Assembly (NCBI GenBank): GCA_963842525.1
Contig: CAWJGT010000009.1
Coordinates: 416,001 to 480,000, forward strand
DNA: 64,000 bases
Source: an uncultured Holophagales bacterium
GTDB lineage: Bacteria > Acidobacteriota > Thermoanaerobaculia > Multivoradales > UBA5704
Reading direction: 5' to 3'
The translations under genes were made by a program, and so were the position numbers. This document shows positions 1 to 64,000 of the stretch, piece after piece (position 1 is the stretch's first letter; each line of letters starts with the position of its first letter). The notes beneath the pieces are model-generated. The model had not been told where the DNA came from and made no database searches. It saw only the letters and a list, made by a program, of their open reading frames with translations.

Positions 1-920
1 CCAGAGCCTGCTCCAGGACCTGCCGGACACAAAGCTGAGGAAATCCCTCCTCTGCCTGCTGGAGGAATCCCAGGGAAACATCGAGTCCTTCAAGGAGAAC
101 GTCGAGATCTGGTTCAACAACTCGATGTCCCGCGTCAGCGGCTGGTACAAGAGGCGGACCCAACTCGTCCACATCATTCTGGCTGTGGTCCTGACGCTCG
201 TGACCAACGTGGACACAGTCCTCGTCGTGAACGCCCTCTCCAAGAATCCGGCACTCCGCGAGTCGGTTGCCGCTCAGGCCGAGGCGTACGCGAAGGAGAA
301 CCAACCCGCGGCCAGCGAATCCACCCCTGCGGCTGCGGAGGCCACGCCAGCTCCTGTGGAGGCCACGCCAGCTCCTGTGGAGGCCACGCCAGCTCCGGCA
401 GAGACCCCGGCGCCGGAGGACAATGCCGAGCCCACGCCTGCACCTCCGGCTGGGACGACCGAGGCCGAAGGCGCCGGGCAGGGTGGGGAGACGGCAGCCG
501 CGACAACGTCGGCCGATCCGGACGAGACCTTCCGGAAGCTCCGGGCTCAGCTCGACGCGCTCGAGCTGCCGGTAGGCTGGGTCCTCCCCAAGGAGAACCA
601 GAAGCCTGCCGAAGCCGAAAGGGACAATGCGGACTTCCGCGAGTGGCCCGGCTGGTGGCCTTCCGGAACCGCCGGCGAATGGGCGCTCCTCTGGGCGCAG
701 ACGGTCCGTTTCCACCTGTTCGGCTGGGTGCTCACGGCTTTCGCGATCTCGCTGGGGGCCCCCTTCTGGTTCGAACATGCTGAACAAGGTCATCAACATC
801 CGGTCTGCCGGCAAGGCTCCCGAAGAGAAGCCGAAAGCGCCCAAGGAGGTGCCGCAGCCGCTGGAGCCGGGTCAGACGCCCACGCAGGCGGACGCGCTGG
901 CCAACGCGGCGCAGCGGTGA
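1..920 (+). CDS. Conserved hypothetical membrane protein, 5'-truncated by the window, one frameshift near 775
   Basis: Open frame from the window start reads EIWFNNSMSRVSGWYKRR...GWVLTAFAISLGAPFWF. It continues in the shifted frame as MLNKVINIRSAGK to TGA at 918-920. Confidence 0.7.
338..396 (+). repeat. 21-nt coding tandem repeat (EATPAPV, about 3 copies)
   Basis: gaggccacgccagctcctgtg repeated directly in a Pro/Ala-rich linker. Confidence 0.85.
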
Positions 921-926
921 TCTGGG

Positions 927-1033
927 GTAGCCTGGGGTTGGAAACCCCAGGCTGGTCAGCGCCGCCCATGCGGGGCGGGTGGTGGAGTCGCCCGGTAGGG
1001 CGATGGTTTCCAGCCTGGGGTTTCAACCCCAGG
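927..1033. repeat. Pair of REP-like palindromes between convergent genes
   Basis: gtAGCCTGGGGttggaaACCCCAGGCT (927-953) and AGCCTGGGGtttcaACCCCAGG (1012-1033). Confidence 0.65.
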
Positions 1034-1067
1034 CGCTGGAGCCCGATCCCCCGCTCCTGACCCCACG

Positions 1068-4000
1068 CTACCGCCCGCCCTTCTTCGATGCCTGTGCTCC
1101 CGCCGGCACCGCTACCGGCTCGTTCGGTCCTTCCGGCTTCGGCGTCTTGGGGCCTCCCCGCTCGATGGTGTAGAGCGCGTCCGCGCTCGTCCCCTCCCCC
1201 GATTCGGCCTGGAGCGTCCACTTGTCGCTCAGCAGGTAGCGGATGCGGAAGGTGTTGACCGGCTGGAAAAGTCCCATCCCGAAAGAGACGTAGAGCTTCG
1301 GGGAGAGGTACTTGGCGACCACCAGGGAGGCCGTGTCCAGCGAGCCGTCGGACTCGATGCGCGCCTCTTCGAGCCCGAAACGGGCGGCGAGCTTCTTGGC
1401 AAGGAGGTTGCCGCCGCGGATGCCCAGCGCGGTGGCGGCGTTCGCCAGCCGGTCCCCCTCCTGCGGCTGGGCACGGTTGAGTGGCCGGCCGAGCATCAGG
1501 TAGGAGAGCTGCTCCGTCTGCGTCATGGTCGGATTGGACCAGAGCGTGACCTCCGGCTTCTTGATCGTCCCCTTGGCGACGATGCCGGCGATCGTGCCGT
1601 CGTCGGCCTTGCGGTAGGCGCGGAGGTCGACGGCCGGGTTGGCGAGCGGACCGGCGAAGATCACCCGGCCGCGCTCGATCGTCAGATCCTGGCCATAGGC
1701 CTTGAAAATCCCCTTCTCGACCTCGATCTCGCCGAAGGCGCGCGTCACCTGGCCGGGGCGTTGGACCACCAGGACCGAGCCGGTGGGCTCCGCGTCGAGG
1801 CCGAAAGCCTTGACCTCGATGTCCTTGCCGAGGATGAAGCGCACCCGGGCCGACACCGCCGTCTTCTGCACGGGCTCGGCGTCCCCCTCGGCGTTGACGA
1901 AGACGACGTCCTTGGACGCCGTGACCGGCCCTTCCTTACGCTCCTTGATCTCGACGTCCGCCTCGGGGATCACGATGTCGCCGGTGAGCTCGGCCGTGTC
2001 CCCCTGGGCGATGAAGGTGAGGTCCGGCGAGACCACGGCGCGGATCTCTTCGGTGTCGGAGACCTGGAACCGCTGGCCCTTGATGGCCAGGCGGACCGGC
2101 GTCTCGGGGCTCGGCATGCCCGCGCGGCCCTTGAGGGTCAGGGTCCCGGGACCGGACCGGACGCTGCCGTCGATCGCCAGGGCGCCGCTGCCGTCGCCGG
2201 TCGCTGTGAGCTGGATCGCCCGCAGCTCCAGGCCGAAGCGGGGAATGTCGGCGCGGCCGTCTCTCAGCCGGGCTTCGCCGACGAAACGGGGCGACCCCAC
2301 CGTGCCGGACAGGGCGTAGCCCCCTTCCAGAGCGCCCGCCGGTCGGCTCAGGTCGGGGACGAACCCCTCGACGAAGCCGAGGTTGGCGAGCGCCACGTCG
2401 ATCCGGCCGGAGAGCGGCTGGCTCTGGAACGGCACGCCGCCAACGAGCCGCGGCAGCCGCAGGTCGGCGCGGATCGAGCCCACGTCGGCCAGCGTGATCT
2501 GCGCCGTGGCCCGGCCCGGTCCGCCGGACCCGGCCACCGCCTGGACCACCCCCTCCTGGTAGCGGAACGCCACCGTCCGTCCCTCGGCGCCCGGGAAGCG
2601 GAGCTCGCCTGGGCCAGGCCGCAGGTCGACGTCGACCGAGGCCACGACCGTGTTGGTGCCGCGCGCCCGTGCCGTGCCGTTGAGGTCGCCGGTGACCTGG
2701 AGGTCGGGCGGAAGGAACGGCTTGAAGGTGTTGAGGGGGAAATCGGCGATGGTCGAGTCGACGCTCCATGGCCCGGCCTTGGACCAGCCGCCGGTGGCGC
2801 ACACCCGGGCGCCGCCCGAGACCCAGCAGAAATCCTTCAGATTGACCGCCTCCGTCGAGGCCGTGAGCGGTGCCGCGCCCGCCAGGCGCCAGGTTCCGGT
2901 CGGTTCCGACTGCAAGTCGAGCCGGCTGACCTGGCCTTTCCAGGATGTCGTGCCCACGAGGCCGCCGGCGAGCGCCAGGTCGAGGCGCCCTTCCTCGGCC
3001 ACGGCCGTTGCCGTGAGGGTGTGGCTCCCGCGGGTCCCCTGGCCGCGGACGGTCAGCTCCGAGAGCCGGTTCTCCCCGGACTGGAGGCCGGTGGAGCGGA
3101 GGTCCAGGGAGACGGTCCCGCCGGGCGCCAGGCTCACGTCCGCGACGAGAGCCGCCTGTGCGATCGCGGTGTCGCCGAAGCGGATCTCCTTGCCCTTGGC
3201 GTCGACCTGGATGCGCGGCGTCTTCGTCGGCCCGGAGAGCCGTCCCTGGGCGATCACCGCGCCGCCGCCGCGGGGCACCGCGATCCCCAGGTTGGGCGCC
3301 GTGACATTCCAAGCCAGATTGAAGGCCGGGGCGACCTGCCCTTGGGCGGATGCCTCCACCGTCCCCCAGCGAAGGTCGAGCCGCGTGATCTCCTGGCGCG
3401 GGCCGGCCATCCGCAGCCCCGCGGTCCCCGACACCGGCTGCTGGCGGAGCACGCCGGCGAAGCGGGGGATTTCGACGGTGCCGACCGGGCCTCCCTCCTC
3501 CAGCCGGCCGCGCGTCGACGCGGTGAACGAGAGGCGTCCCGGAAATTCGGGCGACAGCCGCGCCGGCTCGATCCCGTCGGCGCGCAGGTTCGCGGTCCAG
3601 CGCACCTGCGGCGCCCAGGCGACCTCGCCGGTGCCGCCGACCCGGCCGCCGAGCAGGCCGCCCTGGAGCTTCGCGAACCGGAAGTGGGTGCTGTCCCCCT
3701 GGCCGGCGACCACCCAGCGTCCGGGGAGGATGTCGCCGCCGGGGGCCTGCGTCAGGTCGGCCTGGACCTCCGCCTTGTAATCGTCGGCGTTGCCGGAGAC
3801 CTTGGCGGTGCCGCGTGAGCTGGCGACCAGCGTCGGGCCGCCACGTAGCGGCCAGCGGAGGTTTTGCCAGCTCGCATCGCCGTCGAAGTCGAAGGTCTTG
3901 TCCCGCAGAGTGATCAGGCCCTTGGCGCCGAGGCGCGTGGGGGTGCCCGGCAGGGAGACGTCGGCCTTGGCGATCCGCCATGCGGCTCCGTCGCGGGAGA

Positions 4001-4943
4001 CCTGGTAGGACACGACCGCCGGCCCGACCTCCGGCGCGCGCCCGCGGACCGTACCGGAGCTGGTGAATTCCTCGATCTGCCCGGCGATCCGGATCTCGCC
4101 GCTCGCCGGAATGTCGGGCAGGTCCGCCTTGATCAGCCGGGGGTTGAAGCCCGAGAAGCGCAAGCCGCCGTCGAACCCCAGGTCCGAGAGCGGCTGGGTC
4201 AGCACGGCATCGAGATGGGCCGGGAAGGGGGCCGCGAGGTCCTGGACCACGCGCAGCTTCTCCAGGCTGCCGGTCAGCGGTCCCTGGCCGGAGAAGGCCG
4301 CCATGTCAGGAAGCCGGACCGTCCAGCGGGCCTGCAGGTCCACCGGGTAGTCCCCCTGCGGCTGGAATCTGCCCGTGACGTCGCCGTCGAGCAGCGGCGC
4401 GCGCACGGTGAAGCGCTCGATCTGGAAGCGGCTGCCGATCGCCGTCGTCACCAGGTCGATGCGGTCGATGACGAAGGGGTCCGGCCCGGCGCCGATCTTC
4501 AGGTCGCGCACCCGCGCATCGCGCAGCAGGATGTTGAAGCCCAGATTGATGTCCGGCAGCGGACCGCTCTCCTTCTTCTCCTTCGACGGCGTGGGGACGA
4601 TGCGGATGCCGTCGGCGTAGAGGCGCTCGATGTCCACCCGGCGCGACAGGAGATCGCGCATCTTCCACTGGAGCTGGACGCGCTCGACGTACATGTCGAG
4701 GCCGTCGCGCTTGTAGACGAGCCCGCGGATGTCCAGCGGGCCGCGCAGCGGACCGTGGATCTCGCGCACCTCCAGCGAGCCGGGGACGATCGCGCCGAGG
4801 CGGGTGAACAGCCACTCGGTCCCTCCCTGGGTGCCGAGCAGGAACCAGACGGCGGAGCCCAGGAGCAGGGCAAAGACGACGAGAACGGCGGAGCCCCACA
4901 AGAGGGTCCGCCGCAGGCGGGGGTGGTTCAACAGCAGCTTCAT
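1068..4943 (-). CDS. tamB: Translocation/assembly module TamB (DUF490)
   Basis: 1291 aa with N-terminal TM anchor and beta-rich body. C-terminus has YGQDLTIERGRVIFAG...LSYLMLGR...KYLSPKLYVSFG. Directly downstream of tamA. Confidence 0.9.
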   Translation of the reverse strand: MKLLLNHPRLRRTLLWGSAVLVVFALLLGSAVWFLLGTQGGTEWLFTRLGAIVPGSLEVREIHGPLRGPLDIRGLVYKRDGLDMYVERVQLQWKMRDLLSRRVDIERLYADGIRIVPTPSKEKKESGPLPDINLGFNILLRDARVRDLKIGAGPDPFVIDRIDLVTTAIGSRFQIERFTVRAPLLDGDVTGRFQPQGDYPVDLQARWTVRLPDMAAFSGQGPLTGSLEKLRVVQDLAAPFPAHLDAVLTQPLSDLGFDGGLRFSGFNPRLIKADLPDIPASGEIRIAGQIEEFTSSGTVRGRAPEVGPAVVSYQVSRDGAAWRIAKADVSLPGTPTRLGAKGLITLRDKTFDFDGDASWQNLRWPLRGGPTLVASSRGTAKVSGNADDYKAEVQADLTQAPGGDILPGRWVVAGQGDSTHFRFAKLQGGLLGGRVGGTGEVAWAPQVRWTANLRADGIEPARLSPEFPGRLSFTASTRGRLEEGGPVGTVEIPRFAGVLRQQPVSGTAGLRMAGPRQEITRLDLRWGTVEASAQGQVAPAFNLAWNVTAPNLGIAVPRGGGAVIAQGRLSGPTKTPRIQVDAKGKEIRFGDTAIAQAALVADVSLAPGGTVSLDLRSTGLQSGENRLSELTVRGQGTRGSHTLTATAVAEEGRLDLALAGGLVGTTSWKGQVSRLDLQSEPTGTWRLAGAAPLTASTEAVNLKDFCWVSGGARVCATGGWSKAGPWSVDSTIADFPLNTFKPFLPPDLQVTGDLNGTARARGTNTVVASVDVDLRPGPGELRFPGAEGRTVAFRYQEGVVQAVAGSGGPGRATAQITLADVGSIRADLRLPRLVGGVPFQSQPLSGRIDVALANLGFVEGFVPDLSRPAGALEGGYALSGTVGSPRFVGEARLRDGRADIPRFGLELRAIQLTATGDGSGALAIDGSVRSGPGTLTLKGRAGMPSPETPVRLAIKGQRFQVSDTEEIRAVVSPDLTFIAQGDTAELTGDIVIPEADVEIKERKEGPVTASKDVVFVNAEGDAEPVQKTAVSARVRFILGKDIEVKAFGLDAEPTGSVLVVQRPGQVTRAFGEIEVEKGIFKAYGQDLTIERGRVIFAGPLANPAVDLRAYRKADDGTIAGIVAKGTIKKPEVTLWSNPTMTQTEQLSYLMLGRPLNRAQPQEGDRLANAATALGIRGGNLLAKKLAARFGLEEARIESDGSLDTASLVVAKYLSPKLYVSFGMGLFQPVNTFRIRYLLSDKWTLQAESGEGTSADALYTIERGGPKTPKPEGPNEPVAVPAGAQASKKGGR

Positions 4944-7651
4944 AGATCAGGTCCTACCGTGAGATGGAAGCGGACGGGATGGCCCGGCTCGTTGAGGGCC
5001 CAGGCGGCATCGGCGCGGATCGGACCGATGGGGGTCACCCAGCGCAGCCCCACGCCGGCCCCCTCGGCCAGCTCGCCGGATAGCGACTGCATGGCGTTGC
5101 CGGCGTCGTAGAAGGCGGCGATCCCCCACTTTTCAAGGAACCGCCACTTTTGCAGGAAACGGAACTCGAGCTCGACGCTGCCGGTCAGCAGGCTCTCGCC
5201 GCCGATGATGTTGCCTTCCTCGTCGCGGCGGCCCAGCTCCTGATAGCCGTAGCCGCGCACGCTCTGGTCGCCGCCGGCGAAGAAGCGGACCGTCGGAGGG
5301 AGATCGCGGAACTGGTCCGTCTCGGTCTGTCCCACCTGGAGGCGCGTGATGAACCGGAAGCGGTCGGCGAAGCTGTGGATCAGCTTCCCCTCGGCCCGGC
5401 CCTGCAGGAAGGAGGCGTTCGAGAGCGCCGCTTCGTCGGCCCCCCGCAGGGTGAATTCGATGCGGTGCCCCCGGTTCGTGGAGATGCGGTCGTCGGCGCG
5501 CACCCGGGTCCAGGTGGCCTGGGGGATCAGCAGCTCCGAGGTCCCCTCGTCGACGCCGACCTCGAAGTCCTCGCGCTGGAAGCTGAGCCCGTAGGCCTCG
5601 CGCCAGCTCCCGCGCGCCTGGGTGAGCCCGACGCCGACCAGGGCGCTCTGGCTGCGGACGTCGTTCGGCCGCAGGTCGGCGTAGCCCACCTGGAAGGTGA
5701 TGACGTCCGTTCGTGGGTAGGCGCCCGGCATTTCATAGGCGGCGCTGAAGCTCTTCTCGATCTGGGAGAGCCGAGCCTCGGAGCGCCCGCGGTGGCCGCG
5801 GCGGTTGATCCGGCGCAGCTCCACCGCGGCCGTGCCCCGCGGGCCGGTGTCGGTCCCATAGCCCGCGCCGACGTTCCATCTCTGGCGTGCGCTGGCCACC
5901 AGGTTGACCACGATCGGCACCTCGACCCCCTGGGCGAGGTCCTGCCGCGGCACCACCTCGACGCGCTGGAAATAAGGGCTGTCGCTGAGCGTCGTCTGCA
6001 TCTCCAGCAGCTTGTCGACGTCGAGCGGCTCGCCCTGCTCGAAGGTGACGTAGCCCTTGAGGAGGTCGGGGTTCAGGAAGTCCTGGTTGAAGGTCACTGG
6101 ACCGAAGTGGAAGCGCGGGCCGGTGGCGAAGTGGACGGCGACCGCGGAGGTGTAGGTGTCGAGGTCGACGCGGATCTCGCTGGTCGTGAAGTCGGCGTTG
6201 AGATAGCCGCCGGCCGCCGCGTAGTCGACGAGCGCCTGCTTGCCCGCCTCGTAGTCCGGATGGAACACGGTCTCCCCCTGCTTCAGAGGGAAGTCGCGGA
6301 CCCGCTGCTGGAACCCGGGATCGTCCGCTCCCTCGCCTTCGACCCGCACGTCCAGGGTGCTCACCCGGAGCGGCGGCCCGGCCTCGACCGTATAGCGCGC
6401 CACCCAGGTGTCCTCCTCGCGTTCGAGGGCGCTCTGGATGGCCGGCCGGTAGTAGCCGAACGGCTGGAGGGCGAGCTTGATGTCCTCCTCGCTCCTGGCG
6501 TGCAGGCGCCGGATCCGCTCCTCGGTGAGGTCCTTGTCCTTCCGTGCCTCTTCCAGGCTCAGCGTGGCCAGGACGTTGCGCCGCAGGTCGCCGTCGAGGC
6601 CTTCGATCTCGACCCGCAGCTTCTCGCCGGCCCACGCCGGAGCCGCGGCAAGCAGCAGGAAGGCGAGCCCGAGGACGGCGACGATTCCCCCACTGGCCTT
6701 CCGTTGCTCCGCCGCTGCCAGGGCCTCGGGGCTGGGCGCGGCGGCGCCGGCCAGCTCCCGCGGCACCCGGATCGCCCCCTCCTCGGGCTTGGGGCGATGG
6801 GACCGGTACTCCCGCGAGTGGATGTAGGTGAATTCGGCGCCGAAGAAGAAGATCAGCGACGAGTAGTAGACCCAGAGCAGGACCACGACCAGCGAGCCCG
6901 CGGCCCCATAGGCCGAAGCGGCTCCCGTGCGGCCCAGGTAGTAGCCGATCAGCGTCTTGCCGATCACGAAGAGCAGAGACGTCACCATGGCGCCCAGGAA
7001 GACGTCCCGGCCGCCGAGCCGGACATCGGGCAGCAGGCGGTAGATCAGGGCGAAGAGCAGGGTGGTCACGACGAACGACAGGACGAAATTGAAGACCTGG
7101 AGCAGCTCGACCGGCAGCGGGAGGAGAGCCTCCAAACGGCTGCCCAGGCTGGACAGCCCGGCGCTCAGCACCAGAGAGACCATCAGCAGGAACCCGATCC
7201 CCAGAAGAACGGTGAACGACAGAAGCCGTTTCCGGAGGAGGGTTGTAAAAACTGCCCCGGGCCGCGGCGCCACGCCCCAGACACGGTTCAGCCCGTCCTG
7301 GAGCTGGACGAACACCGCCGTGGCGCCGAAGAGGAGGGTTGCAATCCCGACGACCGTGGCGATCCGGCCCGACCCCGGGCGGGCCGCGCTCTTCAGGACC
7401 TCCTGGATCAGCAATGCAGCCTCCGGTCCCATCAGGCCTCTGAACTCGGAGAAAATCTGGTTGCGCACCGCCTGCTGGCCGAAGACGGCTCCGGCGAGCG
7501 CGATCACCACCAGCAGCACCGGCGCCAGGGAAAAGATCGTGTAGAAGGCAAGGCTCGCGCTCTGGGTGGAAGCGCCGTGGCGATTCCAATGGACGATCAC
7601 TTCGCCCAGCAGCTTGCGCCATTCGTCGAGCCTCGTCTTCAATTTCTTCAT
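4940..7651 (-). CDS. tamA: YihY/BrkB-family inner-membrane domain fused in frame to TamA (POTRA + Omp85 barrel)
   Basis: N-terminal SLAFYTIFSLAP...YGAAGSLVVVLLWVYYSS (YihY), then a signal-like segment LLLAAAPAWA, then ALQPFGYY, GYGTDTG, RFFAGGDQSVRGY, GLRWVTPIGPIR..A (TamA). Confidence 0.85.
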   Translation of the reverse strand: MKKLKTRLDEWRKLLGEVIVHWNRHGASTQSASLAFYTIFSLAPVLLVVIALAGAVFGQQAVRNQIFSEFRGLMGPEAALLIQEVLKSAARPGSGRIATVVGIATLLFGATAVFVQLQDGLNRVWGVAPRPGAVFTTLLRKRLLSFTVLLGIGFLLMVSLVLSAGLSSLGSRLEALLPLPVELLQVFNFVLSFVVTTLLFALIYRLLPDVRLGGRDVFLGAMVTSLLFVIGKTLIGYYLGRTGAASAYGAAGSLVVVLLWVYYSSLIFFFGAEFTYIHSREYRSHRPKPEEGAIRVPRELAGAAAPSPEALAAAEQRKASGGIVAVLGLAFLLLAAAPAWAGEKLRVEIEGLDGDLRRNVLATLSLEEARKDKDLTEERIRRLHARSEEDIKLALQPFGYYRPAIQSALEREEDTWVARYTVEAGPPLRVSTLDVRVEGEGADDPGFQQRVRDFPLKQGETVFHPDYEAGKQALVDYAAAGGYLNADFTTSEIRVDLDTYTSAVAVHFATGPRFHFGPVTFNQDFLNPDLLKGYVTFEQGEPLDVDKLLEMQTTLSDSPYFQRVEVVPRQDLAQGVEVPIVVNLVASARQRWNVGAGYGTDTGPRGTAAVELRRINRRGHRGRSEARLSQIEKSFSAAYEMPGAYPRTDVITFQVGYADLRPNDVRSQSALVGVGLTQARGSWREAYGLSFQREDFEVGVDEGTSELLIPQATWTRVRADDRISTNRGHRIEFTLRGADEAALSNASFLQGRAEGKLIHSFADRFRFITRLQVGQTETDQFRDLPPTVRFFAGGDQSVRGYGYQELGRRDEEGNIIGGESLLTGSVELEFRFLQKWRFLEKWGIAAFYDAGNAMQSLSGELAEGAGVGLRWVTPIGPIRADAAWALNEPGHPVRFHLTVGPDL

Positions 7652-7763
7652 GGTCCGTCTACAACGCGAATGCCTTGGTCGGCAAGAAGGATGCCAACCT
7701 GCGCCGGGGCTGTTGGGCGCCTCCGCATCGAGCAGCAGTGTTATGATCGCGATTATGCCGAAC

Positions 7764-8144
7764 ATGCCGATGCACGCCGACGAGCGGCGGATCGCGGCAC
7801 TCCTGCGCGAGCTGATTCAGCAGGGAGGTGCTTCGAGCGAGGAGATCGAGAGCCGGCTGGGCTGGGAGCCCGGGCGGCTCGGCGCGGTGCTCAGCGGACG
7901 CCAGGGCCTCAGCTTCGAGGTCCTCCTCGAAGTCCTGCCGGTCCTGGACGAGACGCCCGGGAACTTCTTTGCACGCCTCTACGGCTTTCACCCCAGGGAA
8001 TCGGAGGACGCCGAAGGGCCGAACGGCTCCAACGGCTCTCCCAAGCCGGACCGCCGGTTCGAGGAGAGCCGGCGGGTCGTCAAGGACGCGATCGCACGCC
8101 GCTCCGCCTGGAAGGAGGAGCGGTCCACGACCACGACGTGCTGA
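7764..8144 (+). CDS. XRE-like helix-turn-helix protein
   Basis: LLRELIQQGGASSEEIESRLGWEPGRLGAVLSGRQGLSFEVLLEVL. Similar to 20080..20484. Start uncertain (7755, 7764 or 7770). Confidence 0.7.
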   Translation: MPMHADERRIAALLRELIQQGGASSEEIESRLGWEPGRLGAVLSGRQGLSFEVLLEVLPVLDETPGNFFARLYGFHPRESEDAEGPNGSNGSPKPDRRFEESRRVVKDAIARRSAWKEERSTTTTC

Positions 8145-8153
8145 GGACGGGGG

Positions 8154-9536
8154 TTACTTCAGGCCCTGACGGTGGGGGAGCTGCTCCAGACGCGCGTTCA
8201 GGAAGCGGATCAGGTCGAACGCCTGGCGGCTCTGATCGGCCACCTGCTGGAGCTGGAGCAGCGCCGCGAGCGCCTCGCGGTCGACCCCCAGCGAGGTGAA
8301 GATCGGCACCATCTCCGACACCGACTGCTGGAGCGCCTCCACCTCGCCGAGCTTGAGGTAGACGGCCGCGAGGTCGAGCGAGACCACCGCAGCCTCGTAG
8401 AAGAGGTCCCGCTCCAGGAACCCCTGCCGGGCGCGCAGAAGGGACGCTTCGGCGGCCCGCAGATGCCCCAGGTCGCGCAGCAACTGCCCTTCCTGCCAGC
8501 CGGCGCGCAGCGAGATCAGCGAGTCGTTGAACTCCTTGTAGAGGTCCCGTGCCTCGAAGTAGATCGACAACGCCTGCTCGGGCCGGTCCAGGTCGATATA
8601 GCACCGGATCAGGTTGTGGCAGGCGGCGAGCAGCAGGTGCGGATCTCCTTCATGATCGATGAGCGGGATCGCCTGGTTGAGGATGCGCACCGCGGCCTCG
8701 GTCTCTCCGGAGTAGAGGGACGCGATCGCATTCTGCACCATGGTGCTGGCGAGGGCATGCTCGTCGTCGAGCTCGCGGTAGATGCGCCCGGCCTGGTCCG
8801 AAAGCTCGATCGCCTCGTCGAAGCGCCGCTGGAAGATCCGCAGCGAGGCGGTCTGCTCGAGGAGCCAGGCGCGCAACGGTGGGTCGCCGGTCCCCTCGGC
8901 ACAGAACCGGTGTGCCGTGGCGATGGCCTCCTCGGCCTCGCGCAGGCGGCCGGACACGCGCAGGGCGTTGCCGTGCTGCCGCCAGGCCTGGGTGCCCAGG
9001 TCCGCCAGCTTGGCGGCGCTGCCGGCCGTCGCGACCGAGCACGCCTCCGCGGACAGCCGGGCGAGATGCGCCAGATGGAGCATCCGGGCCGGATTTTCGT
9101 AGCGGGCGGCGTGGCTGGCCTCGATCAGGCGCGCGACGAGCTGCGCATTGGCGAAGCGGCTGTAGCTGCTCACCCAGCGCGCCTGCTCATCCAGAGGCAG
9201 CGGCGCCAGCTCGGCCATCAGCTCCTCGGGCGTGCTCTCCGGCGGCCGTCCCTCGGCAAAGAAGGCGGCCAACGCCTCCTCCGCCGCGGCGAAGGACCGT
9301 CCATACTCATACCCGGCCGATCCAGGATCCCGGTCGGAATTCCGTTCGGAGGGGATGCGGAACAGACGCTCCAGGCGACCGTTGTCCCAGCCCATGGCGT
9401 GCAGCGTCGCCCGGCAGGAGGCACAGCCGGCCAGCAGGTGCCGCAGCAGGCGCGCGTTGCGGGTCGCTTGCACCGGCCGCGACTCAGCCCGCAGGAAGCT
9501 CTCGAGCTCTTCGATGGTCGGATGGTCCGTCAGCAT
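8154..9536 (-). CDS. TPR-like protein with N-terminal Zn-finger-like motif (receptor paralog R1)
   Basis: MLTDHP...RHLLAGCASC, helical repeats, [35 protein letters not shown] before the ATG at 9536. Confidence 0.85.
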   Translation of the reverse strand: MLTDHPTIEELESFLRAESRPVQATRNARLLRHLLAGCASCRATLHAMGWDNGRLERLFRIPSERNSDRDPGSAGYEYGRSFAAAEEALAAFFAEGRPPESTPEELMAELAPLPLDEQARWVSSYSRFANAQLVARLIEASHAARYENPARMLHLAHLARLSAEACSVATAGSAAKLADLGTQAWRQHGNALRVSGRLREAEEAIATAHRFCAEGTGDPPLRAWLLEQTASLRIFQRRFDEAIELSDQAGRIYRELDDEHALASTMVQNAIASLYSGETEAAVRILNQAIPLIDHEGDPHLLLAACHNLIRCYIDLDRPEQALSIYFEARDLYKEFNDSLISLRAGWQEGQLLRDLGHLRAAEASLLRARQGFLERDLFYEAAVVSLDLAAVYLKLGEVEALQQSVSEMVPIFTSLGVDREALAALLQLQQVADQSRQAFDLIRFLNARLEQLPHRQGLK

Positions 9537-9649
9537 GGGCAAGCCCTCCAAAGAGCCTGTTCCGGATACAAGACAGAAACGGCGTACGGCCGTAGTATAA
9601 AATTATACGAGCCTGACGGCGCTCGGAGAAGAACGCGTTCTATCAGGTA

Positions 9650-9677
9650 AGTGCCCGCATGCGGGACAAACGGGACA
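9650..9677 (-). promoter_or_regulatory. Shared bipartite promoter-like motif
   Basis: Minus strand TGTCCC-N17-GCACT, 114 nt above the R1 start. Contains the palindrome cccgcatgcggg. Confidence 0.65.
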
Positions 9678-9692
9678 GGCTTCCGATGCTCG

Positions 9693-11021
9693 TCACCCCT
9701 CCTGGTGCCCTCGCAGGCGGTCGAGCCGGGAGACGAGGAAGCGGATCAGGTCGAGCGCGCGGCGCTCGTGAGCGGCAAGCCGGCGCAACTGGAGGAGGGA
9801 CACGTAGAGCTCCCGGTCGACGTGGAGGGCGCGGAAGGCCGCTGCCGTCTCCCCCAGGGTCTGCTCCAGCTCTTCCGATGCGCCCAGGCGGATTTGGATC
9901 CCTGCCAGGTCGAGGGAGATGACCGCCAACTCGTAGAAGAGCCCCCGTTCCTCAAAGCCTCCGCGGGCCTGGCGCAGCGCCACCTCGGCCGCCCGCAGGT
10001 GCCCCAGGTCGCGCAGGATCTGCCCCTCCTGCCAGCCGGCGCGCAACTGGATCAGGGGGTCCTCGACGCTGCAGTACAGGTCCCTCACCTCGGAATGGAT
10101 CTCCAGCGCCCGGTCGGGCTCGCCGAGGTCGATGTAGCAGCGGACCAGGTTGTGGCAGGCGGCGAGCAGCAGGTGCGGGTCCGCCGCCGGATCGATGAGC
10201 GGGAGCGCCCGGTTGAGCAGGCGCACCGCGAGGTCCGCCTCGCCGCCATAGAGCGAGGCGACCGCCCTTTGCACCATGGTGCTGGCGAGAGACGTCCTCT
10301 CGTCGAGCTCGCGATAGATCCGTCCCGCCTCCTCGGCCAGGTCCGTCGCCTCCTGGAAGCGCCGCTGGAAGATGTATAGCGAGGCCGTCTGCTCGCAGAG
10401 CAGGGCCCGCAGCCTGGGATCGCCCGTCCCCTGGCCGCGGAAGCGCTGCGCGGCCGCGAACGCCTCCTCGGCCTCGTACAGGTGCCCGCAGACCCGCAGG
10501 GCATTGGCGACCTGCCGCCATGCCTGGGCCAGCAGGTCGGCCAACCGGGGCGCGCTCCCCGCCGACTCGACGGAGCAGCCCTCCGCGGCCCGGCGCGCCA
10601 GCTCGGCCAGGTGCAGCATGCGGCCCGGATCGTCGTACCGCACAGCTTGGCTGTCCGCGAGCAGGCGGCGGACCAGCGGGGGTGAGGCGAAACGTGGATC
10701 AGCCGCGCGGTGGAGCTGCTCCTCGCGCGGCAGCGCGGCGAGCTCGGCCAGCAGCTCCTCGGGTTGTTGGACCGGAGAGCGCCCTTCCGCCAGAACCTCG
10801 GCCAACGCCCGCCCGGCGGCGGCGAAGGCCTGGCCATAGCCGCGCTCCGACGGCCGCTGGCTCCGGATCTCGATCACGAGCTGCTGGCAGACGGGGCAGC
10901 CGGCCAGCAGGTGGCGGATACAGCGCGCATCGCCGGCCGCGGCCCTTCCGGAGCCCTGGCGCAGAAAGCTCGAAATATCGACGACGGATGCGTGTGGAGT
11001 CGGCATGACGATCTCGGCCAT
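9693..11021 (-). CDS. TPR-like protein with Zn-finger-like motif (R2)
   Basis: [37 protein letters not shown]. Alternative start at 11006. Confidence 0.85.
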   Translation of the reverse strand: MAEIVMPTPHASVVDISSFLRQGSGRAAAGDARCIRHLLAGCPVCQQLVIEIRSQRPSERGYGQAFAAAGRALAEVLAEGRSPVQQPEELLAELAALPREEQLHRAADPRFASPPLVRRLLADSQAVRYDDPGRMLHLAELARRAAEGCSVESAGSAPRLADLLAQAWRQVANALRVCGHLYEAEEAFAAAQRFRGQGTGDPRLRALLCEQTASLYIFQRRFQEATDLAEEAGRIYRELDERTSLASTMVQRAVASLYGGEADLAVRLLNRALPLIDPAADPHLLLAACHNLVRCYIDLGEPDRALEIHSEVRDLYCSVEDPLIQLRAGWQEGQILRDLGHLRAAEVALRQARGGFEERGLFYELAVISLDLAGIQIRLGASEELEQTLGETAAAFRALHVDRELYVSLLQLRRLAAHERRALDLIRFLVSRLDRLRGHQEG

Positions 11022-11063
11022 GATGGCATGGGGGCGGCTCGCGCCGCCCCCGCGTCCCTCGGC

Positions 11064-11393
11064 TCAGTACTGGCACCAGGGCCGGGGATTGCCCTGCGGA
11101 TCGATACAGGAGCCGGTATTGGGCACGACGACGATGATGAGACCGCCGCCGGGAGGATCCGTGACCTTCTTGCCGGCCTGCGAGACGGTTCCGGTCAGAC
11201 GTCCCAGGGTGCGTTCGCCGCCAGGCAGCAGGCTCTGGAGCCAGCTCAGGGCCGCATCGAACCAGGACAGGTCGCCGGTGAGGGCGGTCTCTCCGGATGC
11301 GAAGGGGCGTGCGTGAGCGGCGGGGGCGAGCGCGACGAGGCTGAGGATGACGACGACGGCGGCAGACAGACGACAGCACAGAGAATGAGACAT
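11064..11393 (-). CDS. Secreted IDPxG precursor peptide P1 (109 aa)
   Basis: GGAGG RBS, signal peptide ending AHA, WFDAALSWL helix, C-terminus TGSCIDPQGNPRPWCQY. Confidence 0.85.
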   Translation of the reverse strand: MSHSLCCRLSAAVVVILSLVALAPAAHARPFASGETALTGDLSWFDAALSWLQSLLPGGERTLGRLTGTVSQAGKKVTDPPGGGLIIVVVPNTGSCIDPQGNPRPWCQY

Positions 11394-11477
11394 GTTTCCC
11401 TCCCTACATAAAATGCGGTGCGCGATCGCCGCGTCCCGCGAATAGACAGCCTTCAGTAGATTCGCTCTTGGCCTAGT

Positions 11478-11505
11478 AGTGCGGAGACGGGGGGAAACCG
11501 TGACA
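11478..11505 (-). promoter_or_regulatory. Shared bipartite promoter-like motif
   Basis: TGTCAC-N17-GCACT upstream of P1. Confidence 0.7.
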
Positions 11506-11521
11506 CCTCTGTAGCACAACC

Positions 11522-11782
11522 TCAGGAGCCGCACTGGATGGGCTTGCCCTGGGGATCGATGCAGGAACCGGTCGCGTTCCTGACCTCGATCCGCTGTGAC
11601 GGTCCGGCCGGGGAGCTCTTCGGCGCCAGGAGGCCGGCGAGCCAGGACAGCGCCGTATCGATCCAGGTCGCCTCGGACTCCTGGAAACGCTGGGCCCCAG
11701 GTCTGCTCGCCTCTGCCATCGGAGCGGCGAGAGCGGTGAGGAGGACGGCGACGACGAGAGCGCGAGAGATGGAACGGAGCAT
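11522..11782 (-). CDS. Secreted IDPxG precursor peptide P2 (86 aa)
   Basis: AAGGAGG RBS, signal ending AEA, WIDTALSWL helix, C-terminus TGSCIDPQGKPIQCGS. Confidence 0.85.
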   Translation of the reverse strand: MLRSISRALVVAVLLTALAAPMAEASRPGAQRFQESEATWIDTALSWLAGLLAPKSSPAGPSQRIEVRNATGSCIDPQGKPIQCGS

Positions 11783-11873
11783 GTCAAATCCCTCCTTGAG
11801 GATCGAAACCGCAAGAGGCTTGCGGTACGAGATCGCTTCGCCAAGTCCACTAGAGGTGTGGCTCTTCGCCCTC

Positions 11874-11901
11874 AGTGCCTCACTTTCGAAAAACCGTGAC
11901 A
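11874..11901 (-). promoter_or_regulatory. Shared bipartite promoter-like motif
   Basis: TGTCAC-N17-GCACT upstream of P2. Confidence 0.7.
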
Positions 11902-12003
11902 TCCATACAAGGAAAAGAAAAGATGAGAATAGATAAATTGTCATATTTCGGGAGAGAGGCCGAGCCATGGCTTTGAACCATGGCTCGGCAGTTGGTGAAG
12001 CCG

Positions 12004-13311
12004 CTACATGCTGAGGGCGTTGCGGTTGGCCAAAGCCATGAGCTGGCTGTTGAGCGCGTGGATCCTCTCGAGAGCCTGCTGCTCATGGCCGGCCGCCTGC
12101 TGGAGCTGGAGGAGCGAGCCGAGGACCTCGCGCTCGACGCGCAGGGCGCTGAAGATCGGCACCGCTTCGGTCACGGTCCGCTTGAGGTCCTCGAAGCGGC
12201 CCATCCTGACGTAGACCGCAGCCAGGTCGAGGGAGACGAGAGCCACCTCCAGGGCAAGATCCTTTTCGAGGAAGCCCTGACGGGCCGCGAGCAGGGCCGA
12301 CTCGGCGGCCCGTAAATGCCCGAGGTCGCGCAGGATCTGGCCCTCCTGCCAGCCGGTCCGCAGGAGGATCATCGCCGCCTCGAACTGCTTGTACAGATCG
12401 CGCGTCTCGAAGTAGAGCGACTTGGCCTGTTCAGGCTGGCCCAGATCGATGTAGCACCGGATCAGGTTGTGGCAGGCAGCCAGCAAGAGCTGGGGGTTCT
12501 CCTCGGGATCGATCAGAGGGATCGCACGGTTGAGGAGGTGGACGGCTTTATCAATTCGACCGGCGTTGAGCAACGCGATCGCCTGTTGCACCATCGTACT
12601 GCCCAGGCGATGGCTCTCGCCGAGCTCGCGATAGATCAGCCCTGCTTCCTTGGCGATCTCGTCGGCCTTCTGGAATTGGCCCTGGAATGTGCGAAGAGAG
12701 GCAAGATGCTCCAAAAGTCGGGCGCGCAGCGTCGGATCCCCTGTCCCTGCCTTGAGGAAACCCTGCGCCGTTTCGAGAGCCTCCTCAGCCGTTCGCAACT
12801 CAGAACAGACCCGAAGGGCGTTCCCGTACTGTAACCAGCCACGCGCCCGCAGGTCGGCAACCAGCGCTGTGCTACCCGCCTTCTCCGCGGTGCAGGACTC
12901 GGCAGCGAGTCGCGCCAAGCCAGCGAGATACAGCATCCGCTGAGGATCCTCATAACGCTGCAAATGGCTGCGCTTGATGAGCTCGCGCACCACTTCGGGG
13001 TGGGCGAAGCGGCGGTCGCTGGTCACCAGTCGACGCTGTTCCTCTTCGGGACAAGAGGTCAGCTCGGCGACCAGGCTATCCACGGCGTGTTCCAGCGGAA
13101 GCTCGTGTGCGAGAACAGCATCGAGCCGTCTTTCGAGCGCGGCGAACGTCTGCGAGTAGTCGTAAGCCCGAGTCGCCAGTGTTTCCCTGCAGGTAGGACA
13201 GTCTGCGAGCAGATGGCGTATCACTCGTTCGAGCCTCAGCGCATCTCCGGCTTGAGGAACGCCTCGCAAGGATGTTTCAAAATCTACAGCGCTGGGATGT
13301 TCCTCTCTCAT
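12004..13311 (-). CDS. TPR-like protein with Zn-finger-like motif (R3)
   Basis: MREEHP...[37 protein letters not shown]. Confidence 0.85.
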
Positions 13312-13386
13312 GATGCACCTCTTGAGCCATGCGGCCGGCGGCAACGCCGCCGGCCGGTGAGGCGACTTGGCTGAGCCGCCTCTGGA

Positions 13387-13662
13387 CTACGAACAGGGTC
13401 TTGGCTGACCCCAGGGGTCTATGCACGAACCGTAATATCCCTTCTTCTGCTTCACTGTGGCCGCCGATCCCGGCCCTTTCGTCGTGGGCCCCAAGTTCGC
13501 CCTGATCAACCAGCCGGCGACCGCCTGCAACAAGCTCGGTCCTGCTTTTGCCGCCGCGGCTTTGCCCTTGCTGGGCCCAGCCTGCACGCTCGGGACGGCG
13601 AAAACAGTGAAGCTGAAAACGACAGACGCTACAACCACAACCCGGAACATGGAACGCAACAT
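13387..13662 (-). CDS. Secreted IDPxG precursor peptide P3 (91 aa)
   Basis: [15 protein letters not shown]...VQA signal, LLQAVAGWL helix, C-terminus YGSCIDPWGQPRPCS. Confidence 0.85.
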   Translation of the reverse strand: MLRSMFRVVVVASVVFSFTVFAVPSVQAGPSKGKAAAAKAGPSLLQAVAGWLIRANLGPTTKGPGSAATVKQKKGYYGSCIDPWGQPRPCS

Positions 13663-13765
13663 AAAAGAACCCTCCAACGGAAAAGCGGGAAGACACCACC
13701 ACGTCGGCTGTGCTGCCCGCGAAGTACCACCAGGAACTCCAAAGAAATCAGCGCTATACGACCAG

Positions 13766-13793
13766 AGTGTAGCCCCACGAGGAAAGCGGGACA
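13766..13793 (-). promoter_or_regulatory. Shared bipartite promoter-like motif
   Basis: TGTCCC-N17-ACACT, overlapped by a perfect inverted repeat agcgggacatcc-gg-ggatgtcccgct (13785-13810). Confidence 0.7.
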
Positions 13794-13840
13794 TCCGGGG
13801 ATGTCCCGCTGGAGACGGACGGCAGACGCCTTACTTCCGC

Positions 13841-15223
13841 CTACTTGTTGAGCGCCTGGCGGTTGCCGAGGGCCGCGAGGCGACTATTGAGCGCCTGAAT
13901 CCTCTCGAGAGTCTGCTGCTCATGGCCGGCTGTCTGCTGGAGTTGGAGGAGCGAGGCGAGAATTTCACGTTCGACGCGCAACGCTCGGAAGATCGGTACC
14001 GCCTCGGTGATCGTCCGCTGGAAGTCCTCCACCCGGCCCAGCCTCACATAGACCGCCGCCAGATCCAGGGAGACGCGCGCCACCTCGTAGGCAAGATCCC
14101 GGTCCAGGAAGCCCTGGCGCGCAGCACGCAGAGCCGACTCGGCCGCTCTCAGGTGTCCTAGATCCTGGAGCAGTAGCCCCTCCTGCCAGCCGGTTCGCAG
14201 AAGGATCGTCGTATCTTCATCGAAATCCTTGTAAAGGCTCCGGACCTCGAAATAGAGCGACAGGGCCTGCCCGGGCCGGTTCAGGTCGATATAACCCTGG
14301 ACCAGGTTGTGACAGGCGGCAAGCAGGAGGTGTGGGTTCTCCTCGGGTTGGATGCGTGGGATCGCCCAGTTGAGGATGTGGATTCCCCGCTTCGTATCCC
14401 CGGCGTAAAGGGCGGCAATGGCTTTGTGCAAAAGAGAGATCGCAAAGCTATGGCTATCGCCAAGCTCCCGGTAGATCCTCCCAGCCTCGTCGGCGAGGGT
14501 CATCGCTTCCACGAATTTGCGCTGGAATATACATAGAGAGGCCCTCTGTTCCAGGAGCCGTGCCCGCAGGGGTGGATCTCCTGTACCCGCCGCGCAGTAT
14601 CTCCGTGCTACGCAGAGCGCTTCCTCTGCTTCCTGCAATTGGCCGCTGACACGGAGCGAGTTCCCGAAATGGCCCCAGGCCTTGGTCCGCAAGTCAGCCA
14701 GTTTTGGCTCGCTCCCGGCAGTCTCAGGCTGGCAGGCATCTGCAGCAAGTTGCGCCAATCGTGCCAGGTGGAGCATCCTCTGCGGATTTTCATAGCGCAC
14801 GGCGTGGCTATGGTCCACGAGTTGCCGAACCACCTGGGGATGAGCGAACCGAAGATCGTTCGCAGCGAGCTCGCCCTGCTCTTCCTCGGGTCTCGGGAGG
14901 AGTGCGTTGAGCAATGCCTCCAGTGGTTCGGCCAGAGGCATCTCTGCGGCGAAGAATGCAGCGAGGCGATATTCTGCCCCGGCAAACGCGAAGCTATAAT
15001 CATGACCTACTTCATGAAAGAAGCGGTCATTGGCGACCGGTAACAGGAGCCTTTCCAGGCGGCCCTCATCCCATTTGAGCACGAGCAAATGCTTCCAGCA
15101 AAAGGCGCAACTGGCCAGCAAATGACGAACTAGCTCCGTAACGTGCGGAGCACCGCCGGACCGTGAGCCGTGCAGCAGAAAGTCGGTGAGCACCTCTTCC
15201 CGTGGATGATCCTGTTGCTCCAT
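13841..15223 (-). CDS. TPR-like protein with Zn-finger-like motif (R4)
   Basis: MEQQDHP...[45 protein letters not shown]. Confidence 0.85.
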
Positions 15224-15290
15224 GGCAGCACCTCCCAAATTCAACGGCAGGGGAGGCGGCTGAGGTCTTGCAGCCGCCTCCCAGAGTTTT

Positions 15291-15563
15291 CTACATACAG
15301 GGCTTTGGACGTCCGAGCGGATCGATGCACGGCCCAGTCGACTTGCCCTTGGCCGTGGTCGACCTCGGTCCCTTGGGCTTCGGCTTCTGTACAGTGACGA
15401 GATTCCCGAGCCAGGAGAGGGCCGCCTGCAGGAGGCCCGGATCGGCCTTGGCAGCAGAGACGTTGGCCTTGCTGGGCTGCGCCTGCGCAGTGGGAACGGT
15501 GAAAACGGTGAGACTGAGAACGACGGACGCTACAACCACAACCCGAAACATGAAACGCAACAT
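15291..15563 (-). CDS. Secreted IDPxG precursor peptide P4 (90 aa)
   Basis: Signal ending [12 protein letters not shown] helix, C-terminus [16 protein letters not shown]. Confidence 0.85.
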
Positions 15564-15665
15564 ATGACATCCCTCCTTCAGAAAAAGCGGGCAGCCATGG
15601 CCAAGGCGGCCACGCCGCCCGCGGAATCACCAAAGCTCCAAAGAATGATCTGCTTCTGTATACAG

Positions 15666-15693
15666 AGTGTGACAGCCCGGAAAAAGCGGGACA
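15666..15693 (-). promoter_or_regulatory. Shared bipartite promoter-like motif
   Basis: TGTCCC-N17-ACACT upstream of P4. Confidence 0.7.
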
Positions 15694-15821
15694 CTCGTGA
15701 TACCCGCAGAGAGGATTTACTTGTGGCGTATCCTATAGCGAAGCGGGGGATCGGCTCTCCTTCTGGAGTCGATCCCCCCGAGGGGCGCCCGGCGCAGTGT
15801 GTGCACCGCCTCAGGACGGCT

Positions 15822-16085
15822 TCAGGGACAGGGAATCGGTCTTCCCATTGGATCGATACACGGGCCGGTTGACCTGCTCTTGGGAATGGTCACCTTTGCC
15901 CCTTTCTGGCCCTGTCCGCTGGTCAAGTTGATCCAGCCGATAAGCTTTTGCAGTAAGCCAGGATCGGCCTTGGCCGTTGAGCTTGTGATTTTGCTGGGGC
16001 CTGCCTGCACAGTCGGGATGGCAAAAACGGTGAGACCGAGAACGACAGACAATACAACTGCAACCCGGAACATGAAACGAAACAT
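15822..16085 (-). CDS. Secreted IDPxG precursor peptide P5 (87 aa)
   Basis: Signal ending VQA, LLQKLIGWI helix, C-terminus [16 protein letters not shown]. Confidence 0.85.
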   Translation of the reverse strand: MFRFMFRVAVVLSVVLGLTVFAIPTVQAGPSKITSSTAKADPGLLQKLIGWINLTSGQGQKGAKVTIPKSRSTGPCIDPMGRPIPCP

Positions 16086-16186
16086 ATCAATCCCTCCTTA
16101 CTGAAAGCGAACAGCACAGTGTCGCGCCGCCCGCGAACAACCACCATAAGAAAAAGCTACAGAAAATAAATGCTGCTTATCATAGA

Positions 16187-16214
16187 AGTGCCACCCACAA
16201 GGTAAAGTGGGACA
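16187..16214 (-). promoter_or_regulatory. Shared bipartite promoter-like motif
   Basis: TGTCCC-N17-GCACT upstream of P5. Confidence 0.7.
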
Positions 16215-16533
16215 CTTCGCCGCACACGCTAAATATTGATGTTTGCGGCTAAATACAAAGATTTCAAGTAGAATATATTGAAGACTGCTGCCTGGTGGGC
16301 TCGAAAGCCTCTTTCGATTTATAGGCTGTTTGAAGGTCTGGGAAGTTTCTGTCCGGAGTGGAAAAGCGAAAAATAGGAACAAGCTCAGAAATTAGGAGGC
16401 CGCAGATTGGGCGGCAAATGAATCTGAGGCCGCCCCTTCCTGTAGAAATAGGGAACTCGATGAGTCCCGTATCGGGCTCGAGTACGGGCGATGCTGCGAG
16501 GCCGGCAGCCTTGCACCGCTCTGGAAGGACGTT

Positions 16534-17916
16534 CTATTTGTCGAGCGCGCCAGGGTCGGACAGAGCAGCAAGCTGGGTGTTGAGTGCGCTGATCAGCTCG
16601 AGCGCCTTCTGCTCCTGGTTGGCGGCCTGCTGGAGCTGGAGAAGCGAGGCGAGCGTTGCGTGTGGCACACGTAGGGCCCGGAAGATTGGCATCACTTCCG
16701 TGATTGTCCGCTGTAGTTCCTCCACCCGGCCCAAACGCACATAGACGGAGGCCAGGTCGAGAGAGACACGAGCCACCTCATAGGCGAGGCCTCGTTCCAT
16801 GAAGCCTCGGCGTGCCGCCCGCAGCGCCGATTCGGCGGCGCGCAAGTGTCCGAGATCCCGGAGCAGAGTGCCCTCCTGCCAGCCGGTACGCAGCAGGATA
16901 GTCGTGTCCTCCTCAAAGTCCCCGTAGAGGCTGCGGACCTCGAAATAGAGCGACAGCGCCAATTCGGGCTGTTCCAGATCGATGTAGCCCTGGACCAGGT
17001 TGTGACAGGCGGCGAGCAGGAGGTGCGGGTTTTCCTCAGGCTCGATCAATGGGATGGCCTGATTGAGGAGGAGGATTGCTCGCTTCGCATCACCGGCATA
17101 CTGAGCGGCCAGCGCCATCTGAACCATGGTGCTGCCCAGGCTGTGGTTATCACCAAGCTCTCGATAGATATCTCCCGCCTCCTTCGCCTGCGCGGTAGCC
17201 TCCTGAAAACGGCCTTGGAAGATACACAAGGAGGCAGTCTGTTCCAGGACTCGTGCGCGCACCACTGGATCCCTGGTGCCCGCAGCCAAGTACCGCTGTG
17301 CAGCCCGTAGCGCGTCCTCAGCCGGCGCCAATTGTCCAACGATTCTGAGCGAGTTGCCCAAGTACCCCCAAGCTCGGGCCTGAAGGTCGGCCAGCCGGAG
17401 CTCGCTTCCGGCTGTTTCCACATGACAGCGCTGCGCTGCCAACTGCGCCAGTCGAGCCAGATGGAGCATTTTCTTCGGATCTTCGTAGCGAACGGCGTGG
17501 GTCCGATTGGTGAGCTGCCGCACCACTTCGGGATGAGCGAACCGGGGATCGTCTGCAACAAGTTGGAGCTGCCCCTCTTCGGATGCTGCGAGCAGCTCAG
17601 CGATGAGTTCCTCCTGCGCTTGGCTCGGAGGTTGCTCCTCGGCGAAAAAGGCGCCTAAGCGGCGTTCCGCTCCGGCGAACGCAGCGCTGTAAGCCTGGTC
17701 TGCCGCTTGCGGGATGTATTCCGCGGCTGCAGAGAGTTGCAGGAGACGCTCCAGGCGCCGCCCACTCCACCCAAGGCAAAGGAGTTGTTCCCTGCAGGAG
17801 GCGCAGTCTGCCAGAAGATGCCGGATCAGGCGTGCTCTACGAGGGGAGGCCATGGTTTGAGTTCTCAGCAAAAAAGCCTTGAGCTCCGCTCTCGTCGGAT
17901 GATCTTGCTGCTTCAT
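16534..17916 (-). CDS. TPR-like protein with Zn-finger-like motif (R5)
   Basis: MKQQDHP...[45 protein letters not shown]. Confidence 0.85.
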
Positions 17917-18005
17917 GGACGCCCTCCCAAGCTCTACGAAGCGGGGGGTCGACCGCGGTCGATCCCCCGGAGAGAGGTGGTGCGGTGTATGCCGCCCCGG
18001 GGTCT

Positions 18006-18272
18006 TTACGAATACCAACAGGGCCGCTCGCGGCCCATCGGATCGATGCACGGTCCGGTCGAGCTACTCTTGGCCGTCTGCTTCTGTCGTTTCGGCTTGT
18101 TCCCACCGGCCAGGCCCTTCATCCACGCCACGGCAGCCTGCAGCAAGCCGACATCGCTGCTGACCACGGGCTTGGCGCTGTTGGGACGGGCTTGAGCGCT
18201 GGGAACGGCGGCGATAGTAAAACCAAAGACCACGACAGCCACAACTACAACCCGAAACATGGAACGCAACAT
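18006..18272 (-). CDS. Secreted IDPxG precursor peptide P6 (88 aa)
   Basis: Signal ending [12 protein letters not shown] helix, C-terminus [18 protein letters not shown]. Confidence 0.85.
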
Positions 18273-18375
18273 AATTCATCCCCCTACGAAAAGCGGGCTG
18301 ACCCGACCACGGCGGCCGGACTGCCCGCGGATTACCGCCATCAAGAACTGCAAATGAGCGCTGCTTACCAGAGAA

Positions 18376-18403
18376 GGTGTGACACCCGGCGAAAAGCGGG
18401 ACA
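18376..18403 (-). promoter_or_regulatory. Shared bipartite promoter-like motif
   Basis: TGTCCC-N17-ACACC upstream of P6. Confidence 0.7.
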
Positions 18404-18725
18404 CTTGAGCGACACGCCAGTGTTGCCGGGAAGAAAACGCTTTACTTTTACCTTCGCTGACCCCCTGCCGGTTCAATCCCGTCCTCGGCAGAGGACAATT
18501 CGAGACCGACCCAAAGGGGTGTGCCCTGCCTGCCGCGCGTTGCGATTTGCTCCAACCAGCTTGAATCAAAGGGCTTAGCGAGATGCATACCCGTCTATGC
18601 CGGAGGTGGCACACGTCTTGAGATAGGTGGTCGTGCGGCGACCCTGGATACGACCGGAGGCGCCGGATGAGTCGTCGAGCTCCGGGAACTCACCACCAAA
18701 GGGACGGCTCGAAAGGAGACGAGAG

Positions 18726-19109
18726 ATGTTCGGGATCAACAGACAACGAGTTTTCGTCGCCCTCACGCTGATGGTGTTCCTGTTCCTGGGCGCGATGTCC
18801 GCGCAGGCAGGTACCGACACCAAGGGCGCGGACCGCACCGTCAAGGGTGCTGTCGCGGGCGCCGCGGTCGGCACCATCACCCAGATGATCCGGGGCAGGG
18901 ACCAGGGCAAGGAGCTTCTGAAGGGCGCCGCGGTCGGCGCCGCCGCGGGTGCCGCGGTCGGTGCCTACAGTGACTACCGCCAGGAGCGGCGCGCCCGAGA
19001 GGATGACCGCCGGTACTACGACAACGGCCGGTATTACGACCGGTCCTACAGGGAGCCCCGTCCGGCCTCCCGCTACGACCGGGGCCGCCAGCACCGCCGT
19101 CACCGGTAG
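18726..19109 (+). CDS. Secreted glycine-zipper protein
   Basis: Signal peptide, GAVAGAAVG...GAAVGAAAGAAVG. AAGGAG RBS. Confidence 0.75.
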   Translation: MFGINRQRVFVALTLMVFLFLGAMSAQAGTDTKGADRTVKGAVAGAAVGTITQMIRGRDQGKELLKGAAVGAAAGAAVGAYSDYRQERRAREDDRRYYDNGRYYDRSYREPRPASRYDRGRQHRRHR

Positions 19110-19225
19110 GGTCTGGCACGGGCGCCTGGCACGGCGCTTGAAACAAACCAACGATGGATCGGGCCGCCAGGGTGCGTGGGCGAGAGAAAGGGCGGCCCGC
19201 GCCGTTTCCAAAAGGAGTCATCGCG

Positions 19226-19900
19226 ATGAGGACACAACGTATCTACACCATGGGAATTGCCGCGCTCCTCTCGCTCTCCCTGTTGGCGGGCTGCGCCACG
19301 ACCCGCGACCCGTACGTCACCAAGCGGGACCGCACGTGGAAGGGTGGAGCGATCGGCGCCGCGGCGGGTGCCGCCGGAGCCGTTCTGGCGGGGAAGCGCG
19401 AGGCCGACGAGATCCTGGCCGGCGCCGGCATCGGCGCCGTGGTCGGCGCGAGCATCGGAGCCTACATGGACGCCCAGCAGGAGAAGCTGGCGCGCATCCC
19501 TGGCACCACGGTCGAGCGGGTGGAAGAGGACACCCTCCTCCTCCACTTCGACAACGACGTCCTCTTCTCCGTGGACTCTGCCGTGGTCGACTCGGACGGT
19601 CGAACGACGCTGGGGCAGGTCGCTCAGGTGCTGGAGGACTACCCGAAGACCGCCGTCGTGGTCCAGGGCCACACCGACTCGACCGGCAGCGATCAGCACA
19701 ACGAAGAGCTGTCGGAGCGGCGGGCCGAGTCCGTACGCAATTACCTGGCCCGCGAGGGGGTCGATGGCGGCCGGATGACCTCGATCGGCTATGGCGAGGG
19801 ATATCCGGTGGCGAGCAACGACAGCGAGTCAGGCCGGCAGCAGAACCGCCGGGTGGATATCCTCCTCAAGGCCAAGGCCGGCCCGGTGCGCGGGCGGTAG
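19226..19900 (+). CDS. OmpA-family lipoprotein with glycine zipper (YiaD-like)
   Basis: Lipobox LAGC, GHTDSTGS...N..LSERRA.SV, NRRV motif. Confidence 0.9.
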   Translation: MRTQRIYTMGIAALLSLSLLAGCATTRDPYVTKRDRTWKGGAIGAAAGAAGAVLAGKREADEILAGAGIGAVVGASIGAYMDAQQEKLARIPGTTVERVEEDTLLLHFDNDVLFSVDSAVVDSDGRTTLGQVAQVLEDYPKTAVVVQGHTDSTGSDQHNEELSERRAESVRNYLAREGVDGGRMTSIGYGEGYPVASNDSESGRQQNRRVDILLKAKAGPVRGR

Positions 19901-19930
19901 GCACCTCTGTTCAACGGAGACGTCCCCATC

Positions 19931-19958
19931 GCGGCGGGCCGAAGCGCCCGCCGCTTTT
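19931..19958 (+). terminator. Rho-independent terminator
   Basis: gcggcgggc-cgaagc-gcccgccgc followed by tttt after the OmpA gene. Confidence 0.65.
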
Positions 19959-20079
19959 CAATTCCGCCGTACCCTGGCGCAAAGCATTGCAGAAGAAGCG
20001 GGTTGGGAGAGTAGGATGAGGCCCGTCCGGCGATAGCGCAAGGACAGGTCGAAGAACCTACAAGCGAGGCGACCCGGAG

Positions 20080-20484
20080 ATGGCGGACGATCTGGCCCAG
20101 AGGCTGGCAAGGCTGCTCGAGACCTCCCTGCAGGACGCGGGGATCTCCCAGCGCCAGCTCGAGGAGCGTCTGGGGTGGGGCCCGGGGTCCGTGGGCCGGA
20201 TCCTCAAAGGGGAAGCGGAGTGCGAGCCCCGGCAGCTTCTCGAGATCCTCGGCGAGCTTGGCGAGGCGGAGAGATCCCGGCCGGGCCGGGCCGCCCGGAG
20301 GAAGGCGGGCACCACTTCCATGGCCGACGAGCTGCTGGAGAGGTCCAGGCTGCTCGGCTACCGCAGCCAGATTTCGCCGCCGGCGGAGATCCCGGAGCCG
20401 GCCGATCTGGAAGAGACGGTCCGCGCAGCGATCCGTCGAGCCTTTCCGGGTTTCCGGGAAGAGGAGGAGGATGAAAGCGGCTGA
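20080..20484 (+). CDS. XRE-like helix-turn-helix protein
   Basis: GISQRQLEERLGWGPGSVGRILKG. Paralog of 7764..8144. Confidence 0.8.
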   Translation: MADDLAQRLARLLETSLQDAGISQRQLEERLGWGPGSVGRILKGEAECEPRQLLEILGELGEAERSRPGRAARRKAGTTSMADELLERSRLLGYRSQISPPAEIPEPADLEETVRAAIRRAFPGFREEEEDESG

Positions 20485-20547
20485 TGGGCGCGCTGTTTGG
20501 CGATAAGCGCGCAGGCGCCGCCCAGGGGGGCGACGCCTGGTGGAGCA

Positions 20548-21676
20548 TCAGCGGGGGTTCGCGGCGAGGGAGTGTCTCGCCCGGTCGAGGAATCCTGCCA
20601 CCGCATGAAGCAGCTCGAGCTGCGTCTCCGCCTCGGTTTCGAAGGATTCCTTGAGCAGAAGCAACGCCGCCAGCGCCTCCCGGGCGATCCGGCGGGTACG
20701 GAACGTAGCCACCAGCTCTTCGACCAGGCAGCGGGTCTCGAAGGTCTTGCCCTGGCGCAGCCAAACTGCCGCCAGGTCGAGCGAGGCGAGCGCGGCGTGG
20801 TATTCCAAACCGGCTGTCTCAAGCTCGCGGCGCACGTGGGTGAACGCTTCCTCGGCGAGGTCGAGGCGCCCGAGCCCGGACTCGATCCTCCCCTCCAGCC
20901 AGCGCAGCTTGATGAGGTTCACGTGATCGCCTTCCGCGAAATAGACGCGGCGGCTGAGCCGCAGCAACCGCTGCGCCTGCCGGAACCGCCGGCAGTCCGC
21001 CAGGAAGCCGACCAGGTTGTGCACCGCCGAGAGGACCAGCTTCGGGTCGGCGGCCGGCTGGATCATCGCCAGCCCCGCACTGAGCAGAGTGACCGCCTGC
21101 TCGGCGTCGCTGCTGCAGCCGACGAAGACGCCCTTGCTGATGAGAGAGCGGCCGGCGTTGTGCCGATCGCCGTGGCTCTCGTAGATCTCGAAGACCGTGT
21201 CCAGCAATCCGAGCGCCTCGCTCATCCGGCGTTGGCCGCCGCGCAGGGACGCAGTGAGGTCCATGACGCGCGCGAGGAGCAGGGGGTCCCGCGTGCCGCG
21301 GGAAGCTCCACTCGACGGCGCTGCGCATGGCCCGCTCGGCGGACTCGTAGTCGTCGGCCACGCGGTAGGCGTTCGCCAGCTCCGCCAGGGCACGCGCCCG
21401 CAGATCGGCGGTCAGCTCGGGACCGTACTCCAGCGGATCGAGCTCCTCGGCCACCGAGACGGCCCTCTCGGCGAGGAGGACCATCCGCTCCGGAGCGTCA
21501 TAGCGGCAAGCCTGGCTGCGGGCGATCAGAGATTCGCACAGGCCCCACTTTTGGATCCCGCAACGATTCCAGGGGGAGGGCTCTCCGAGGCTGGACGGGA
21601 GCTGGGCCCCGGAGAGCTGCTCCGGGTGCAAGTCGTCGGGCATGAGATGGTCGCTCAAGGTCGCTACTCCTTGCAC
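20548..21676 (-). CDS. Divergent TPR-like receptor paralog R6, lacking the Zn motif, frameshift near 21300
   Basis: RYDAPERMVLLAE...DLRARALAELANAYRV continues in a second frame as GTRDPLLLARV...AVHNL...RWLEGRI...SLDLAAVW. Homologous to R1-R5. Confidence 0.75.
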
Positions 21677-21725
21677 AATTTCAGATGCAATTCATGTGCC
21701 TAATAAATTCTTGCTGACAAGGAAA

Positions 21726-22037
21726 TCAGCCGTTGGGGCAGCCGTTCGGGTCGATCACCCAGCCGGCCTCGCATCCGCCGCTGCTGGTCGTGCTGCTGCT
21801 GGTGCCGCCGCCGCTTCCCGGCGCGCTGTCAGCAGCGAACATGCCGGTCAAGCCGGCCCATCTCTCGGTCAGCCAGCTCCATGCCTGGCCGAAAAAGCCC
21901 GCCTCCGACTCGATGACAACAAGAGCCGGGCCACTGCCGGACTCCGAAAGAACGGTTGCATGAACGGTCCCAGCCAGAGAGAGAGCGATGGTAAAAGCTA
22001 CCGCGCTCAGTGTACGGAGGGTGATCTTCCTGCTCAT
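21726..22037 (-). CDS. Secreted IDPxG precursor peptide P7 (103 aa, divergent)
   Basis: GAGGAG RBS, signal ending VHA, FFGQAWSWL helix, Gly/Ser linker, C-terminus GCEAGWVIDPNGCPNG. Confidence 0.8.
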   Translation of the reverse strand: MSRKITLRTLSAVAFTIALSLAGTVHATVLSESGSGPALVVIESEAGFFGQAWSWLTERWAGLTGMFAADSAPGSGGGTSSSTTSSGGCEAGWVIDPNGCPNG

Positions 22038-22138
22038 CTCTGGGTCTCCTCGCCGTTGCTTGCGGCATCGGGCTGGGGCGTTTTCGCCTTTGCCCATTGG
22101 TCTCTGCGCCCCTGCAAAGGGCAGGCCAAACGGGGACT

Positions 22139-23062
22139 TCAGAAACGAGTACGGAAGAGCGTTCCCGCGGCATGGCTCATCAACAGCCGGAACACGGCGC
22201 TCCGCAGGCTGCTCTTCCCGCGCGGCAGGACGTCGATCTCGGGGTGCGGCTCGCCGAGGAGCACCTCGCGGGCGCGCAGCCGGCCGACCTCCATGGTCTG
22301 GAGGAGGACAGGCCACCGGCGCTCGGTGAAGGTGGCCGGCACGCAATGCCGCGGCCGGAGCACCACGGTGCGCTCGCGATAGGGCGAGGGGATGACGTGG
22401 TTGCAGTCCTGGGGGTTGCGGTAGAGGCCCCCTTCGCTCTCCCCCTTGTGGGTGATCAGGACGACGGCGTCGCACCCCTCCTCGAAGGCCTTCTCATAAG
22501 GAATGTTGTTGGTGAGGCTGCCGTCGCCGTAGCGTTCGCCGCCGATCCGCGGCGCATGGGTGTAGAAGGGCGGGAGATAGTTCGAAGCGAGCAGCAGCAG
22601 GAATGGATCCTCGACCGTCCGCGCCTCGAACACGACCGCTTGCCGGTCCCGCAGCCGGGTGACCCCGACGAAGAGCGGCAGGGCCTCCGGGCGGCACAGG
22701 CGGTCCTCTCCCACGTAGCGGGCGAAGGTGCGGCGGTGCATCTCGGCGAAGCGGAACGGCGAATGCTCGCGCAGCAGGTTGCCCGGGTCCAGGTGGGGCA
22801 TGCGCACGAAGGCGCGCCAGTAGTGGCGGATCCGGTGGAAGCTTCCCGCCGCCAGGGCCGCGCCGTTCCAGGCCCCACCGGAGACCGCCACGCAGAGCGC
22901 CGGCCGGACCCCCAGCTCCAGGAGCGTCTCGATGGCCCCGATCTGGACGGCGCACCGGGCCGAGCCGCCGGAGAGGACGAGGCCCACCTTCCGCGCGGAG
23001 CGGAGGATCGCGAGGGCCTCGCCTTCCGTACTGGTCTCAAGATCCGTCGTCGACACCGTCAT
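22139..23062 (-). CDS. Patatin-like phospholipase
   Basis: LVLSGGSAR oxyanion loop, AVSGGA nucleophile elbow, YGDGSL motif. Confidence 0.8.
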   Translation of the reverse strand: MTVSTTDLETSTEGEALAILRSARKVGLVLSGGSARCAVQIGAIETLLELGVRPALCVAVSGGAWNGAALAAGSFHRIRHYWRAFVRMPHLDPGNLLREHSPFRFAEMHRRTFARYVGEDRLCRPEALPLFVGVTRLRDRQAVVFEARTVEDPFLLLLASNYLPPFYTHAPRIGGERYGDGSLTNNIPYEKAFEEGCDAVVLITHKGESEGGLYRNPQDCNHVIPSPYRERTVVLRPRHCVPATFTERRWPVLLQTMEVGRLRAREVLLGEPHPEIDVLPRGKSSLRSAVFRLLMSHAAGTLFRTRF

Positions 23063-23115
23063 CGCCTCTCCAGAATTCTACGGCGTTCTGGGCCGCGGGT
23101 TCTTGTGCGGGGCTG

Positions 23116-23161
23116 AAAAAAAAGAAGCCCGCGCGCCCCCGGGTACAAGGGCGGGCGGGCT
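23116..23161 (-). terminator. Rho-independent terminator (minus strand)
   Basis: GC-rich stem gcccgcccgccc...gggcgcgcgggc followed by ttc and a run of T on the minus strand. Confidence 0.65.
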
Positions 23162-23262
23162 GGAGGGATGGGAGAAAGGGTCGGGTGCGTCTTTCCTTGG
23201 GGGGCTCCCGCGGAGTCGGCCTCGGGGAACGCGCAAGGCGCTGCTTGGAGCCCTCTCTAATA
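23116..23262 (-). ncRNA. Candidate small RNA or attenuated leader
   Basis: Bounded by the shared promoter motif (23268-23294) and a terminator. No convincing ORF. C/U-rich anti-SD-like stretch. Confidence 0.35.
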
Positions 23263-23267
23263 GAGAC

Positions 23268-23294
23268 GGTGCTTCTCGAAGGGAAAGCGTGACA
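23268..23294 (-). promoter_or_regulatory. Shared bipartite promoter-like motif (N16 variant)
   Basis: TGTCAC-gcttt-N11-GCACC. Confidence 0.5.
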
Positions 23295-23456
23295 CCTTTT
23301 GAATTTCACGATGTCCTCCGTCCCTCGATCAGTGCCGCGACGAGTGCCACGACCGGTCTCCGGAGGTGTCCCGATTGGCATCGGCGCACGTTCTCATTCC
23401 CCGTGGACGGGAGTAGAATGCAGGACCGAGAAAGAGCCTCCAGGGAGGGAGCGCCG

Positions 23457-23729
23457 ATGATCACCCAGGACAAGCGGTCTTCCGAGGGCCGTGTCGAGGA
23501 TCTGCTCCGGCAGGTTGCGACGATCCAGGACGGCGCGGCGGGCAAACCCGTCGCGAGCTTCGAGCTGTGGGTGCCGGAGCGCCTCACGCTGCAGGGGCGT
23601 CGCATCCCCCAGGACGTGGCGCTGGTCGTCCTGCTGGACGCGGCCCTGGAGAAGAAGTTCGAGCCCGCCGGCTTCACCGAGGAGCCGGGAGGCCGGGTCT
23701 ACCGTTACGAGCGCTCCCTCGACGCATAG
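23457..23729 (+). CDS. Hypothetical protein (90 aa)
   Basis: GGAGGGAG RBS, ATG start, GC-rich codon usage. Confidence 0.55.
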   Translation: MITQDKRSSEGRVEDLLRQVATIQDGAAGKPVASFELWVPERLTLQGRRIPQDVALVVLLDAALEKKFEPAGFTEEPGGRVYRYERSLDA

Positions 23730-23862
23730 CCTTCAGGGTCCCGCCTCTCTCTGTTGGAGACCGCGAGCAGCTTCTCGATCGACTCGCGCTCCCGAAGTTA
23801 CGGGGAGAGAAAAGTCCTCGCCTGTCTATGGTGATCGACAGGCGAGGAGTCGCGTCCTGCCG

Positions 23863-23889
23863 TGTCCCGCCTCGCCGCAGGAAAGCACC
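23863..23889 (+). promoter_or_regulatory. Shared bipartite promoter-like motif (N16 variant)
   Basis: TGTCCC-N16-GCACC, 37 nt above the ATG at 23926. Confidence 0.5.
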
Positions 23890-23925
23890 TGTTCTTTTGA
23901 AGGTGCTGACAGAGGAGGTCTCTCC

Positions 23926-24833
23926 ATGGCGCGAAAGCTCACGTTCCGGCAGCTCGTGCTGTCCATCCTGGCACTCGTCGCCGGGCTGGGCCACAAGGAG
24001 ATCGGCGCCCGCCTGGGCCTGCGGCGGGAAAGTGTCGCGGATTATCTCGGCCGGAAGAGGAATACGGAGCTGGACGACACGGTCTATGAACGGCTGCTGT
24101 CGGCCTTCCGGCGCGGGCGGGCGGCGGCCTCTATCACGGCGGCGTTCCTGGAGGCCCTGGAGGCCCTCGACCGCGACAGCGATCTGACCGAGGAGGAGCT
24201 GGCCGCGATCGAGCAGGAGGTGCTGGCCGGCTCGCGCATCCTGCGGAAGCTCCTGGCGCGGTGCGCCGAAGGTCCCGCGAGGCCGGCTTCGAGGAGGGCT
24301 ATCCGAACGCCTTCGAAGCTCGCCTCTGCCGCCGGCGGGCGGAGGAGCAGCTTGCGGCGCTCTGCTTTGGCTGTGAGTTTCTGCCACGTCTGCCGGTATG
24401 CCGAGGCCGCAGATTTGGTAGAACAAACACGCCGGCTAGCTGCCGACTTGGGAGACAAGATCGACATGATCCGGCTGCACTGGCTTGAAGGGCGCATCCT
24501 GGCCGGGCGGGGCCGCCGCGAAGAGGCCCTCCGCCTGCTGGCCGAAGCGCGGGAGAGCTTCGCGGCCGAGCAGATGTTCTATGACGTGACCCTGGCCCTG
24601 CTCGAAGAGGGCGCGCTGCTCCTCGACGAGAACCGGACCCAGAGGTCAAGGCGCTCACCCGGGAGTTGCCGAAGATCTTCGAGTCCAAGGGCGTCCACCG
24701 TGAGGCCCTGGCCGCCCTGCGGATCTTCCAGGAAGCGGCGGAGCGGGAAGCGGCGACCGCCGAGCTCGCCCGCCGCGTCCTGCGTTTCCTCTTCCGGGCG
24801 CGATACGACCAGGGCCTGCGGTTCGAGTCATGA
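23926..24833 (+). pseudogene. HTH-TPR fusion related to R1-R6, frameshifted and apparently internally deleted
   Basis: N-terminal GLGHKEIGARLGLRRESVADYL (HTH). C-terminal IRLHWLEGRI...ALLEEG...GVHREALAAL matches the receptor C-terminus. Frame changes near 24265, 24360 and 24640. Confidence 0.65.
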
Positions 24834-24852
24834 ACCCGAGGGCCGCTGGCTG

Positions 24853-25068
24853 ATGGAGGCCCTGCGCGCCGGCAACGTCATCGCGGATCTGGTGCGCACC
24901 GGCATCCGCGAGCACTATGGCGCCGGCAGCGAGAAGCTGGTCGAGTTCGGCATCGAGCCGTTCCGCAGCAGGAAGCGGAAGCCCGCGCCGGCGCCGACCA
25001 AGCCCGAGCCGGAACCCGAGCCGGTCGAATCGCTGAGCCCGACCTCCACCCCTGACACCGTGAAGTAG
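24853..25068 (+). CDS. Small hypothetical protein, probably a C-terminal remnant
   Basis: HYGAGSEKLVEFGIEPFRSRKRK with a Pro/Glu tail, followed by a terminator-like hairpin. Confidence 0.4.
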   Translation: MEALRAGNVIADLVRTGIREHYGAGSEKLVEFGIEPFRSRKRKPAPAPTKPEPEPEPVESLSPTSTPDTVK

Positions 25069-25077
25069 CTCCTCTCC

Positions 25078-25112
25078 GGAGGGGGCAACTGCCATCCGCC
25101 CCCTCCCCTTTT
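25078..25112 (+). terminator. Terminator-like hairpin
   Basis: ggagggggc...gccccctcc followed by cctttt. Confidence 0.5.
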
Positions 25113-25129
25113 CCCTCCCGAGTCGCCGG

Positions 25130-25390
25130 GACATCGATTTCGCGCGACGCGGAACGCATCCGAGATGAGAGGGATCGATCTCAGGTGACGCGGAACGCCT
25201 GCCAAAAAATCTGGATCGATACAGAAAATTTGGCAGGCGTTCCAGTTTAAGTGGAACCGATAACACGTGACTCTGGACGCGTTCCAAAAAACCTCGATCG
25301 ATCCCGTGTGACACGGAAGACATCGGGACGAAGTGGAACCGGTATCGCCTGACGTGCAAGCGATATCAGGTGACTGTGGATGCGTTCCAG
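25130..25390. repeat. Degenerate non-coding array with 20-21 nt period (about 13 units)
   Basis: GGA....TCC-like cores at about 25151, 25172, 25192, 25213, 25233, 25253, 25275, 25295, 25315, 25335, 25356, 25378. Confidence 0.55.
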
Positions 25391-25504
25391 GAGCGGACGG
25401 CTCGTCGCCAGGCCCTGGAAGGCGCTTGCAGGTGTCCTGGCACGACAGGAATCGCCCGAGGCTCCGGAGTGTTTCCTGAGAAGGGAACAGGAGGACCGAC
25501 CGAC

Positions 25505-25726
25505 ATGAGTTGCCATACCCCAGGATGCGCCGGCGAGCACGCGGCCGGGACCATCAGTCATTCGGTGCTCTACCAGGAGAGGACGATCGTCCTCCGCAAC
25601 GTGCCCGCCTCGATCTGCCCGGACTGCGGTGACGCGGTCCTCTCCGACGAGACCCTGATCGTCGTCGAAGGCCTGCTGCGGCGGAAGACCCGCGCCAAGG
25701 GGACGGACTTCGCCTACGAGGCGTGA
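25505..25726 (+). CDS. YgiT-type zinc-finger protein (MqsA N-domain-like)
   Basis: CHTPGC...IVLRNVPASICPDCGD. GGAGG RBS. Confidence 0.8.
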   Translation: MSCHTPGCAGEHAAGTISHSVLYQERTIVLRNVPASICPDCGDAVLSDETLIVVEGLLRRKTRAKGTDFAYEA

Positions 25727-25737
25727 GGCGATCGCTG

Positions 25738-26046
25738 TCAGTGCTCGGTCCGCCCGTAGGCGATCTGCGCCAGCGGGCCGTTGACATCGAGCTTCCGGGC
25801 TCGGAAGCTGTCGATCCCGAACGACCGCAGGCGCTCCGTCTGCAGCGCGAGATAGGCGTCCAGCGAGGGCTCGTCCCCGAAGAGGTAGATCCCGCCCTCC
25901 TCGCTTGTCGCGGTGTTCTCCGTCCAGATTTTCCAGATCAGCCCGGGCGTCCGTGCGACGTCCTGCGCCGGCTCGAAGCACGTTTTCGTCATCTCATGGC
26001 CCTCGGGGGCCGGAAAGTCGATTTGCAGGAGCTTCATGGTACTCAT
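25738..26046 (-). CDS. ydhR: YdhR-family putative monooxygenase
   Basis: LLQIDF...PGLIWKIWTEN...GGIYLF. Confidence 0.85.
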   Translation of the reverse strand: MSTMKLLQIDFPAPEGHEMTKTCFEPAQDVARTPGLIWKIWTENTATSEEGGIYLFGDEPSLDAYLALQTERLRSFGIDSFRARKLDVNGPLAQIAYGRTEH

Positions 26047-26132
26047 GGCACACAGCCTCCTTCGCCATCGAGGGAGGAACGAATCCGCGGACCCGATCCC
26101 CTCTCGATGAGACGGAGGAATGTCCCGTTTTC

Positions 26133-28777
26133 CTACGGCGCGCTGGGGCCGAGGACGACGGCGTTCAGGAAGAGGCGGTCCGAGCCTCGCCAGTAGCCGC
26201 GGAAGCTCGGGTCTTCGGCGAAGGCGATCACCCGGCCGCGGCCGACCCGCTCTTCATAGAGGAAGACGGCGCCCGGCAGCCGCTCCTGGGTCTCCGGCCA
26301 GATGTGGCCGGACAGCCGCAGCCGGTCGCCGGGCGCGTAGCGGGCCGCCACCCGCCGGTCGTTCTCCGCCGGTCCCTTCGGAGCAAGGTAGATCCGCGAC
26401 GAGTCGGCCAGCACCGGCAGCTCGGGGCCGGAGCCCGCGGTCAGCCAGGTCTCGGGATCGAGGACCGTGCGCAGGATGGACCCCGGGACGTCGATGCGCT
26501 GGGGTTCTTCGCCCTCGTCGCTCTCCTTTTTCCCCTTTTTCTGCTCGTCGTACCAGGACCGCAGGGCGGTCAGCTTCAGCTTCTCGCGGACGAAGTCCAC
26601 GGCGCCTCCGATGGCCACCAGGGTGCCGCCGTCGCGCACCCAGCGCTCCAGGCGCTGCACGCCCGCTTCGCCGAGCTCCCGGGCGAGCGCGTCGGGCGAG
26701 CCGAGGTCGGGCACGACGATCGTGTCGAAACGGTGGATCGGCGTATCGGCCACCGAGCGGACGCGGCGCACGGTGATCGGGATCTCGTACTGGCGGTCGA
26801 GGACGTACCAGCTCCAGCCGAACGAATAGCCCTGGAGAGGAGCGCCGCCGAGGAGGGCGATCTCCGGCTTGCGGAATGCCATCACGTCGCCCGAGCCCAG
26901 GGAAGGGAAATCCACCTCGGAATGGCCCGAGTCCACGCCGGCCACCCGCAGACGGTAGCGGCGCGCCTGCTCCCGCAAGGCGTCGTGGACCCCTTCGCCG
27001 TTGATCCCGACGCGCACGATGATGGTGCCGCGGGCGAAGTCCCGGCCGCCGATCCGCGTGGGCCGGAGGATGACCGAGGCCCGATAGCCCTGCGCCCGGA
27101 GCTGGTAGAGCGCGGCCACGCCCGCCGCCTGCCGGCCGTCGATGAGATAGGCATACCGTGGGCGCTGTGCCGGCATCTCGAAACCCCCACCGGCCGTCGC
27201 GCATCCGCCGCCTTCAGGGGGAGGCTCTTGCGGTCCGTGGTGCTGTAGCCGCCCACGTCGAAGAGCAAGGGGAGCGACCAGGCGGTGATGTCGTAGAACT
27301 CGGGGTTGCGGTCGGCGAGGACGCGCTCGCGCGCCTTTTTGAGGAAGGCTTCGGGCAGCGGCAGATCGGGCTCCAGGAGGGCGCGCACCAGGGGGCCGCG
27401 GGGCTGGGCGGTCTCGACCACCCAGGTGCCGGCCGGGAAACGGCGGCTTCCCACGCTGTGCCCTTCGCGGTCGCGCACACCGGAGAAGGTCACGTCCTCG
27501 GCCAGGGCCCGGACCTCGATGCCGTTGCGCCGCAGCAGGTCCGCCAGCTCGGCGACCAGCGCCGGATCGCCCGAGCCCGGATCGACCGCGATCAGGTAGC
27601 GGGCGATGCCGTTTTTCCCGCTGTCGATCGACTCGCGGAGCCCCTGGTGGTACTCCCGGAGCAGGCGCTCGCGCTCGGTCGACGCCAGGCGCACGGCCGT
27701 CCAGGCCGCCGTGTACTGCTGCTCCAGGGCGTCGGACAGGCGGCGCACGGTGTCGTCCGGCCGCTCGAGGGCGAGGCCGCGGGTGGAGCCCTGCTCGAAG
27801 AGCATGCCCACGCCGCCCTGATAGCTGCTGTACGACGTGGTGTAGCCCGGATAGAAATAGTTGTAGCGCTCGCGGGTCATGTATTCGAACCCGGCGGCGT
27901 CGAAAGCGCCGGCATAGGCCCGACCGAAGTGGTCGAACCAGCGGCGGGCGAAGGGAGGGAAGTGCGGGCCATACGGCTCCGCCGCGGGGTCGAAGTAGAA
28001 CTCGGCGTCCGCCCCCTGCTCGTGGGCGTCGATCATCACCTGCGGGTGCCAGGCCTGGAAGGTGCCGACCCGGTTGCGCGTCTCGCGCTGGGTGTGGGCG
28101 AACCAGTCGCGGTTCGTATCGAAAAAGTAGTGGCCGGTGCGGAAAGAGACCGCTTCCCAGCCGTTGAAATCGTTCGACCAGTCGTCCCGCGCGGCGCTTG
28201 GCTCGCGGCCGATGGAATCATGGTTGGAAGAGACGAAGGCGTCGCGCCCGTCGGGGTTGAGCATCGGATCGATGAGCACAACCGTGTTGCGCAGTGCCTC
28301 CAGGGTCTCCGGGTCGTCGCGGGTCGTCAGGTGCTCCAGGAGCTTCAGGAGGCCCTCGCTGCCGGACAGCTCGAAACCGTGGATCGACCCGCCCATCCAG
28401 ACAATGGCCGGCTGCCGCTTCGCGATCGCCGACGCCTCGTCGGGAGAGGTGCGGCGCGGATCGGCCAGCCGCTGGGCGTCGGCCCGGATCTCCTCCAGGC
28501 GCGCATGGTTTTCCGGCGAGGTCACAATGGCCAGCGGCAACTGCCGTTCCTCCCACGACCTGCCCTGGTCGATCACCTTCACCCGGTCCGACGTGGCGGC
28601 AAGCCGTTCCAGGTAGCGGACCATCGCGGCATGGCTGGTGATCCGCTCCCCGAAGCCGTGGCCCGAGACCTCGCGAAAGGTCGGGACCTTGCCGTCCGCC
28701 GCGGACAGGCGGACCGGCAGCAGGGAGAGGGACAACAGGACGAGGACAAGGACGGCAGACCTGGGACGCTCCGGCAT
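26133..28777 (-). CDS. Secreted M14-family zinc carboxypeptidase, frameshift near 27185
   Basis: Signal peptide, SIHGFE..G.E, NPDGRD, NRDW, D.HEQG. C-terminus ..FRGYW...RLFLNAV lies in a second frame. Confidence 0.85.
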
Positions 28778-28845
28778 CGCGGCCTCCTGGAAGAACGGTC
28801 GATCGGGCGGGATTGTAGCCTGGGAATGCCGGGTCGCAGAGTAAA

Positions 28846-30392
28846 ATGAAGAAATGTCCCCGTCCCTGCCCCTGGAACGCCGTCCCTTGGCTGAAGGCGA
28901 TCCAGATGCTGCCGCGGGACGGCAAGGCGGTGTCCCGTGACTTCAAGGACAACGAGGACGAGGTCTTCAGCGCCGTGGCCGAGCTCGTGCTGAATCGAGC
29001 GGGCATGGCCGAGGACGGGCCCGTCCGCTCGCTCGGCGGATACTCGATCCCGGAGCGGACCCGGTCCTTCGGTGTGACCGAGATCCTCGAGGCTCCACCT
29101 CCAGCTCCGCCTCCTCAGGTGCGCGTGGAGATTGCCCGGCTCCCCGTGACCGGCGCCGAGCTTTTCGGCCGGCAGGCGGAGCTGAGTTGGCTCGACCAGC
29201 TCTGGGATGAGGGCAGAGTGCGCGTCGCGAGCCTCGTCGCCTGGGGCGGAGTGGGGAAGTCCACCCTGGTCAACAAATGGCTGGAGAGCCTGGCGGCCGA
29301 GGGCTGGCGGGGCGCCCGGCGAGTCTACGGGTGGTCCTTCTACAGCCAGGGGACGGGCCATCGGGCGACCTCGGCCGACGAGCTGATTCATGACGCTCTG
29401 GGCCGGTTCGGCGACCCCGACCCGGCCGCCGGCTCGCCACGATCCCGGACCTGGACCTCCCGCAGGAGGCGGGACGCCATCCCCGGAGGATGATGGAAGC
29501 CTTCGCCCGACGCTTCGGCGCGGGACCCGAGCTCGAGCTCCTTCTGGTTCTGGGCCTCTTCGACCGGCCGGCGCCGAGAGCGGCGATCGACGCCGTGCGT
29601 GCGGCACCGGCCTTTGAAGGGCTGACGGAGCATCTGACCGGGATGCCGGAGCGAGATTTCCAGCGGCTGGTGGAGCGGCTGCGCAGCCTGAAGCTGCTGG
29701 CCAAGGCGGACCCACAGACTCCGGAGGATCTCGATGCGCATCCGCTGGTGCGAGAGCACTTCGGCGAAAGGCTGCGAGTCGCCAACCTCCTGGGCTGGCA
29801 GGAAGCGCATGCCCGGTTGTCGCGGTATTACGCTCAGTCGACGAAGGATCTTCCCGAGACCATCCAGGAGATGGCCCCCCTCTATACGGCCATCGCGCAC
29901 GGCTGCAAGGCCGGCCGCTACCAGGAATGTCTGGACGAGATCTACCGGCGCCGGATCGCACGGGGAGACGAGGGCTACAGCGTCTATTCGCTCGGCTTGG
30001 GCAGTGCCGATCTCGGAGCGCTCCTGAGCTTCTTTGACCCGGGGGAGCTCCGGCCGGTCGAGGATCTGGATCCGTTGGGGCGGGTCTTCGTGCTGGAGCG
30101 GGCTGGCCTCTTGCTGCGCTCCCTGGGACGGCGGGGCACGACCTCGGTGCTGCGGACGGGCCTCGCTCTGGCGGTGGCCGAGAAGCAGTGGCGTTACGCG
30201 GAGAAGTGCGTGCGTCACCTGAGCTCGTATTACCGGACGGTCGGCGAGTTCGAAGCGGCGCTGGAGCACGCGAGGGAAGGCGTCCTGTGGGCGGACCGAA
30301 GCGGGGGACATGGAGACCCGTCGGACCGTCCTAACCTCAGAACCTCACAGAAGGACAGGGTCCGCTGCGAGTTCCGAGTTCCCGCGCCTTGA
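28846..30392 (+). pseudogene. Decayed STAND/NB-ARC NTPase with TPR region
   Basis: LFGRQAEL...VAWGGVGKSTLV P-loop, break near 29450, then DAHPLVREHF and TPR-like helices. The N-terminus resembles the tail of a TIR domain. Confidence 0.6.
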
Positions 30393-30468
30393 AAGTGCAC
30401 CTCTCTTGTCGGGGTCGTCCCGCTACGGTATCTTTGACGGATCTCGGGAGACTCCCTATACTCGGACT

Positions 30469-31354
30469 ATGGCCGAGCCTGCCTGGAAGACGCCGACCGG
30501 GAAGCGATGGGTACCGGAGCACGAGGCCTCGGACGAGGCCGAGGAGCGCTCTGTTCTCCAGCGTTGGATCGAAACCCCCGAGGGTCGCCGGGAGCTTTTG
30601 GAGCTTCCTCTTACGCCGGAGCTTTTTCTTAACCCGGAGCTCGACCGACAAGATGCCCCAGGGGGGATGGCACGATGCGACAGCCGGGGAGATCAGCATC
30701 CTTCTCCGGAGCTACTTCCGGCCGCAACCGGAGGTAAAGGTCTTTCATGACCTGAAGCACCTGCTCGGACGCGGCCTGCCAGGTCCTGCGCCCGATGTCT
30801 CGGTCGTCCGGGGCCTCCCTGCTTCGATCCTTCCGGACAGCCTCGACATTGAAAAAGAGGGTGTCCGGCCCTCTCTGTTCATCGAGGTCGTCTCTCCCCT
30901 GAGCGCCCGGGTGCGCCATACCGATCTGGTGGACAAGGTCAAGCTCTACCAGCGTGTCGGCATCCCCGAGTACCTGATCGTGGACGCGATGCCCAAGCGG
31001 GGCATCCGGCGCTACAGCCTGCTGGGCTACCGCCTCGACGGCCGAGGCCGGTATCAGACGATCCAGCCGGATGCGGAAGGAGGTCTGCTGTCGGAGACCA
31101 CCGGCATCCGGTTCCAGATCGGCCCGACCGGCGACCGGGTCTTCCTGTTCGAAGCCGCTACCGGCCGGCGTCTGCTCAACCTGGACGAGCAGGAAGAGAG
31201 AGCTCAGGCGGCCGAGGAGAGAGCCGGTGTGGCCGAGGAGAGAGCCGGTGCGGCCGAGGAGAGGGCGACCCGCGAGGAAACTGCCCGCAAAGCTGCCGAA
31301 GCGGAAGTCGCCCGCCTGCGAGCCGAAATCGAACGCCTGCGCCAAGGGTCCTGA
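30469..31354 (+). CDS. Uma2-family endonuclease-like protein, frameshift near 30645
   Basis: PAPDVSVV...P.LFIEVVSP...DK..LY...GIPEYLIVD, with a coiled-coil tail of AEERA repeats. Confidence 0.85.
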
Positions 31355-31857
31355 TCGACCCTGGACTTTGAGTGGAGCCAGGACACCTTCCCCGCGGGGC
31401 GGTTTGCCGCGGACATATCGGAGGCCGGTACCGGTACGATGGAGGGGAAGGAGGGCTCTTTCATGAACCGGTTCCACATCCGCCTCCTGTTCATCGTGAC
31501 GCTCGAGATCCTCGTCTTTGAGGACGGCGCGCCGCGGACGGTGCTCAAGGCCGAGCCGCTGCGCCCGGGCGGCGGTTCTTTCCCGTGGAGCCTCGTCCTC
31601 TATTTCGACCAGGCCCTCACCGGGCCGGTCACGGCTCGGCCCGGTCCGACAACCGCACCGAGGCGCTACACGTCATGAGGCCGGAAGCGAGCCTCGCACG
31701 GGGATGGGAGGATCGGCTGGAGGTCCGGCCCCCAACCGGCGCGCGGCGGCTCGCCGTGGTAGTCGAGGATCTGGCCCGCGGCACCTGGGGAGGGGCTGTC
31801 GTCGAGCTGGCTGCGTCGGCGGGGAGGTGAAGCTCGGCACCGTGTTACGATGCGGAA

Positions 31858-32328
31858 ATGTCGAGCCTGGATGCCGAAATCCTGCGCCGGATTGGGCCCA
31901 TTCAGGGGATTGCGGCTCTCCTGGTGTTCGGCTCCCGCGCCCGCGGAACGCAACGGCCGGACAGCGATCTGGATATCGGTGTCCTTCCGGCGGCGGGCGA
32001 TCCGCGATCACGGCGAAAGCTACAGACCAGCCTGGCCGTGGCTCTCGCCGATCTGACGCCGCACGGGCGGGTCGACGTGGTCCTGCTGGACGAAGCTCCT
32101 GAGCTCCTGCGGCAGCGGGTCTTCGAGACCGGTCGGCTGCTGCTCAGCCAGGACGACGCGGCGTTGCGCGACCTGCGGGTCCGGACCATGCGTGAGCACG
32201 GCGACCGGGAGCACTACCGCGATCTAATGCGGGAAGCGCAGCGGCGCCGTCTGGAGAGGGGGGACTTCGGTGGTCGATCGGGACGCGCTCTCGAGTCGCT
32301 TGAGCGCATTGGAAAGCTATCTCGCTGA
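31858..32328 (+). CDS. MntA-type nucleotidyltransferase antitoxin
   Basis: VFGSRARG..RPDSDLDIGV...VDVVLL. Confidence 0.85.
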   Translation: MSSLDAEILRRIGPIQGIAALLVFGSRARGTQRPDSDLDIGVLPAAGDPRSRRKLQTSLAVALADLTPHGRVDVVLLDEAPELLRQRVFETGRLLLSQDDAALRDLRVRTMREHGDREHYRDLMREAQRRRLERGDFGGRSGRALESLERIGKLSR

Positions 32329-32689
32329 GCTGCGGTCCTTCCAGCGTCTTAGCCGCGAGGAGTTTGTCCGCGAGCCCGCCTTTCATCACCTGGCGGAGCG
32401 ATACCTTCATCTGGCTTGTGAGTCGGTTCTGGACGTCGCGCATCACGTCATCGCCGATCAAGGATTCCGCCAGGCCAAAGGTTATAAGGACGCCATGGAT
32501 GTCCTGCGGGAAGAGGGATTGCTCGACACCGATCTCGCCGAGCGCCTCAAGGGTTGGATGGGCTTCCGCAACGTGCTTGTCCATCTCTACCTGGAGATCG
32601 ACCACGGACGTTCCTACGATGCCATCCAGGAGGATCTTGGGGATCTGGAGAAGTTCGCCACGGCGATGGGGCGGCTGCTCGGTCTCTGA
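32270..32689 (+). CDS. HEPN/DUF86 toxin (HepT-like)
   Basis: GFRNVLVHLY RxxxxH motif, overlaps the MNT gene. Confidence 0.9.
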   Translation: MVDRDALSSRLSALESYLAELRSFQRLSREEFVREPAFHHLAERYLHLACESVLDVAHHVIADQGFRQAKGYKDAMDVLREEGLLDTDLAERLKGWMGFRNVLVHLYLEIDHGRSYDAIQEDLGDLEKFATAMGRLLGL

Positions 32690-32751
32690 CGCCCCCTGGG
32701 ATCTGCTAGCATGCCTGTGGGCCGGATGCTGAAAGCCGGGAGAGACGAGAA

Positions 32752-33000
32752 ATGACTATCGAAGTAACGGTCCCCGAGGAGGTTCTCGCGGCTCTTCGCA
32801 AGACCCCGCAGGAAGTCGCTCACGACGTGAGGGTCTCGGCGGCTGTCGAGTGGTACGCGGAGGGTCTGGTCTCCCAAGGCAAGGCCGCCGAGCTTGCGGG
32901 ATTGAGCCGCTATGAATTCTTTGACGAGCTTGCCCGGCGCAAGGTGCCCGTCATCCAGATGACCATCGAGGAGCTCAAGGCAGAGATTCAAGGTGAGTAG
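32752..33000 (+). CDS. UPF0175-family antitoxin-like protein
   Basis: VSQGKAAELAGLSRYEF. Confidence 0.85.
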   Translation: MTIEVTVPEEVLAALRKTPQEVAHDVRVSAAVEWYAEGLVSQGKAAELAGLSRYEFFDELARRKVPVIQMTIEELKAEIQGE

Positions 33001-33488
33001 ACGCTTCGCCGTCAACAGCTCGCCGTTGATCCTCCTCGGGCGCATCGCACACCTCGATCTCCTCCCGGCGCTCGCGGAGCATGTCGTCGTACCGCAAGCC
33101 GTCATCCGCGAGTTGGTGGCGAAGGGCGGGCAGGACTGGCTGGCTCGGACCGTATCGTCCCATCCTGGCATCGAGATCGTCGAGGATCTGCCGACTTCTA
33201 CAGATGTGCGACGATGGAACATTTGGAGCCGGGGAGTCGGCGGTCATCGCGTTCTGTCTTGCCAATCCGGGCTATCGAGCCGTGCTCGACGATCTGCGGG
33301 GGCGCCGATGTGCCCAGGCGCTGGCGGTGCCGCTCTTCGGTACCCTCGGCGTGATCGTCGAGGCTCGACGTCTCGGCCTCATCCCTCAGGCGCGGCCTCT
33401 GATTGCCGCAATTCGCGGAGTGGGTTACTACATTGAGGACGAGCTGGTTGATGCGGCCCTGCGTACGATTGGAGAGTCCTGGCTTTGA
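32993..33488 (+). CDS. DUF3368 PIN-domain protein, frameshift near 33222
   Basis: VNSSPLILL...VPQAV..E, then GAGESAVI...LDDLRGRR...GTLGV. Confidence 0.8.
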
Positions 33489-33521
33489 TCAGCCTGCTTC
33501 TCTCTCAATGAGCCTGTTTTT

Positions 33522-34184
33522 TCAGCGGCCAGCTTGGTAGATCCAGGCCGTCACCGCCCCCATCCAGTCGCCCGGCCGGAAAAAGGCGCCATGGCCGAGG
33601 CCGAGCCGCAGCACGATCTCCTCGTGGGCCAGCTCTCCCTTGGAGGCGGCAAAGGTCTTTTCGCAGGAGGTCGAGAGGTCGTCCGAGGCATCGCGCATCG
33701 AGAGGATGCGGCCCCGCAGGTCGAGGTCGAAATTGTCGGTCACCCAGGCGCCGCAGCCAGCCAGGATGACGAAGTTGACCTTTGGCTGGCGCAGCCGCGA
33801 GGAGGCCACGAGCGCGATGGCTCCGCCTTTTGAGAAGCCCATGACCGTGATCCGTTCCGGGGGAACGCCGCGGGCGAGGAGAGTCCGCACCTGAGCAGCG
33901 ACTTTATCGGCATAGCGGCCCACGTCCGTGCCGCGAGGCCGCGGCTCGCTGATTACCGTGAAGCCCTGAGAGGCTAGATCCGCAAGGATCTTTTCGTACT
34001 CGTAGACCCCGAAGCGTTGGCTGGTCGGCCGGATGCCCTCCTCTTCGATGATCCGGCCGTGCAGATAGATCAGGTAGGCGCCGCGCGGATCGACCTTCTT
34101 GGGCATGTCGCGCAGCCCTTGTCCAAGGGCGTGGGTAGGAATCAGCAGGAGAGCGAGGAAGAAAAGAACGACGAGCCGGGTCAT
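33522..34184 (-). CDS. Secreted alpha/beta hydrolase
   Basis: Signal peptide, YLHG, GFSKGG nucleophile motif, GHGAF. Confidence 0.8.
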   Translation of the reverse strand: MTRLVVLFFLALLLIPTHALGQGLRDMPKKVDPRGAYLIYLHGRIIEEEGIRPTSQRFGVYEYEKILADLASQGFTVISEPRPRGTDVGRYADKVAAQVRTLLARGVPPERITVMGFSKGGAIALVASSRLRQPKVNFVILAGCGAWVTDNFDLDLRGRILSMRDASDDLSTSCEKTFAASKGELAHEEIVLRLGLGHGAFFRPGDWMGAVTAWIYQAGR

Positions 34185-34504
34185 GCGGCTCAGTATAGGA
34201 CCGCCTCAGGGCCGCCGTAGTAGTCCACGACCACCACCCTTGTGGAAACCACTGTGGCCAGTCTCTCTCCCCGTCACCACAACGGCACCGATCTCGCGTC
34301 CAGATCACCATGGCCCTGGCGTCGCCCATCACCGGTGGGGCAGGCCCAGGCTGGCGTGGCCGGCGGATGGGAACGGACGGGATGTTGCGAACGTTGGAGG
34401 TGGCGGGGGCCTTGGAGACGCCCTGGCCGCGGTGGTTCCCACAAGGTTCGTGGTCGCGGACTAGGGCATCTCTACAGGCTATGCGGGGGCTTCGAGTCGA
34501 TTTT

Positions 34505-36925
34505 TTACTCCCGCCGCAAAGCCACCATCGGATCCGTCCGCATCGCCCGCTGCGCCGGGATCCATGTGGCGAAGAGGGCCACGGCGGTCAAGAGGAGCGA
34601 GAGCGCCAACCAGGTCGACGGATCGGTGGGCTCCACTTGGTAGAGGAGGCCGGTGAGGAGACGTGCCAGGGCCACGGCGGCGAGGAGGCCGGCGGCGATG
34701 CCGGTGAGGGTGAGCCGCAGGCCCTGGCCCAGGATCAGCCTCGCCACGGCGGCACGGCCGGCCCCCAGGGCCATGCGCAGGCCGATCTCCCGCGTCCGCT
34801 GGCCGACGGTGAAGGACATCACGCCGTAGATGCCGACCGCGGCGAGCAGCAGGGCGATGGCGGAGAAGGCTCCGAAGAGGAGGCCCCAGAGGCGCGGCTG
34901 CCAGAGGGCTCCCGAAAGGAGGCTCTCGAGCGGCATCGCGCTCTCGACCAGCAGCTCCGGTGAGACTGCCCGGAGCTCGGTCCGGGCCGCAGTGGCGAGG
35001 TCGCCCCGGCCGCGGACCACGAAGGTCAGGGCGTCGAACGAGGGGAACTGGAAAAACGGCACGTAGAGATCGAGGCCGCCTTCGCGGTCCAGGCCCTGGT
35101 GCCGCACGTCGCCGACCACGCCGACGACGGTCCACTCCCTGCGCCGCTCTGCCTTGCCGAGAATCACACGTTTCCCGAGCGGTTCCTGGTTGGGCCACTG
35201 GCGCTGTGCGAAGGACCGGTTGACGATCGCGGACCGGGGCGCGCCCTCCTGCTCCAGCGCGTCCTCGAAGGCGCGCCCGCGGAGAAGGGGGATGCCCAGG
35301 GTGCGGAAATATCCAGCGGTGATCCGCTGGAGGTTGGCCTCGGGGTTGAGCTGCGCCTCTTCGGCGGTCTGACCGGGAAGGGCGAAATCGACCCTGTGCC
35401 ACGCTTCGGTGCCGGAGAGCGGCATGTCCGTGTTGGCGCCCACGGACTCGACGCCGGGCAGGCTCGCGAGCCTCTCCAGGGCCTGCCGGTAGAGGGCCGC
35501 GCGGTCCTTCGTATCCTCGATCCGGAAGTAGGGGAAGCGTGCGGTCAGGGCGAGCACGCCCTGCGGCCGGAAGCCGGGGTCGACGCTCCACAGGCGCAGC
35601 AGGCTCTTGGTCATCAGCCCGGCCCCGAGGAGGAGCAGCAGGGCGAGCGCCACCTCCGAGACCACCAGGAGCTGGCGGACGTGGCGGCTGCCGCTGCCGT
35701 CGGTCCCCCGGCCTCCCTCCTTGAGGACCGCCTGAAGGTCGAGGCGTGTGGTCGGGACGAGGGGCGCGAGGCCGAAGAGCAGGCCGGCCAGGACCGAGAC
35801 CCCGAAGGTGAAGGCGAGGACGCCGGCGTCGACCTGGATGTGGATCCAGGCCGGCAGCTCGGCCGGGCTCGCGGCGATCAGGGCGCGCAGGAGGAGCTGG
35901 GTACCGCCCGCGGAAAGGGCCAGGCCGGCGGCGCCGCCGAGCAGGGCGAGCACTAGGCTTTCGGTCAGGAGCTGACGGACGAGCCGCGGCCGGCCGGCGC
36001 CCAGGGCCGTGCGCACCGAGATCTCGCGCTGCCGCGCCAGGGCCCGCGCCAGGAGGAGGTTCGCCACGTTGGCGCAGGCGATGAGGAGCAGGAAGCCGCA
36101 GGCGCCCAGGAGCAGGAGGAGCGACGTCCGGACGTTGCCCACCCAGCGGTCGCGCAGGGGGACCGGCAGGACCTCGACGCCCGCATTGCTCGCCGGATGC
36201 TGGCGGCCCAATCCGGCGGCGACGCTCCGCAGATCGGCGGCTGCTCGTTCCAGCGTCGCCCCGGCTGCGAGCCGCCCGATCACCTCCATGCCGCGCACGG
36301 TGCGCGGGTTCTGGTTCTGCCGTTCCAGCGGCTCGACGCAGACCCAGAGGTCGGCGTTGGTCGGGAAGTGGAATCCCGGCGGCATGACTCCGATCACCGT
36401 GTGACTCTCGCCTTCGAGGCGGACCGTCCGTCCGAGGACCTTGGGGTCCGCGATGAAGCGCCGGCGCCAGAGGTCGTCGGAGATCACAGCCACCGGAGCC
36501 GCTCCGGCCACGGTCTCCTCGGGAAGGAATCCGCGGCCCAGGGCCGGCTGCACACCCAACAAGGAGAAAAGACTGCGGGTGGTCATCACCGCCCCGGCGG
36601 CCTCGGCTCCGTCCTCGAAACCGAGGTGGACCTTGGCCTCCTGAAAGTAGGCGAGGTCCGCGAAGGCACGGCTCTGCGCCTTCCAGTCGAGATAGTCGAG
36701 CCACGAGACGCCAAGCTCGTCGGCGCCCCGCCGGGCCTGGACCTGGACGAGGCGGTCCGGATCTGCGTACGGGAGCGGGCGGAGCAGCGAGGCGTCGACG
36801 ACGCTGAAGATGGCCGAGTTGGCGCCAATCCCGATCCCCAGGGTCAACACGATCACGGCCGCGAAGCCGGGATGCTTGCCGAGTGAGCGCACGGCGAAGC
36901 GAAGGTCTTGCAGCAGGGCACCCAT
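34505..36925 (-). CDS. ABC transporter permease, ADOP/MacB-FtsX duplicated type
   Basis: [12 protein letters not shown]...[15 protein letters not shown]...[22 protein letters not shown]...DPMVALRRE. Confidence 0.92.
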
Positions 36926-36942
36926 GGCGGCCTCCAGGAGTC

Positions 36943-37278
36943 TCAGTCGAGTCCGAGCCAACGACGCAGGGCGTCTTCGGCAGCTTCCAACTCGGCGGTG
37001 TCGCACCGACCGATCTCGTCGGTTATGGCGGAACGGGGAACACTGACAATTTTATCGACCATGATCTGGGAGGCGAGTCGCAGCCCAGTGCGTTCGCCGG
37101 GCGGCAGAGAGATGCGGAAGAGCGGCGCGTCGACGCAGTCTGACGTAATTGGACAAAGGGTGACGCTCTGGTGCGTGGGGTTGAACAGATCCGACTGCAC
37201 GACGAGCGCCGGACGGGGTTTTCCGGTGTAAGGGCCTTTCGCCGCTACCACCACAATGGCGCCCCGATTCACTTCCAA
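36943..37278 (-). CDS. PemK/MazF-family toxin
   Basis: RGAIVVV...[14 protein letters not shown]...SQIMVDKI. Confidence 0.9.
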
Positions 37279-37544
37279 CCCTGAGTGTCGGCGGTCTGCT
37301 CAATGAATTCGAGAGTTTCTCGTTCCGAGCGGCGGTGGCTCACCAGCAGTGACTGACGGCGAGCCTCCTGCACGTAATCGAGACTTCCTCCCTCCGCGCC
37401 CAGACCGGCGGCGAGGATCTCCCGTGCCACTTCGCTCTTGGTCTTGCGCCGCCGCCGTGCCTCACGTTCGAGCGAACGGGTGAGATCGGCATCGATGCGA
37501 AGGGTGAGCATGGCAGTCGCCTTCTCTGCTCGGCTCATTGTCAT
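37269..37544 (-). CDS. Ribbon-helix-helix antitoxin
   Basis: LTLRID...L...ARR..KTKSEVAREIL, overlaps the toxin start. Confidence 0.75.
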   Translation of the reverse strand: MTMSRAEKATAMLTLRIDADLTRSLEREARRRRKTKSEVAREILAAGLGAEGGSLDYVQEARRQSLLVSHRRSERETLEFIEQTADTQGWK

Positions 37545-38137
37545 ACAGTATTACACCTCCTGGGTGCGGTCAACCGCTGTTCGGGGACGGGCGGCAGGGC
37601 TGCGAAATCGTACTTCTCCGTCCAGATCTGCCAGCGGCAAAATGGCTGCCGGGGCCTTGCTGAGTCGAGCTTCCCGGGGGCGGCGCCGTGCCGTCCCCGT
37701 TTTTTTACCCGTCTTGAGGCGCCATCTTGCAGGCAGGAAACGCCTGGCGCCTCTCGATCCGGTCGAGGCTTTGCGGTACGAGTAGTGAGGCGATCGCCGT
37801 ACGTCCCTGAGAAGAAGGATCAGCGCCGCTTCGAGATCGGTCATTCAGGGAATGGGCGAACCCGGATGGGGCCGCTCACGTCGCCGTGCTCCGCACCGGG
37901 CCGATGGAGCAGCCAGGCGCGCATCCGCTCGGCGATTTCCTCCTCGCTGGAGGATACCGACCTTGAGGCACTGCGAATGACTTCATTCGGCGAGCCAATT
38001 CGGATTCTGCTACTTGACTCTGATCGTTTGGGCTCTTGGATCGGAAGGGCGGGCCGGGACCTGGTGGAGCCACTCATCAAGGGCGCCCAGAAGGAAGAGA
38101 AGAGGATCGCCCGCGATGGGCTCTGAGACCAGAATTG

Positions 38138-39423
38138 CTACAACACCGGCGCCAGCCACCGCGCGGCGCGGTCTCCCATCCGGTGGACAAAGGGGCGGCG
38201 GCGCCAGTCGCTGCGGAGGATCTCCTCCGAGCTTCTCCAGGTCGCGCAGGAAGACGCGCTCCAGATCCCCGGCGAGCTTCTCGTCCAGGGTCAACAGGTC
38301 GCACTCCGCGTTGAAGACGAACGAGCGGAAGTCCAGGTTGGTCGAGCCCACCACGGAGACGTAGCCATCGGTGACCAGGCTCTTGGCGTGGAGGATGGAG
38401 CCCTTGTACTCGAAGATGCGGACGCCCCTGGACAGCAGGCGCGAGAAGTAGCCGTGGCCGGCGTGGCGGACGACGGGGACGTCCGTACGGCCCGGCAGGA
38501 GGAGCCGGACGTCCACGCCGCGCCGGGCGGCTTGGCCGAGGACGCGCACGGTGGCCCAGCCCGGCGCGAAATAGGCGTTGGTGATCCAGACGTAGCGCCG
38601 GGCCGCGGCCACGATCGCCGCCAGGGGCGGCGGCCGTTTCGGCCTGTCCGCGCCTGGGACGGGAGTCGAGGACGAGGATACGGGCGCCCGGCGCCTGCGC
38701 TTCCCGCACGTCGAGAAGCGGTAGATCGAGCGGCGCCCCCCCGGCCACGATCCAGCCTTCGGAGAAGACCACGGCCATCTCCCAGGCTGTCGGACCGATC
38801 ACCCGGACGTGGGTATCCCGCCAGGTCTCGCCGGGCCGCGCCTTCGCGGTCGAGCCGTACTCCTCGCCGATGTTCATCCCGCCCGTGAAGGCGATGCGGC
38901 GGTCGACCACCAGGATCTTCCGATGGTCGCGGAACGGCTGGTACCAGAGGTAGGGGAACAGCGGATGGAAGAGCCGGCTCTCGATGCCGCGCTGCTCCAT
39001 CTCCCGCCAGAATCCCGAGCGGGTGGAGTACGACCCCAGTGCATCCGCCAGCACCTTGACGCGGACCCCGCGGGCGGCGGCCTGGGCCATGTCGTCCAGG
39101 AAGCCTCGCCCGGTCGCATCGTCCTTGTAGATGTAGGACTCCAGAAGGATCTCCGTCTGTGCGCTGGACACCGCCTCGCGCATTGCCGCGAAGGCGTCCT
39201 GCCCGCGGGTGAAGACCTTCACCTCGTTGCCGCCGAGAAACGGCGCGCCGTCGATCCGTTGCAGCAGGGTCTCGAAGCCGGGGTCGAATACCCCCTGGGG
39301 CAGCGTCCCGGCGAGGCGCCCGACGCGCCAGGCCCGCAGGTCGCGGGGGAGCTTGCGGCCTTCTTGCGGACGCAGGATGGGACGGAGGCGGCGGAGGCGG
39401 TTGCGGAGGCGGCGAGGGCTCAT
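38138..39423 (-). CDS. Cardiolipin synthase-like phospholipase D (ClsB-like), frameshifts near 38625 and 38230
   Basis: Two HKD motifs, RDHRKILVVD and LHAKSLVTD. Also ITNAYF and GSTNLD. Confidence 0.85.
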
Positions 39424-39507
39424 CAGGGCTGGAGGCTCGGGCGCGGCTCCCTCGATCCTCTCACGACTCTTCCGAGTGACGTAACATGGCGCCCAGGTTT
39501 CCTTCTC

Positions 39508-42500
39508 ATGCCAGAGCCGTCCGTTCCGTCCCCATCCCCTCGACCGCCCCGCAGCCGGCGCATCCGGCAGATCGTCCTGGCGTTGGGCGCGCTGCTGGCC
39601 TTGCTGCTGCTGGTCGTCCTGGCCGGGATCATGAGCCTCCGGTCCGTGAAGGTGCGGCGGGCGATCCTCGCCCGGGTCGCGGACTATGCGGCGCGGGAGC
39701 TCGGGCTGCCGCTGGCGGCGGAGGATTTCCGTCTCCTCGGCTGGAGCGGCATCGAGGTGCGGGGGCTCCGGCTGGGGGTTCCCGGCGCGTCCCCCCTGCT
39801 CACGGCCGAGCGCGCCGTGGCCCGCGTGGATCTCCTCTCGCTGCGCGAGGACACGGCCGTGATCCGTTCGTTGGAGGTGTTTGCACCGCGGGTGGACCTG
39901 GCGGCGCCGGTGCCGCAGATCCCCGAATCCGAAGGCCCGCCTGGGTTCGAGGTGCGCAGGATCGTCCTCCATCAGGGCACGGTGATCGGCGCTCCGCTGA
40001 AAGGCGCCGCGGCGGAGTGGGTGCAAAGCTGGGGGATCGCCGGGATCGAGGCCCGTGGATCGTTCCGCAACGGCCCGTGGGACCTGGGCGTCGAAAAGGC
40101 GGACGCGCGGATCGACCGGCCCGGGCTCGAGCCCCTGGCGCTACGGATCTCTGGCCGGGTCGAGAGCCGGCCTGGCGAGCCGCTCCGGATCGACGGATTG
40201 CAGGCCACCGGCGACGGGCTGCACCTCACGGGCTCGGGGCGAGTGGGACTGGAGGAGGGTGGACCGCTCGCAGCGGCTTTCGAGGTCGAGGCCGATCCGA
40301 AGCTCCTGGGGGCGGGGATTCCGCCCGGAGGAGTCGTCCGGGCGCGCGGCGATCTGCGGCTGCCGGAGGCCTCCGGACGGGTGGCGCTGGATCTGCGGGC
40401 TGTGCCGGCCGAGGCCCTGCGGCCCTATCTGGAGGAAGGCCTTTTCGCCGACCTCTCCCTGGCGGGCACGGTTGCCGACGGTCGCGCCGATCTCGTGCTC
40501 GGCCCTGGAGATCTGGCGCGGGTCGGGGGTGAGGCGGAGGCGGCCTGGAGGCGAGGGGACCGCCGATTCGCACAGGCCGAGGTGCGGATCGTCCCTGGAG
40601 AAGGAGATGGAGCGCTCCGCCTGGCCTTCGCGGCCGATGTCCTCCCAGACTCGCCGGGACGCCGGCACGCCGAAGGGGTGATCGCCGGCGCCGGTTGGGC
40701 CGAGCTGGCGGACGGGGTGGCCGACGGCATCGAGGCGCAGGTCCGCCTGCCCGACATGGCCGCCGCCCTGGCCGAAGCCCGCAAGCTCTGGCCACGGCTC
40801 GTCCCGGCGCTGCCCGAGGGTGTCCCCATCCAAGGCTCTCTTGCCGCCACCTTTCGGCTCGATGGAGCGTTGGCCGATCCGGATGCGTCCGCGGACGCGA
40901 CCTGGAATCCCGATGCGGCGTCCCGGGTCCACCTCCGCGCCAAGGGCCGGCTCGCGACGTGGACGGGAAACGCCGAAGTGGAGTTGTCAAACCTGCCTCT
41001 GTCCCTCCTGCCTCCCCCTCTCCCGGAGGGCCGGGAGGGCGGATGGGAGAGGGGGCCGGGGGGTGAGGGGCTTCTCTCCGGCCGCCTCGCCTTGTCCGGC
41101 TCGCCTCGCGGCTACCGGACGCAGGCGGATCTCGAGATCGCCGCGTTGGTGTTCCCTCTGCCGGGTCCTCACCCCCGGCCCCTCTCCCATCTCCCACCCG
41201 CCCCTGCCCCGGGAGAGGGGAGAAATCCAAGTCAAAGTCCCCCCTCTCCCGGCGGGGGGTGGACGGGAGATGGGAGAGGGGGTCAGGGAGTGAGGACCCA
41301 GACCGCCCACCTCACGGTCGACGGCATCCTCGCGATCTCCGGGAAGGCAGGCCCCGTCTTCACCGGCTCCACGACCCTCGAAGCCACCGCTCTCGATGTC
41401 CCGGACTACGTCCGCCTGGAGACCGCCCGTCTCGCCACCGATGGCACCTTCCAGCTTGCGCCGCCTTCGTTCCGTGGCACCGCCAAGCTCGCCGGCACCG
41501 GCCTCGATGCACCTGGCAAGGCCCAGGTCCCCGGCTTCGAAGCCACAATCGAGGGGAATCTCGCCGCCGATCTCCCGGCGATCCAGGCCCGCATCGGCCT
41601 CGACGCGCCTAAGGTCCTTCTCGTGGAGCCGGCGATCGAGATCTCTGATCTCCATCTTCAGGCCGAAGCTGATGCTCGCGAGGCGCGGATTTCCGCTCTG
41701 TCCGGCTCGCTTCCGGAGGACCGCACCTTTGCCGCGTCGGGCCGCCTGACCCTCGATCCCTTGCTCGACGAGGCGGACCTCGATCTGCGGCTGGTCCGGC
41801 CGGTGGACGCGGTCCATGCGGCCGAGCTGTCGGCCTCGCTGCGGAGCGGCGTCGTCGGGATCTCCGCCCCGCGCATCGAGACCGACGCCGGCCCGGCGAA
41901 CCTGCGGGCCACAATTCCCTTGGGCGCCCTGGAGCAGATCCCAGCGCTGGCCGAGGGGCTCCGTGGCCTGCCGATCGAGCGGCCGGCGGGACCGGTCGTG
42001 GTCCGGCTGGAGGCCCCGGAGCTGGACTCACAGCCGCTGTTGGCGGCCCTCGGCCTCGATCCGCGGCCCGAGCGCGTGCGGGCCGGCCTGCTCGCCGACC
42101 TCACCTTCGATCCTGCGACTCCGGCCGCCGGCCGCGGCGAGATCCGCCTGGACGACCTGAGGGTCGAGAGCCCCGACGGCCGGGTCGTGGCCGAAGGGCC
42201 GGTGGTGGCACGGCTGGGTGAGGGGGCCCTCGAGGTCCTGCCGGTCCATCTGCGGATCGACGGCGCGGGGATCGAGGGCGCCGGTCTGGACCTCCAAGGC
42301 CGGGCGGAGCTCGATCCCCGCTGGCGGCCTTTCGGAGAGGCCGGCGGTCCCGGCGATCCTCCCGGGTCGCTCGTCACCCGGCTCTCGGCCGAGGCGGGGG
42401 GTACGCTCGAAGCCAGCCTGCTCAATCCCTATCTCGAAGGCGGGATCGCAGCAGGGACCCTGACCCTTCAGGCGAAGGCCTCGGGACGGCCGGACGACCT

Positions 42501-45500
42501 GACAGCGGATGTCCGGGCGAGCGGCCAGGGCGCGTCTTTTTTCTGGCCTTCGCCCTACGCCACCCGCATCCAGGACCCGGAGATCGCTCTCGCGTGGCGG
42601 CAGGACCGCTGGACATTGCAGACCGGAAAGGCGGTCTGGAACGGCGGCACTCTCGACCTTGCCGGGAATGGCGGTCCGGACGGGATCAACCTCGATCTCT
42701 CTCTGGCGGATGTGCGCTACCGGGTCGACTACGGTTTGTCCACCCTGCTGAGCGGCCGGCTCGCTTTGCGCGTCCCGCCGGGCGACGACGCGCGGTCGAG
42801 CCTCGCCGGCCGGATCACCGTTGACCGCGGCGTGCTCGACCGCGATGTCGACCTCGACCGCGAGGTGCTCAGCCTGCTCCGGGCGCCCGACGACACGCCG
42901 GGGACCGAGGAGACGTTCCTGTCCCGGCTCGACCTCAATGTCCAGGTGGCCACTGTCGACGGCGTACGCATCCGCAACAACGTGGCCGACCTGCGGGCCT
43001 CGTGGCGGCCCCTGACCATCACCGGCACGGCCGAGGTCCCGGTCCTGCGGGGCAGGATCGACCTCGATCCCGGCGGTACTCTTCTCATCTACAACCAGAC
43101 CGTGCGGATCGACCGTGGCGCTCTCGTCTTCACCGGCGATCCGCTGCTCGATCCGCGGATCGACCTCTCGACCACCAGCACGCTCCAGGACCCCACGATC
43201 GCGCGGCTGCGCGGTGAGGCAAGCCCGCTCGTTCTCCTCGACCGGCCCAAGGAGCGTGAGGATGCGTCCGGCGACTCTCCGGAGTTGGGAAAGGCCCTGG
43301 CTGCCGGGCTGGCCGAATACTACGGTGCCCGCTTCTTCTCCACGGTGGGCGAGTCGCTGGGCCTCCAAAGACTCACGGTGAGCCCGGTCCTCGTGCTCGA
43401 TGCCGATCCCAGCGCCCGGTTGATCGTGAGTACCGATCTCTCGCAGAACGTCTCGTACACCCTCTCGGCAGACCTGCGCAATGCCGGGCGGCAGAGCCAC
43501 CTGCTCGGCCTGCACGGCTTCCGGGAGCTACCGGGGCTGGAGCTTCATGGTTTCCGCGATGACGAGGGGAGGGAGGGGGCGAGCCTCCAGCAGGTCCTGG
43601 AGCTGGGAGGCAGCGAGCCGCGGCAGGAAGGCTCCCGCCTGCGCCGGCTCAAGGTCTCGGCGCCGCGCGGCCGGCTCTGGAAGCGGTTGCTGCGCCGGTC
43701 CATCCGCCTTCAGAAACGGGACTCCGTGCCGGAGAGCGCTGCCTTCGACATCGAGGTGGACCTCGCCGACGCCCTGCGCCGCCGGGGCTATCCGGACCCG
43801 CAGATCCGGGTCGAGGTCACCCCGGCCCGTTCAGGCTGGGTCGATGTCGCCGTCACCGTCGAGCCGGGACCGCATGCGACCTTCGTCTTCGAGGGGGACC
43901 GGCTCGCAAAGGCTGATCGGACCGCGGTCACGACCCTCTACCGTCCCGACTTCTACGAGCCGATCGCCCTGGAGGAGATGAAGAAAGAGGCTGTCCGGGC
44001 GTTCCGCCGCCGGGGGCACCTCGATCCGCGAGTCGAGATCGAGACGCGGCACGACCGGCCGGACGAGCGGACCGTGATCCTCCGCGCAGAAGCGGGCCCG
44101 CGGACGGAGGTCGCGGATCTGGAGATCGCCGGACTCGATCCCGGCACGGCTCTCCTGGCAGCCCGCCGCTTTCCACCCGAAACCCTGGCCCGCGCCGAGC
44201 TGGCCGCCGGCCTTCCGGACGCCGACCGCCGCCTGCTCGAAGCCCTGCGGATTCTCGGGTTTCCCGCGGCGCGCATCGCCGGCCGCGAGTTGGAGAAAGA
44301 CCAGAAGAAGCTGACGGTCCGTGTGGAGCCCGGCCCGCGCCAGCTCCTGGGAAACGTGGACATTGCCGGAGTCGAAGCTGTCGAGCGGGAGCGACTCTTC
44401 TCCCTCCTCCCCGTCCGCTCCGGTGGCCCCGCGCGGCTCGACCTCGTCTCCGAAGGGGCACTGCGTCTCGAACGGGATCTCGAAGCGCGAGGCCATCCTG
44501 ACGCCTCCGTCGGGGTCGCCGTCCAGCCTTCAGGAGACAGCCTGGACGTCCATTACAAAGTGGACCCGGGGCCAAAGGTCCAGATTGCCGGGATCGATTT
44601 TGCTGGCGAGCGCTGGAGCCGTCCCTCCCGGCTCGAGCGGGTGGCGGGCCTGCGCACGGGAGCACCGCTGTCCGGCAGCCAGGTCGAAGAGGCGCGGTCA
44701 CGGCTCCTCCAGACCGGTGCCTTTTCCCGTGTCATGGCCGAGATCGACCGTGCCGGGGAGGCTGCCGCTGGAGAGGCCCGGGTCACCTTCTCCCTCGCCG
44801 AGCGGCCGCGCTTCCGGATCGGCTATGGCGCGAGGTGGCAGAGCGACCGAGGGACTGCAGCGGTCCTCGACGTGGTGGACGGCAACTTCCTCGGCCGCGG
44901 CATGACTCTCGGACTGCTGGGCCTGTACGAGCCGGAGGACCGGAGCGGCCGTCTCTATCTGCAGACCGGTGGCCTCCTGGGCACCGACTTCTCGCTCGAG
45001 ACCTATCTCCAGGCCCGCCGTACCCTTCCCGAGGAGGGCTTCGTCGAGGACGGCCGGGAAGTCTCTCTTCAACTCGCGCGCCCCCTCGACCGGAGGACGA
45101 CGGCCCGCGTCTACGCCCGTTACCGTACGACCCATCTCTTCGAGGAGGAGCCCGATCCGTTCTTTCCGCTCGACCTCGAGATCTCGCGCCCCTATGTGGG
45201 GACGCAGCTCCTCCGCGACTTTCGCGACGACCAGATCGACCCCACGCGGGGTTATTTCGCCAGCGCGGACCTCTCCGGGAGCGGCGCCTTCCTCGGCAGC
45301 GATTTCGCCTACGCGCGCCTCTTTACGCAGCTCCAGCACCACCGGAGCTTCGCTCTCGCTGGCCGGCCGATCACGTGGTCGCAGTCGGTCCGGGTGGGCC
45401 TGGCGCGCCCGTTTTCGGGGCAGGAGCTGCTGCGGGACGAGCGCTTTTTTGCGGGCGGCGAGTTCTCGGTGCGCGGCTACGAGACCGAGAGCCTGGGTCC

Positions 45501-45795
45501 CGAGGAGGTCCTGGGCTCCCTCGTCCGTCCCCTGGGAGGCGAGGCGCTCCTGGTGATCAACGAAGAGCTGCGCTTCCGCCTCCCCTGGGACCTGACCGGC
45601 CTCGTCTTCCTCGATGCCGGACAGGTCTGGCAGGAAGCGGGCGACATCGACTGGAGCCTTGCCAAGTCCCTGGGCCTCGGCCTGCGGGCCGGCACGCCGA
45701 TCGGCCTGCTGCGCCTCGACGTCGGCTTCCCCCTCGACCGCCGGGAGGGGGACGAGGGCTACAGCCTCTACTTCGGCTTCGGCAACGCGTTCTGA
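39508..45795 (+). CDS. Very large TamB-like + POTRA + Omp85 barrel fusion protein (about 2095 aa)
   Basis: N-terminal TM anchor, long beta-rich region with a DUF490-like segment (IDRGALVFTGD...DPRIDL), POTRA-like repeats, RFFAGGEFSVRGY, C-terminal YFGFGNAF. Confidence 0.8.
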   Translation: MPEPSVPSPSPRPPRSRRIRQIVLALGALLALLLLVVLAGIMSLRSVKVRRAILARVADYAARELGLPLAAEDFRLLGWSGIEVRGLRLGVPGASPLLTAERAVARVDLLSLREDTAVIRSLEVFAPRVDLAAPVPQIPESEGPPGFEVRRIVLHQGTVIGAPLKGAAAEWVQSWGIAGIEARGSFRNGPWDLGVEKADARIDRPGLEPLALRISGRVESRPGEPLRIDGLQATGDGLHLTGSGRVGLEEGGPLAAAFEVEADPKLLGAGIPPGGVVRARGDLRLPEASGRVALDLRAVPAEALRPYLEEGLFADLSLAGTVADGRADLVLGPGDLARVGGEAEAAWRRGDRRFAQAEVRIVPGEGDGALRLAFAADVLPDSPGRRHAEGVIAGAGWAELADGVADGIEAQVRLPDMAAALAEARKLWPRLVPALPEGVPIQGSLAATFRLDGALADPDASADATWNPDAASRVHLRAKGRLATWTGNAEVELSNLPLSLLPPPLPEGREGGWERGPGGEGLLSGRLALSGSPRGYRTQADLEIAALVFPLPGPHPRPLSHLPPAPAPGEGRNPSQSPPSPGGGWTGDGRGGQGVRTQTAHLTVDGILAISGKAGPVFTGSTTLEATALDVPDYVRLETARLATDGTFQLAPPSFRGTAKLAGTGLDAPGKAQVPGFEATIEGNLAADLPAIQARIGLDAPKVLLVEPAIEISDLHLQAEADAREARISALSGSLPEDRTFAASGRLTLDPLLDEADLDLRLVRPVDAVHAAELSASLRSGVVGISAPRIETDAGPANLRATIPLGALEQIPALAEGLRGLPIERPAGPVVVRLEAPELDSQPLLAALGLDPRPERVRAGLLADLTFDPATPAAGRGEIRLDDLRVESPDGRVVAEGPVVARLGEGALEVLPVHLRIDGAGIEGAGLDLQGRAELDPRWRPFGEAGGPGDPPGSLVTRLSAEAGGTLEASLLNPYLEGGIAAGTLTLQAKASGRPDDLTADVRASGQGASFFWPSPYATRIQDPEIALAWRQDRWTLQTGKAVWNGGTLDLAGNGGPDGINLDLSLADVRYRVDYGLSTLLSGRLALRVPPGDDARSSLAGRITVDRGVLDRDVDLDREVLSLLRAPDDTPGTEETFLSRLDLNVQVATVDGVRIRNNVADLRASWRPLTITGTAEVPVLRGRIDLDPGGTLLIYNQTVRIDRGALVFTGDPLLDPRIDLSTTSTLQDPTIARLRGEASPLVLLDRPKEREDASGDSPELGKALAAGLAEYYGARFFSTVGESLGLQRLTVSPVLVLDADPSARLIVSTDLSQNVSYTLSADLRNAGRQSHLLGLHGFRELPGLELHGFRDDEGREGASLQQVLELGGSEPRQEGSRLRRLKVSAPRGRLWKRLLRRSIRLQKRDSVPESAAFDIEVDLADALRRRGYPDPQIRVEVTPARSGWVDVAVTVEPGPHATFVFEGDRLAKADRTAVTTLYRPDFYEPIALEEMKKEAVRAFRRRGHLDPRVEIETRHDRPDERTVILRAEAGPRTEVADLEIAGLDPGTALLAARRFPPETLARAELAAGLPDADRRLLEALRILGFPAARIAGRELEKDQKKLTVRVEPGPRQLLGNVDIAGVEAVERERLFSLLPVRSGGPARLDLVSEGALRLERDLEARGHPDASVGVAVQPSGDSLDVHYKVDPGPKVQIAGIDFAGERWSRPSRLERVAGLRTGAPLSGSQVEEARSRLLQTGAFSRVMAEIDRAGEAAAGEARVTFSLAERPRFRIGYGARWQSDRGTAAVLDVVDGNFLGRGMTLGLLGLYEPEDRSGRLYLQTGGLLGTDFSLETYLQARRTLPEEGFVEDGREVSLQLARPLDRRTTARVYARYRTTHLFEEEPDPFFPLDLEISRPYVGTQLLRDFRDDQIDPTRGYFASADLSGSGAFLGSDFAYARLFTQLQHHRSFALAGRPITWSQSVRVGLARPFSGQELLRDERFFAGGEFSVRGYETESLGPEEVLGSLVRPLGGEALLVINEELRFRLPWDLTGLVFLDAGQVWQEAGDIDWSLAKSLGLGLRAGTPIGLLRLDVGFPLDRREGDEGYSLYFGFGNAF
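41011..41298. repeat. Three palindromic REP-like units inserted in frame in the TamB-Omp85 gene
   Basis: CCTCACCCCCGGCCCCTCTCCC...GGGAGAGGG units at about 41011-41070, 41164-41221 and 41238-41298 in alternating orientation. Confidence 0.7.
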
Positions 45796-45802
45796 GAAGC
45801 CG

Positions 45803-46642
45803 CTACCGCTTCGCGGCGCGCAGGATCGCCTTGGCCCGTTCGGCCTCCGGAGCGTTGGGCGCCAGGGCGACGAAACGCTCCATGTCGTTGATCAGGAGGT
45901 CCTTGCGGCCGAGCTTCTCGGCGGCGAGGCCGCGGTAGTAGTAGGCGTAGGCCAGCCCCGAGTCCATCTCGACGGCCTTGTTGAGCTGGTCCATGGCCGG
46001 TTGCCACTGCTCCTGGAAGGCGCGGGTGACGCCGATCTGGTAGGGGATGAGCGCGTTGCCCGGATCGGCGCCGCGGGCGTTCTCGAGCGCGGCCACCGCC
46101 TCGTCATACTGGCGCAGCCGCTGCCGGGCGACGCCGAGATAGTAGGAGCCGTTCCGGCCGCCCTGGGCCTGCGCCACCTCGGCGGCCCTGCGGAATGCGG
46201 CGTCTGCCTCGCCCGACTTGCGGTCGTGCAGGAGGGCCTCGCCAAGGTAGACGTGCGCGGCGGGGTCCGACGGCGCGATCTCCGTCGCCTTGCGGAGCCG
46301 GGAGACCGCCTCGCCGTACTTCTTTTCCTGATCCAGGATGCGTCCCAGGGCCGCGGCGACCCCGGCGTTGCTCTCGGCCCTGCCGGCGACCGGATCGAGG
46401 GCGGCCCGGGCCTCTCCGGTCTTGAACTCCCAGAGCTTGCGGTCGACCGCCGCCACCTCCGGAGGAGCCGGCTCGTTGGAGGGCGGCGCCGGAGGCGCCT
46501 CTTCCCCCTGGGCAGGTGGGCTCTGCGGCTTTGGCGGCTTCTTTTTTTTCTTCTGGGCCGCCTCGCCGGCGGGAACGAGCAGGAGCAGGCCCAGGAGGCC
46601 GAGGATGGTCCATGTGGCGAGCCGGGGGAGGGTGCGAGACAT
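45803..46642 (-). CDS. Secreted TPR protein
   Basis: Signal peptide and canonical TPR repeats (AHVYLGEAL, YYLGVA, AYYYRGLA). Confidence 0.85.
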   Translation of the reverse strand: MSRTLPRLATWTILGLLGLLLLVPAGEAAQKKKKKPPKPQSPPAQGEEAPPAPPSNEPAPPEVAAVDRKLWEFKTGEARAALDPVAGRAESNAGVAAALGRILDQEKKYGEAVSRLRKATEIAPSDPAAHVYLGEALLHDRKSGEADAAFRRAAEVAQAQGGRNGSYYLGVARQRLRQYDEAVAALENARGADPGNALIPYQIGVTRAFQEQWQPAMDQLNKAVEMDSGLAYAYYYRGLAAEKLGRKDLLINDMERFVALAPNAPEAERAKAILRAAKR

Positions 46643-46733
46643 GCGTTCTCCTTCTTGCTGATGAGAGCTGCCGGCACAGTTGGAGTCCGCCTGCTCCCAG
46701 CAGCTCTCTGCAATTCTAGCCTGCGCTACCGTC

Positions 46734-46964
46734 TCATGCGGAGGTCTGAATGTCCCAGACGACCTCGTTCCTCATGGCTTTCACCGCGTACTGGAGTGCG
46801 GCTGTCAACCCGTCTGCGGTGATCTGAGGGTAGGCTTGTAGGACTTCCTCACTGGTCGCACCGCTGGCGAGCAGCTCCAGCATGAATTCGACGCTGATCC
46901 GCGTGCCTTTGATGCAAGGCTTGCCTCCCAGGATTTCCAGGTCTACCACGATCCAGTCGCCCAT
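46734..46964 (-). CDS. DUF433 antitoxin-like protein
   Basis: EILGGKPCIKGTRISVE..LE.L..G....E.L..YP. Confidence 0.9.
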   Translation of the reverse strand: MGDWIVVDLEILGGKPCIKGTRISVEFMLELLASGATSEEVLQAYPQITADGLTAALQYAVKAMRNEVVWDIQTSA

Positions 46965-47106
46965 TGTTTCCTCCGCAGGCGCTCAGGAAAGCACCCTTCA
47001 GGGGTCCTATCCGCAGGAGAGGGAATCGCCCTCTCCCGTCCTCAACAGCGGCCCGATGGAGTGCTAGCCACACCCCACCGGACCTAGCCGAGCACGGAGA
47101 CTAGCC

Positions 47107-47319
47107 ATGCCCGACCGTGACCAGTGTATCCCGCCCCCAGACCACAACCCCGAAGAGACCTGGATTCCCCAGAAGACCCGCGACGAGATCGTCGCGCAAC
47201 GGCTCATCCGATGTGCAGCCGGCAAGCTGCGCCAGATCGCCAACCCTCTTTCACACTCCGAGTCAGACGCCCATGTTTACCCTGCCGCGGCAGAGCTTGT
47301 GCCGGGAGGCGGCCGGTGA
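47107..47319 (+). CDS. Hypothetical protein (70 aa)
   Basis: GGAG RBS and ATG start only. Confidence 0.35.
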   Translation: MPDRDQCIPPPDHNPEETWIPQKTRDEIVAQRLIRCAAGKLRQIANPLSHSESDAHVYPAAAELVPGGGR

Positions 47320-47436
47320 GCTGGCCGTCCTGGACCTTGCCTGGGAGTCTGCCGATCCGCAGGCCGTCAACGGTCCCGACTTCGGGCCGGCTGCTGAGGT
47401 CCACCGCAAGTGGAACCGAATTGCCGAGGAGCTGCG

Positions 47437-47829
47437 GTGAAGACGGCCTCTTTCACCGTCCACGCGACGGCAGAGCAGTCGATCCGCTGGAAGCGGGCGG
47501 CGGAGGCAGAGGGGCACCGTGCGGCCGGCACGTGGCTCGCTGCGGCAGCGGACGCCTATCTCAAGGTCCGCGCCAGGGCGGGCCTGCCGATCCCTTTGGC
47601 GTGGCGCCGTGGCCGCTTTTCCGTGCGCCTGGAAAGCGGCGAGACGGTCCCCGTCAAGGGGCACCTATCGCCGCCGTTCGGGTCATTCGCCGGAACCGAG
47701 GAAGGGCCGGCTACTTACTTTGGGCGACATCGGCACGTGCTCGTCTTCTTACCGGATTCCCGGATCATCGCCACTCTGCGGCGCTTCGCACAGTGCAAGG
47801 CGTTGGCCTCCGAATCGCTCCCGTGTTGA
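47437..47829 (+). CDS. Hypothetical protein with possible RHH-like N-terminus
   Basis: GAGGAG RBS, GTG start, SFTVHAT.EQ..RWKRAAE.EG...TWL..AAD. Confidence 0.5.
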   Translation: MKTASFTVHATAEQSIRWKRAAEAEGHRAAGTWLAAAADAYLKVRARAGLPIPLAWRRGRFSVRLESGETVPVKGHLSPPFGSFAGTEEGPATYFGRHRHVLVFLPDSRIIATLRRFAQCKALASESLPC

Positions 47830-48240
47830 TCCGTGGCGATCCCCTCCCGCATCCCGGAGGAATCATCGAACGGCATCGCCAGGAGGCGGTGTAGCAGGAT
47901 AGGGGGCGGCGCCAGCACGGGCCGCCTTCTCCAGTAAGAAGCGGGCGAAGAGAGTAGAATTGTCGCATGAGCGCCCCTTCGGACGAGCTTGAGACCTTGA
48001 GCGATGCTGAGCTGTTGCGGCGCAACACGCAACAGCTCTCTCCGCTTCAGCATTCAATACTCAATGCAGAGATTCAGCGCCGGCAGATGGCGCGCACCGC
48101 CCGGACCGTTAAGCTGGCAGCCATTGCCGCCGGTGCCGCGGCGACGTCTGCAGCGGGCAGCCCGGTGGAGTAAGTCTTGACGTCTTCCATCGCCCGTGAT
48201 ACCGTATTTGGTGGCACTTCCTTAGCCGGGGTGTCTCCGC

Positions 48241-48573
48241 ATGGCTAAGGACGACTCGCGACTCGCGCGGGAGCTGAAGCGTAAGGCACGGCTCCTGAGG
48301 GAGTTGAAGCAGAAAAAACTCTCAAGCCGGCCCGAAGATGTCGAGGCCGCACTAACGGCGTGGGGTTTTGAACCGGGGAAGAGAAAAGGGCAGACCCAAG
48401 TCTGGGGGTACAAGAACACGGGAATTATGATAACCATACACCCCCCTCACGGGAAAAGCGGCGGCAATACTGTTGATCCCGGTGCAGTCTCGAAGGTAAT
48501 CCAGAAAATCGAAGAGGTCCAGGTGCTCCAACAGAAGGAAGCCGACATGAAGGGGGACAAGGATGTCAACTAA
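48241..48573 (+). CDS. HicA-like toxin
   Basis: L..WGF....KG......K..G..ITIH.PH motif, directly upstream of a HicB gene. Confidence 0.6.
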   Translation: MAKDDSRLARELKRKARLLRELKQKKLSSRPEDVEAALTAWGFEPGKRKGQTQVWGYKNTGIMITIHPPHGKSGGNTVDPGAVSKVIQKIEEVQVLQQKEADMKGDKDVN

Positions 48574-49084
48574 GGATCTTTCTTACTACCTTGACCTCAA
48601 ATACCCTATCGAGTTTATTGAACGGGCGAATGGGCGATACTTTGCGACCTTCCCCGACCTTGACGGCTGCATGGCGGAAGGAGGCAGCCTCGAAGAGTTG
48701 TTGGCTAATCTTGCGGATGCAAAAGAGCTTTGGATTGAGGCCCGACTTGAAGGCGGCCATGGTGTTCCAGAGCCTGTACGTGAAGACTTCAGCGGCAAAC
48801 TTTCCCTCAGGATGGCGCCATCTCTGCACGCTCAACTCTCGCGCCTCGCCGACCGGAGCAAAGTTAGCCTGAACCTTCTAATTAATTCGGTCCTTGCCTC
48901 GTATGCCGGCGGGGCTGATCCCCTTTTGTCGATTCTCAGTGACGTGAAGAACGCAATTAGAGTCCTTAGCGCCAGCGGCGGGGCTTCCGCAACAACAGCG
49001 CCACGGCCGGCGGGCGCTCCGATGCTTACAGACTCAACCGCGAGAGTTCTTCCCTTTAGTCAGAAAGGAAGCCTCGGTGGATGA
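48563..49084 (+). CDS. hicB: HicB-family antitoxin
   Basis: YFATFPDLDGCMAEG.S.EE...N..DA...W, then FSGKLSLRMAPSLH..L...A....VSLN. Confidence 0.9.
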   Translation: MSTKDLSYYLDLKYPIEFIERANGRYFATFPDLDGCMAEGGSLEELLANLADAKELWIEARLEGGHGVPEPVREDFSGKLSLRMAPSLHAQLSRLADRSKVSLNLLINSVLASYAGGADPLLSILSDVKNAIRVLSASGGASATTAPRPAGAPMLTDSTARVLPFSQKGSLGG

Positions 49085-49811
49085 CATAAGAAGTCTTTCC
49101 GTTAGGCAGGTCCGCATCTATGCTCCCGGATTCATTCCGCTGGTTGCCCTGCGCTCCGCCCCGGGAGCTGAAATAGTTCGCAAGCGGTTCGGATTTCGAG
49201 AAGTGGGATTGAATTCTAGCACGGGAGAAATCACGTTTCTTTCTGGTCTCGCCATGCCCGAGGACGGAGTGTTAAGGGAGATCAATTTTCTTGAAATCGG
49301 TCCGCAAAAGACAGTCTGGGAGGTTCTAGGTGAAAGCGCTTCCGCAGACATCCTGAACGGAATACTTGTCTCATTGATCGCCGAGCTTAAGCCAGAGACT
49401 GAATTTGCGGAGCCGCTTTTGTTCACGCAGGAAACGCACTGCACTGTCCGCTTGGCGTTCTCGTGGAAAGATCTCCTTTCGGAGAGACTGTCCGATGCGA
49501 TGGAGGAATTGGTCCGCCACCGCTTGGATCTCCCAGTAGCAAGCACAAGGATTGCATCGATGAATCTGAGATTTGGCATTCAGTACGATGTGAGCGATTT
49601 GCGTATCAAGGAATGGGGAATCAGCGTGCTTGACAAGGTTCTGACTCTTGAGCCTCTAAGCGGCACTCCTTTATCGGAGAGACTGTACTCGACCTCTTCG
49701 CCTCTCGACTCAGACTCGCACCTGCGCCTCGTGCGTGACCTGGAGACCGCGATCATCGCAAAGCAAGATCGTGGCGCGACTCGGCGCCGCGCGGCAGCTC
49801 CGTCAGCCTGA
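49077..49811 (+). CDS. Hypothetical protein, lower GC, coupled to hicB
   Basis: 244-aa ORF overlapping the hicB stop. Confidence 0.65.
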   Translation: MDDIRSLSVRQVRIYAPGFIPLVALRSAPGAEIVRKRFGFREVGLNSSTGEITFLSGLAMPEDGVLREINFLEIGPQKTVWEVLGESASADILNGILVSLIAELKPETEFAEPLLFTQETHCTVRLAFSWKDLLSERLSDAMEELVRHRLDLPVASTRIASMNLRFGIQYDVSDLRIKEWGISVLDKVLTLEPLSGTPLSERLYSTSSPLDSDSHLRLVRDLETAIIAKQDRGATRRRAAAPSA

Positions 49812-49932
49812 GCGGCTGGCGTGGCCTTGTGCCCTACGGGCCGCCCCTCCTGAGTGGGGGGCGGAACACGAGTCGCGCATTCTTCCTGGAAAGGGCTTGA
49901 CATTGCCAGTACGCTCTGGCACAAGAGTCAGT

Positions 49933-50565
49933 ATGGCAAACATCCTGAAGGCCGAGAAGCGAGCCGCCGTCATCTCCGCGCTGGTCGAGGGCAACAGCGT
50001 TAACGCAACTGTCCGGATGACGGGCGTGGCGAAGAACACGATCCTCAAGCTCATCGTAGAACTGGAGACGGCCTGCGCTGCCTACCAGGACGAGCACCTC
50101 CGGAACCTGCCCTGCAAGCGCGTCCAGGTTGACGAGATCTGGGCTTTCTGCTACCCCAAGGCGAAGAACGTTCCGGCCGAGAAGCGCGGCACCTTCGGCT
50201 ATGGCGACGTTTGGACCTTCACGGCCATCGATGCCGATACGAAGCTTGTCCCCTCGTTCCTCTGCGGCCTCCGGTAGCCGTCCCGGTGTCCCGAGTTCTG
50301 CGCTGATCTCGCTTCCCGGATGGCCGGCCGTGTCCAGCTCACCAGCGATGGACACAAAATGTACTTGAGCGCTGTCGAGGACGCTTTCGGCGGGGACGTG
50401 GACTACGCCATGCTCCAGAAGATCTACGGCGGAGGCCCGACCGACAGCGAGCACCGGTACAGCCCGGCTACCTGCCTGGGATCGGAGAAGCGGGCGATTC
50501 AGGGCAATCCCAACCCGCACCATGTTTCGACGTCCTACGTCGAGCGCTGCGCGTCGCCGTGGTGA
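49933..50565 (+). mobile_element. IS1-family DDE transposase remnant (frameshifted, truncated)
   Basis: LVEGNS..AT.RMTGV.KNTILKL, VQVDEIW.F, W.FTAIDADTKLV, LTSDG..Y, STSYVER. Confidence 0.8.
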
Positions 50566-50724
50566 ATGTCGATGGTCCCGCGGGGAACTTTGCCGGTCCC
50601 GCGGGACCACTTCGAGTCCTCGCGGGCGTGAAGGCTCCGCGCTGCGTCTTGCTGATGAAAGCCGCCGGCGCAGCGTTATCCGCACCGGCGCGCCTGGCGG
50701 CTCCCTAGGATTCAGCCCCGTCGC

Positions 50725-53700
50725 TCAGAACGTGATCTTTGCCGCGAGCTGCACGATGCGGTTGTCGGTCGCACCGAGGTCGGTGCCGAAGGTCGACTGC
50801 GGGATGAGCAGGTTGGTGGCGACGTCGTAGTTGTAGAAGACGTTGCGCTGGGCGTTGATGTTGTCGCGGTCGAAGAGGTTGAACGCCTCGGCGATCAGCT
50901 CCAGGGCGGTGTCGCCGCAGAGCGGGATGCGCTTCGAGATGCGGGCGTCGACCGTGAGGGTGTCCGGCAGGCGCTCCGAGCTCCGGCCGCCCGGCACGAT
51001 GTCGTTGCGGGTGTTGCCGTCGCGGTTGAGATCGTTGGTCACGAGCCTCGAATAGGGCTGTCCGCTCTGCCAGGTGGCGATCCAGCGAAAGCGACCAGCC
51101 GTCGAGCAGGGCCTTCTTGACGCCCCGCTCGTCACTCCAGTAGGAGAGGTTCCACAGGCCGCTCGTCACCAGGCGGTGCCGCTGGTCGTTGCTGCCCGGC
51201 GCCCGATCGGCGTCGAAGTCGAAGGGGTTGGAGGCGAACTTGGCGTCGTCGGAGCCGTTGGGCACCACCGCGGTGGCGTCCGGGCACGGTGTCCTCGACC
51301 TTGCCGAGGGTATAGGCCAGATTGCCCAGGAAACGGCCGCCGTAGCGCTTGCGCAGCTCGAACGTCAGGCCGTTGTACTCGGACTCCGCCGTGCTCTGGA
51401 ACGCGATGATGCGAGCGAAGTTGGTGAACGGCCGCGCGGTGGGGAAGCGGTCGACCGTCAGCGTGCCGCCTCCCTGGATCGGGATCGCGGTCGGCACCGG
51501 GGCGGACAGGTTGATGTCCGTCGAGCGCTGGAGCTTCCTGCCGCGGACGTAGAGGTAGCTCGCGCCGATCGCGATGTCGCCGGTGAGAGCCCGCTCGATG
51601 CCGAGGCTCGCCTGGTGCACCTCGGGGTTCTCGTAGTCGCGGTCGAAGACGAAGATGGTCGGCCTGGGCAGCGCGGCGCCTGTCGGCAGCGTCGGGAAGA
51701 CGTTCGGATAGGTCGGCACCTGGCTGCCGGTGAAGGTGACGGTCTGCACGTTGATGCCGTTGTTCGAGTGCGCCGTGCCCACCATGATCGACGGCGTGCG
51801 GCCGTAGAAGAGGCCGTAGCCGCCGCGGACCACTGTTTTGTCGTCCAGGCGTCCAGGCGAGGCCGAGGCGCGGAGCCGATGTTGTTCTTGTCGATGTTGA
51901 GGAAGCTGGTGTCGATGCCGGCCGCGGCGAGCTGCGGATCGGGGTTGCGGACCTGGCGGCTGCTCGAAGTCCTGGCGGTCGTAGCGCAGGCCGAGGGTCA
52001 GCGTCAGGTTGTCGCGCAGGTCCCAGTCATCCTGGACGAAGACCGCGATCTCGTGGATGTTCGGGTTGGTCGTCGGCGCCGGTGGTGCCCGGGCCGGCGA
52101 AGGCCTGCACGTAGCGCTCGCCCGAGCGCGTTCGGGATGCCGCGGTTGAAGCAGGCGAGGCGAGTTGAAGGTGTAGGCGCCGCCGAAGTTGCCGGGGAAG
52201 AAGTTCAGGATGTCGTCGACTTGAAAGTCCGAAGCCGCTCTTGAAGCTTGTGTCGCCCGCTGCACCCACGTGAGGGTGTCGGCGAGCTGCCAGCGCTTGA
52301 TGGTGGTCTCGCGCGGGCTGAAGATGTTGCGGCCGATGGTCAGGACGGTCGTGCCCGCCCTGGCGGACGGTCGCCTCCGGGATTGTTGCTGTTGGCCTAG
52401 CCCGGGCTCCTCGTCGCTTGCGCGCACTGGACCCGCAGCTCGTTGAACAGGTCGGAGCCGAAGACGCGAGGCGAGCGCGGCGTTGAGGCGTGCGGGTCTC
52501 GACCAGGCTGTCGCCGGTGTGCTCGCTCGGCGTTCTGCGCGCCGCCGTTCTCGAAGTTCTGGCCGGTGAAGTTCTGGTGGTTGTAGCGCAGCGTCAGCGC
52601 GCTGGCTCGGGTTGAGCTCGTGGTCGGTCTTGACAGGAAGACGTCCTGGTTCTGGCCGCGCGCTTCCAGCTGCTCGGCGAGCGGCACGCAGCCTGCGCGA
52701 GCGCCGGCGACCGTGTCGCCGGATCGTCGGGCAGTGTCGGCCGGCAGGTTCAGGAAGATCGACGTTCGGCTGGGGATGTTGCGCTGGCCGTCGTAGTTGA
52801 CGAAGAAGAAGGCCTCGTCGCGCCGGATCGGGCCGCCGAGCGAGCCGCCGAACTGGTTGTAGTGGTACGGCGACTTGGGCCGCGCGGGAACGGCGGTCTT
52901 GTTGATCGCAGTTGTTCGCGTTGAGCGCCTTGTCGCGGTAGAACTCGAAGAGCGAGCCGTGGAATTCGTTGGTGCCCGACTTGGTCACCACGTTGATGAC
53001 CGCGCCGCCGGCGCGGCCGTACTCGGCGGAGTAGGCGTTGCGGTTGACCTGGAACTCCTGCACCGCGTCCTGGCTGAACTGATAGGGCGCGCGGCCGGAG
53101 CCGGTGCGGCCCAGCGGTCTGGCCGAAGAACGTGTTGTTGTTGTCGGCGCCGTCGACGACCAGGCTGTTGAGCGTGCCGCGCTGGCCGGCGAAGCTGATG
53201 TCGCCGGCGCGCACGTCGCGGGTGACGCCGGGGGTGAGCAGCGCGAAGTCGATGAAGTTGCGGCCGTTGACCGGCAGGCTGGGCGACCGCCTGCGGGCCG
53301 ACGACCGACGCCTGGTGTGTGCGCTGGTTCTCGACCACCGGAGCCTCGGCCGTCACCACGATCTCCTCGGAGGCGGACACTCGGAGGGTGAGGTCCACGG
53401 ACAGAGTCTGGCCGATGTTGAGCACGAGGTTCCGCAGCTTCGCGGTCGTGAGGCCTTCGAGCGCAGCGGTCACCTCGTAGGTCCCGACAGGGAGGAGAGG
53501 GGCCCGGTAGCGGCCTTCGTCGTCCGTCTGGGTGTCCCGGGCCACTCCGGTTGCCTGGTTGCGAACCGTGACGCTCACCCCCGGCAGGGGAGCGCCGTCC
53601 GGGTCGTTGACCGTCCCTTCGATCTCGCCGCCCGCCACCTGGGACTGGGCCAGGACGGGGGCCAGGGGGAGAAGGAGCAGAAGGCAGAAGAGTCCGAGGG

Positions 53701-53725
53701 CATACGCTCGTGCGCTTCTGGACAT
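50725..53725 (-). CDS. Oar-like TonB-dependent receptor with N-terminal carboxypeptidase-regulatory-like domain, many frameshifts
   Basis: Signal peptide, [19 protein letters not shown]....[23 protein letters not shown]-terminal [10 protein letters not shown]. Confidence 0.85.
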
Positions 53726-53875
53726 GGTTGGTTCCTTTCGCCGAGAAAGAGTGCGGAGGTTACTTAGAAATCATACACCAGCCTCGATCCACCGCCGTCC
53801 TTGACCGCCTCTCTCGCCTGCACTACGCTTCTGGACCTACTGTGCCAAGTGCTTTCGACGGAGAGGGCCGTTTTC

Positions 53876-56482
53876 GTGCCGGAGTCCTTGCCCGAGCGCT
53901 CGCCTGAGATCTGGCGGAAGGCCTGCCGGCAGATGGCCTTGCGGGCCGCGGGCGGAGTGGTGGCCTATCCGGCGCTGGTCGCGCTCCTCGGGCCGGCGTC
54001 GGGCCTCTCCCGGACTGCGCCTGCGACCTTCACGATCCTGGTGACCTTCGTCATCCTGGCATCGATCGGCCGGCAGATCCTCATCCGGCGTTTCGACGCG
54101 ATCTGGGACCGCTCTCCGGGTCTCTGGCAGGCCGGCTTCTTCGGCGGCCTCCTAGGCATCTGCTCGGTGATCGGGGGCCTCCTTGGTTACTTCATCCACC
54201 AGAGCGGCGTGACGGAGCTCTCGATGTTCGCCCTCGCCGTGAGCGCAGGGCTCGCGGCCCTGGTGGTCTTCACCTACGCCCCCGCCCTGAACGTCGTCCG
54301 GCTCCTCGTTGCCCTTTTGTTCATCCCGGCGTCCGTAGTGCTGTTGCAGTCCGGGCGGCACCCGGAGCCCTGGATCGCCGGCGTCATCCTGATCTCCGCG
54401 ATCTACATGCTCTGGGTCGCCCAGCAGCAGTATCGAGAACGTTGGGAGGGCCTCGCAACCAGCGATCGGCTGGCTCGGCATGCCTCGGACCTCGAACAGG
54501 CCCAGGCGGACCTGCGGCATGCCCGCGACGAGCTCGAACGACTGGTCGCCGAGCGCACGCGGGAGCTGGAGCGGACGAGCCAGGATTACCGTCAGATCTT
54601 CGAGAGCGCCCACGACGCCATCGTCATCCTGCGGCCCGAGGACGAGCAGGTCCTGAACGTCAACCGCCGGGCTTGCGAGGTCTACGGCTTCACCCGCGAG
54701 GAGTTCCTCCGCCTCTCGATCAAGACGCTCTCCGAAAACGTGGCACGCGGGCAGCGGCAGCTTCGGGAGACGCTAGAGCGCGGCGTCTACAACAAGTTCG
54801 ACAGCATCCATCGCCGCAAGGACGGCAGCCGGATGTTCCTCGAAATCAACGCCTCGGTGATCGAGTACGAGGGCCAGTTGGCGATCCTGAGCATCAACCG
54901 CGACGTGACCGACCGCCGCCGGGCCGAAGAGCTGCGGCTCGCCAAGGAGGCCGCCGAGCACGCCGCCCAGGCCAAGACCCAGTTCCTCGCCAATATGAGC
55001 CACGAGATCCGCACGCCCATGGCCGGCATCCTCGGCCTGTCGGACCTCCTGCTCAAGACCGACCTCGACGAGCGGCAGGCGGAGTACGCCCGGCTCGTCC
55101 AGTCCTCGGCGGGATCTCTCCTCCAGGTGATCGACGATATCCTGGATTTCTCGAAGATCGAAGCCGGCAAGCTCACCCTGGAGGAGGTCGCGTTCGACCT
55201 CCGGGCCCTGCTGCGGGAAGTGGTCGAGCTCCTGCGGCTGAGCGCCCTGGCGAAGGGGACTTCGCTTGAGCTCCAGGTCGCAGACGACCTGCCCTCGTGG
55301 GTGCGCGGCGATCCGGGCCGGCTGCGGCAGGTGCTCCTGAACGTGGTGGGCAATGCCGTCAAGTTCACCGAAGAGGGATCCGTGAGCGTCCGCGCGCGGA
55401 CGAGCATCTCCGGGCGAGTCCACATCCAGGTCCAGGACACCGGGATCGGCATCCCGATCGAGGCGCAGGGGCGTCTTTTCGAGCTCTTCTCGCAGGCCGA
55501 CAGCTCGACCTCCCGCCGCTTCGGCGGCACCGGGCTCGGCCTGGCGATCAGCAAACGGATCGTCGAGGCGATGGGCGGCGAGATCGGCGTCGAGAGCACG
55601 CCGGGGAAGGGCTCGACGTTCTGGATCACCGTGAGCCTCGGGAGCGCCGCGTCTCCGGTGGAGACGGAGAGCCTGACCGGCCGATCCGTCCGTTCCCGCC
55701 GCATCCTGACGGCGGAGGACAATCCGATCAGCCAGATCGTGATCACCGAGCATCTGAAGGCGCTCGGTCACGAGGTCACCGGCGTCGGCAACGGGCTCGA
55801 GGTCCTCGCGGCCCTGGAGAGCGCGTCCTACGACCTCGTGCTGATGGACTGCCAGATGCCGCATCTCGACGGCTACGAGGCGACCCAGCGGATTCGCCAG
55901 CTCCCGGGCGCGGCGGCTCGCCTTCCGATCATTGCGCTGACGGCGCACGCCATCCGCGAAGAGCTCGACAAGTGCCTGGCCGTCGGGATGAACGACTACA
56001 TCACCAAACCGTTTCGCGAGGAGGTCCTCCGCCGCAAGCTCGAGCTCTGGCTCGACAGCGAGCCGGAGGCCGTGCCGGCGAAGACCGTGCCCGATCCCTC
56101 TGAGATTTTCGACAGGACGTTCGATGAGCTGCAGCTCGCGAGGCTGCGCGCCCTCGGGCAACAATCGGGACCGGAGTTTCTGCCCAAGCTCGTCGACCAG
56201 TTCCGGGGCCGGACCTACATGGACGACCTCCGCAGGGCGCTGGACCGCGAAGACCGCAACGCCCTCCAAGGTTGCGCGCACGCGCTCAAAGGAAGCAGCG
56301 CCCTTCTGGGTGCGACGCGCCTTTCCCAGCTCTGTGCACGGCTGGAGCTGATCGCCCTCGCAGAGCCGCGAGAGGCGTGTCTGGACCAGCTCGACCTGAT
56401 TGCAGCCGAGCACCGCAGGGTCCTTCAAGGCCTTCCCGTCGTGCTCCAGACGGTACCCGCCGAGCGGCCGCGAGAGGTCTGA
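53876..56482 (+). CDS. Membrane hybrid sensor histidine kinase (TM-PAS-HisKA-HATPase-REC-Hpt)
   Basis: FLANMSHEIRTP, NAVKFT, DTGIGI, GGTGLGL, LMDCQMP, AHALKGSS. Confidence 0.93.
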   Translation: MPESLPERSPEIWRKACRQMALRAAGGVVAYPALVALLGPASGLSRTAPATFTILVTFVILASIGRQILIRRFDAIWDRSPGLWQAGFFGGLLGICSVIGGLLGYFIHQSGVTELSMFALAVSAGLAALVVFTYAPALNVVRLLVALLFIPASVVLLQSGRHPEPWIAGVILISAIYMLWVAQQQYRERWEGLATSDRLARHASDLEQAQADLRHARDELERLVAERTRELERTSQDYRQIFESAHDAIVILRPEDEQVLNVNRRACEVYGFTREEFLRLSIKTLSENVARGQRQLRETLERGVYNKFDSIHRRKDGSRMFLEINASVIEYEGQLAILSINRDVTDRRRAEELRLAKEAAEHAAQAKTQFLANMSHEIRTPMAGILGLSDLLLKTDLDERQAEYARLVQSSAGSLLQVIDDILDFSKIEAGKLTLEEVAFDLRALLREVVELLRLSALAKGTSLELQVADDLPSWVRGDPGRLRQVLLNVVGNAVKFTEEGSVSVRARTSISGRVHIQVQDTGIGIPIEAQGRLFELFSQADSSTSRRFGGTGLGLAISKRIVEAMGGEIGVESTPGKGSTFWITVSLGSAASPVETESLTGRSVRSRRILTAEDNPISQIVITEHLKALGHEVTGVGNGLEVLAALESASYDLVLMDCQMPHLDGYEATQRIRQLPGAAARLPIIALTAHAIREELDKCLAVGMNDYITKPFREEVLRRKLELWLDSEPEAVPAKTVPDPSEIFDRTFDELQLARLRALGQQSGPEFLPKLVDQFRGRTYMDDLRRALDREDRNALQGCAHALKGSSALLGATRLSQLCARLELIALAEPREACLDQLDLIAAEHRRVLQGLPVVLQTVPAERPREV

Positions 56483-56508
56483 TCACCCTGGCGCGGTATC
56501 CTTAGGGC

Positions 56509-56772
56509 ATGGCCGAGGATTCGCCGCAGGACTGGCAGGAGGCGACACTGAGGCGGAGGCGTTTTGACCTGTCGACCTCTCAGGCACTGTGGAACCGATC
56601 ACGGCTGGACCTCAGGAGCGACGAGGTGCTCGCCCAGATCCTGGACCGCGGCGAGCTCGCCGCCTGGCGCGAGATCTACCGCCTGGCCTCGGGACCTGGC
56701 GAAGAGGCCGCGGAGCTGCGACTTCGGCCGGCGGCTACCTCGGCACAAAAGGCCGCGCCACGTCCACCTTGA
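56509..56772 (+). CDS. Small hypothetical protein, possibly a truncated antitoxin-like protein
   Basis: LWNRS.LDL....VLAQILDRG...W. The tail runs into the deaD 3' end. Confidence 0.4.
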   Translation: MAEDSPQDWQEATLRRRRFDLSTSQALWNRSRLDLRSDEVLAQILDRGELAAWREIYRLASGPGEEAAELRLRPAATSAQKAAPRPP

Positions 56773-58423
56773 CCTTGCGGCCGCGCAGCGTCGTGCGGCG
56801 CAGGGCTTCGATCACGTTGTCGGACTCGGCGGCCGGGATCTCCACGAAGGCGGTGCGGTCCAGGATGTCGATGGCGCCGATCGAGCGCCCGTGGACGCCG
56901 GCCTCGTTGGCGATTGCTCCGACCAGGTCGGCCGGACGCAGTCCGTCCTGACGGCCCAGGCCGATGAAGAGGCGGACCATGCCCTGCTCCGGCCGTTCGG
57001 AGTCGGCGGCAAGCTCCTCGGACACCTCCGCCGGCGCGCTGTTCTGGCTCTGCCACAGCATCTGGAGCGCTGCGGCGGCGATCTCGGCCGGGTCGTATTC
57101 CCCGGCGAGCTCCTCGACCGTCGCCAGATGGCCGTCGAAAGAGGCCGCCTCCAGGGTCTCACGGAGTGCATCCTTGAACAGGTCTCGCCGCCGCGCGGCG
57201 ATGTCGGCCGCGGTCGGCAGGCGCGCCGGCTTGATGGGGGCGCCGATCATCCGCTCGATCGCCTTGAGCTGCCGTCGCTCGCGCGGCTCGACCAGCGTGA
57301 GAGCGTCGCCGGTTCGCCCGGCGCGGCCGGTGCGGCCGATGCGGTGGATGTACTGCTCCACGTCCCACGGGATGTCGTAATTGATCACGTGGGTGACCGT
57401 CTCGATGTCGAGCCCTCGGGCCGCCACGTCGGTCGCCACCAGCAGGTCGGACTGCCCCTCGCGGAAACGGCGCATCACGCGGTCCCGCTCCGGCTGGGCC
57501 ATCTCGCCGTGCAGCGCTTCGGCGTTGTAGCCGCGCAGGCGCAGCGCTTCGGCCAGGTCGCTGGTCTCCTGGCGCGTGCGGCAGAAGACGATGGTCGGGC
57601 CGGGCGTCTCCATGTCGAGCACGCGCGCCAGGGCCTCCAGCTTCTTGCCGGGCGGCACCTCGTAATAGGTCTGGTTCGTGGTCTCGACCGTGCGCCGCCG
57701 CGCCGTGATGGCGACGCGCTCCGGATCGCGCAGGAACCGCCGGGTCAGGTCTGCGATCCGGGGCGGCATGGTTGCCGAGAAGAAGGCGAGCTGCCTCTCG
57801 TCCGGGAGCTCGGCCAGGATCGTCTCGACGTCCTCCAGGAAGCCGAGCGCCAGCATCTCGTCGGCCTCGTCGATCACGCAGAAGGTCACCTTCTGGAGCG
57901 CCAGCGAGCCGCGCCGCAGGTGGTCCAGGAGCCGGCCCGGCGTGCCGACCACGATCTGCGCTCCGTCGCGCAAGGCCCGGAACTGCCGGTCGATCGGCTG
58001 CCCGCCGTAGACCGGCACCACGCGCAGGCTGGTGTGCTTCGCCAGGTCGTGAATCCCGCCTGCCACCTGGATCGCCAGCTCCCGGGTGGGGGCGAGCACC
58101 AGGGCCTGCGTCTCCCGGCGCGATGCATCCACCTTCTGGATCAGCGGCAGGGCGAAGGCCGCCGTCTTGCCCGTCCCGGTCTGCGCCTGTCCGATCAAGT
58201 CGCGCCCGGCGAGCAGCAGCGGCACCGCCCGCGCCTGGATGGGCGTCGGGGCCTCGAAACCGAGCTCGGCGACCGCCCGCGCAAGAGGCTCGGCCAGCCC
58301 CAGGTCGGCGAAGGACAGCAGAGGCTGCTCCTCGACCGGTGCGGCGGCCGGCTCCGGAGGCTTGGCGCGGTGAGGGTCAAGGGGACGGCTGCTGTCTTGC
58401 GGTTTCTTTTCGGCTCTCTTCAT
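56735..58423 (-). CDS. deaD: DEAD-box RNA helicase with DbpA-type RNA-binding domain
   Basis: AQTGTGKT, PTRELA, TPGR, DEAD, SAT, HRIGRTGRAG, C-terminal DLVGAIANEAG. Confidence 0.92.
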   Translation of the reverse strand: MKRAEKKPQDSSRPLDPHRAKPPEPAAAPVEEQPLLSFADLGLAEPLARAVAELGFEAPTPIQARAVPLLLAGRDLIGQAQTGTGKTAAFALPLIQKVDASRRETQALVLAPTRELAIQVAGGIHDLAKHTSLRVVPVYGGQPIDRQFRALRDGAQIVVGTPGRLLDHLRRGSLALQKVTFCVIDEADEMLALGFLEDVETILAELPDERQLAFFSATMPPRIADLTRRFLRDPERVAITARRRTVETTNQTYYEVPPGKKLEALARVLDMETPGPTIVFCRTRQETSDLAEALRLRGYNAEALHGEMAQPERDRVMRRFREGQSDLLVATDVAARGLDIETVTHVINYDIPWDVEQYIHRIGRTGRAGRTGDALTLVEPRERRQLKAIERMIGAPIKPARLPTAADIAARRRDLFKDALRETLEAASFDGHLATVEELAGEYDPAEIAAAALQMLWQSQNSAPAEVSEELAADSERPEQGMVRLFIGLGRQDGLRPADLVGAIANEAGVHGRSIGAIDILDRTAFVEIPAAESDNVIEALRRTTLRGRKVKVDVARPFVPR

Positions 58424-58646
58424 TCACTCCTCAGCTCCTAGGAACTCTGTCTCTGCCCGCGCGTTAGGGTCGGTTGGAACCAGGGAAGGAGACTCATGAA
58501 AGCCACTCACCGGACCGCTGTGCTCGTCCTCGCCCCCGTCCTCTCGTTCGCCCCCGCGCTCCTGTCTCAGACACCAGCCCCCGTTCCCGGCCCGCGTCCG
58601 CCAGCATATACCGGAGCCGATCCGGCTCGATCCGGCTCAATAGCGC

Positions 58647-59960
58647 TCAATAGAGAGGCCGAAAGAGGTTCGAGACGATCTCGGCGAGGCGCTGCTCGAT
58701 GCTGCGCCTCTTCCAACTCTCGTAGCTGATCTCGCGGGAGGACCTTTCGTCCTCGGCGAAGACCGCCTCGAGCCGTGCGCCGAAGTCGCGGTCGTAGAAG
58801 GCCAGGCTCGCTTCGGCGTTTTCGTGCAGCGAACGCGCGTCGAAGTTGACCGAGCCGATGATGCTGAAGGTGCCGTCGAAGACGGCGTCCTTGCTGTGCA
58901 TCATCGTGCGGTTGTATTCGAAGATCCGGACGCCCGCGGTGAGGAGCTCGCCGTAGTGCAGGCGCGAGGCCATGCGCACGAGCGGCTGGTCCATGTGCCG
59001 ACCGGGGATCATGATCCGCACGTCGACGCCGCGGCGCGCCGCCTGGATGAGCGCCTGGCGGATCTGCCGGGTGGGGACGAAATAGGCGTTCTGGATGTGG
59101 ATCGACTTCCGGGCCGAGCTGATGGCGACGAAGTAGAGCATGGCGGCGAGCGAGGACGAATCGCCGCGCGACGTCTTGATCGCCTGCGCCACGACCTCTC
59201 CCGCCGGGTCGATCCGCGGATAGAACTTGTCGCCGCCCAGGATTTCGCCGGTCGTGAACGTCCAGTCTTCGCTGAAGATCGCCTGCATCTGCGCCGAGAC
59301 GGGCCCGGTGGCCCGCACCATCATGTCCCGCCACTCCTGCGGATTGCGGGCATCCCCGAGCCAGTGGTTGGCGATGCAGAAGCCGCCGGTAAAGCTGACG
59401 GTGCCGTCGACGACCAGGATCTTCCGGTGCGTCCGCCGGACGATCTTATGGATGGTCCAGAGCTGGATGGGGCGGAACACGCGGGCCTTGACGCCCGCCT
59501 GCCGCATGCGCTCGAGGAGCGGCCCGGAGAACTTGCTGCCCGTGCCATCCACCAGCACACGCACCTCGACGCCCCGCCGTGCGGCGTCCATCAGCGCCTC
59601 GGCCATGATCTTGCCCGCCCGGTCGTCCTTGAAGATGTACGACTCGAGATTGACCGTCATCCTGGCATCGCGGATCGCGCTGGTCATCGCGGGGAAGATC
59701 TCGTCTCCGTTGTTCAGGATCTCGGCGCGGTTCCCCTCCACCATCGCATTGCCGAAGCCGTTCAAGGAACGGCGGAAGGCATCATCCTCCACGGCGGAAG
59801 GCTGGTCGTACTGGTAGACGCTCCGTTGGTCGAACCGCACCATGGTGCAGGCCGACGTCTGGACGAGGAGCGCCACGACCGCGCAGCAGGCAAGGAGACG
59901 GCGGCCCCAGGTCGCACGGCCATATCGTGCGACCTGCATCACGCGCGGATACCTACCCAT
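58647..59960 (-). CDS. Cardiolipin synthase-like phospholipase D
   Basis: RTHRKILVVDG and MHSKDAVFD HKD motifs, NAYFVP. Confidence 0.88.
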   Translation of the reverse strand: MGRYPRVMQVARYGRATWGRRLLACCAVVALLVQTSACTMVRFDQRSVYQYDQPSAVEDDAFRRSLNGFGNAMVEGNRAEILNNGDEIFPAMTSAIRDARMTVNLESYIFKDDRAGKIMAEALMDAARRGVEVRVLVDGTGSKFSGPLLERMRQAGVKARVFRPIQLWTIHKIVRRTHRKILVVDGTVSFTGGFCIANHWLGDARNPQEWRDMMVRATGPVSAQMQAIFSEDWTFTTGEILGGDKFYPRIDPAGEVVAQAIKTSRGDSSSLAAMLYFVAISSARKSIHIQNAYFVPTRQIRQALIQAARRGVDVRIMIPGRHMDQPLVRMASRLHYGELLTAGVRIFEYNRTMMHSKDAVFDGTFSIIGSVNFDARSLHENAEASLAFYDRDFGARLEAVFAEDERSSREISYESWKRRSIEQRLAEIVSNLFRPLY

Positions 59961-60057
59961 GTCACAGATGTGGCACGCTCGCGGTTGTGGGGGGGAGGTC
60001 TTCTCGCATGCCAGAAGCGAGATTGTAACCTGTGAGGGGACGGGTTACACTTGGGAA

Positions 60058-60339
60058 GTGGCGATCTTTGGTTTCCGGCATAAGGGGCTGGAGCTTCTCT
60101 TCACCGCCGGGAAGACGTCCAGGATTCAGGCCCACCATGCCGAACGGCTCCGCCTTATCCTCGGCCGCTTGAATGTGGCTACGGAACCGCGAGATATGAA
60201 CCTGCCGGGGCTCCAATTGCATCAGCTCAAAGGAGACCGCCGGGGAACGTGGGCGGTCAGCGTGAGCGGCAACTGGCGAGTGACTTTCGTGTTCGTCGGG
60301 AAGGATGTCGATGGGGTCGACTACGAGGACTATCACTGA
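60058..60339 (+). CDS. higB: HigB/RelE-family toxin
   Basis: FRHKGL...[22 protein letters not shown]....DYEDYH. Confidence 0.92.
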
Positions 60340-60349
60340 GGTTGGAACG

Positions 60350-60637
60350 ATGAGAATGCACAATCCACCTCATCCAGGCGAGGTTTTGCGGTCTCTGTGC
60401 CTGGAGCCGCTCGGCTTGACGGTCAGTGCTACGGCCAAGGCGCTGGGCATCAGCCGCAAGACACTGTCGGGGATTGTCAACGGGCGCGTGGGGATCAGCC
60501 CCGAAATGGCCGTGCGCCTTTCGCTGGCGTTCGACACGACGGCGGAGAGTTGGCTCAACCAGCAGGTCCAGTACGACCTCTGGCGGGCAGAGGAGAAGCG
60601 CAATACGCTCCGGGTCCAGCGGCTCTCGGCCGCATAG
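60350..60637 (+). CDS. higA: HigA antitoxin
   Basis: [11 protein letters not shown]...ISPEMAVRL...WLNQQ..YDLW. Confidence 0.92.
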
Positions 60638-60701
60638 GCTGTTCCAGCCCCACCGAGTCACCTCCCGACCCTCCCGACCGGGAAATGATCGAGCCGAAGC
60701 T

Positions 60702-61205
60702 TCAACGACGACGCGCTGTCTTGGTGTACAGCGCTTCGTGGAAGGCCTTTCCTTCGCGGACGAGCCGGATTTCTCCTTCGGCGAGCATTCGGCGCAGGGT
60801 GTCCGAGGCGGTTCGCGAGCCGATGGGCTTGCGCAGGCGTTGCGCGAAACGGCGGTTGGCCTCTGCCGCTACGGCGGTCGCGCCGAAGGGGTCTTCCAGG
60901 CCCGGGCTTGCGACGACCCGCCGGAGCAGCCTGCTGACCATCAGGCGGCCCGGCGCCGGAAGCTCCTCCTCTTTGGCAACGGCCGCTGCTGCGACGACCG
61001 GCCGGGCGAGGTCGACCGCCGTCGCGGCGGCGGCGCGGAAGGCTTCAAGGCTCTGCAACACCGTTTCGAGCTCGGCCGCGTACCGGGCTCTCTGCTCCCG
61101 ATGGTGGACCTCGTGCTGCGCGTGAAAGGCCTCCTGTTCGCGGAGGAAGGTCGCACGCTGCTCCAGATGCGCCAAGACTTCGTCGATCGACAGCTTCGCG
61201 CTCAT
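60702..61205 (-). CDS. Coiled-coil plus putative winged-helix protein (167 aa)
   Basis: N-terminal heptad-rich helix, C-terminal ..ASDTLRRMLAEGEIRLVREG....ALY resembles a wHTH recognition helix and wing. Confidence 0.65.
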   Translation of the reverse strand: MSAKLSIDEVLAHLEQRATFLREQEAFHAQHEVHHREQRARYAAELETVLQSLEAFRAAAATAVDLARPVVAAAAVAKEEELPAPGRLMVSRLLRRVVASPGLEDPFGATAVAAEANRRFAQRLRKPIGSRTASDTLRRMLAEGEIRLVREGKAFHEALYTKTARRR

Positions 61206-61259
61206 GTTGTTCGGCCGGTTGCGGGTTGTTTCCGGTGAAGGATAGCACGACGGCGCTGT

Positions 61260-61640
61260 GTACGCTGCGGTGGAGTACCCCGGCCTTGCGGTAGAGAGGC
61301 TTACGCTGCGGCAGCGCCCGATACGCCGCGGCAGATCCATGTACGCTGCGGCAGAGTCGAGGTACCTTACGGTAGGGCTCCGTACGGCGCGGTAGAGGAA
61401 ATGCCTCTGCGGCAGAGGCGGCTACGGTGCCGCGGAGTACCCTGATCCTGCGGTAGAGCTCTGTACACTGCGGCAGAGTCGTTGGCAGTGCCGCAGAGAC
61501 CGGGGCAGCGCGGTAGGGTCACGTGCCGTGCGGCAGGGGATCATGACTCTGCGGCAGAGGATGCTTCCATTGCGGCAGCGCCCCGTACGGTGCGGTAGAG
61601 ACCTTGGCGCCGCCTTGGAGATCGGGCCTTCACCGCAGCG
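61260..61640. repeat. Non-coding array of about 18 units, 20-21 nt period, core TGCGG[CT]AGAG
   Basis: GCGG-type cores at 61267, 61288, 61308, 61328, 61348, 61369, 61389, 61409, 61429, 61450, 61470, 61490, 61510, 61530, 61551, 61572, 61592. Confidence 0.85.
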
Positions 61641-61654
61641 GAGCCTGCCCGCCC

Positions 61655-62437
61655 TCATCCGAACCCCGTCCCGCTCCCCGAGGACGGGAACGGGATGACC
61701 GAGCCAAAGCCGCCGGCGCTGTTGCGGCGCAGGCCGAGGAGGGCCATGGCGCGATAGGAGAGGTCGCGGAAGCCGGAGGGTTTCTGCACCCGCAGGGTCT
61801 CCGGCGCGTGGCCGGCGGCCGGATCGGTCCACAGCAGCTCCAGGCCCGCCTCCTGCCAGCGCAGGAGGACGTGGGCGAGGTCGGACGCAGGCTCCGGGGG
61901 TCTCTGGAGCACGAGGACCCGGAGGATCTGGCGCGACTTCAGGAAGGTGGCCGAGGGGAAGTCCTGCGGGAAGACCATCCAGCGGTTGTCGTACTTGCCC
62001 GGTCCGGACGGCTGGGACGGGCTCAGGCGGTTGGCGTCGAGGAGGAAGGCCGGCGGGGCGTCCGGCGAGAAGCCGATCGACGAGAGCTCGCCGGCTCCTT
62101 CGTGGAGACGGCGCAGGATCTCACCCACCGGGACCAGCGCGGCGGGATGGACGCCGCAGTTGAACAGCGGCACGGGCAGGAAGCCCTCGCGCGCCAGGGC
62201 CAGGCCGATGCGGAGCGAGTCGGCGCCGGGGAGGTCCGCCACCACGGCCGTGTGCCGGTCGAGGGGCACGCCGAGCGTTGCCGGCTCCGGTGCGGGCTCA
62301 GGAACGGGCGCGGCGGCGGGATCGCCGGGCGAGGGCAGGAACGGGCCTGCTTCGGCGAAGAGCACCGGTTTGGCCCAGCGGGACCAGGCCGAGCCCGCGG
62401 GAGCCCAGACCTCAAAAAGCTCCGATCCTTTCATCAC
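61655..62437 (-). CDS. Conserved hypothetical protein
   Basis: 260-aa ORF (WSRWAKPVLF, YDNRWMVFPQDFPSA, GLRRNSAGGFG) coupled to the upstream gene. Confidence 0.7.
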   Translation of the reverse strand: MMKGSELFEVWAPAGSAWSRWAKPVLFAEAGPFLPSPGDPAAAPVPEPAPEPATLGVPLDRHTAVVADLPGADSLRIGLALAREGFLPVPLFNCGVHPAALVPVGEILRRLHEGAGELSSIGFSPDAPPAFLLDANRLSPSQPSGPGKYDNRWMVFPQDFPSATFLKSRQILRVLVLQRPPEPASDLAHVLLRWQEAGLELLWTDPAAGHAPETLRVQKPSGFRDLSYRAMALLGLRRNSAGGFGSVIPFPSSGSGTGFG

Positions 62438-63669
62438 ATCCCTCCGATTCGATCAGAACAGCCATGTCCTGCGCCAGGTGATCGATCCGCGGCCGGCGCG
62501 CCGCGCGTCCATAGGCGCCGGCGGCGTGGCCGTCGATGGTATAGACCCCCACGCAGGGATAGAGCAACCCCTCGGGCGTCTGGAGGGGCACCGCCGCGAA
62601 ACGCCGCTGCGCCACCCACAGCCGCGGGGACCGGCGCACGTCCTGGCGGATCACCTTCCATTCCCTCTCCTCCGTGGCGCCGGCGAGGCCGATCAGGTCG
62701 CCGACCCGGCCCAGCGCCGGCTTGAGCACCCACGAGTCGTCCAGGCGCCAGTCGGCCTGCCGCGGATCGCACGTCTCGGGCAGGAGCCTGCGCCAGGTCG
62801 GGGAGCTCCGTCACCAGCCGGTCCCAGACAAGCGGGAAGCGCTTGCTCTGGGTGAGCAGCGCGTAGCCCGGATTGCTGGCCGGCGTCTCCGACCTGTAGA
62901 AGAAGTGCTTCCAGCCGCAGGTTCGGGGCAGGTTGGGCAGCCATTCGCCGGGAAAGAAGCGGACGAGGAAGTCGAGCGGCCCGGCGAAGGCGTCGCTGGC
63001 GAGGCTGGCCCGGCTGTCCTGCCAGCGCAGGTGATCGGGCCCGGTCAGGATCGCCCGGAGCCCTCGCGCCTCGATCTCCCGGGCGAGGAAGACCATGACC
63101 TGGCGGTCGTCCGTATAGGCCGTGGCATGGACCAGCCCGACGGTCGATCCCGGGGCGACGGCCGCGGCAATCGCCTCGGCGAGCCGCCCGGCCGGGTCTC
63201 CCGCCGGCTCGGCGCCGGGGACATGGGGCGCCATGAGGCGCGTGAAGCCGGAGGCCTCGTTGAACCCGCCGGGGGCGTCCGAGTTGACCTCCGAGATCCG
63301 CCATCCGTCGGGCGTGGCGTGGAAGTCGAAGCGCATGACCCGGGCCGCGCCGCGGGACTTGCCCCGGCTCGCGGCCCGGCGCAACGCCCGGCGGATCGGC
63401 CGGGGGAGCCCCAGCTCCTTGTGGAGCTCGAGCCGGCACCCCAGCTCGGTCTCGGCGGCCAGGGTCTCGGCAGCCAGAGCCTCGGCCAGGGCGGCCAGCT
63501 CGCGCCAGGCGGCGCGCCGGAGCACCAGGGGGAAGGGGGCGAGGGTGGCGACGTCCTCGACCTGAGGGTCCCACTTGCAGCACTCGAAGATGGCCTGCCT
63601 GCGGATTGTCGCGAAGAGGGCCGGCTCGATGGCCGCCGGGGCCTCGCGCCAGGGCGCGGTCACATCCAT
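62412..63669 (-). CDS. Glutathionylspermidine-synthase-like ATP-grasp protein, frameshift near 62800
   Basis: MRFDFH....WRISEVNSDAPGGFNE, QSKRF, then VLKPALGRVG...VAQRRF...GVYTIDG in a second frame. Confidence 0.75.
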
Positions 63670-64000
63670 GAACCTGCCATCTTGACCGCCGCGGCGCCGA
63701 GGCTCAGGTAGACGAGCGACGGGACGACGCCGTGCGTCAGGACCGGCTGGTCCGGAGATTCGGGGGACGGCCGGAGGCGCCTCTCCAGCAGCACTGCCGC
63801 GGTGAGGAGCACGGCCACCGGCCAGCCGTAGCGCACGAAGTCGAGCATCGTCGGTGCGGCGCCTTCCCAGTCTCCCGCCACCGCCCGTCCGAGGATCATC
63901 CCCGCCGCGACGAAGAAGCCGGCGGCCCGCAGGCCCGCGGCCATGTCGCGGTCGATGGTCACCGCGTCGGCCACATGGGTGAGGCGGTCCAGGAAGGCCC
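63660..64000 (-). CDS. Membrane protein, DUF350-like, 5'-truncated by the window
   Basis: AVTIDRDMAAGLR.AGFFVAAG.ILGRAVAG followed by TM helices. Confidence 0.55.
   Translation of the reverse strand, partial: AFLDRLTHVADAVTIDRDMAAGLRAAGFFVAAGMILGRAVAGDWEGAAPTMLDFVRYGWPVAVLLTAAVLLERRLRPSPESPDQPVLTHGVVPSLVYLSLGAAAVKMAGSWM

Follow-up and report, generated by a model that had tools for sequence, protein, structure and literature searches.

Tandem genes for small, putatively exported peptides and TPR proteins in uncultured Thermoanaerobaculia: possible RRNPP-like signalling modules with anti-sigma output

The window, i.e. the whole stretch of 64,000 nucleotides of DNA from an uncultured Holophagales bacterium analysed here, hosts seven small precursor genes (P1-P7, 86-109 aa each), all located on the minus strand where a sequence-only reading had placed them. 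Each starts with an ATG set 5-9 nt 3' of an AGGAGG-like Shine-Dalgarno sequence, and the seven cores read exactly as listed in that reading. Every peptide gene, or pair of peptide genes, is followed by a gene encoding a cytoplasmic TPR protein of 435-460 aa. The genes of the array are the following.

8157..9536, minus strand: T0, TPR paralog with zinc-type domain, 460 aa; directly downstream of T1, without a precursor of its own
9696..11021, minus strand: T1, TPR protein with zinc-type domain, 442 aa; 42 nt downstream of P1
11067..11393, minus strand: precursor P1, 109 aa; predicted signal peptide ending in AHA; core CIDPQGNPRPWC, then QY
11525..11782, minus strand: precursor P2, 86 aa; core CIDPQGKPIQC, then GS
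12007..13311, minus strand: T2, TPR protein with zinc-type domain, 435 aa; 75 nt downstream of P3; carries the invariant H5, H33, C38, C41 and N282
13390..13662, minus strand: precursor P3, 91 aa; core CIDPWGQPRPC, then S; net charge of the predicted mature part +8
13844..15223, minus strand: T3, TPR protein with zinc-type domain, 460 aa; 67 nt downstream of P4
15294..15563, minus strand: precursor P4, 90 aa; 11-residue core, then M; net charge +8
15825..16085, minus strand: precursor P5, 87 aa; core CIDPMGRPIPC, then P
16537..17916, minus strand: T4, TPR protein with zinc-type domain, 460 aa; 89 nt downstream of P6
18009..18272, minus strand: precursor P6, 88 aa; 11-residue core, then WYS
20548..21676, minus strand: T5, TPR paralog lacking the zinc domain, downstream of P7
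21729..22037, minus strand: precursor P7, 103 aa; core CEAGWVIDPNGC, then PNG; net charge -6

In agreement with the tripartite structure proposed earlier, all seven precursors start with a signal-peptide-like segment, continue with a Trp helix and end in a Cys...IDPxG...Cys loop. Signal peptides were predicted by heuristics: every sequence has a basic n-region, a hydrophobic core whose highest 15-residue hydropathy lies between 1.81 and 2.92, and a cleavage site of the form A/V-x-A. The predicted mature parts contain exactly two Cys and a single DPxG unit each; the ring interior is 9 residues long in P2-P6 and 10 in P1 and P7. Net charge ranges from +6 to +8 in P3-P6, and is 0 in P1, +1 in P2 and -6 in P7. 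Four residues of the signal-peptide region (M1, R7, P24, A28) are invariant, and paralog-specific variation is concentrated in the core. P7 belongs to a different subfamily, and lacks the promoter-like element described below.

A six-frame search of the whole genome for IDP.G, suggested in the sequence-only reading, yielded 254 matches; in 22 ORFs a Cys-flanked IDPxG lies no more than 12 aa before the stop and is combined with the signal peptide and Trp helix architecture. Judged by sequence, this exceeds chance. An exhaustive profile search retrieved 218 homolog cluster representatives at E<=0.001. Motifs were counted in the best 150 of these 218, reduced to 149 small homologs by the exclusion of one 4529-aa protein. 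The earlier proposal had been staked on conservation of the motif in homologs, and [ILVM]DP.G is indeed kept within the last 45 aa in 147 of the 149, with Cys residues bracketing it in 144 of the 147. Within this subfamily motif and bracket thus appear strongly conserved, and the precursors are supported as a real family of small secreted proteins. The invariance of IDPxG holds for the seven precursors of the window, but in the 147 homologs the first position is I (121), V (16), L (8) or M (2); similarly, the Cys spacing of 9-10 residues fits P1-P7, but the ring interior of homologs spans 5-14 residues (mode 9, 76/144). The x of DPxG is hypervariable, as 15 residue types occur among homologs, and this fits the suggestion that it may determine specificity.

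The wider family in the source genome is more heterogeneous. A Cys-bracketed unit is present in 30/53 precursors and absent from 23/53, 2-3 tandem DPxG units are found in 31/53, and 20/53 end exactly in ...DPxG. Selection on a disulfide macrocycle, plausible for the bracketed subfamily, was consequently rejected as a trait defining the family. Multi-unit relatives appear rich in acidic residues. Homologs do occur in public protein sets as 'hypothetical protein', so that the expectation that gene callers would miss these ORFs holds only in part.

T5 is broken into two overlapping frames (20548-21393 and 20819-21676), and is probably either decaying or affected by an assembly frameshift. TPR homologs are known in public sets only as "TPR repeat" or "hypothetical" proteins. 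The source genome contains 103 TPR-family ORF matches, merging into 94 loci. A DPxG precursor lies within 1.3 kb at 60 of the 94 loci, directly upstream and on the same strand at 41 of these. By a strict criterion, an upstream precursor accompanies 34/103 TPR ORFs versus 1/2250 control ORFs. The same alternation of peptide and TPR genes is seen in arrays fetched from seven other genomes, representing five genera of the same taxonomic family, and peptide-TPR pairs are found in four genomes from other families of the order. Precursor and TPR divergence are correlated over 44 pairs (rho 0.285, matched by 1/2000 permutations; rho 0.258 when the array of the window is omitted), as would be expected from tandem duplication alone. 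No immunity, export, modifying-enzyme, protease or transporter genes were found in the neighbourhood of the array in the window. TamA/TamB and OmpA genes adjoin the array, and the organism is on this account presumably diderm.

The N-terminal domain of the TPR proteins looks, by its sequence, like either a zinc-binding anti-sigma domain or an XRE helix-turn-helix. Among 56 near-full-length TPR ORFs, 27 are zinc-type, 14 HTH-type and 15 have no N-domain; a precursor is located upstream on the same strand in 18/27 zinc-type ORFs, on the opposite strand in 11/14 HTH-type ORFs, and upstream in 11/15 ORFs without N-domain. The modules seem therefore to keep the sensor constant and to swap the output domain. 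Both HTH-type paralogs tested exceed the Pfam HTH_3 cut-off (27.9 and 25.1 versus 23 bits). H5, H33, C38 and C41 are invariant across 31 sequences of the zinc-type domain, and one paralog (C32) passes Pfam zf-HC2 (34.1 bits, cut-off 22.2), but none of 25 N-domains tested as such does, the TPR proteins of the window included, and 27/32 zinc-type ORFs have H-x4-C in place of the canonical H-x3-C spacing; both points weigh against the signalling reading given below. The nearest named language-model clusters are zf-HC2 (0.77-0.78), a lead only, and neither Foldseek (best E 1.3) nor VIA (best Z 6.0) gave a specific structural match for the model of the N-domain.

In four of five low-copy genomes of other families, an ECF sigma gene lies directly upstream of the TPR gene and overlaps it, and the same overlap occurs at two loci of the source genome. 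A precursor-like ORF precedes the sigma gene in two low-copy relatives: the order in G029 is peptide, sigma, TPR, and in G039 the ORF preceding sigma ends in ...GARIED. Three sigma proteins were tested, one of G029 and two of C34; all have Sigma70_r2 and region 4 domains and pass TIGR02937.

P1-P6 are each preceded by a promoter-like element made of two blocks, RTGTCMCG(G/C)TTT and CAC(Y), separated by 13 nt. Its positions, and that of a spacer stem-loop, are listed below.

11478..11506, minus strand: promoter-like element upstream of P1
11874..11902, minus strand: promoter-like element upstream of P2
13766..13794, minus strand: promoter-like element upstream of P3
15666..15694, minus strand: promoter-like element upstream of P4
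16187..16215, minus strand: promoter-like element upstream of P5
18376..18404, minus strand: promoter-like element upstream of P6
15251..15282, minus strand: GC-rich stem-loop with a 12-bp stem in the P4-T3 spacer

The six copies compare with a chance expectation of 0.01 in the window, and the exact form is absent elsewhere in the 9.95 Mb genome. The element is kept in 37 of 102 fetched loci of other genera, where the spacing is fixed and the spacer sequence free. The P4-T3 stem-loop, which has counterparts in the P1-T1, P3-T2 and P6-T4 spacers, is a candidate attenuator that would limit read-through to the TPR gene downstream.

T2 is all-helical in its AF2 model (pLDDT 89.3, pTM 0.81). Its structural matches are peptide-binding TPR solenoids, among them LGN (3sf4_C, E 1.7e-6), RapJ with its pheromone (4gyo_A, E 7.3e-6, TM 0.54/0.64), a phage Rap with its pheromone (8rst_A, E 5e-5) and NprR (5dbk_A, E 7.8e-5). 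The modelled TPR body is thus similar to the pheromone receptors Rap and NprR, but the likeness is generic, and the top matches are to eukaryotic LGN. Complex prediction for T2 and residues 29-91 of P3 gave a score of 0.60 (runs 0.80, 0.01 and 0.60), versus 0.01 for the best of three controls; at least 42% of contacts agreed among runs, and the pLDDT of the partner was at least 40. The mark used is reached by 58/80 solved complexes and 2/110 mismatched pairs, but passes at 0.60 or below comprise only 7 of the 80 solved complexes plus both passing mismatches. The prediction lends weak support to binding, and since the whole post-signal part was used it does not resolve the binding segment.

Among described systems the closest are the RRNPP/RRNPPA pairs (Rap-Phr, NprR-NprX, PlcR-PapR, Rgg-SHP, PrgX, AimR). 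In these, as here, a small gene for a Sec-type propeptide directly adjoins that of a cytoplasmic TPR receptor of 250-500 aa, the propeptide is expected to carry its active part at the C-terminus, units are repeated in tandem in some propeptides, paralogous pairs may be numerous, the receptor N-terminus is an HTH or, as in Rap, a small helical protein-binding domain, and the predicted TPR fold is similar to that of Rap and NprR. The TPR proteins of the array have no detectable sequence relationship to RRNPP receptors. They differ also for the anti-sigma-like output with an ancestral ECF sigma partner, for the family-wide invariant DPxG turn of the ligand, often bracketed by a disulfide, for the peptide gene being first in the module, and for the number of receptors, about 94 in one genome. 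We know of no anti-sigma-like domain among RRNPP output types. The five computational features of the RRNPP signature, as set out in PMC10075063, are all found, or nearly so, in the array modules; that survey treats RRNPP systems as a feature of Bacillota, the detector being applied to Firmicutes and viruses only, whereas the present modules belong to Acidobacteriota, presumably diderm. Several putative mature units in one secreted propeptide are documented for the tandemly duplicated Phr propeptides of phage Rap systems (PMC11343458), and are paralleled by the multi-unit precursors of the source genome; the sequences are unrelated, the DPxG turn is invariant only here, and the seven precursors of the window have one unit each.

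The zinc-type domain recalls ZAS factors (RsrA, ChrR; Pfam zf-HC2, PF13490), soluble proteins in which an N-terminal helical domain with the signature His...His-x(n)-Cys-x2-Cys is joined to a C-terminal sensor. The single paralog passing zf-HC2 and the co-directional overlap with ECF sigma genes in relatives add to the likeness, while the H-x4-C spacing of the window copies, failing the Pfam model, and the lack of a sigma gene in the array set them apart. In the literature searched, a TPR sensor genetically paired with a secreted peptide is not described as a ZAS arrangement. Functional coupling of an ECF sigma factor to a TPR domain is known for ECF42 (PMC7826278), but there the TPR is a C-terminal extension of sigma itself and an anti-sigma is absent; in the present modules the TPR and an anti-sigma-like domain form a protein distinct from sigma, and the module also includes a gene for a secreted peptide.

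Taken together, the array may consist of RRNPP-like peptide-receptor signalling modules with anti-sigma output, found in one order of Thermoanaerobaculia; we give this reading a probability of about 0.5. Each tandem two-gene module would comprise one or two genes for Sec-exported precursors and, after a spacer of 42-89 nt, that of a soluble receptor of the cytoplasm. The precursor would be exported and cleaved after A/V-x-A; once it is outside the cytoplasm, oxidation of its two Cys would form a loop enclosing the tight I-D-P-x-G turn. The C-terminal part, perhaps trimmed further, would build up outside the cell, re-enter, and bind in the groove on the concave side of its cognate TPR solenoid, where the invariant DPxG turn may dock on conserved receptor residues and the hypervariable x with its flanking residues may give each pair its own specificity. 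Binding would switch the N-terminal output domain: in T0-T4 the zinc-binding anti-sigma-like domain (H5, H33, C38, C41), holding or releasing an ECF sigma factor encoded elsewhere, and in sister paralogs the XRE helix-turn-helix, binding DNA directly. The promoter-like element common to P1-P6 could let one sigma factor drive the array, resulting in auto-induction.

Several observations weigh against peptide signalling. In a diderm organism a re-imported peptide would have two membranes to cross, no importer has been identified, and the disulfide would be reduced in the cytoplasm. No precursor was detected within 1.3 kb at 34/94 TPR loci. The array contains no sigma gene, and one lies within 3 kb of only 5/103 TPR ORFs; about six sigma factors of this group would then have to serve about 27 zinc-type receptors, and no promoter motif shared by the array and the sigma-containing modules was found. 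Conservation is moreover higher in the signal peptide than in the mature part, an unusual pattern if the former served for export only.

This last feature would suit a TPR protein that captures the precursor while it is still in the cell, through the Trp helix or the conserved N-terminal part of the latter, as a chaperone or a secretion-coupled checkpoint; in the checkpoint version the anti-sigma would be occupied while the precursor waits, and free after its export. The two proteins are both synthesised in the cytoplasm, apparently from a single operon with short spacers, the re-import and reduction problems would not arise, and the complex prediction leaves the binding segment unspecified. 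Small Sec substrates need no dedicated chaperone, however, and conservation is strictest (144/147) in the DPxG turn at the C-terminus, whose Cys bracket is of the extracytoplasmic type; this argues that the functional form is exported and oxidised. Paralog-specific variation, too, is concentrated in the core rather than the signal region. We regard pre-export binding as improbable. Less so, though still unlikely, is that the peptides are regulated secreted effectors, e.g. cationic antimicrobial or bacteriocin-like, the TPR regulator sensing another signal. The positive charge of predicted mature P3-P6, the amphipathic Trp helix with the Cys loop, the dedicated element before the peptide genes, the common location of regulators next to the genes they control and the weakness of the T2-P3 prediction all fit. 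Charge is nonetheless neutral, slightly positive or negative in P1, P2 and P7, respectively, and apparently acidic in multi-unit relatives; the conserved feature is a five-residue turn rather than amphipathic or cationic character, and immunity and export genes are missing near the array. Some 60 peptides each with a TPR regulator, constant in the sensor and swapped in the output, are hard to explain unless the TPR senses the peptide. Effector and ligand roles need not be mutually exclusive, as some antimicrobial peptides double as their own inducers.

It is very improbable that the precursors are RiPP precursors, with an N-terminal leader, an enzymatically modified DPxG core and the TPR protein as scaffold or recognition partner. 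A conserved N-terminal region, a variable core and the existence of multi-core precursors are in line with it, as is a weak NCBIfam match of T1 to HaaA_phane_TPR (E 1.4e-4). That match, at 20 bits against a cut-off of 1125, is to a generic TPR repeat, no modifying enzyme, protease or transporter occurs near the array or in the related loci inspected, the N-terminus looks like that of an ordinary Sec substrate, A-x-A site included, and the partners bear regulator domains (zf-HC2 or HTH) with ECF sigma nearby. Hardly credible, lastly, is the view that the DPxG units are calcium-binding or purely structural repeats in small proteins of the periplasm or cell surface, with functionally unrelated TPR neighbours: acidic, D/N-rich tandem units are seen, but the one faint EF-hand match (E 0.063) is far under threshold (13.3 bits, cut-off 25.4) and concerns one of eight precursors, and the TPR linkage (34/103 versus 1/2250) extends across families of the order and types of output domain.

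The sequence-only reading regarded the precursors as stand-alone bioactive cyclic peptides. They do form a family of apparently secreted precursors, but the adjacent TPR gene had been overlooked, and this role is now less likely: with the TPR partner, its anti-sigma or HTH domain and the ECF sigma context, the likely function shifts to that of the ligand half of a peptide-receptor module. Modules of this kind suggest that uncultured Acidobacteria of soil possess an extensive and as yet undescribed system of peptide signalling.

The seven small ORFs described by the sequence-only reading are all present, on the minus strand, between positions 11,064 and 22,037. Each of these genes, P1-P7, starts with an ATG located 5-9 nt 3' of an AGGAGG-like ribosome-binding site. 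The products are 86-109 aa long, P2-P6 ranging from 86 to 91 aa, P1 and P7 (the latter from a different subfamily) measuring 109 and 103 aa, respectively. At the N-terminus, a basic n-region leads into a hydrophobic core whose hydropathy peaks at 1.81-2.92, and then into an A/V-x-A site; from these signal-like features, recognized by heuristics, we infer that P1-P7 are exported. Residues P24 and A28 are invariant in the signal region, which is more conserved than the mature part. Downstream of the A/V-x-A site, an amphipathic Trp-containing helix is followed by a linker and by a C-terminal Cys...IDPxG...Cys loop. All predicted mature parts contain exactly two cysteines, and the ring interior is made of 9 residues in P2-P6, 10 in P1 and P7.

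In ten metagenomic homologs of P4 the tract G-x-C-I-D-P-x-G is invariant, and the position of the second Cys shifts. An exhaustive profile search, covering 1.84 billion cluster representatives, retrieved 218 matches at E<=0.001, 66 of them at E<=1e-10. The motif was counted in the best 150 of the 218 matches, reduced to 149 by dropping one protein of 4529 aa. The pattern [ILVM]DP.G was found within the last 45 residues in 147/149 of these, and is bracketed by cysteines in 144 of the 147. Among the 144, the ring interior varies from 5 to 14 residues (mode 9, 76 cases); 15 different residues occupy the x position among the 147 homologs. The proposal of a peptide family had been staked on conservation of the motif in homologs, and stands on this point, since the motif and its bracket are so widely kept. 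Fifteen precursors, the seven of the window plus eight more, were compared with Pfam and NCBIfam, and none scored above threshold.

The precursors are real and conserved, as had been pictured, but the family is broader than described. The genome hosts 53 distinct precursors near loci encoding tetratricopeptide repeat (TPR) proteins. DPxG, the motif of the C-terminal turn, occurs once in 22 of them, twice in 19 and three times in 12. A Cys-bracketed unit is present in 30/53 precursors, 20/53 end exactly at ...DPxG, and N (44), D (21) and H (9) predominate at position x. Judging from its sequences, the array of tandem genes in the window is a single-unit subfamily, with a bracket predicted to form a disulfide and with either hydrophobic or polar residues at x.

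The cyclic peptides had been viewed as stand-alone products. This view is partial, because the TPR genes lying beside the precursors were overlooked. The T1-T4 genes (435-460 aa) follow P1, P3, P4 and P6 on the same strand, at a distance of 42, 75, 67 and 89 nt, respectively; T0, a paralog in the same size range, comes after T1. T5 (20548-21676, minus strand), which follows P7, is spread over two overlapping frames and has no zinc domain. Split TPR loci number 9/94 in the genome, and reflect either decay or assembly frameshifts. T proteins match only generic TPR models in Pfam and NCBIfam: T0, T1, T2 and T4 score 37.7-45.4 bits with Pfam TPR_12, above the cut-off of 30.1, and T3 falls below it (23.2). 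No convincing membrane segment was found in these proteins (maximum 19-residue hydropathy 1.12-1.65).

The T1-T4 HMM identified 103 ORFs in the 9.95 Mb genome, merged into 94 loci. A precursor is found within 1.3 kb at 60 loci, located upstream on the same strand in 41, upstream and divergent in 7, downstream on the opposite strand in 11, and downstream on the same strand in 1. No precursor was detected within this distance at the remaining 34/94. By a strict criterion (hydrophobic run, Trp and motif), an upstream precursor was scored at 34/103 TPR ORFs vs 1/2250 control ORFs, chosen as long and with high GC3; by a loose criterion the figures are 38/103 and 40/2250. Precursor and TPR divergence are correlated (rho 0.285, 44 pairs, matched by 1/2000 permutations; 0.258 without the array of the window). 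The correlation shows that precursor and TPR genes duplicate as a unit, and is not evidence of co-evolution at an interface.

The first ~70 residues of the TPR proteins contain four positions, H5, H33, C38 and C41, invariant across 31 sequences. The T0-T4 motif is H-x4-C-x2-C, one residue longer than the canonical H-x3-C-x2-C of zinc-binding anti-sigma factors (ZAS); the longer form is found in 27/32 zinc-type ORFs of the genome, the canonical one in 5/32. None of 25 N-domains, from the window and close relatives, matches Pfam zf-HC2. The paralog on contig C32, which has canonical spacing, passes the zf-HC2 model (34.1 bits vs a cut-off of 22.2) and matches the T1-T4 HMM over its full length (E 2.4e-72). 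In a language-model search, zf-HC2 clusters were nearest to the T2 N-domain (0.77-0.78, a lead only). From the C32 match, the spacing counts and the language-model neighbours it is therefore concluded that the N-domains of the window are a predicted +1-spacing variant of the zinc anti-sigma domain. H5, also invariant, is the candidate for the fourth, upstream zinc ligand of such motifs; the zinc ligands of ChrR and RsrA are at comparable positions. The N-domain modelled alone has a pLDDT of 81.6, and Foldseek found nothing at E<=0.001 (best E 1.3); a wide VIA-align search gave generic helical matches (best Z 6.0), and a PDB sequence profile search nothing, the best hit (E 0.056) being an unrelated protein.

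The near-full-length TPR ORFs were sorted by N-terminal type.

N-terminal type and precursor placement in 56 near-full-length TPR ORFs of the genome
Zinc domain, 27 ORFs: precursor upstream on the same strand in 18, downstream on the same strand in 1, none in 8
XRE HTH, 14 ORFs: precursor on the opposite strand in 11 (all Cys-bracketed), none in 3
No N-domain, 15 ORFs: precursor upstream on the same strand in 11, on the opposite strand in 2, none in 2

Two of the HTH-type paralogs, both from contig C14, were tested and score above the Pfam HTH_3 cut-off. The output domain thus varies while the TPR sensor and the DPxG peptide are constant. This swap is the strongest argument that the TPR part senses the peptide, because the combination of HTH, TPRs and an adjoining secreted propeptide is exactly the architecture of RRNPP, the peptide quorum-sensing systems of Bacillota.

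A survey defines the computational signature of RRNPP by five criteria: the propeptide is small (10-100 aa) and secreted via SEC, the receptor measures 250-500 aa and contains TPRs, and the two genes adjoin directly, at -60 to 400 bp (PMC10075063). T0-T4 agree in size and repeats, as do the 42-89 nt spacers in adjacency. P2-P6 fit the propeptide range. On sequence grounds the loci here thus agree with this signature, with P1 and P7 slightly over 100 aa and SEC secretion predicted by heuristics. The AF2 model of T2 is an all-helical solenoid (pLDDT 89.3, pTM 0.81), and its best matches among PDB structures are peptide-binding TPR solenoids. The top match is LGN (E 1.7e-6); RapJ with its pheromone (4gyo_A) is matched at E 7.3e-6 (TM 0.54/0.64), and further matches include RapF, phage Rap proteins with pheromones and NprR (E 7.8e-5). 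The likeness to Rap and NprR (TM 0.41-0.64) is, for this predicted model, a resemblance of fold, of a kind that is generic among TPR proteins. Sequence comparisons revealed no relationship to RRNPP receptors: a PDB profile search yielded generic TPR/PPR matches only (Rap105 at E 0.0048), and the TPR proteins match none of the RRNPP models in NCBIfam and Pfam. RRNPP are moreover found in Bacillota and mobile elements, whereas the loci related to those of the window come from Thermoanaerobaculia / Acidobacteriota MAGs. Most likely, the module is RRNPP-like in its working, and not an RRNPP member by descent or taxon.

A complex of T2 (alignment of 31 sequences) with P3 residues 29-91 (alignment of 16) was also predicted. 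The result was rated 'weak support', with a score of 0.60 (runs 0.80, 0.01 and 0.60) against 0.01 for the best of three controls. The mark is passed by 58/80 solved complexes and 2/110 mismatched pairs, and passes at <=0.60 comprise only 7 of the 80 solved complexes plus both of the passing mismatches. Contact agreement among runs was at least 42%, and partner pLDDT at least 40. The prediction would shift the odds of binding only slightly.

The partner of the zinc domain is expected to be an ECF sigma factor. Sigma70_r2 matches number 47 in the genome; one is located within 3 kb of only 5/103 TPR ORFs, which rules out sigma adjacency as a general rule, and no sigma gene is present in the array of the window. 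On contig C34 the gene order is ECF sigma, a TPR gene overlapping the sigma end, a precursor (...RIDDNG), a second ECF sigma and a second TPR gene. Five genomes from other families host 2-4 copies only; in four (G028, G029, G039 and G040, not G030) the best TPR match has a sigma gene of the same group directly upstream and overlapping. The order in G029 is precursor (...GATIDPDG), sigma, TPR, and in G039 a precursor-like ORF ending in ...GARIED precedes the sigma gene. Three sigma proteins were tested, one encoded in G029 and two on C34. Each combines Sigma70_r2 with region 4 domains, and the general ECF model, TIGR02937, is the only one that they pass. Because sigma genes adjoin TPR genes in low-copy genomes and on C34, the ancestral unit was likely made of peptide, ECF sigma and anti-sigma-TPR, and the large expansions mostly lost the sigma gene.

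ORFs containing sigma region 2 only were found between precursor and TPR genes on three contigs:
C6, 228851-229231: sigma-region-2-only ORF
C32, 4563-4937: sigma-region-2-only ORF
C29, 24729-25109: sigma-region-2-only ORF
These ORFs, which may be either remnants or a small partner of a new kind, are 124-126 codons long (stop to stop) and match the ECF sigma of the module in region 2 alone. A fourth, weaker region-2 ORF, on contig C9, has an overlap with a TPR paralog. In G028 (locus L090), an ORF of 25 codons, preceded by an AGGGGA ribosome-binding site, lies just 5' of the sigma gene (2846-3376, minus strand). Its product has no signal peptide; it is a hydrophobic helix ending in ...GINPYG, similar to the G029 precursor in the C-terminal half of the latter. 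The ORF could represent a leaderless variant, or have arisen by chance.

A two-block element, (G/A)TGTC(C/A)CG(G/C)TTT-13 nt-CAC(T/C), is found upstream of each of P1-P6. Six sites are observed in the window vs 0.01 expected by chance, but since the pattern was derived from these same sites only its absence elsewhere is informative: the exact element occurs nowhere else in the genome. Of 102 loci retrieved from other genomes, 37 contain it. Across the 41 distinct sites the spacer keeps its length but is free in sequence, and the distance to the start codon, downstream, is 112-154 nt (24 sites with an assignable start). Since spacing is fixed and spacer sequence free, the element behaves like a promoter, and a hairpin or palindromic operator is ruled out. 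Some ECF groups use -35 boxes of the TGTCAC type. With ±1 nt spacing, 11 sites were found genome-wide vs 0 for a reversed-pattern control, one of them at an HTH-TPR paralog. Another (23268-23294, minus strand), with a spacer one nt shorter, lies ~230 nt 5' of a patatin-like gene (22139-23062, minus strand), and suggests that this phospholipase gene may be co-regulated with the peptide array. No promoter motif shared by the array and the sigma-containing modules was detected by regex or shared 7-mers.

In the leaders of P1-P6, a GC-rich stem-loop precedes a U-tract, whose end is 15-20 nt away from the ATG and close to the ribosome-binding site:
11394-11477, minus strand, leader
11783-11873, minus strand, leader
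13663-13765, minus strand, leader
15564-15665, minus strand, leader
16086-16186, minus strand, leader
18273-18375, minus strand, leader
A GC-rich stem is present also in each peptide-TPR spacer. Leader and spacer stems are candidate attenuators with weak folding statistics, whole-leader z-scores being unremarkable (+0.46 to -2.57).

Genes encoding TamB, a BrkB-TamA fusion, OmpA, a patatin-like protein, small HTH proteins and an M14 peptidase surround the array. The fusion is a 958-codon ORF (4940-7816, minus strand) consisting of a BrkB-like membrane domain, POTRA and Omp85 (TamA-like), located immediately 3' of the array, with which it shares the strand, and upstream of the TamB gene (1068-4946, minus strand). 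Two small XRE-HTH genes (7545-8144 and 20080-20484, both plus strand) are placed tail-to-tail with TPR genes at the two array ends. Their homologs in the genome are only 8, of which 5 within 1.5 kb of a TPR paralog, and such a sporadic occurrence rules them out as a general third component. The 12000-18000 interval, encompassing P3-P6 and T2-T4, has a GC content of 0.59-0.63 vs 0.68 for the genome, and GC3 of the genes is also lower. The product of an ORF at 23461-25068 (plus strand) resembles an HTH at its N-terminus and, over a short C-terminal stretch, TPRs. The ORF matches TPR_12 only, below cut-off (E 4e-5), has odd codon-position GC, and may be what a frameshift has left of an HTH-type paralog. 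The M14 zinc carboxypeptidase (686 aa; 26882-28942, minus strand), at 5 kb from the array, could remove the residues that follow the second Cys.

Of 41 related genomes, 38 host the TPR family, including 24/24 of the same taxonomic family; it was not detected in three families of the order, for each of which a single genome was searched. Arrays with the same peptide/TPR alternation occur in seven other genomes from five genera of the same taxonomic family, and peptide-TPR pairs in four genomes from other families of the order. Of 301 genomes sampled evenly across the phylum, 5 host the family at E<=1e-30, all from this order. Among 8000 candidates scored, 917 proteins are TPR homologs at E<=1e-20; public names are only 'TPR repeat protein' or 'hypothetical protein'. 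No account of an Acidobacterial peptide-TPR-anti-sigma system was found in the literature library searched, and the string 'IDPNG' gave no relevant full-text match. The sequencing runs listed include one soil DNA run with 0.27 of the sampled words of the window, and no RNA run.

Most likely, the precursors are the ligand half of a peptide-receptor module, RRNPP-like in its working and with an anti-sigma output. In each channel a secreted, often disulfide-locked DPxG-turn peptide would be paired with a cytoplasmic TPR receptor, and the output would reach ECF sigma factors through a soluble zinc anti-sigma domain or, in sister paralogs, go through the HTH. As a bolder extension, a disulfide loop, if imported, could also target the zinc-thiolate site of that domain, which is redox-sensitive. 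The full proposal, an independently evolved peptide-pheromone system native to a diderm, non-Bacillota phylum, with dozens of orthogonal channels per genome (60/94 receptor loci having a precursor nearby) and zinc anti-sigma or HTH output, is tentative, and we give it a probability of about 0.4.

Several observations speak against a ligand role. The peptide would have to be re-imported across two membranes, and its disulfide would have to survive in the cytoplasm; the array has no sigma gene of its own, 34/94 loci have no detected precursor, and about 27 zinc-type receptors would share about six sigma factors of the group. The signal region is conserved, and the TPR protein could bind the precursor before export. 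The peptides could also be regulated effectors rather than ligands, as P3-P6 are cationic (net charge +6 to +8), but P1, P2 and P7 are not. RiPP precursors are unlikely, because no modifying enzyme was found among the neighbours in the window or in any related locus inspected.

Acidobacteriota are among the most abundant and least cultured soil phyla. Peptide quorum sensing through cytoplasmic receptors is regarded as a hallmark of Bacillota in the survey cited, whose tool, by its own description, was applied only to Firmicutes and viruses (PMC10075063). A ligand-receptor module in Acidobacteriota would, if true, widen the search space of peptide signalling. The question can be tested without culture, with synthetic cyclic peptides of 11-15 residues and recombinant TPR domains. 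If true, the module would represent a new control of ECF sigma factors, in which a genetically encoded peptide is sensed by a soluble anti-sigma factor, and a new class of ligand-gated anti-sigma factors. The ~94 receptors hosted in a 9.95 Mb genome would supply pairs for the study of specificity evolution, and parts for orthogonal signalling.
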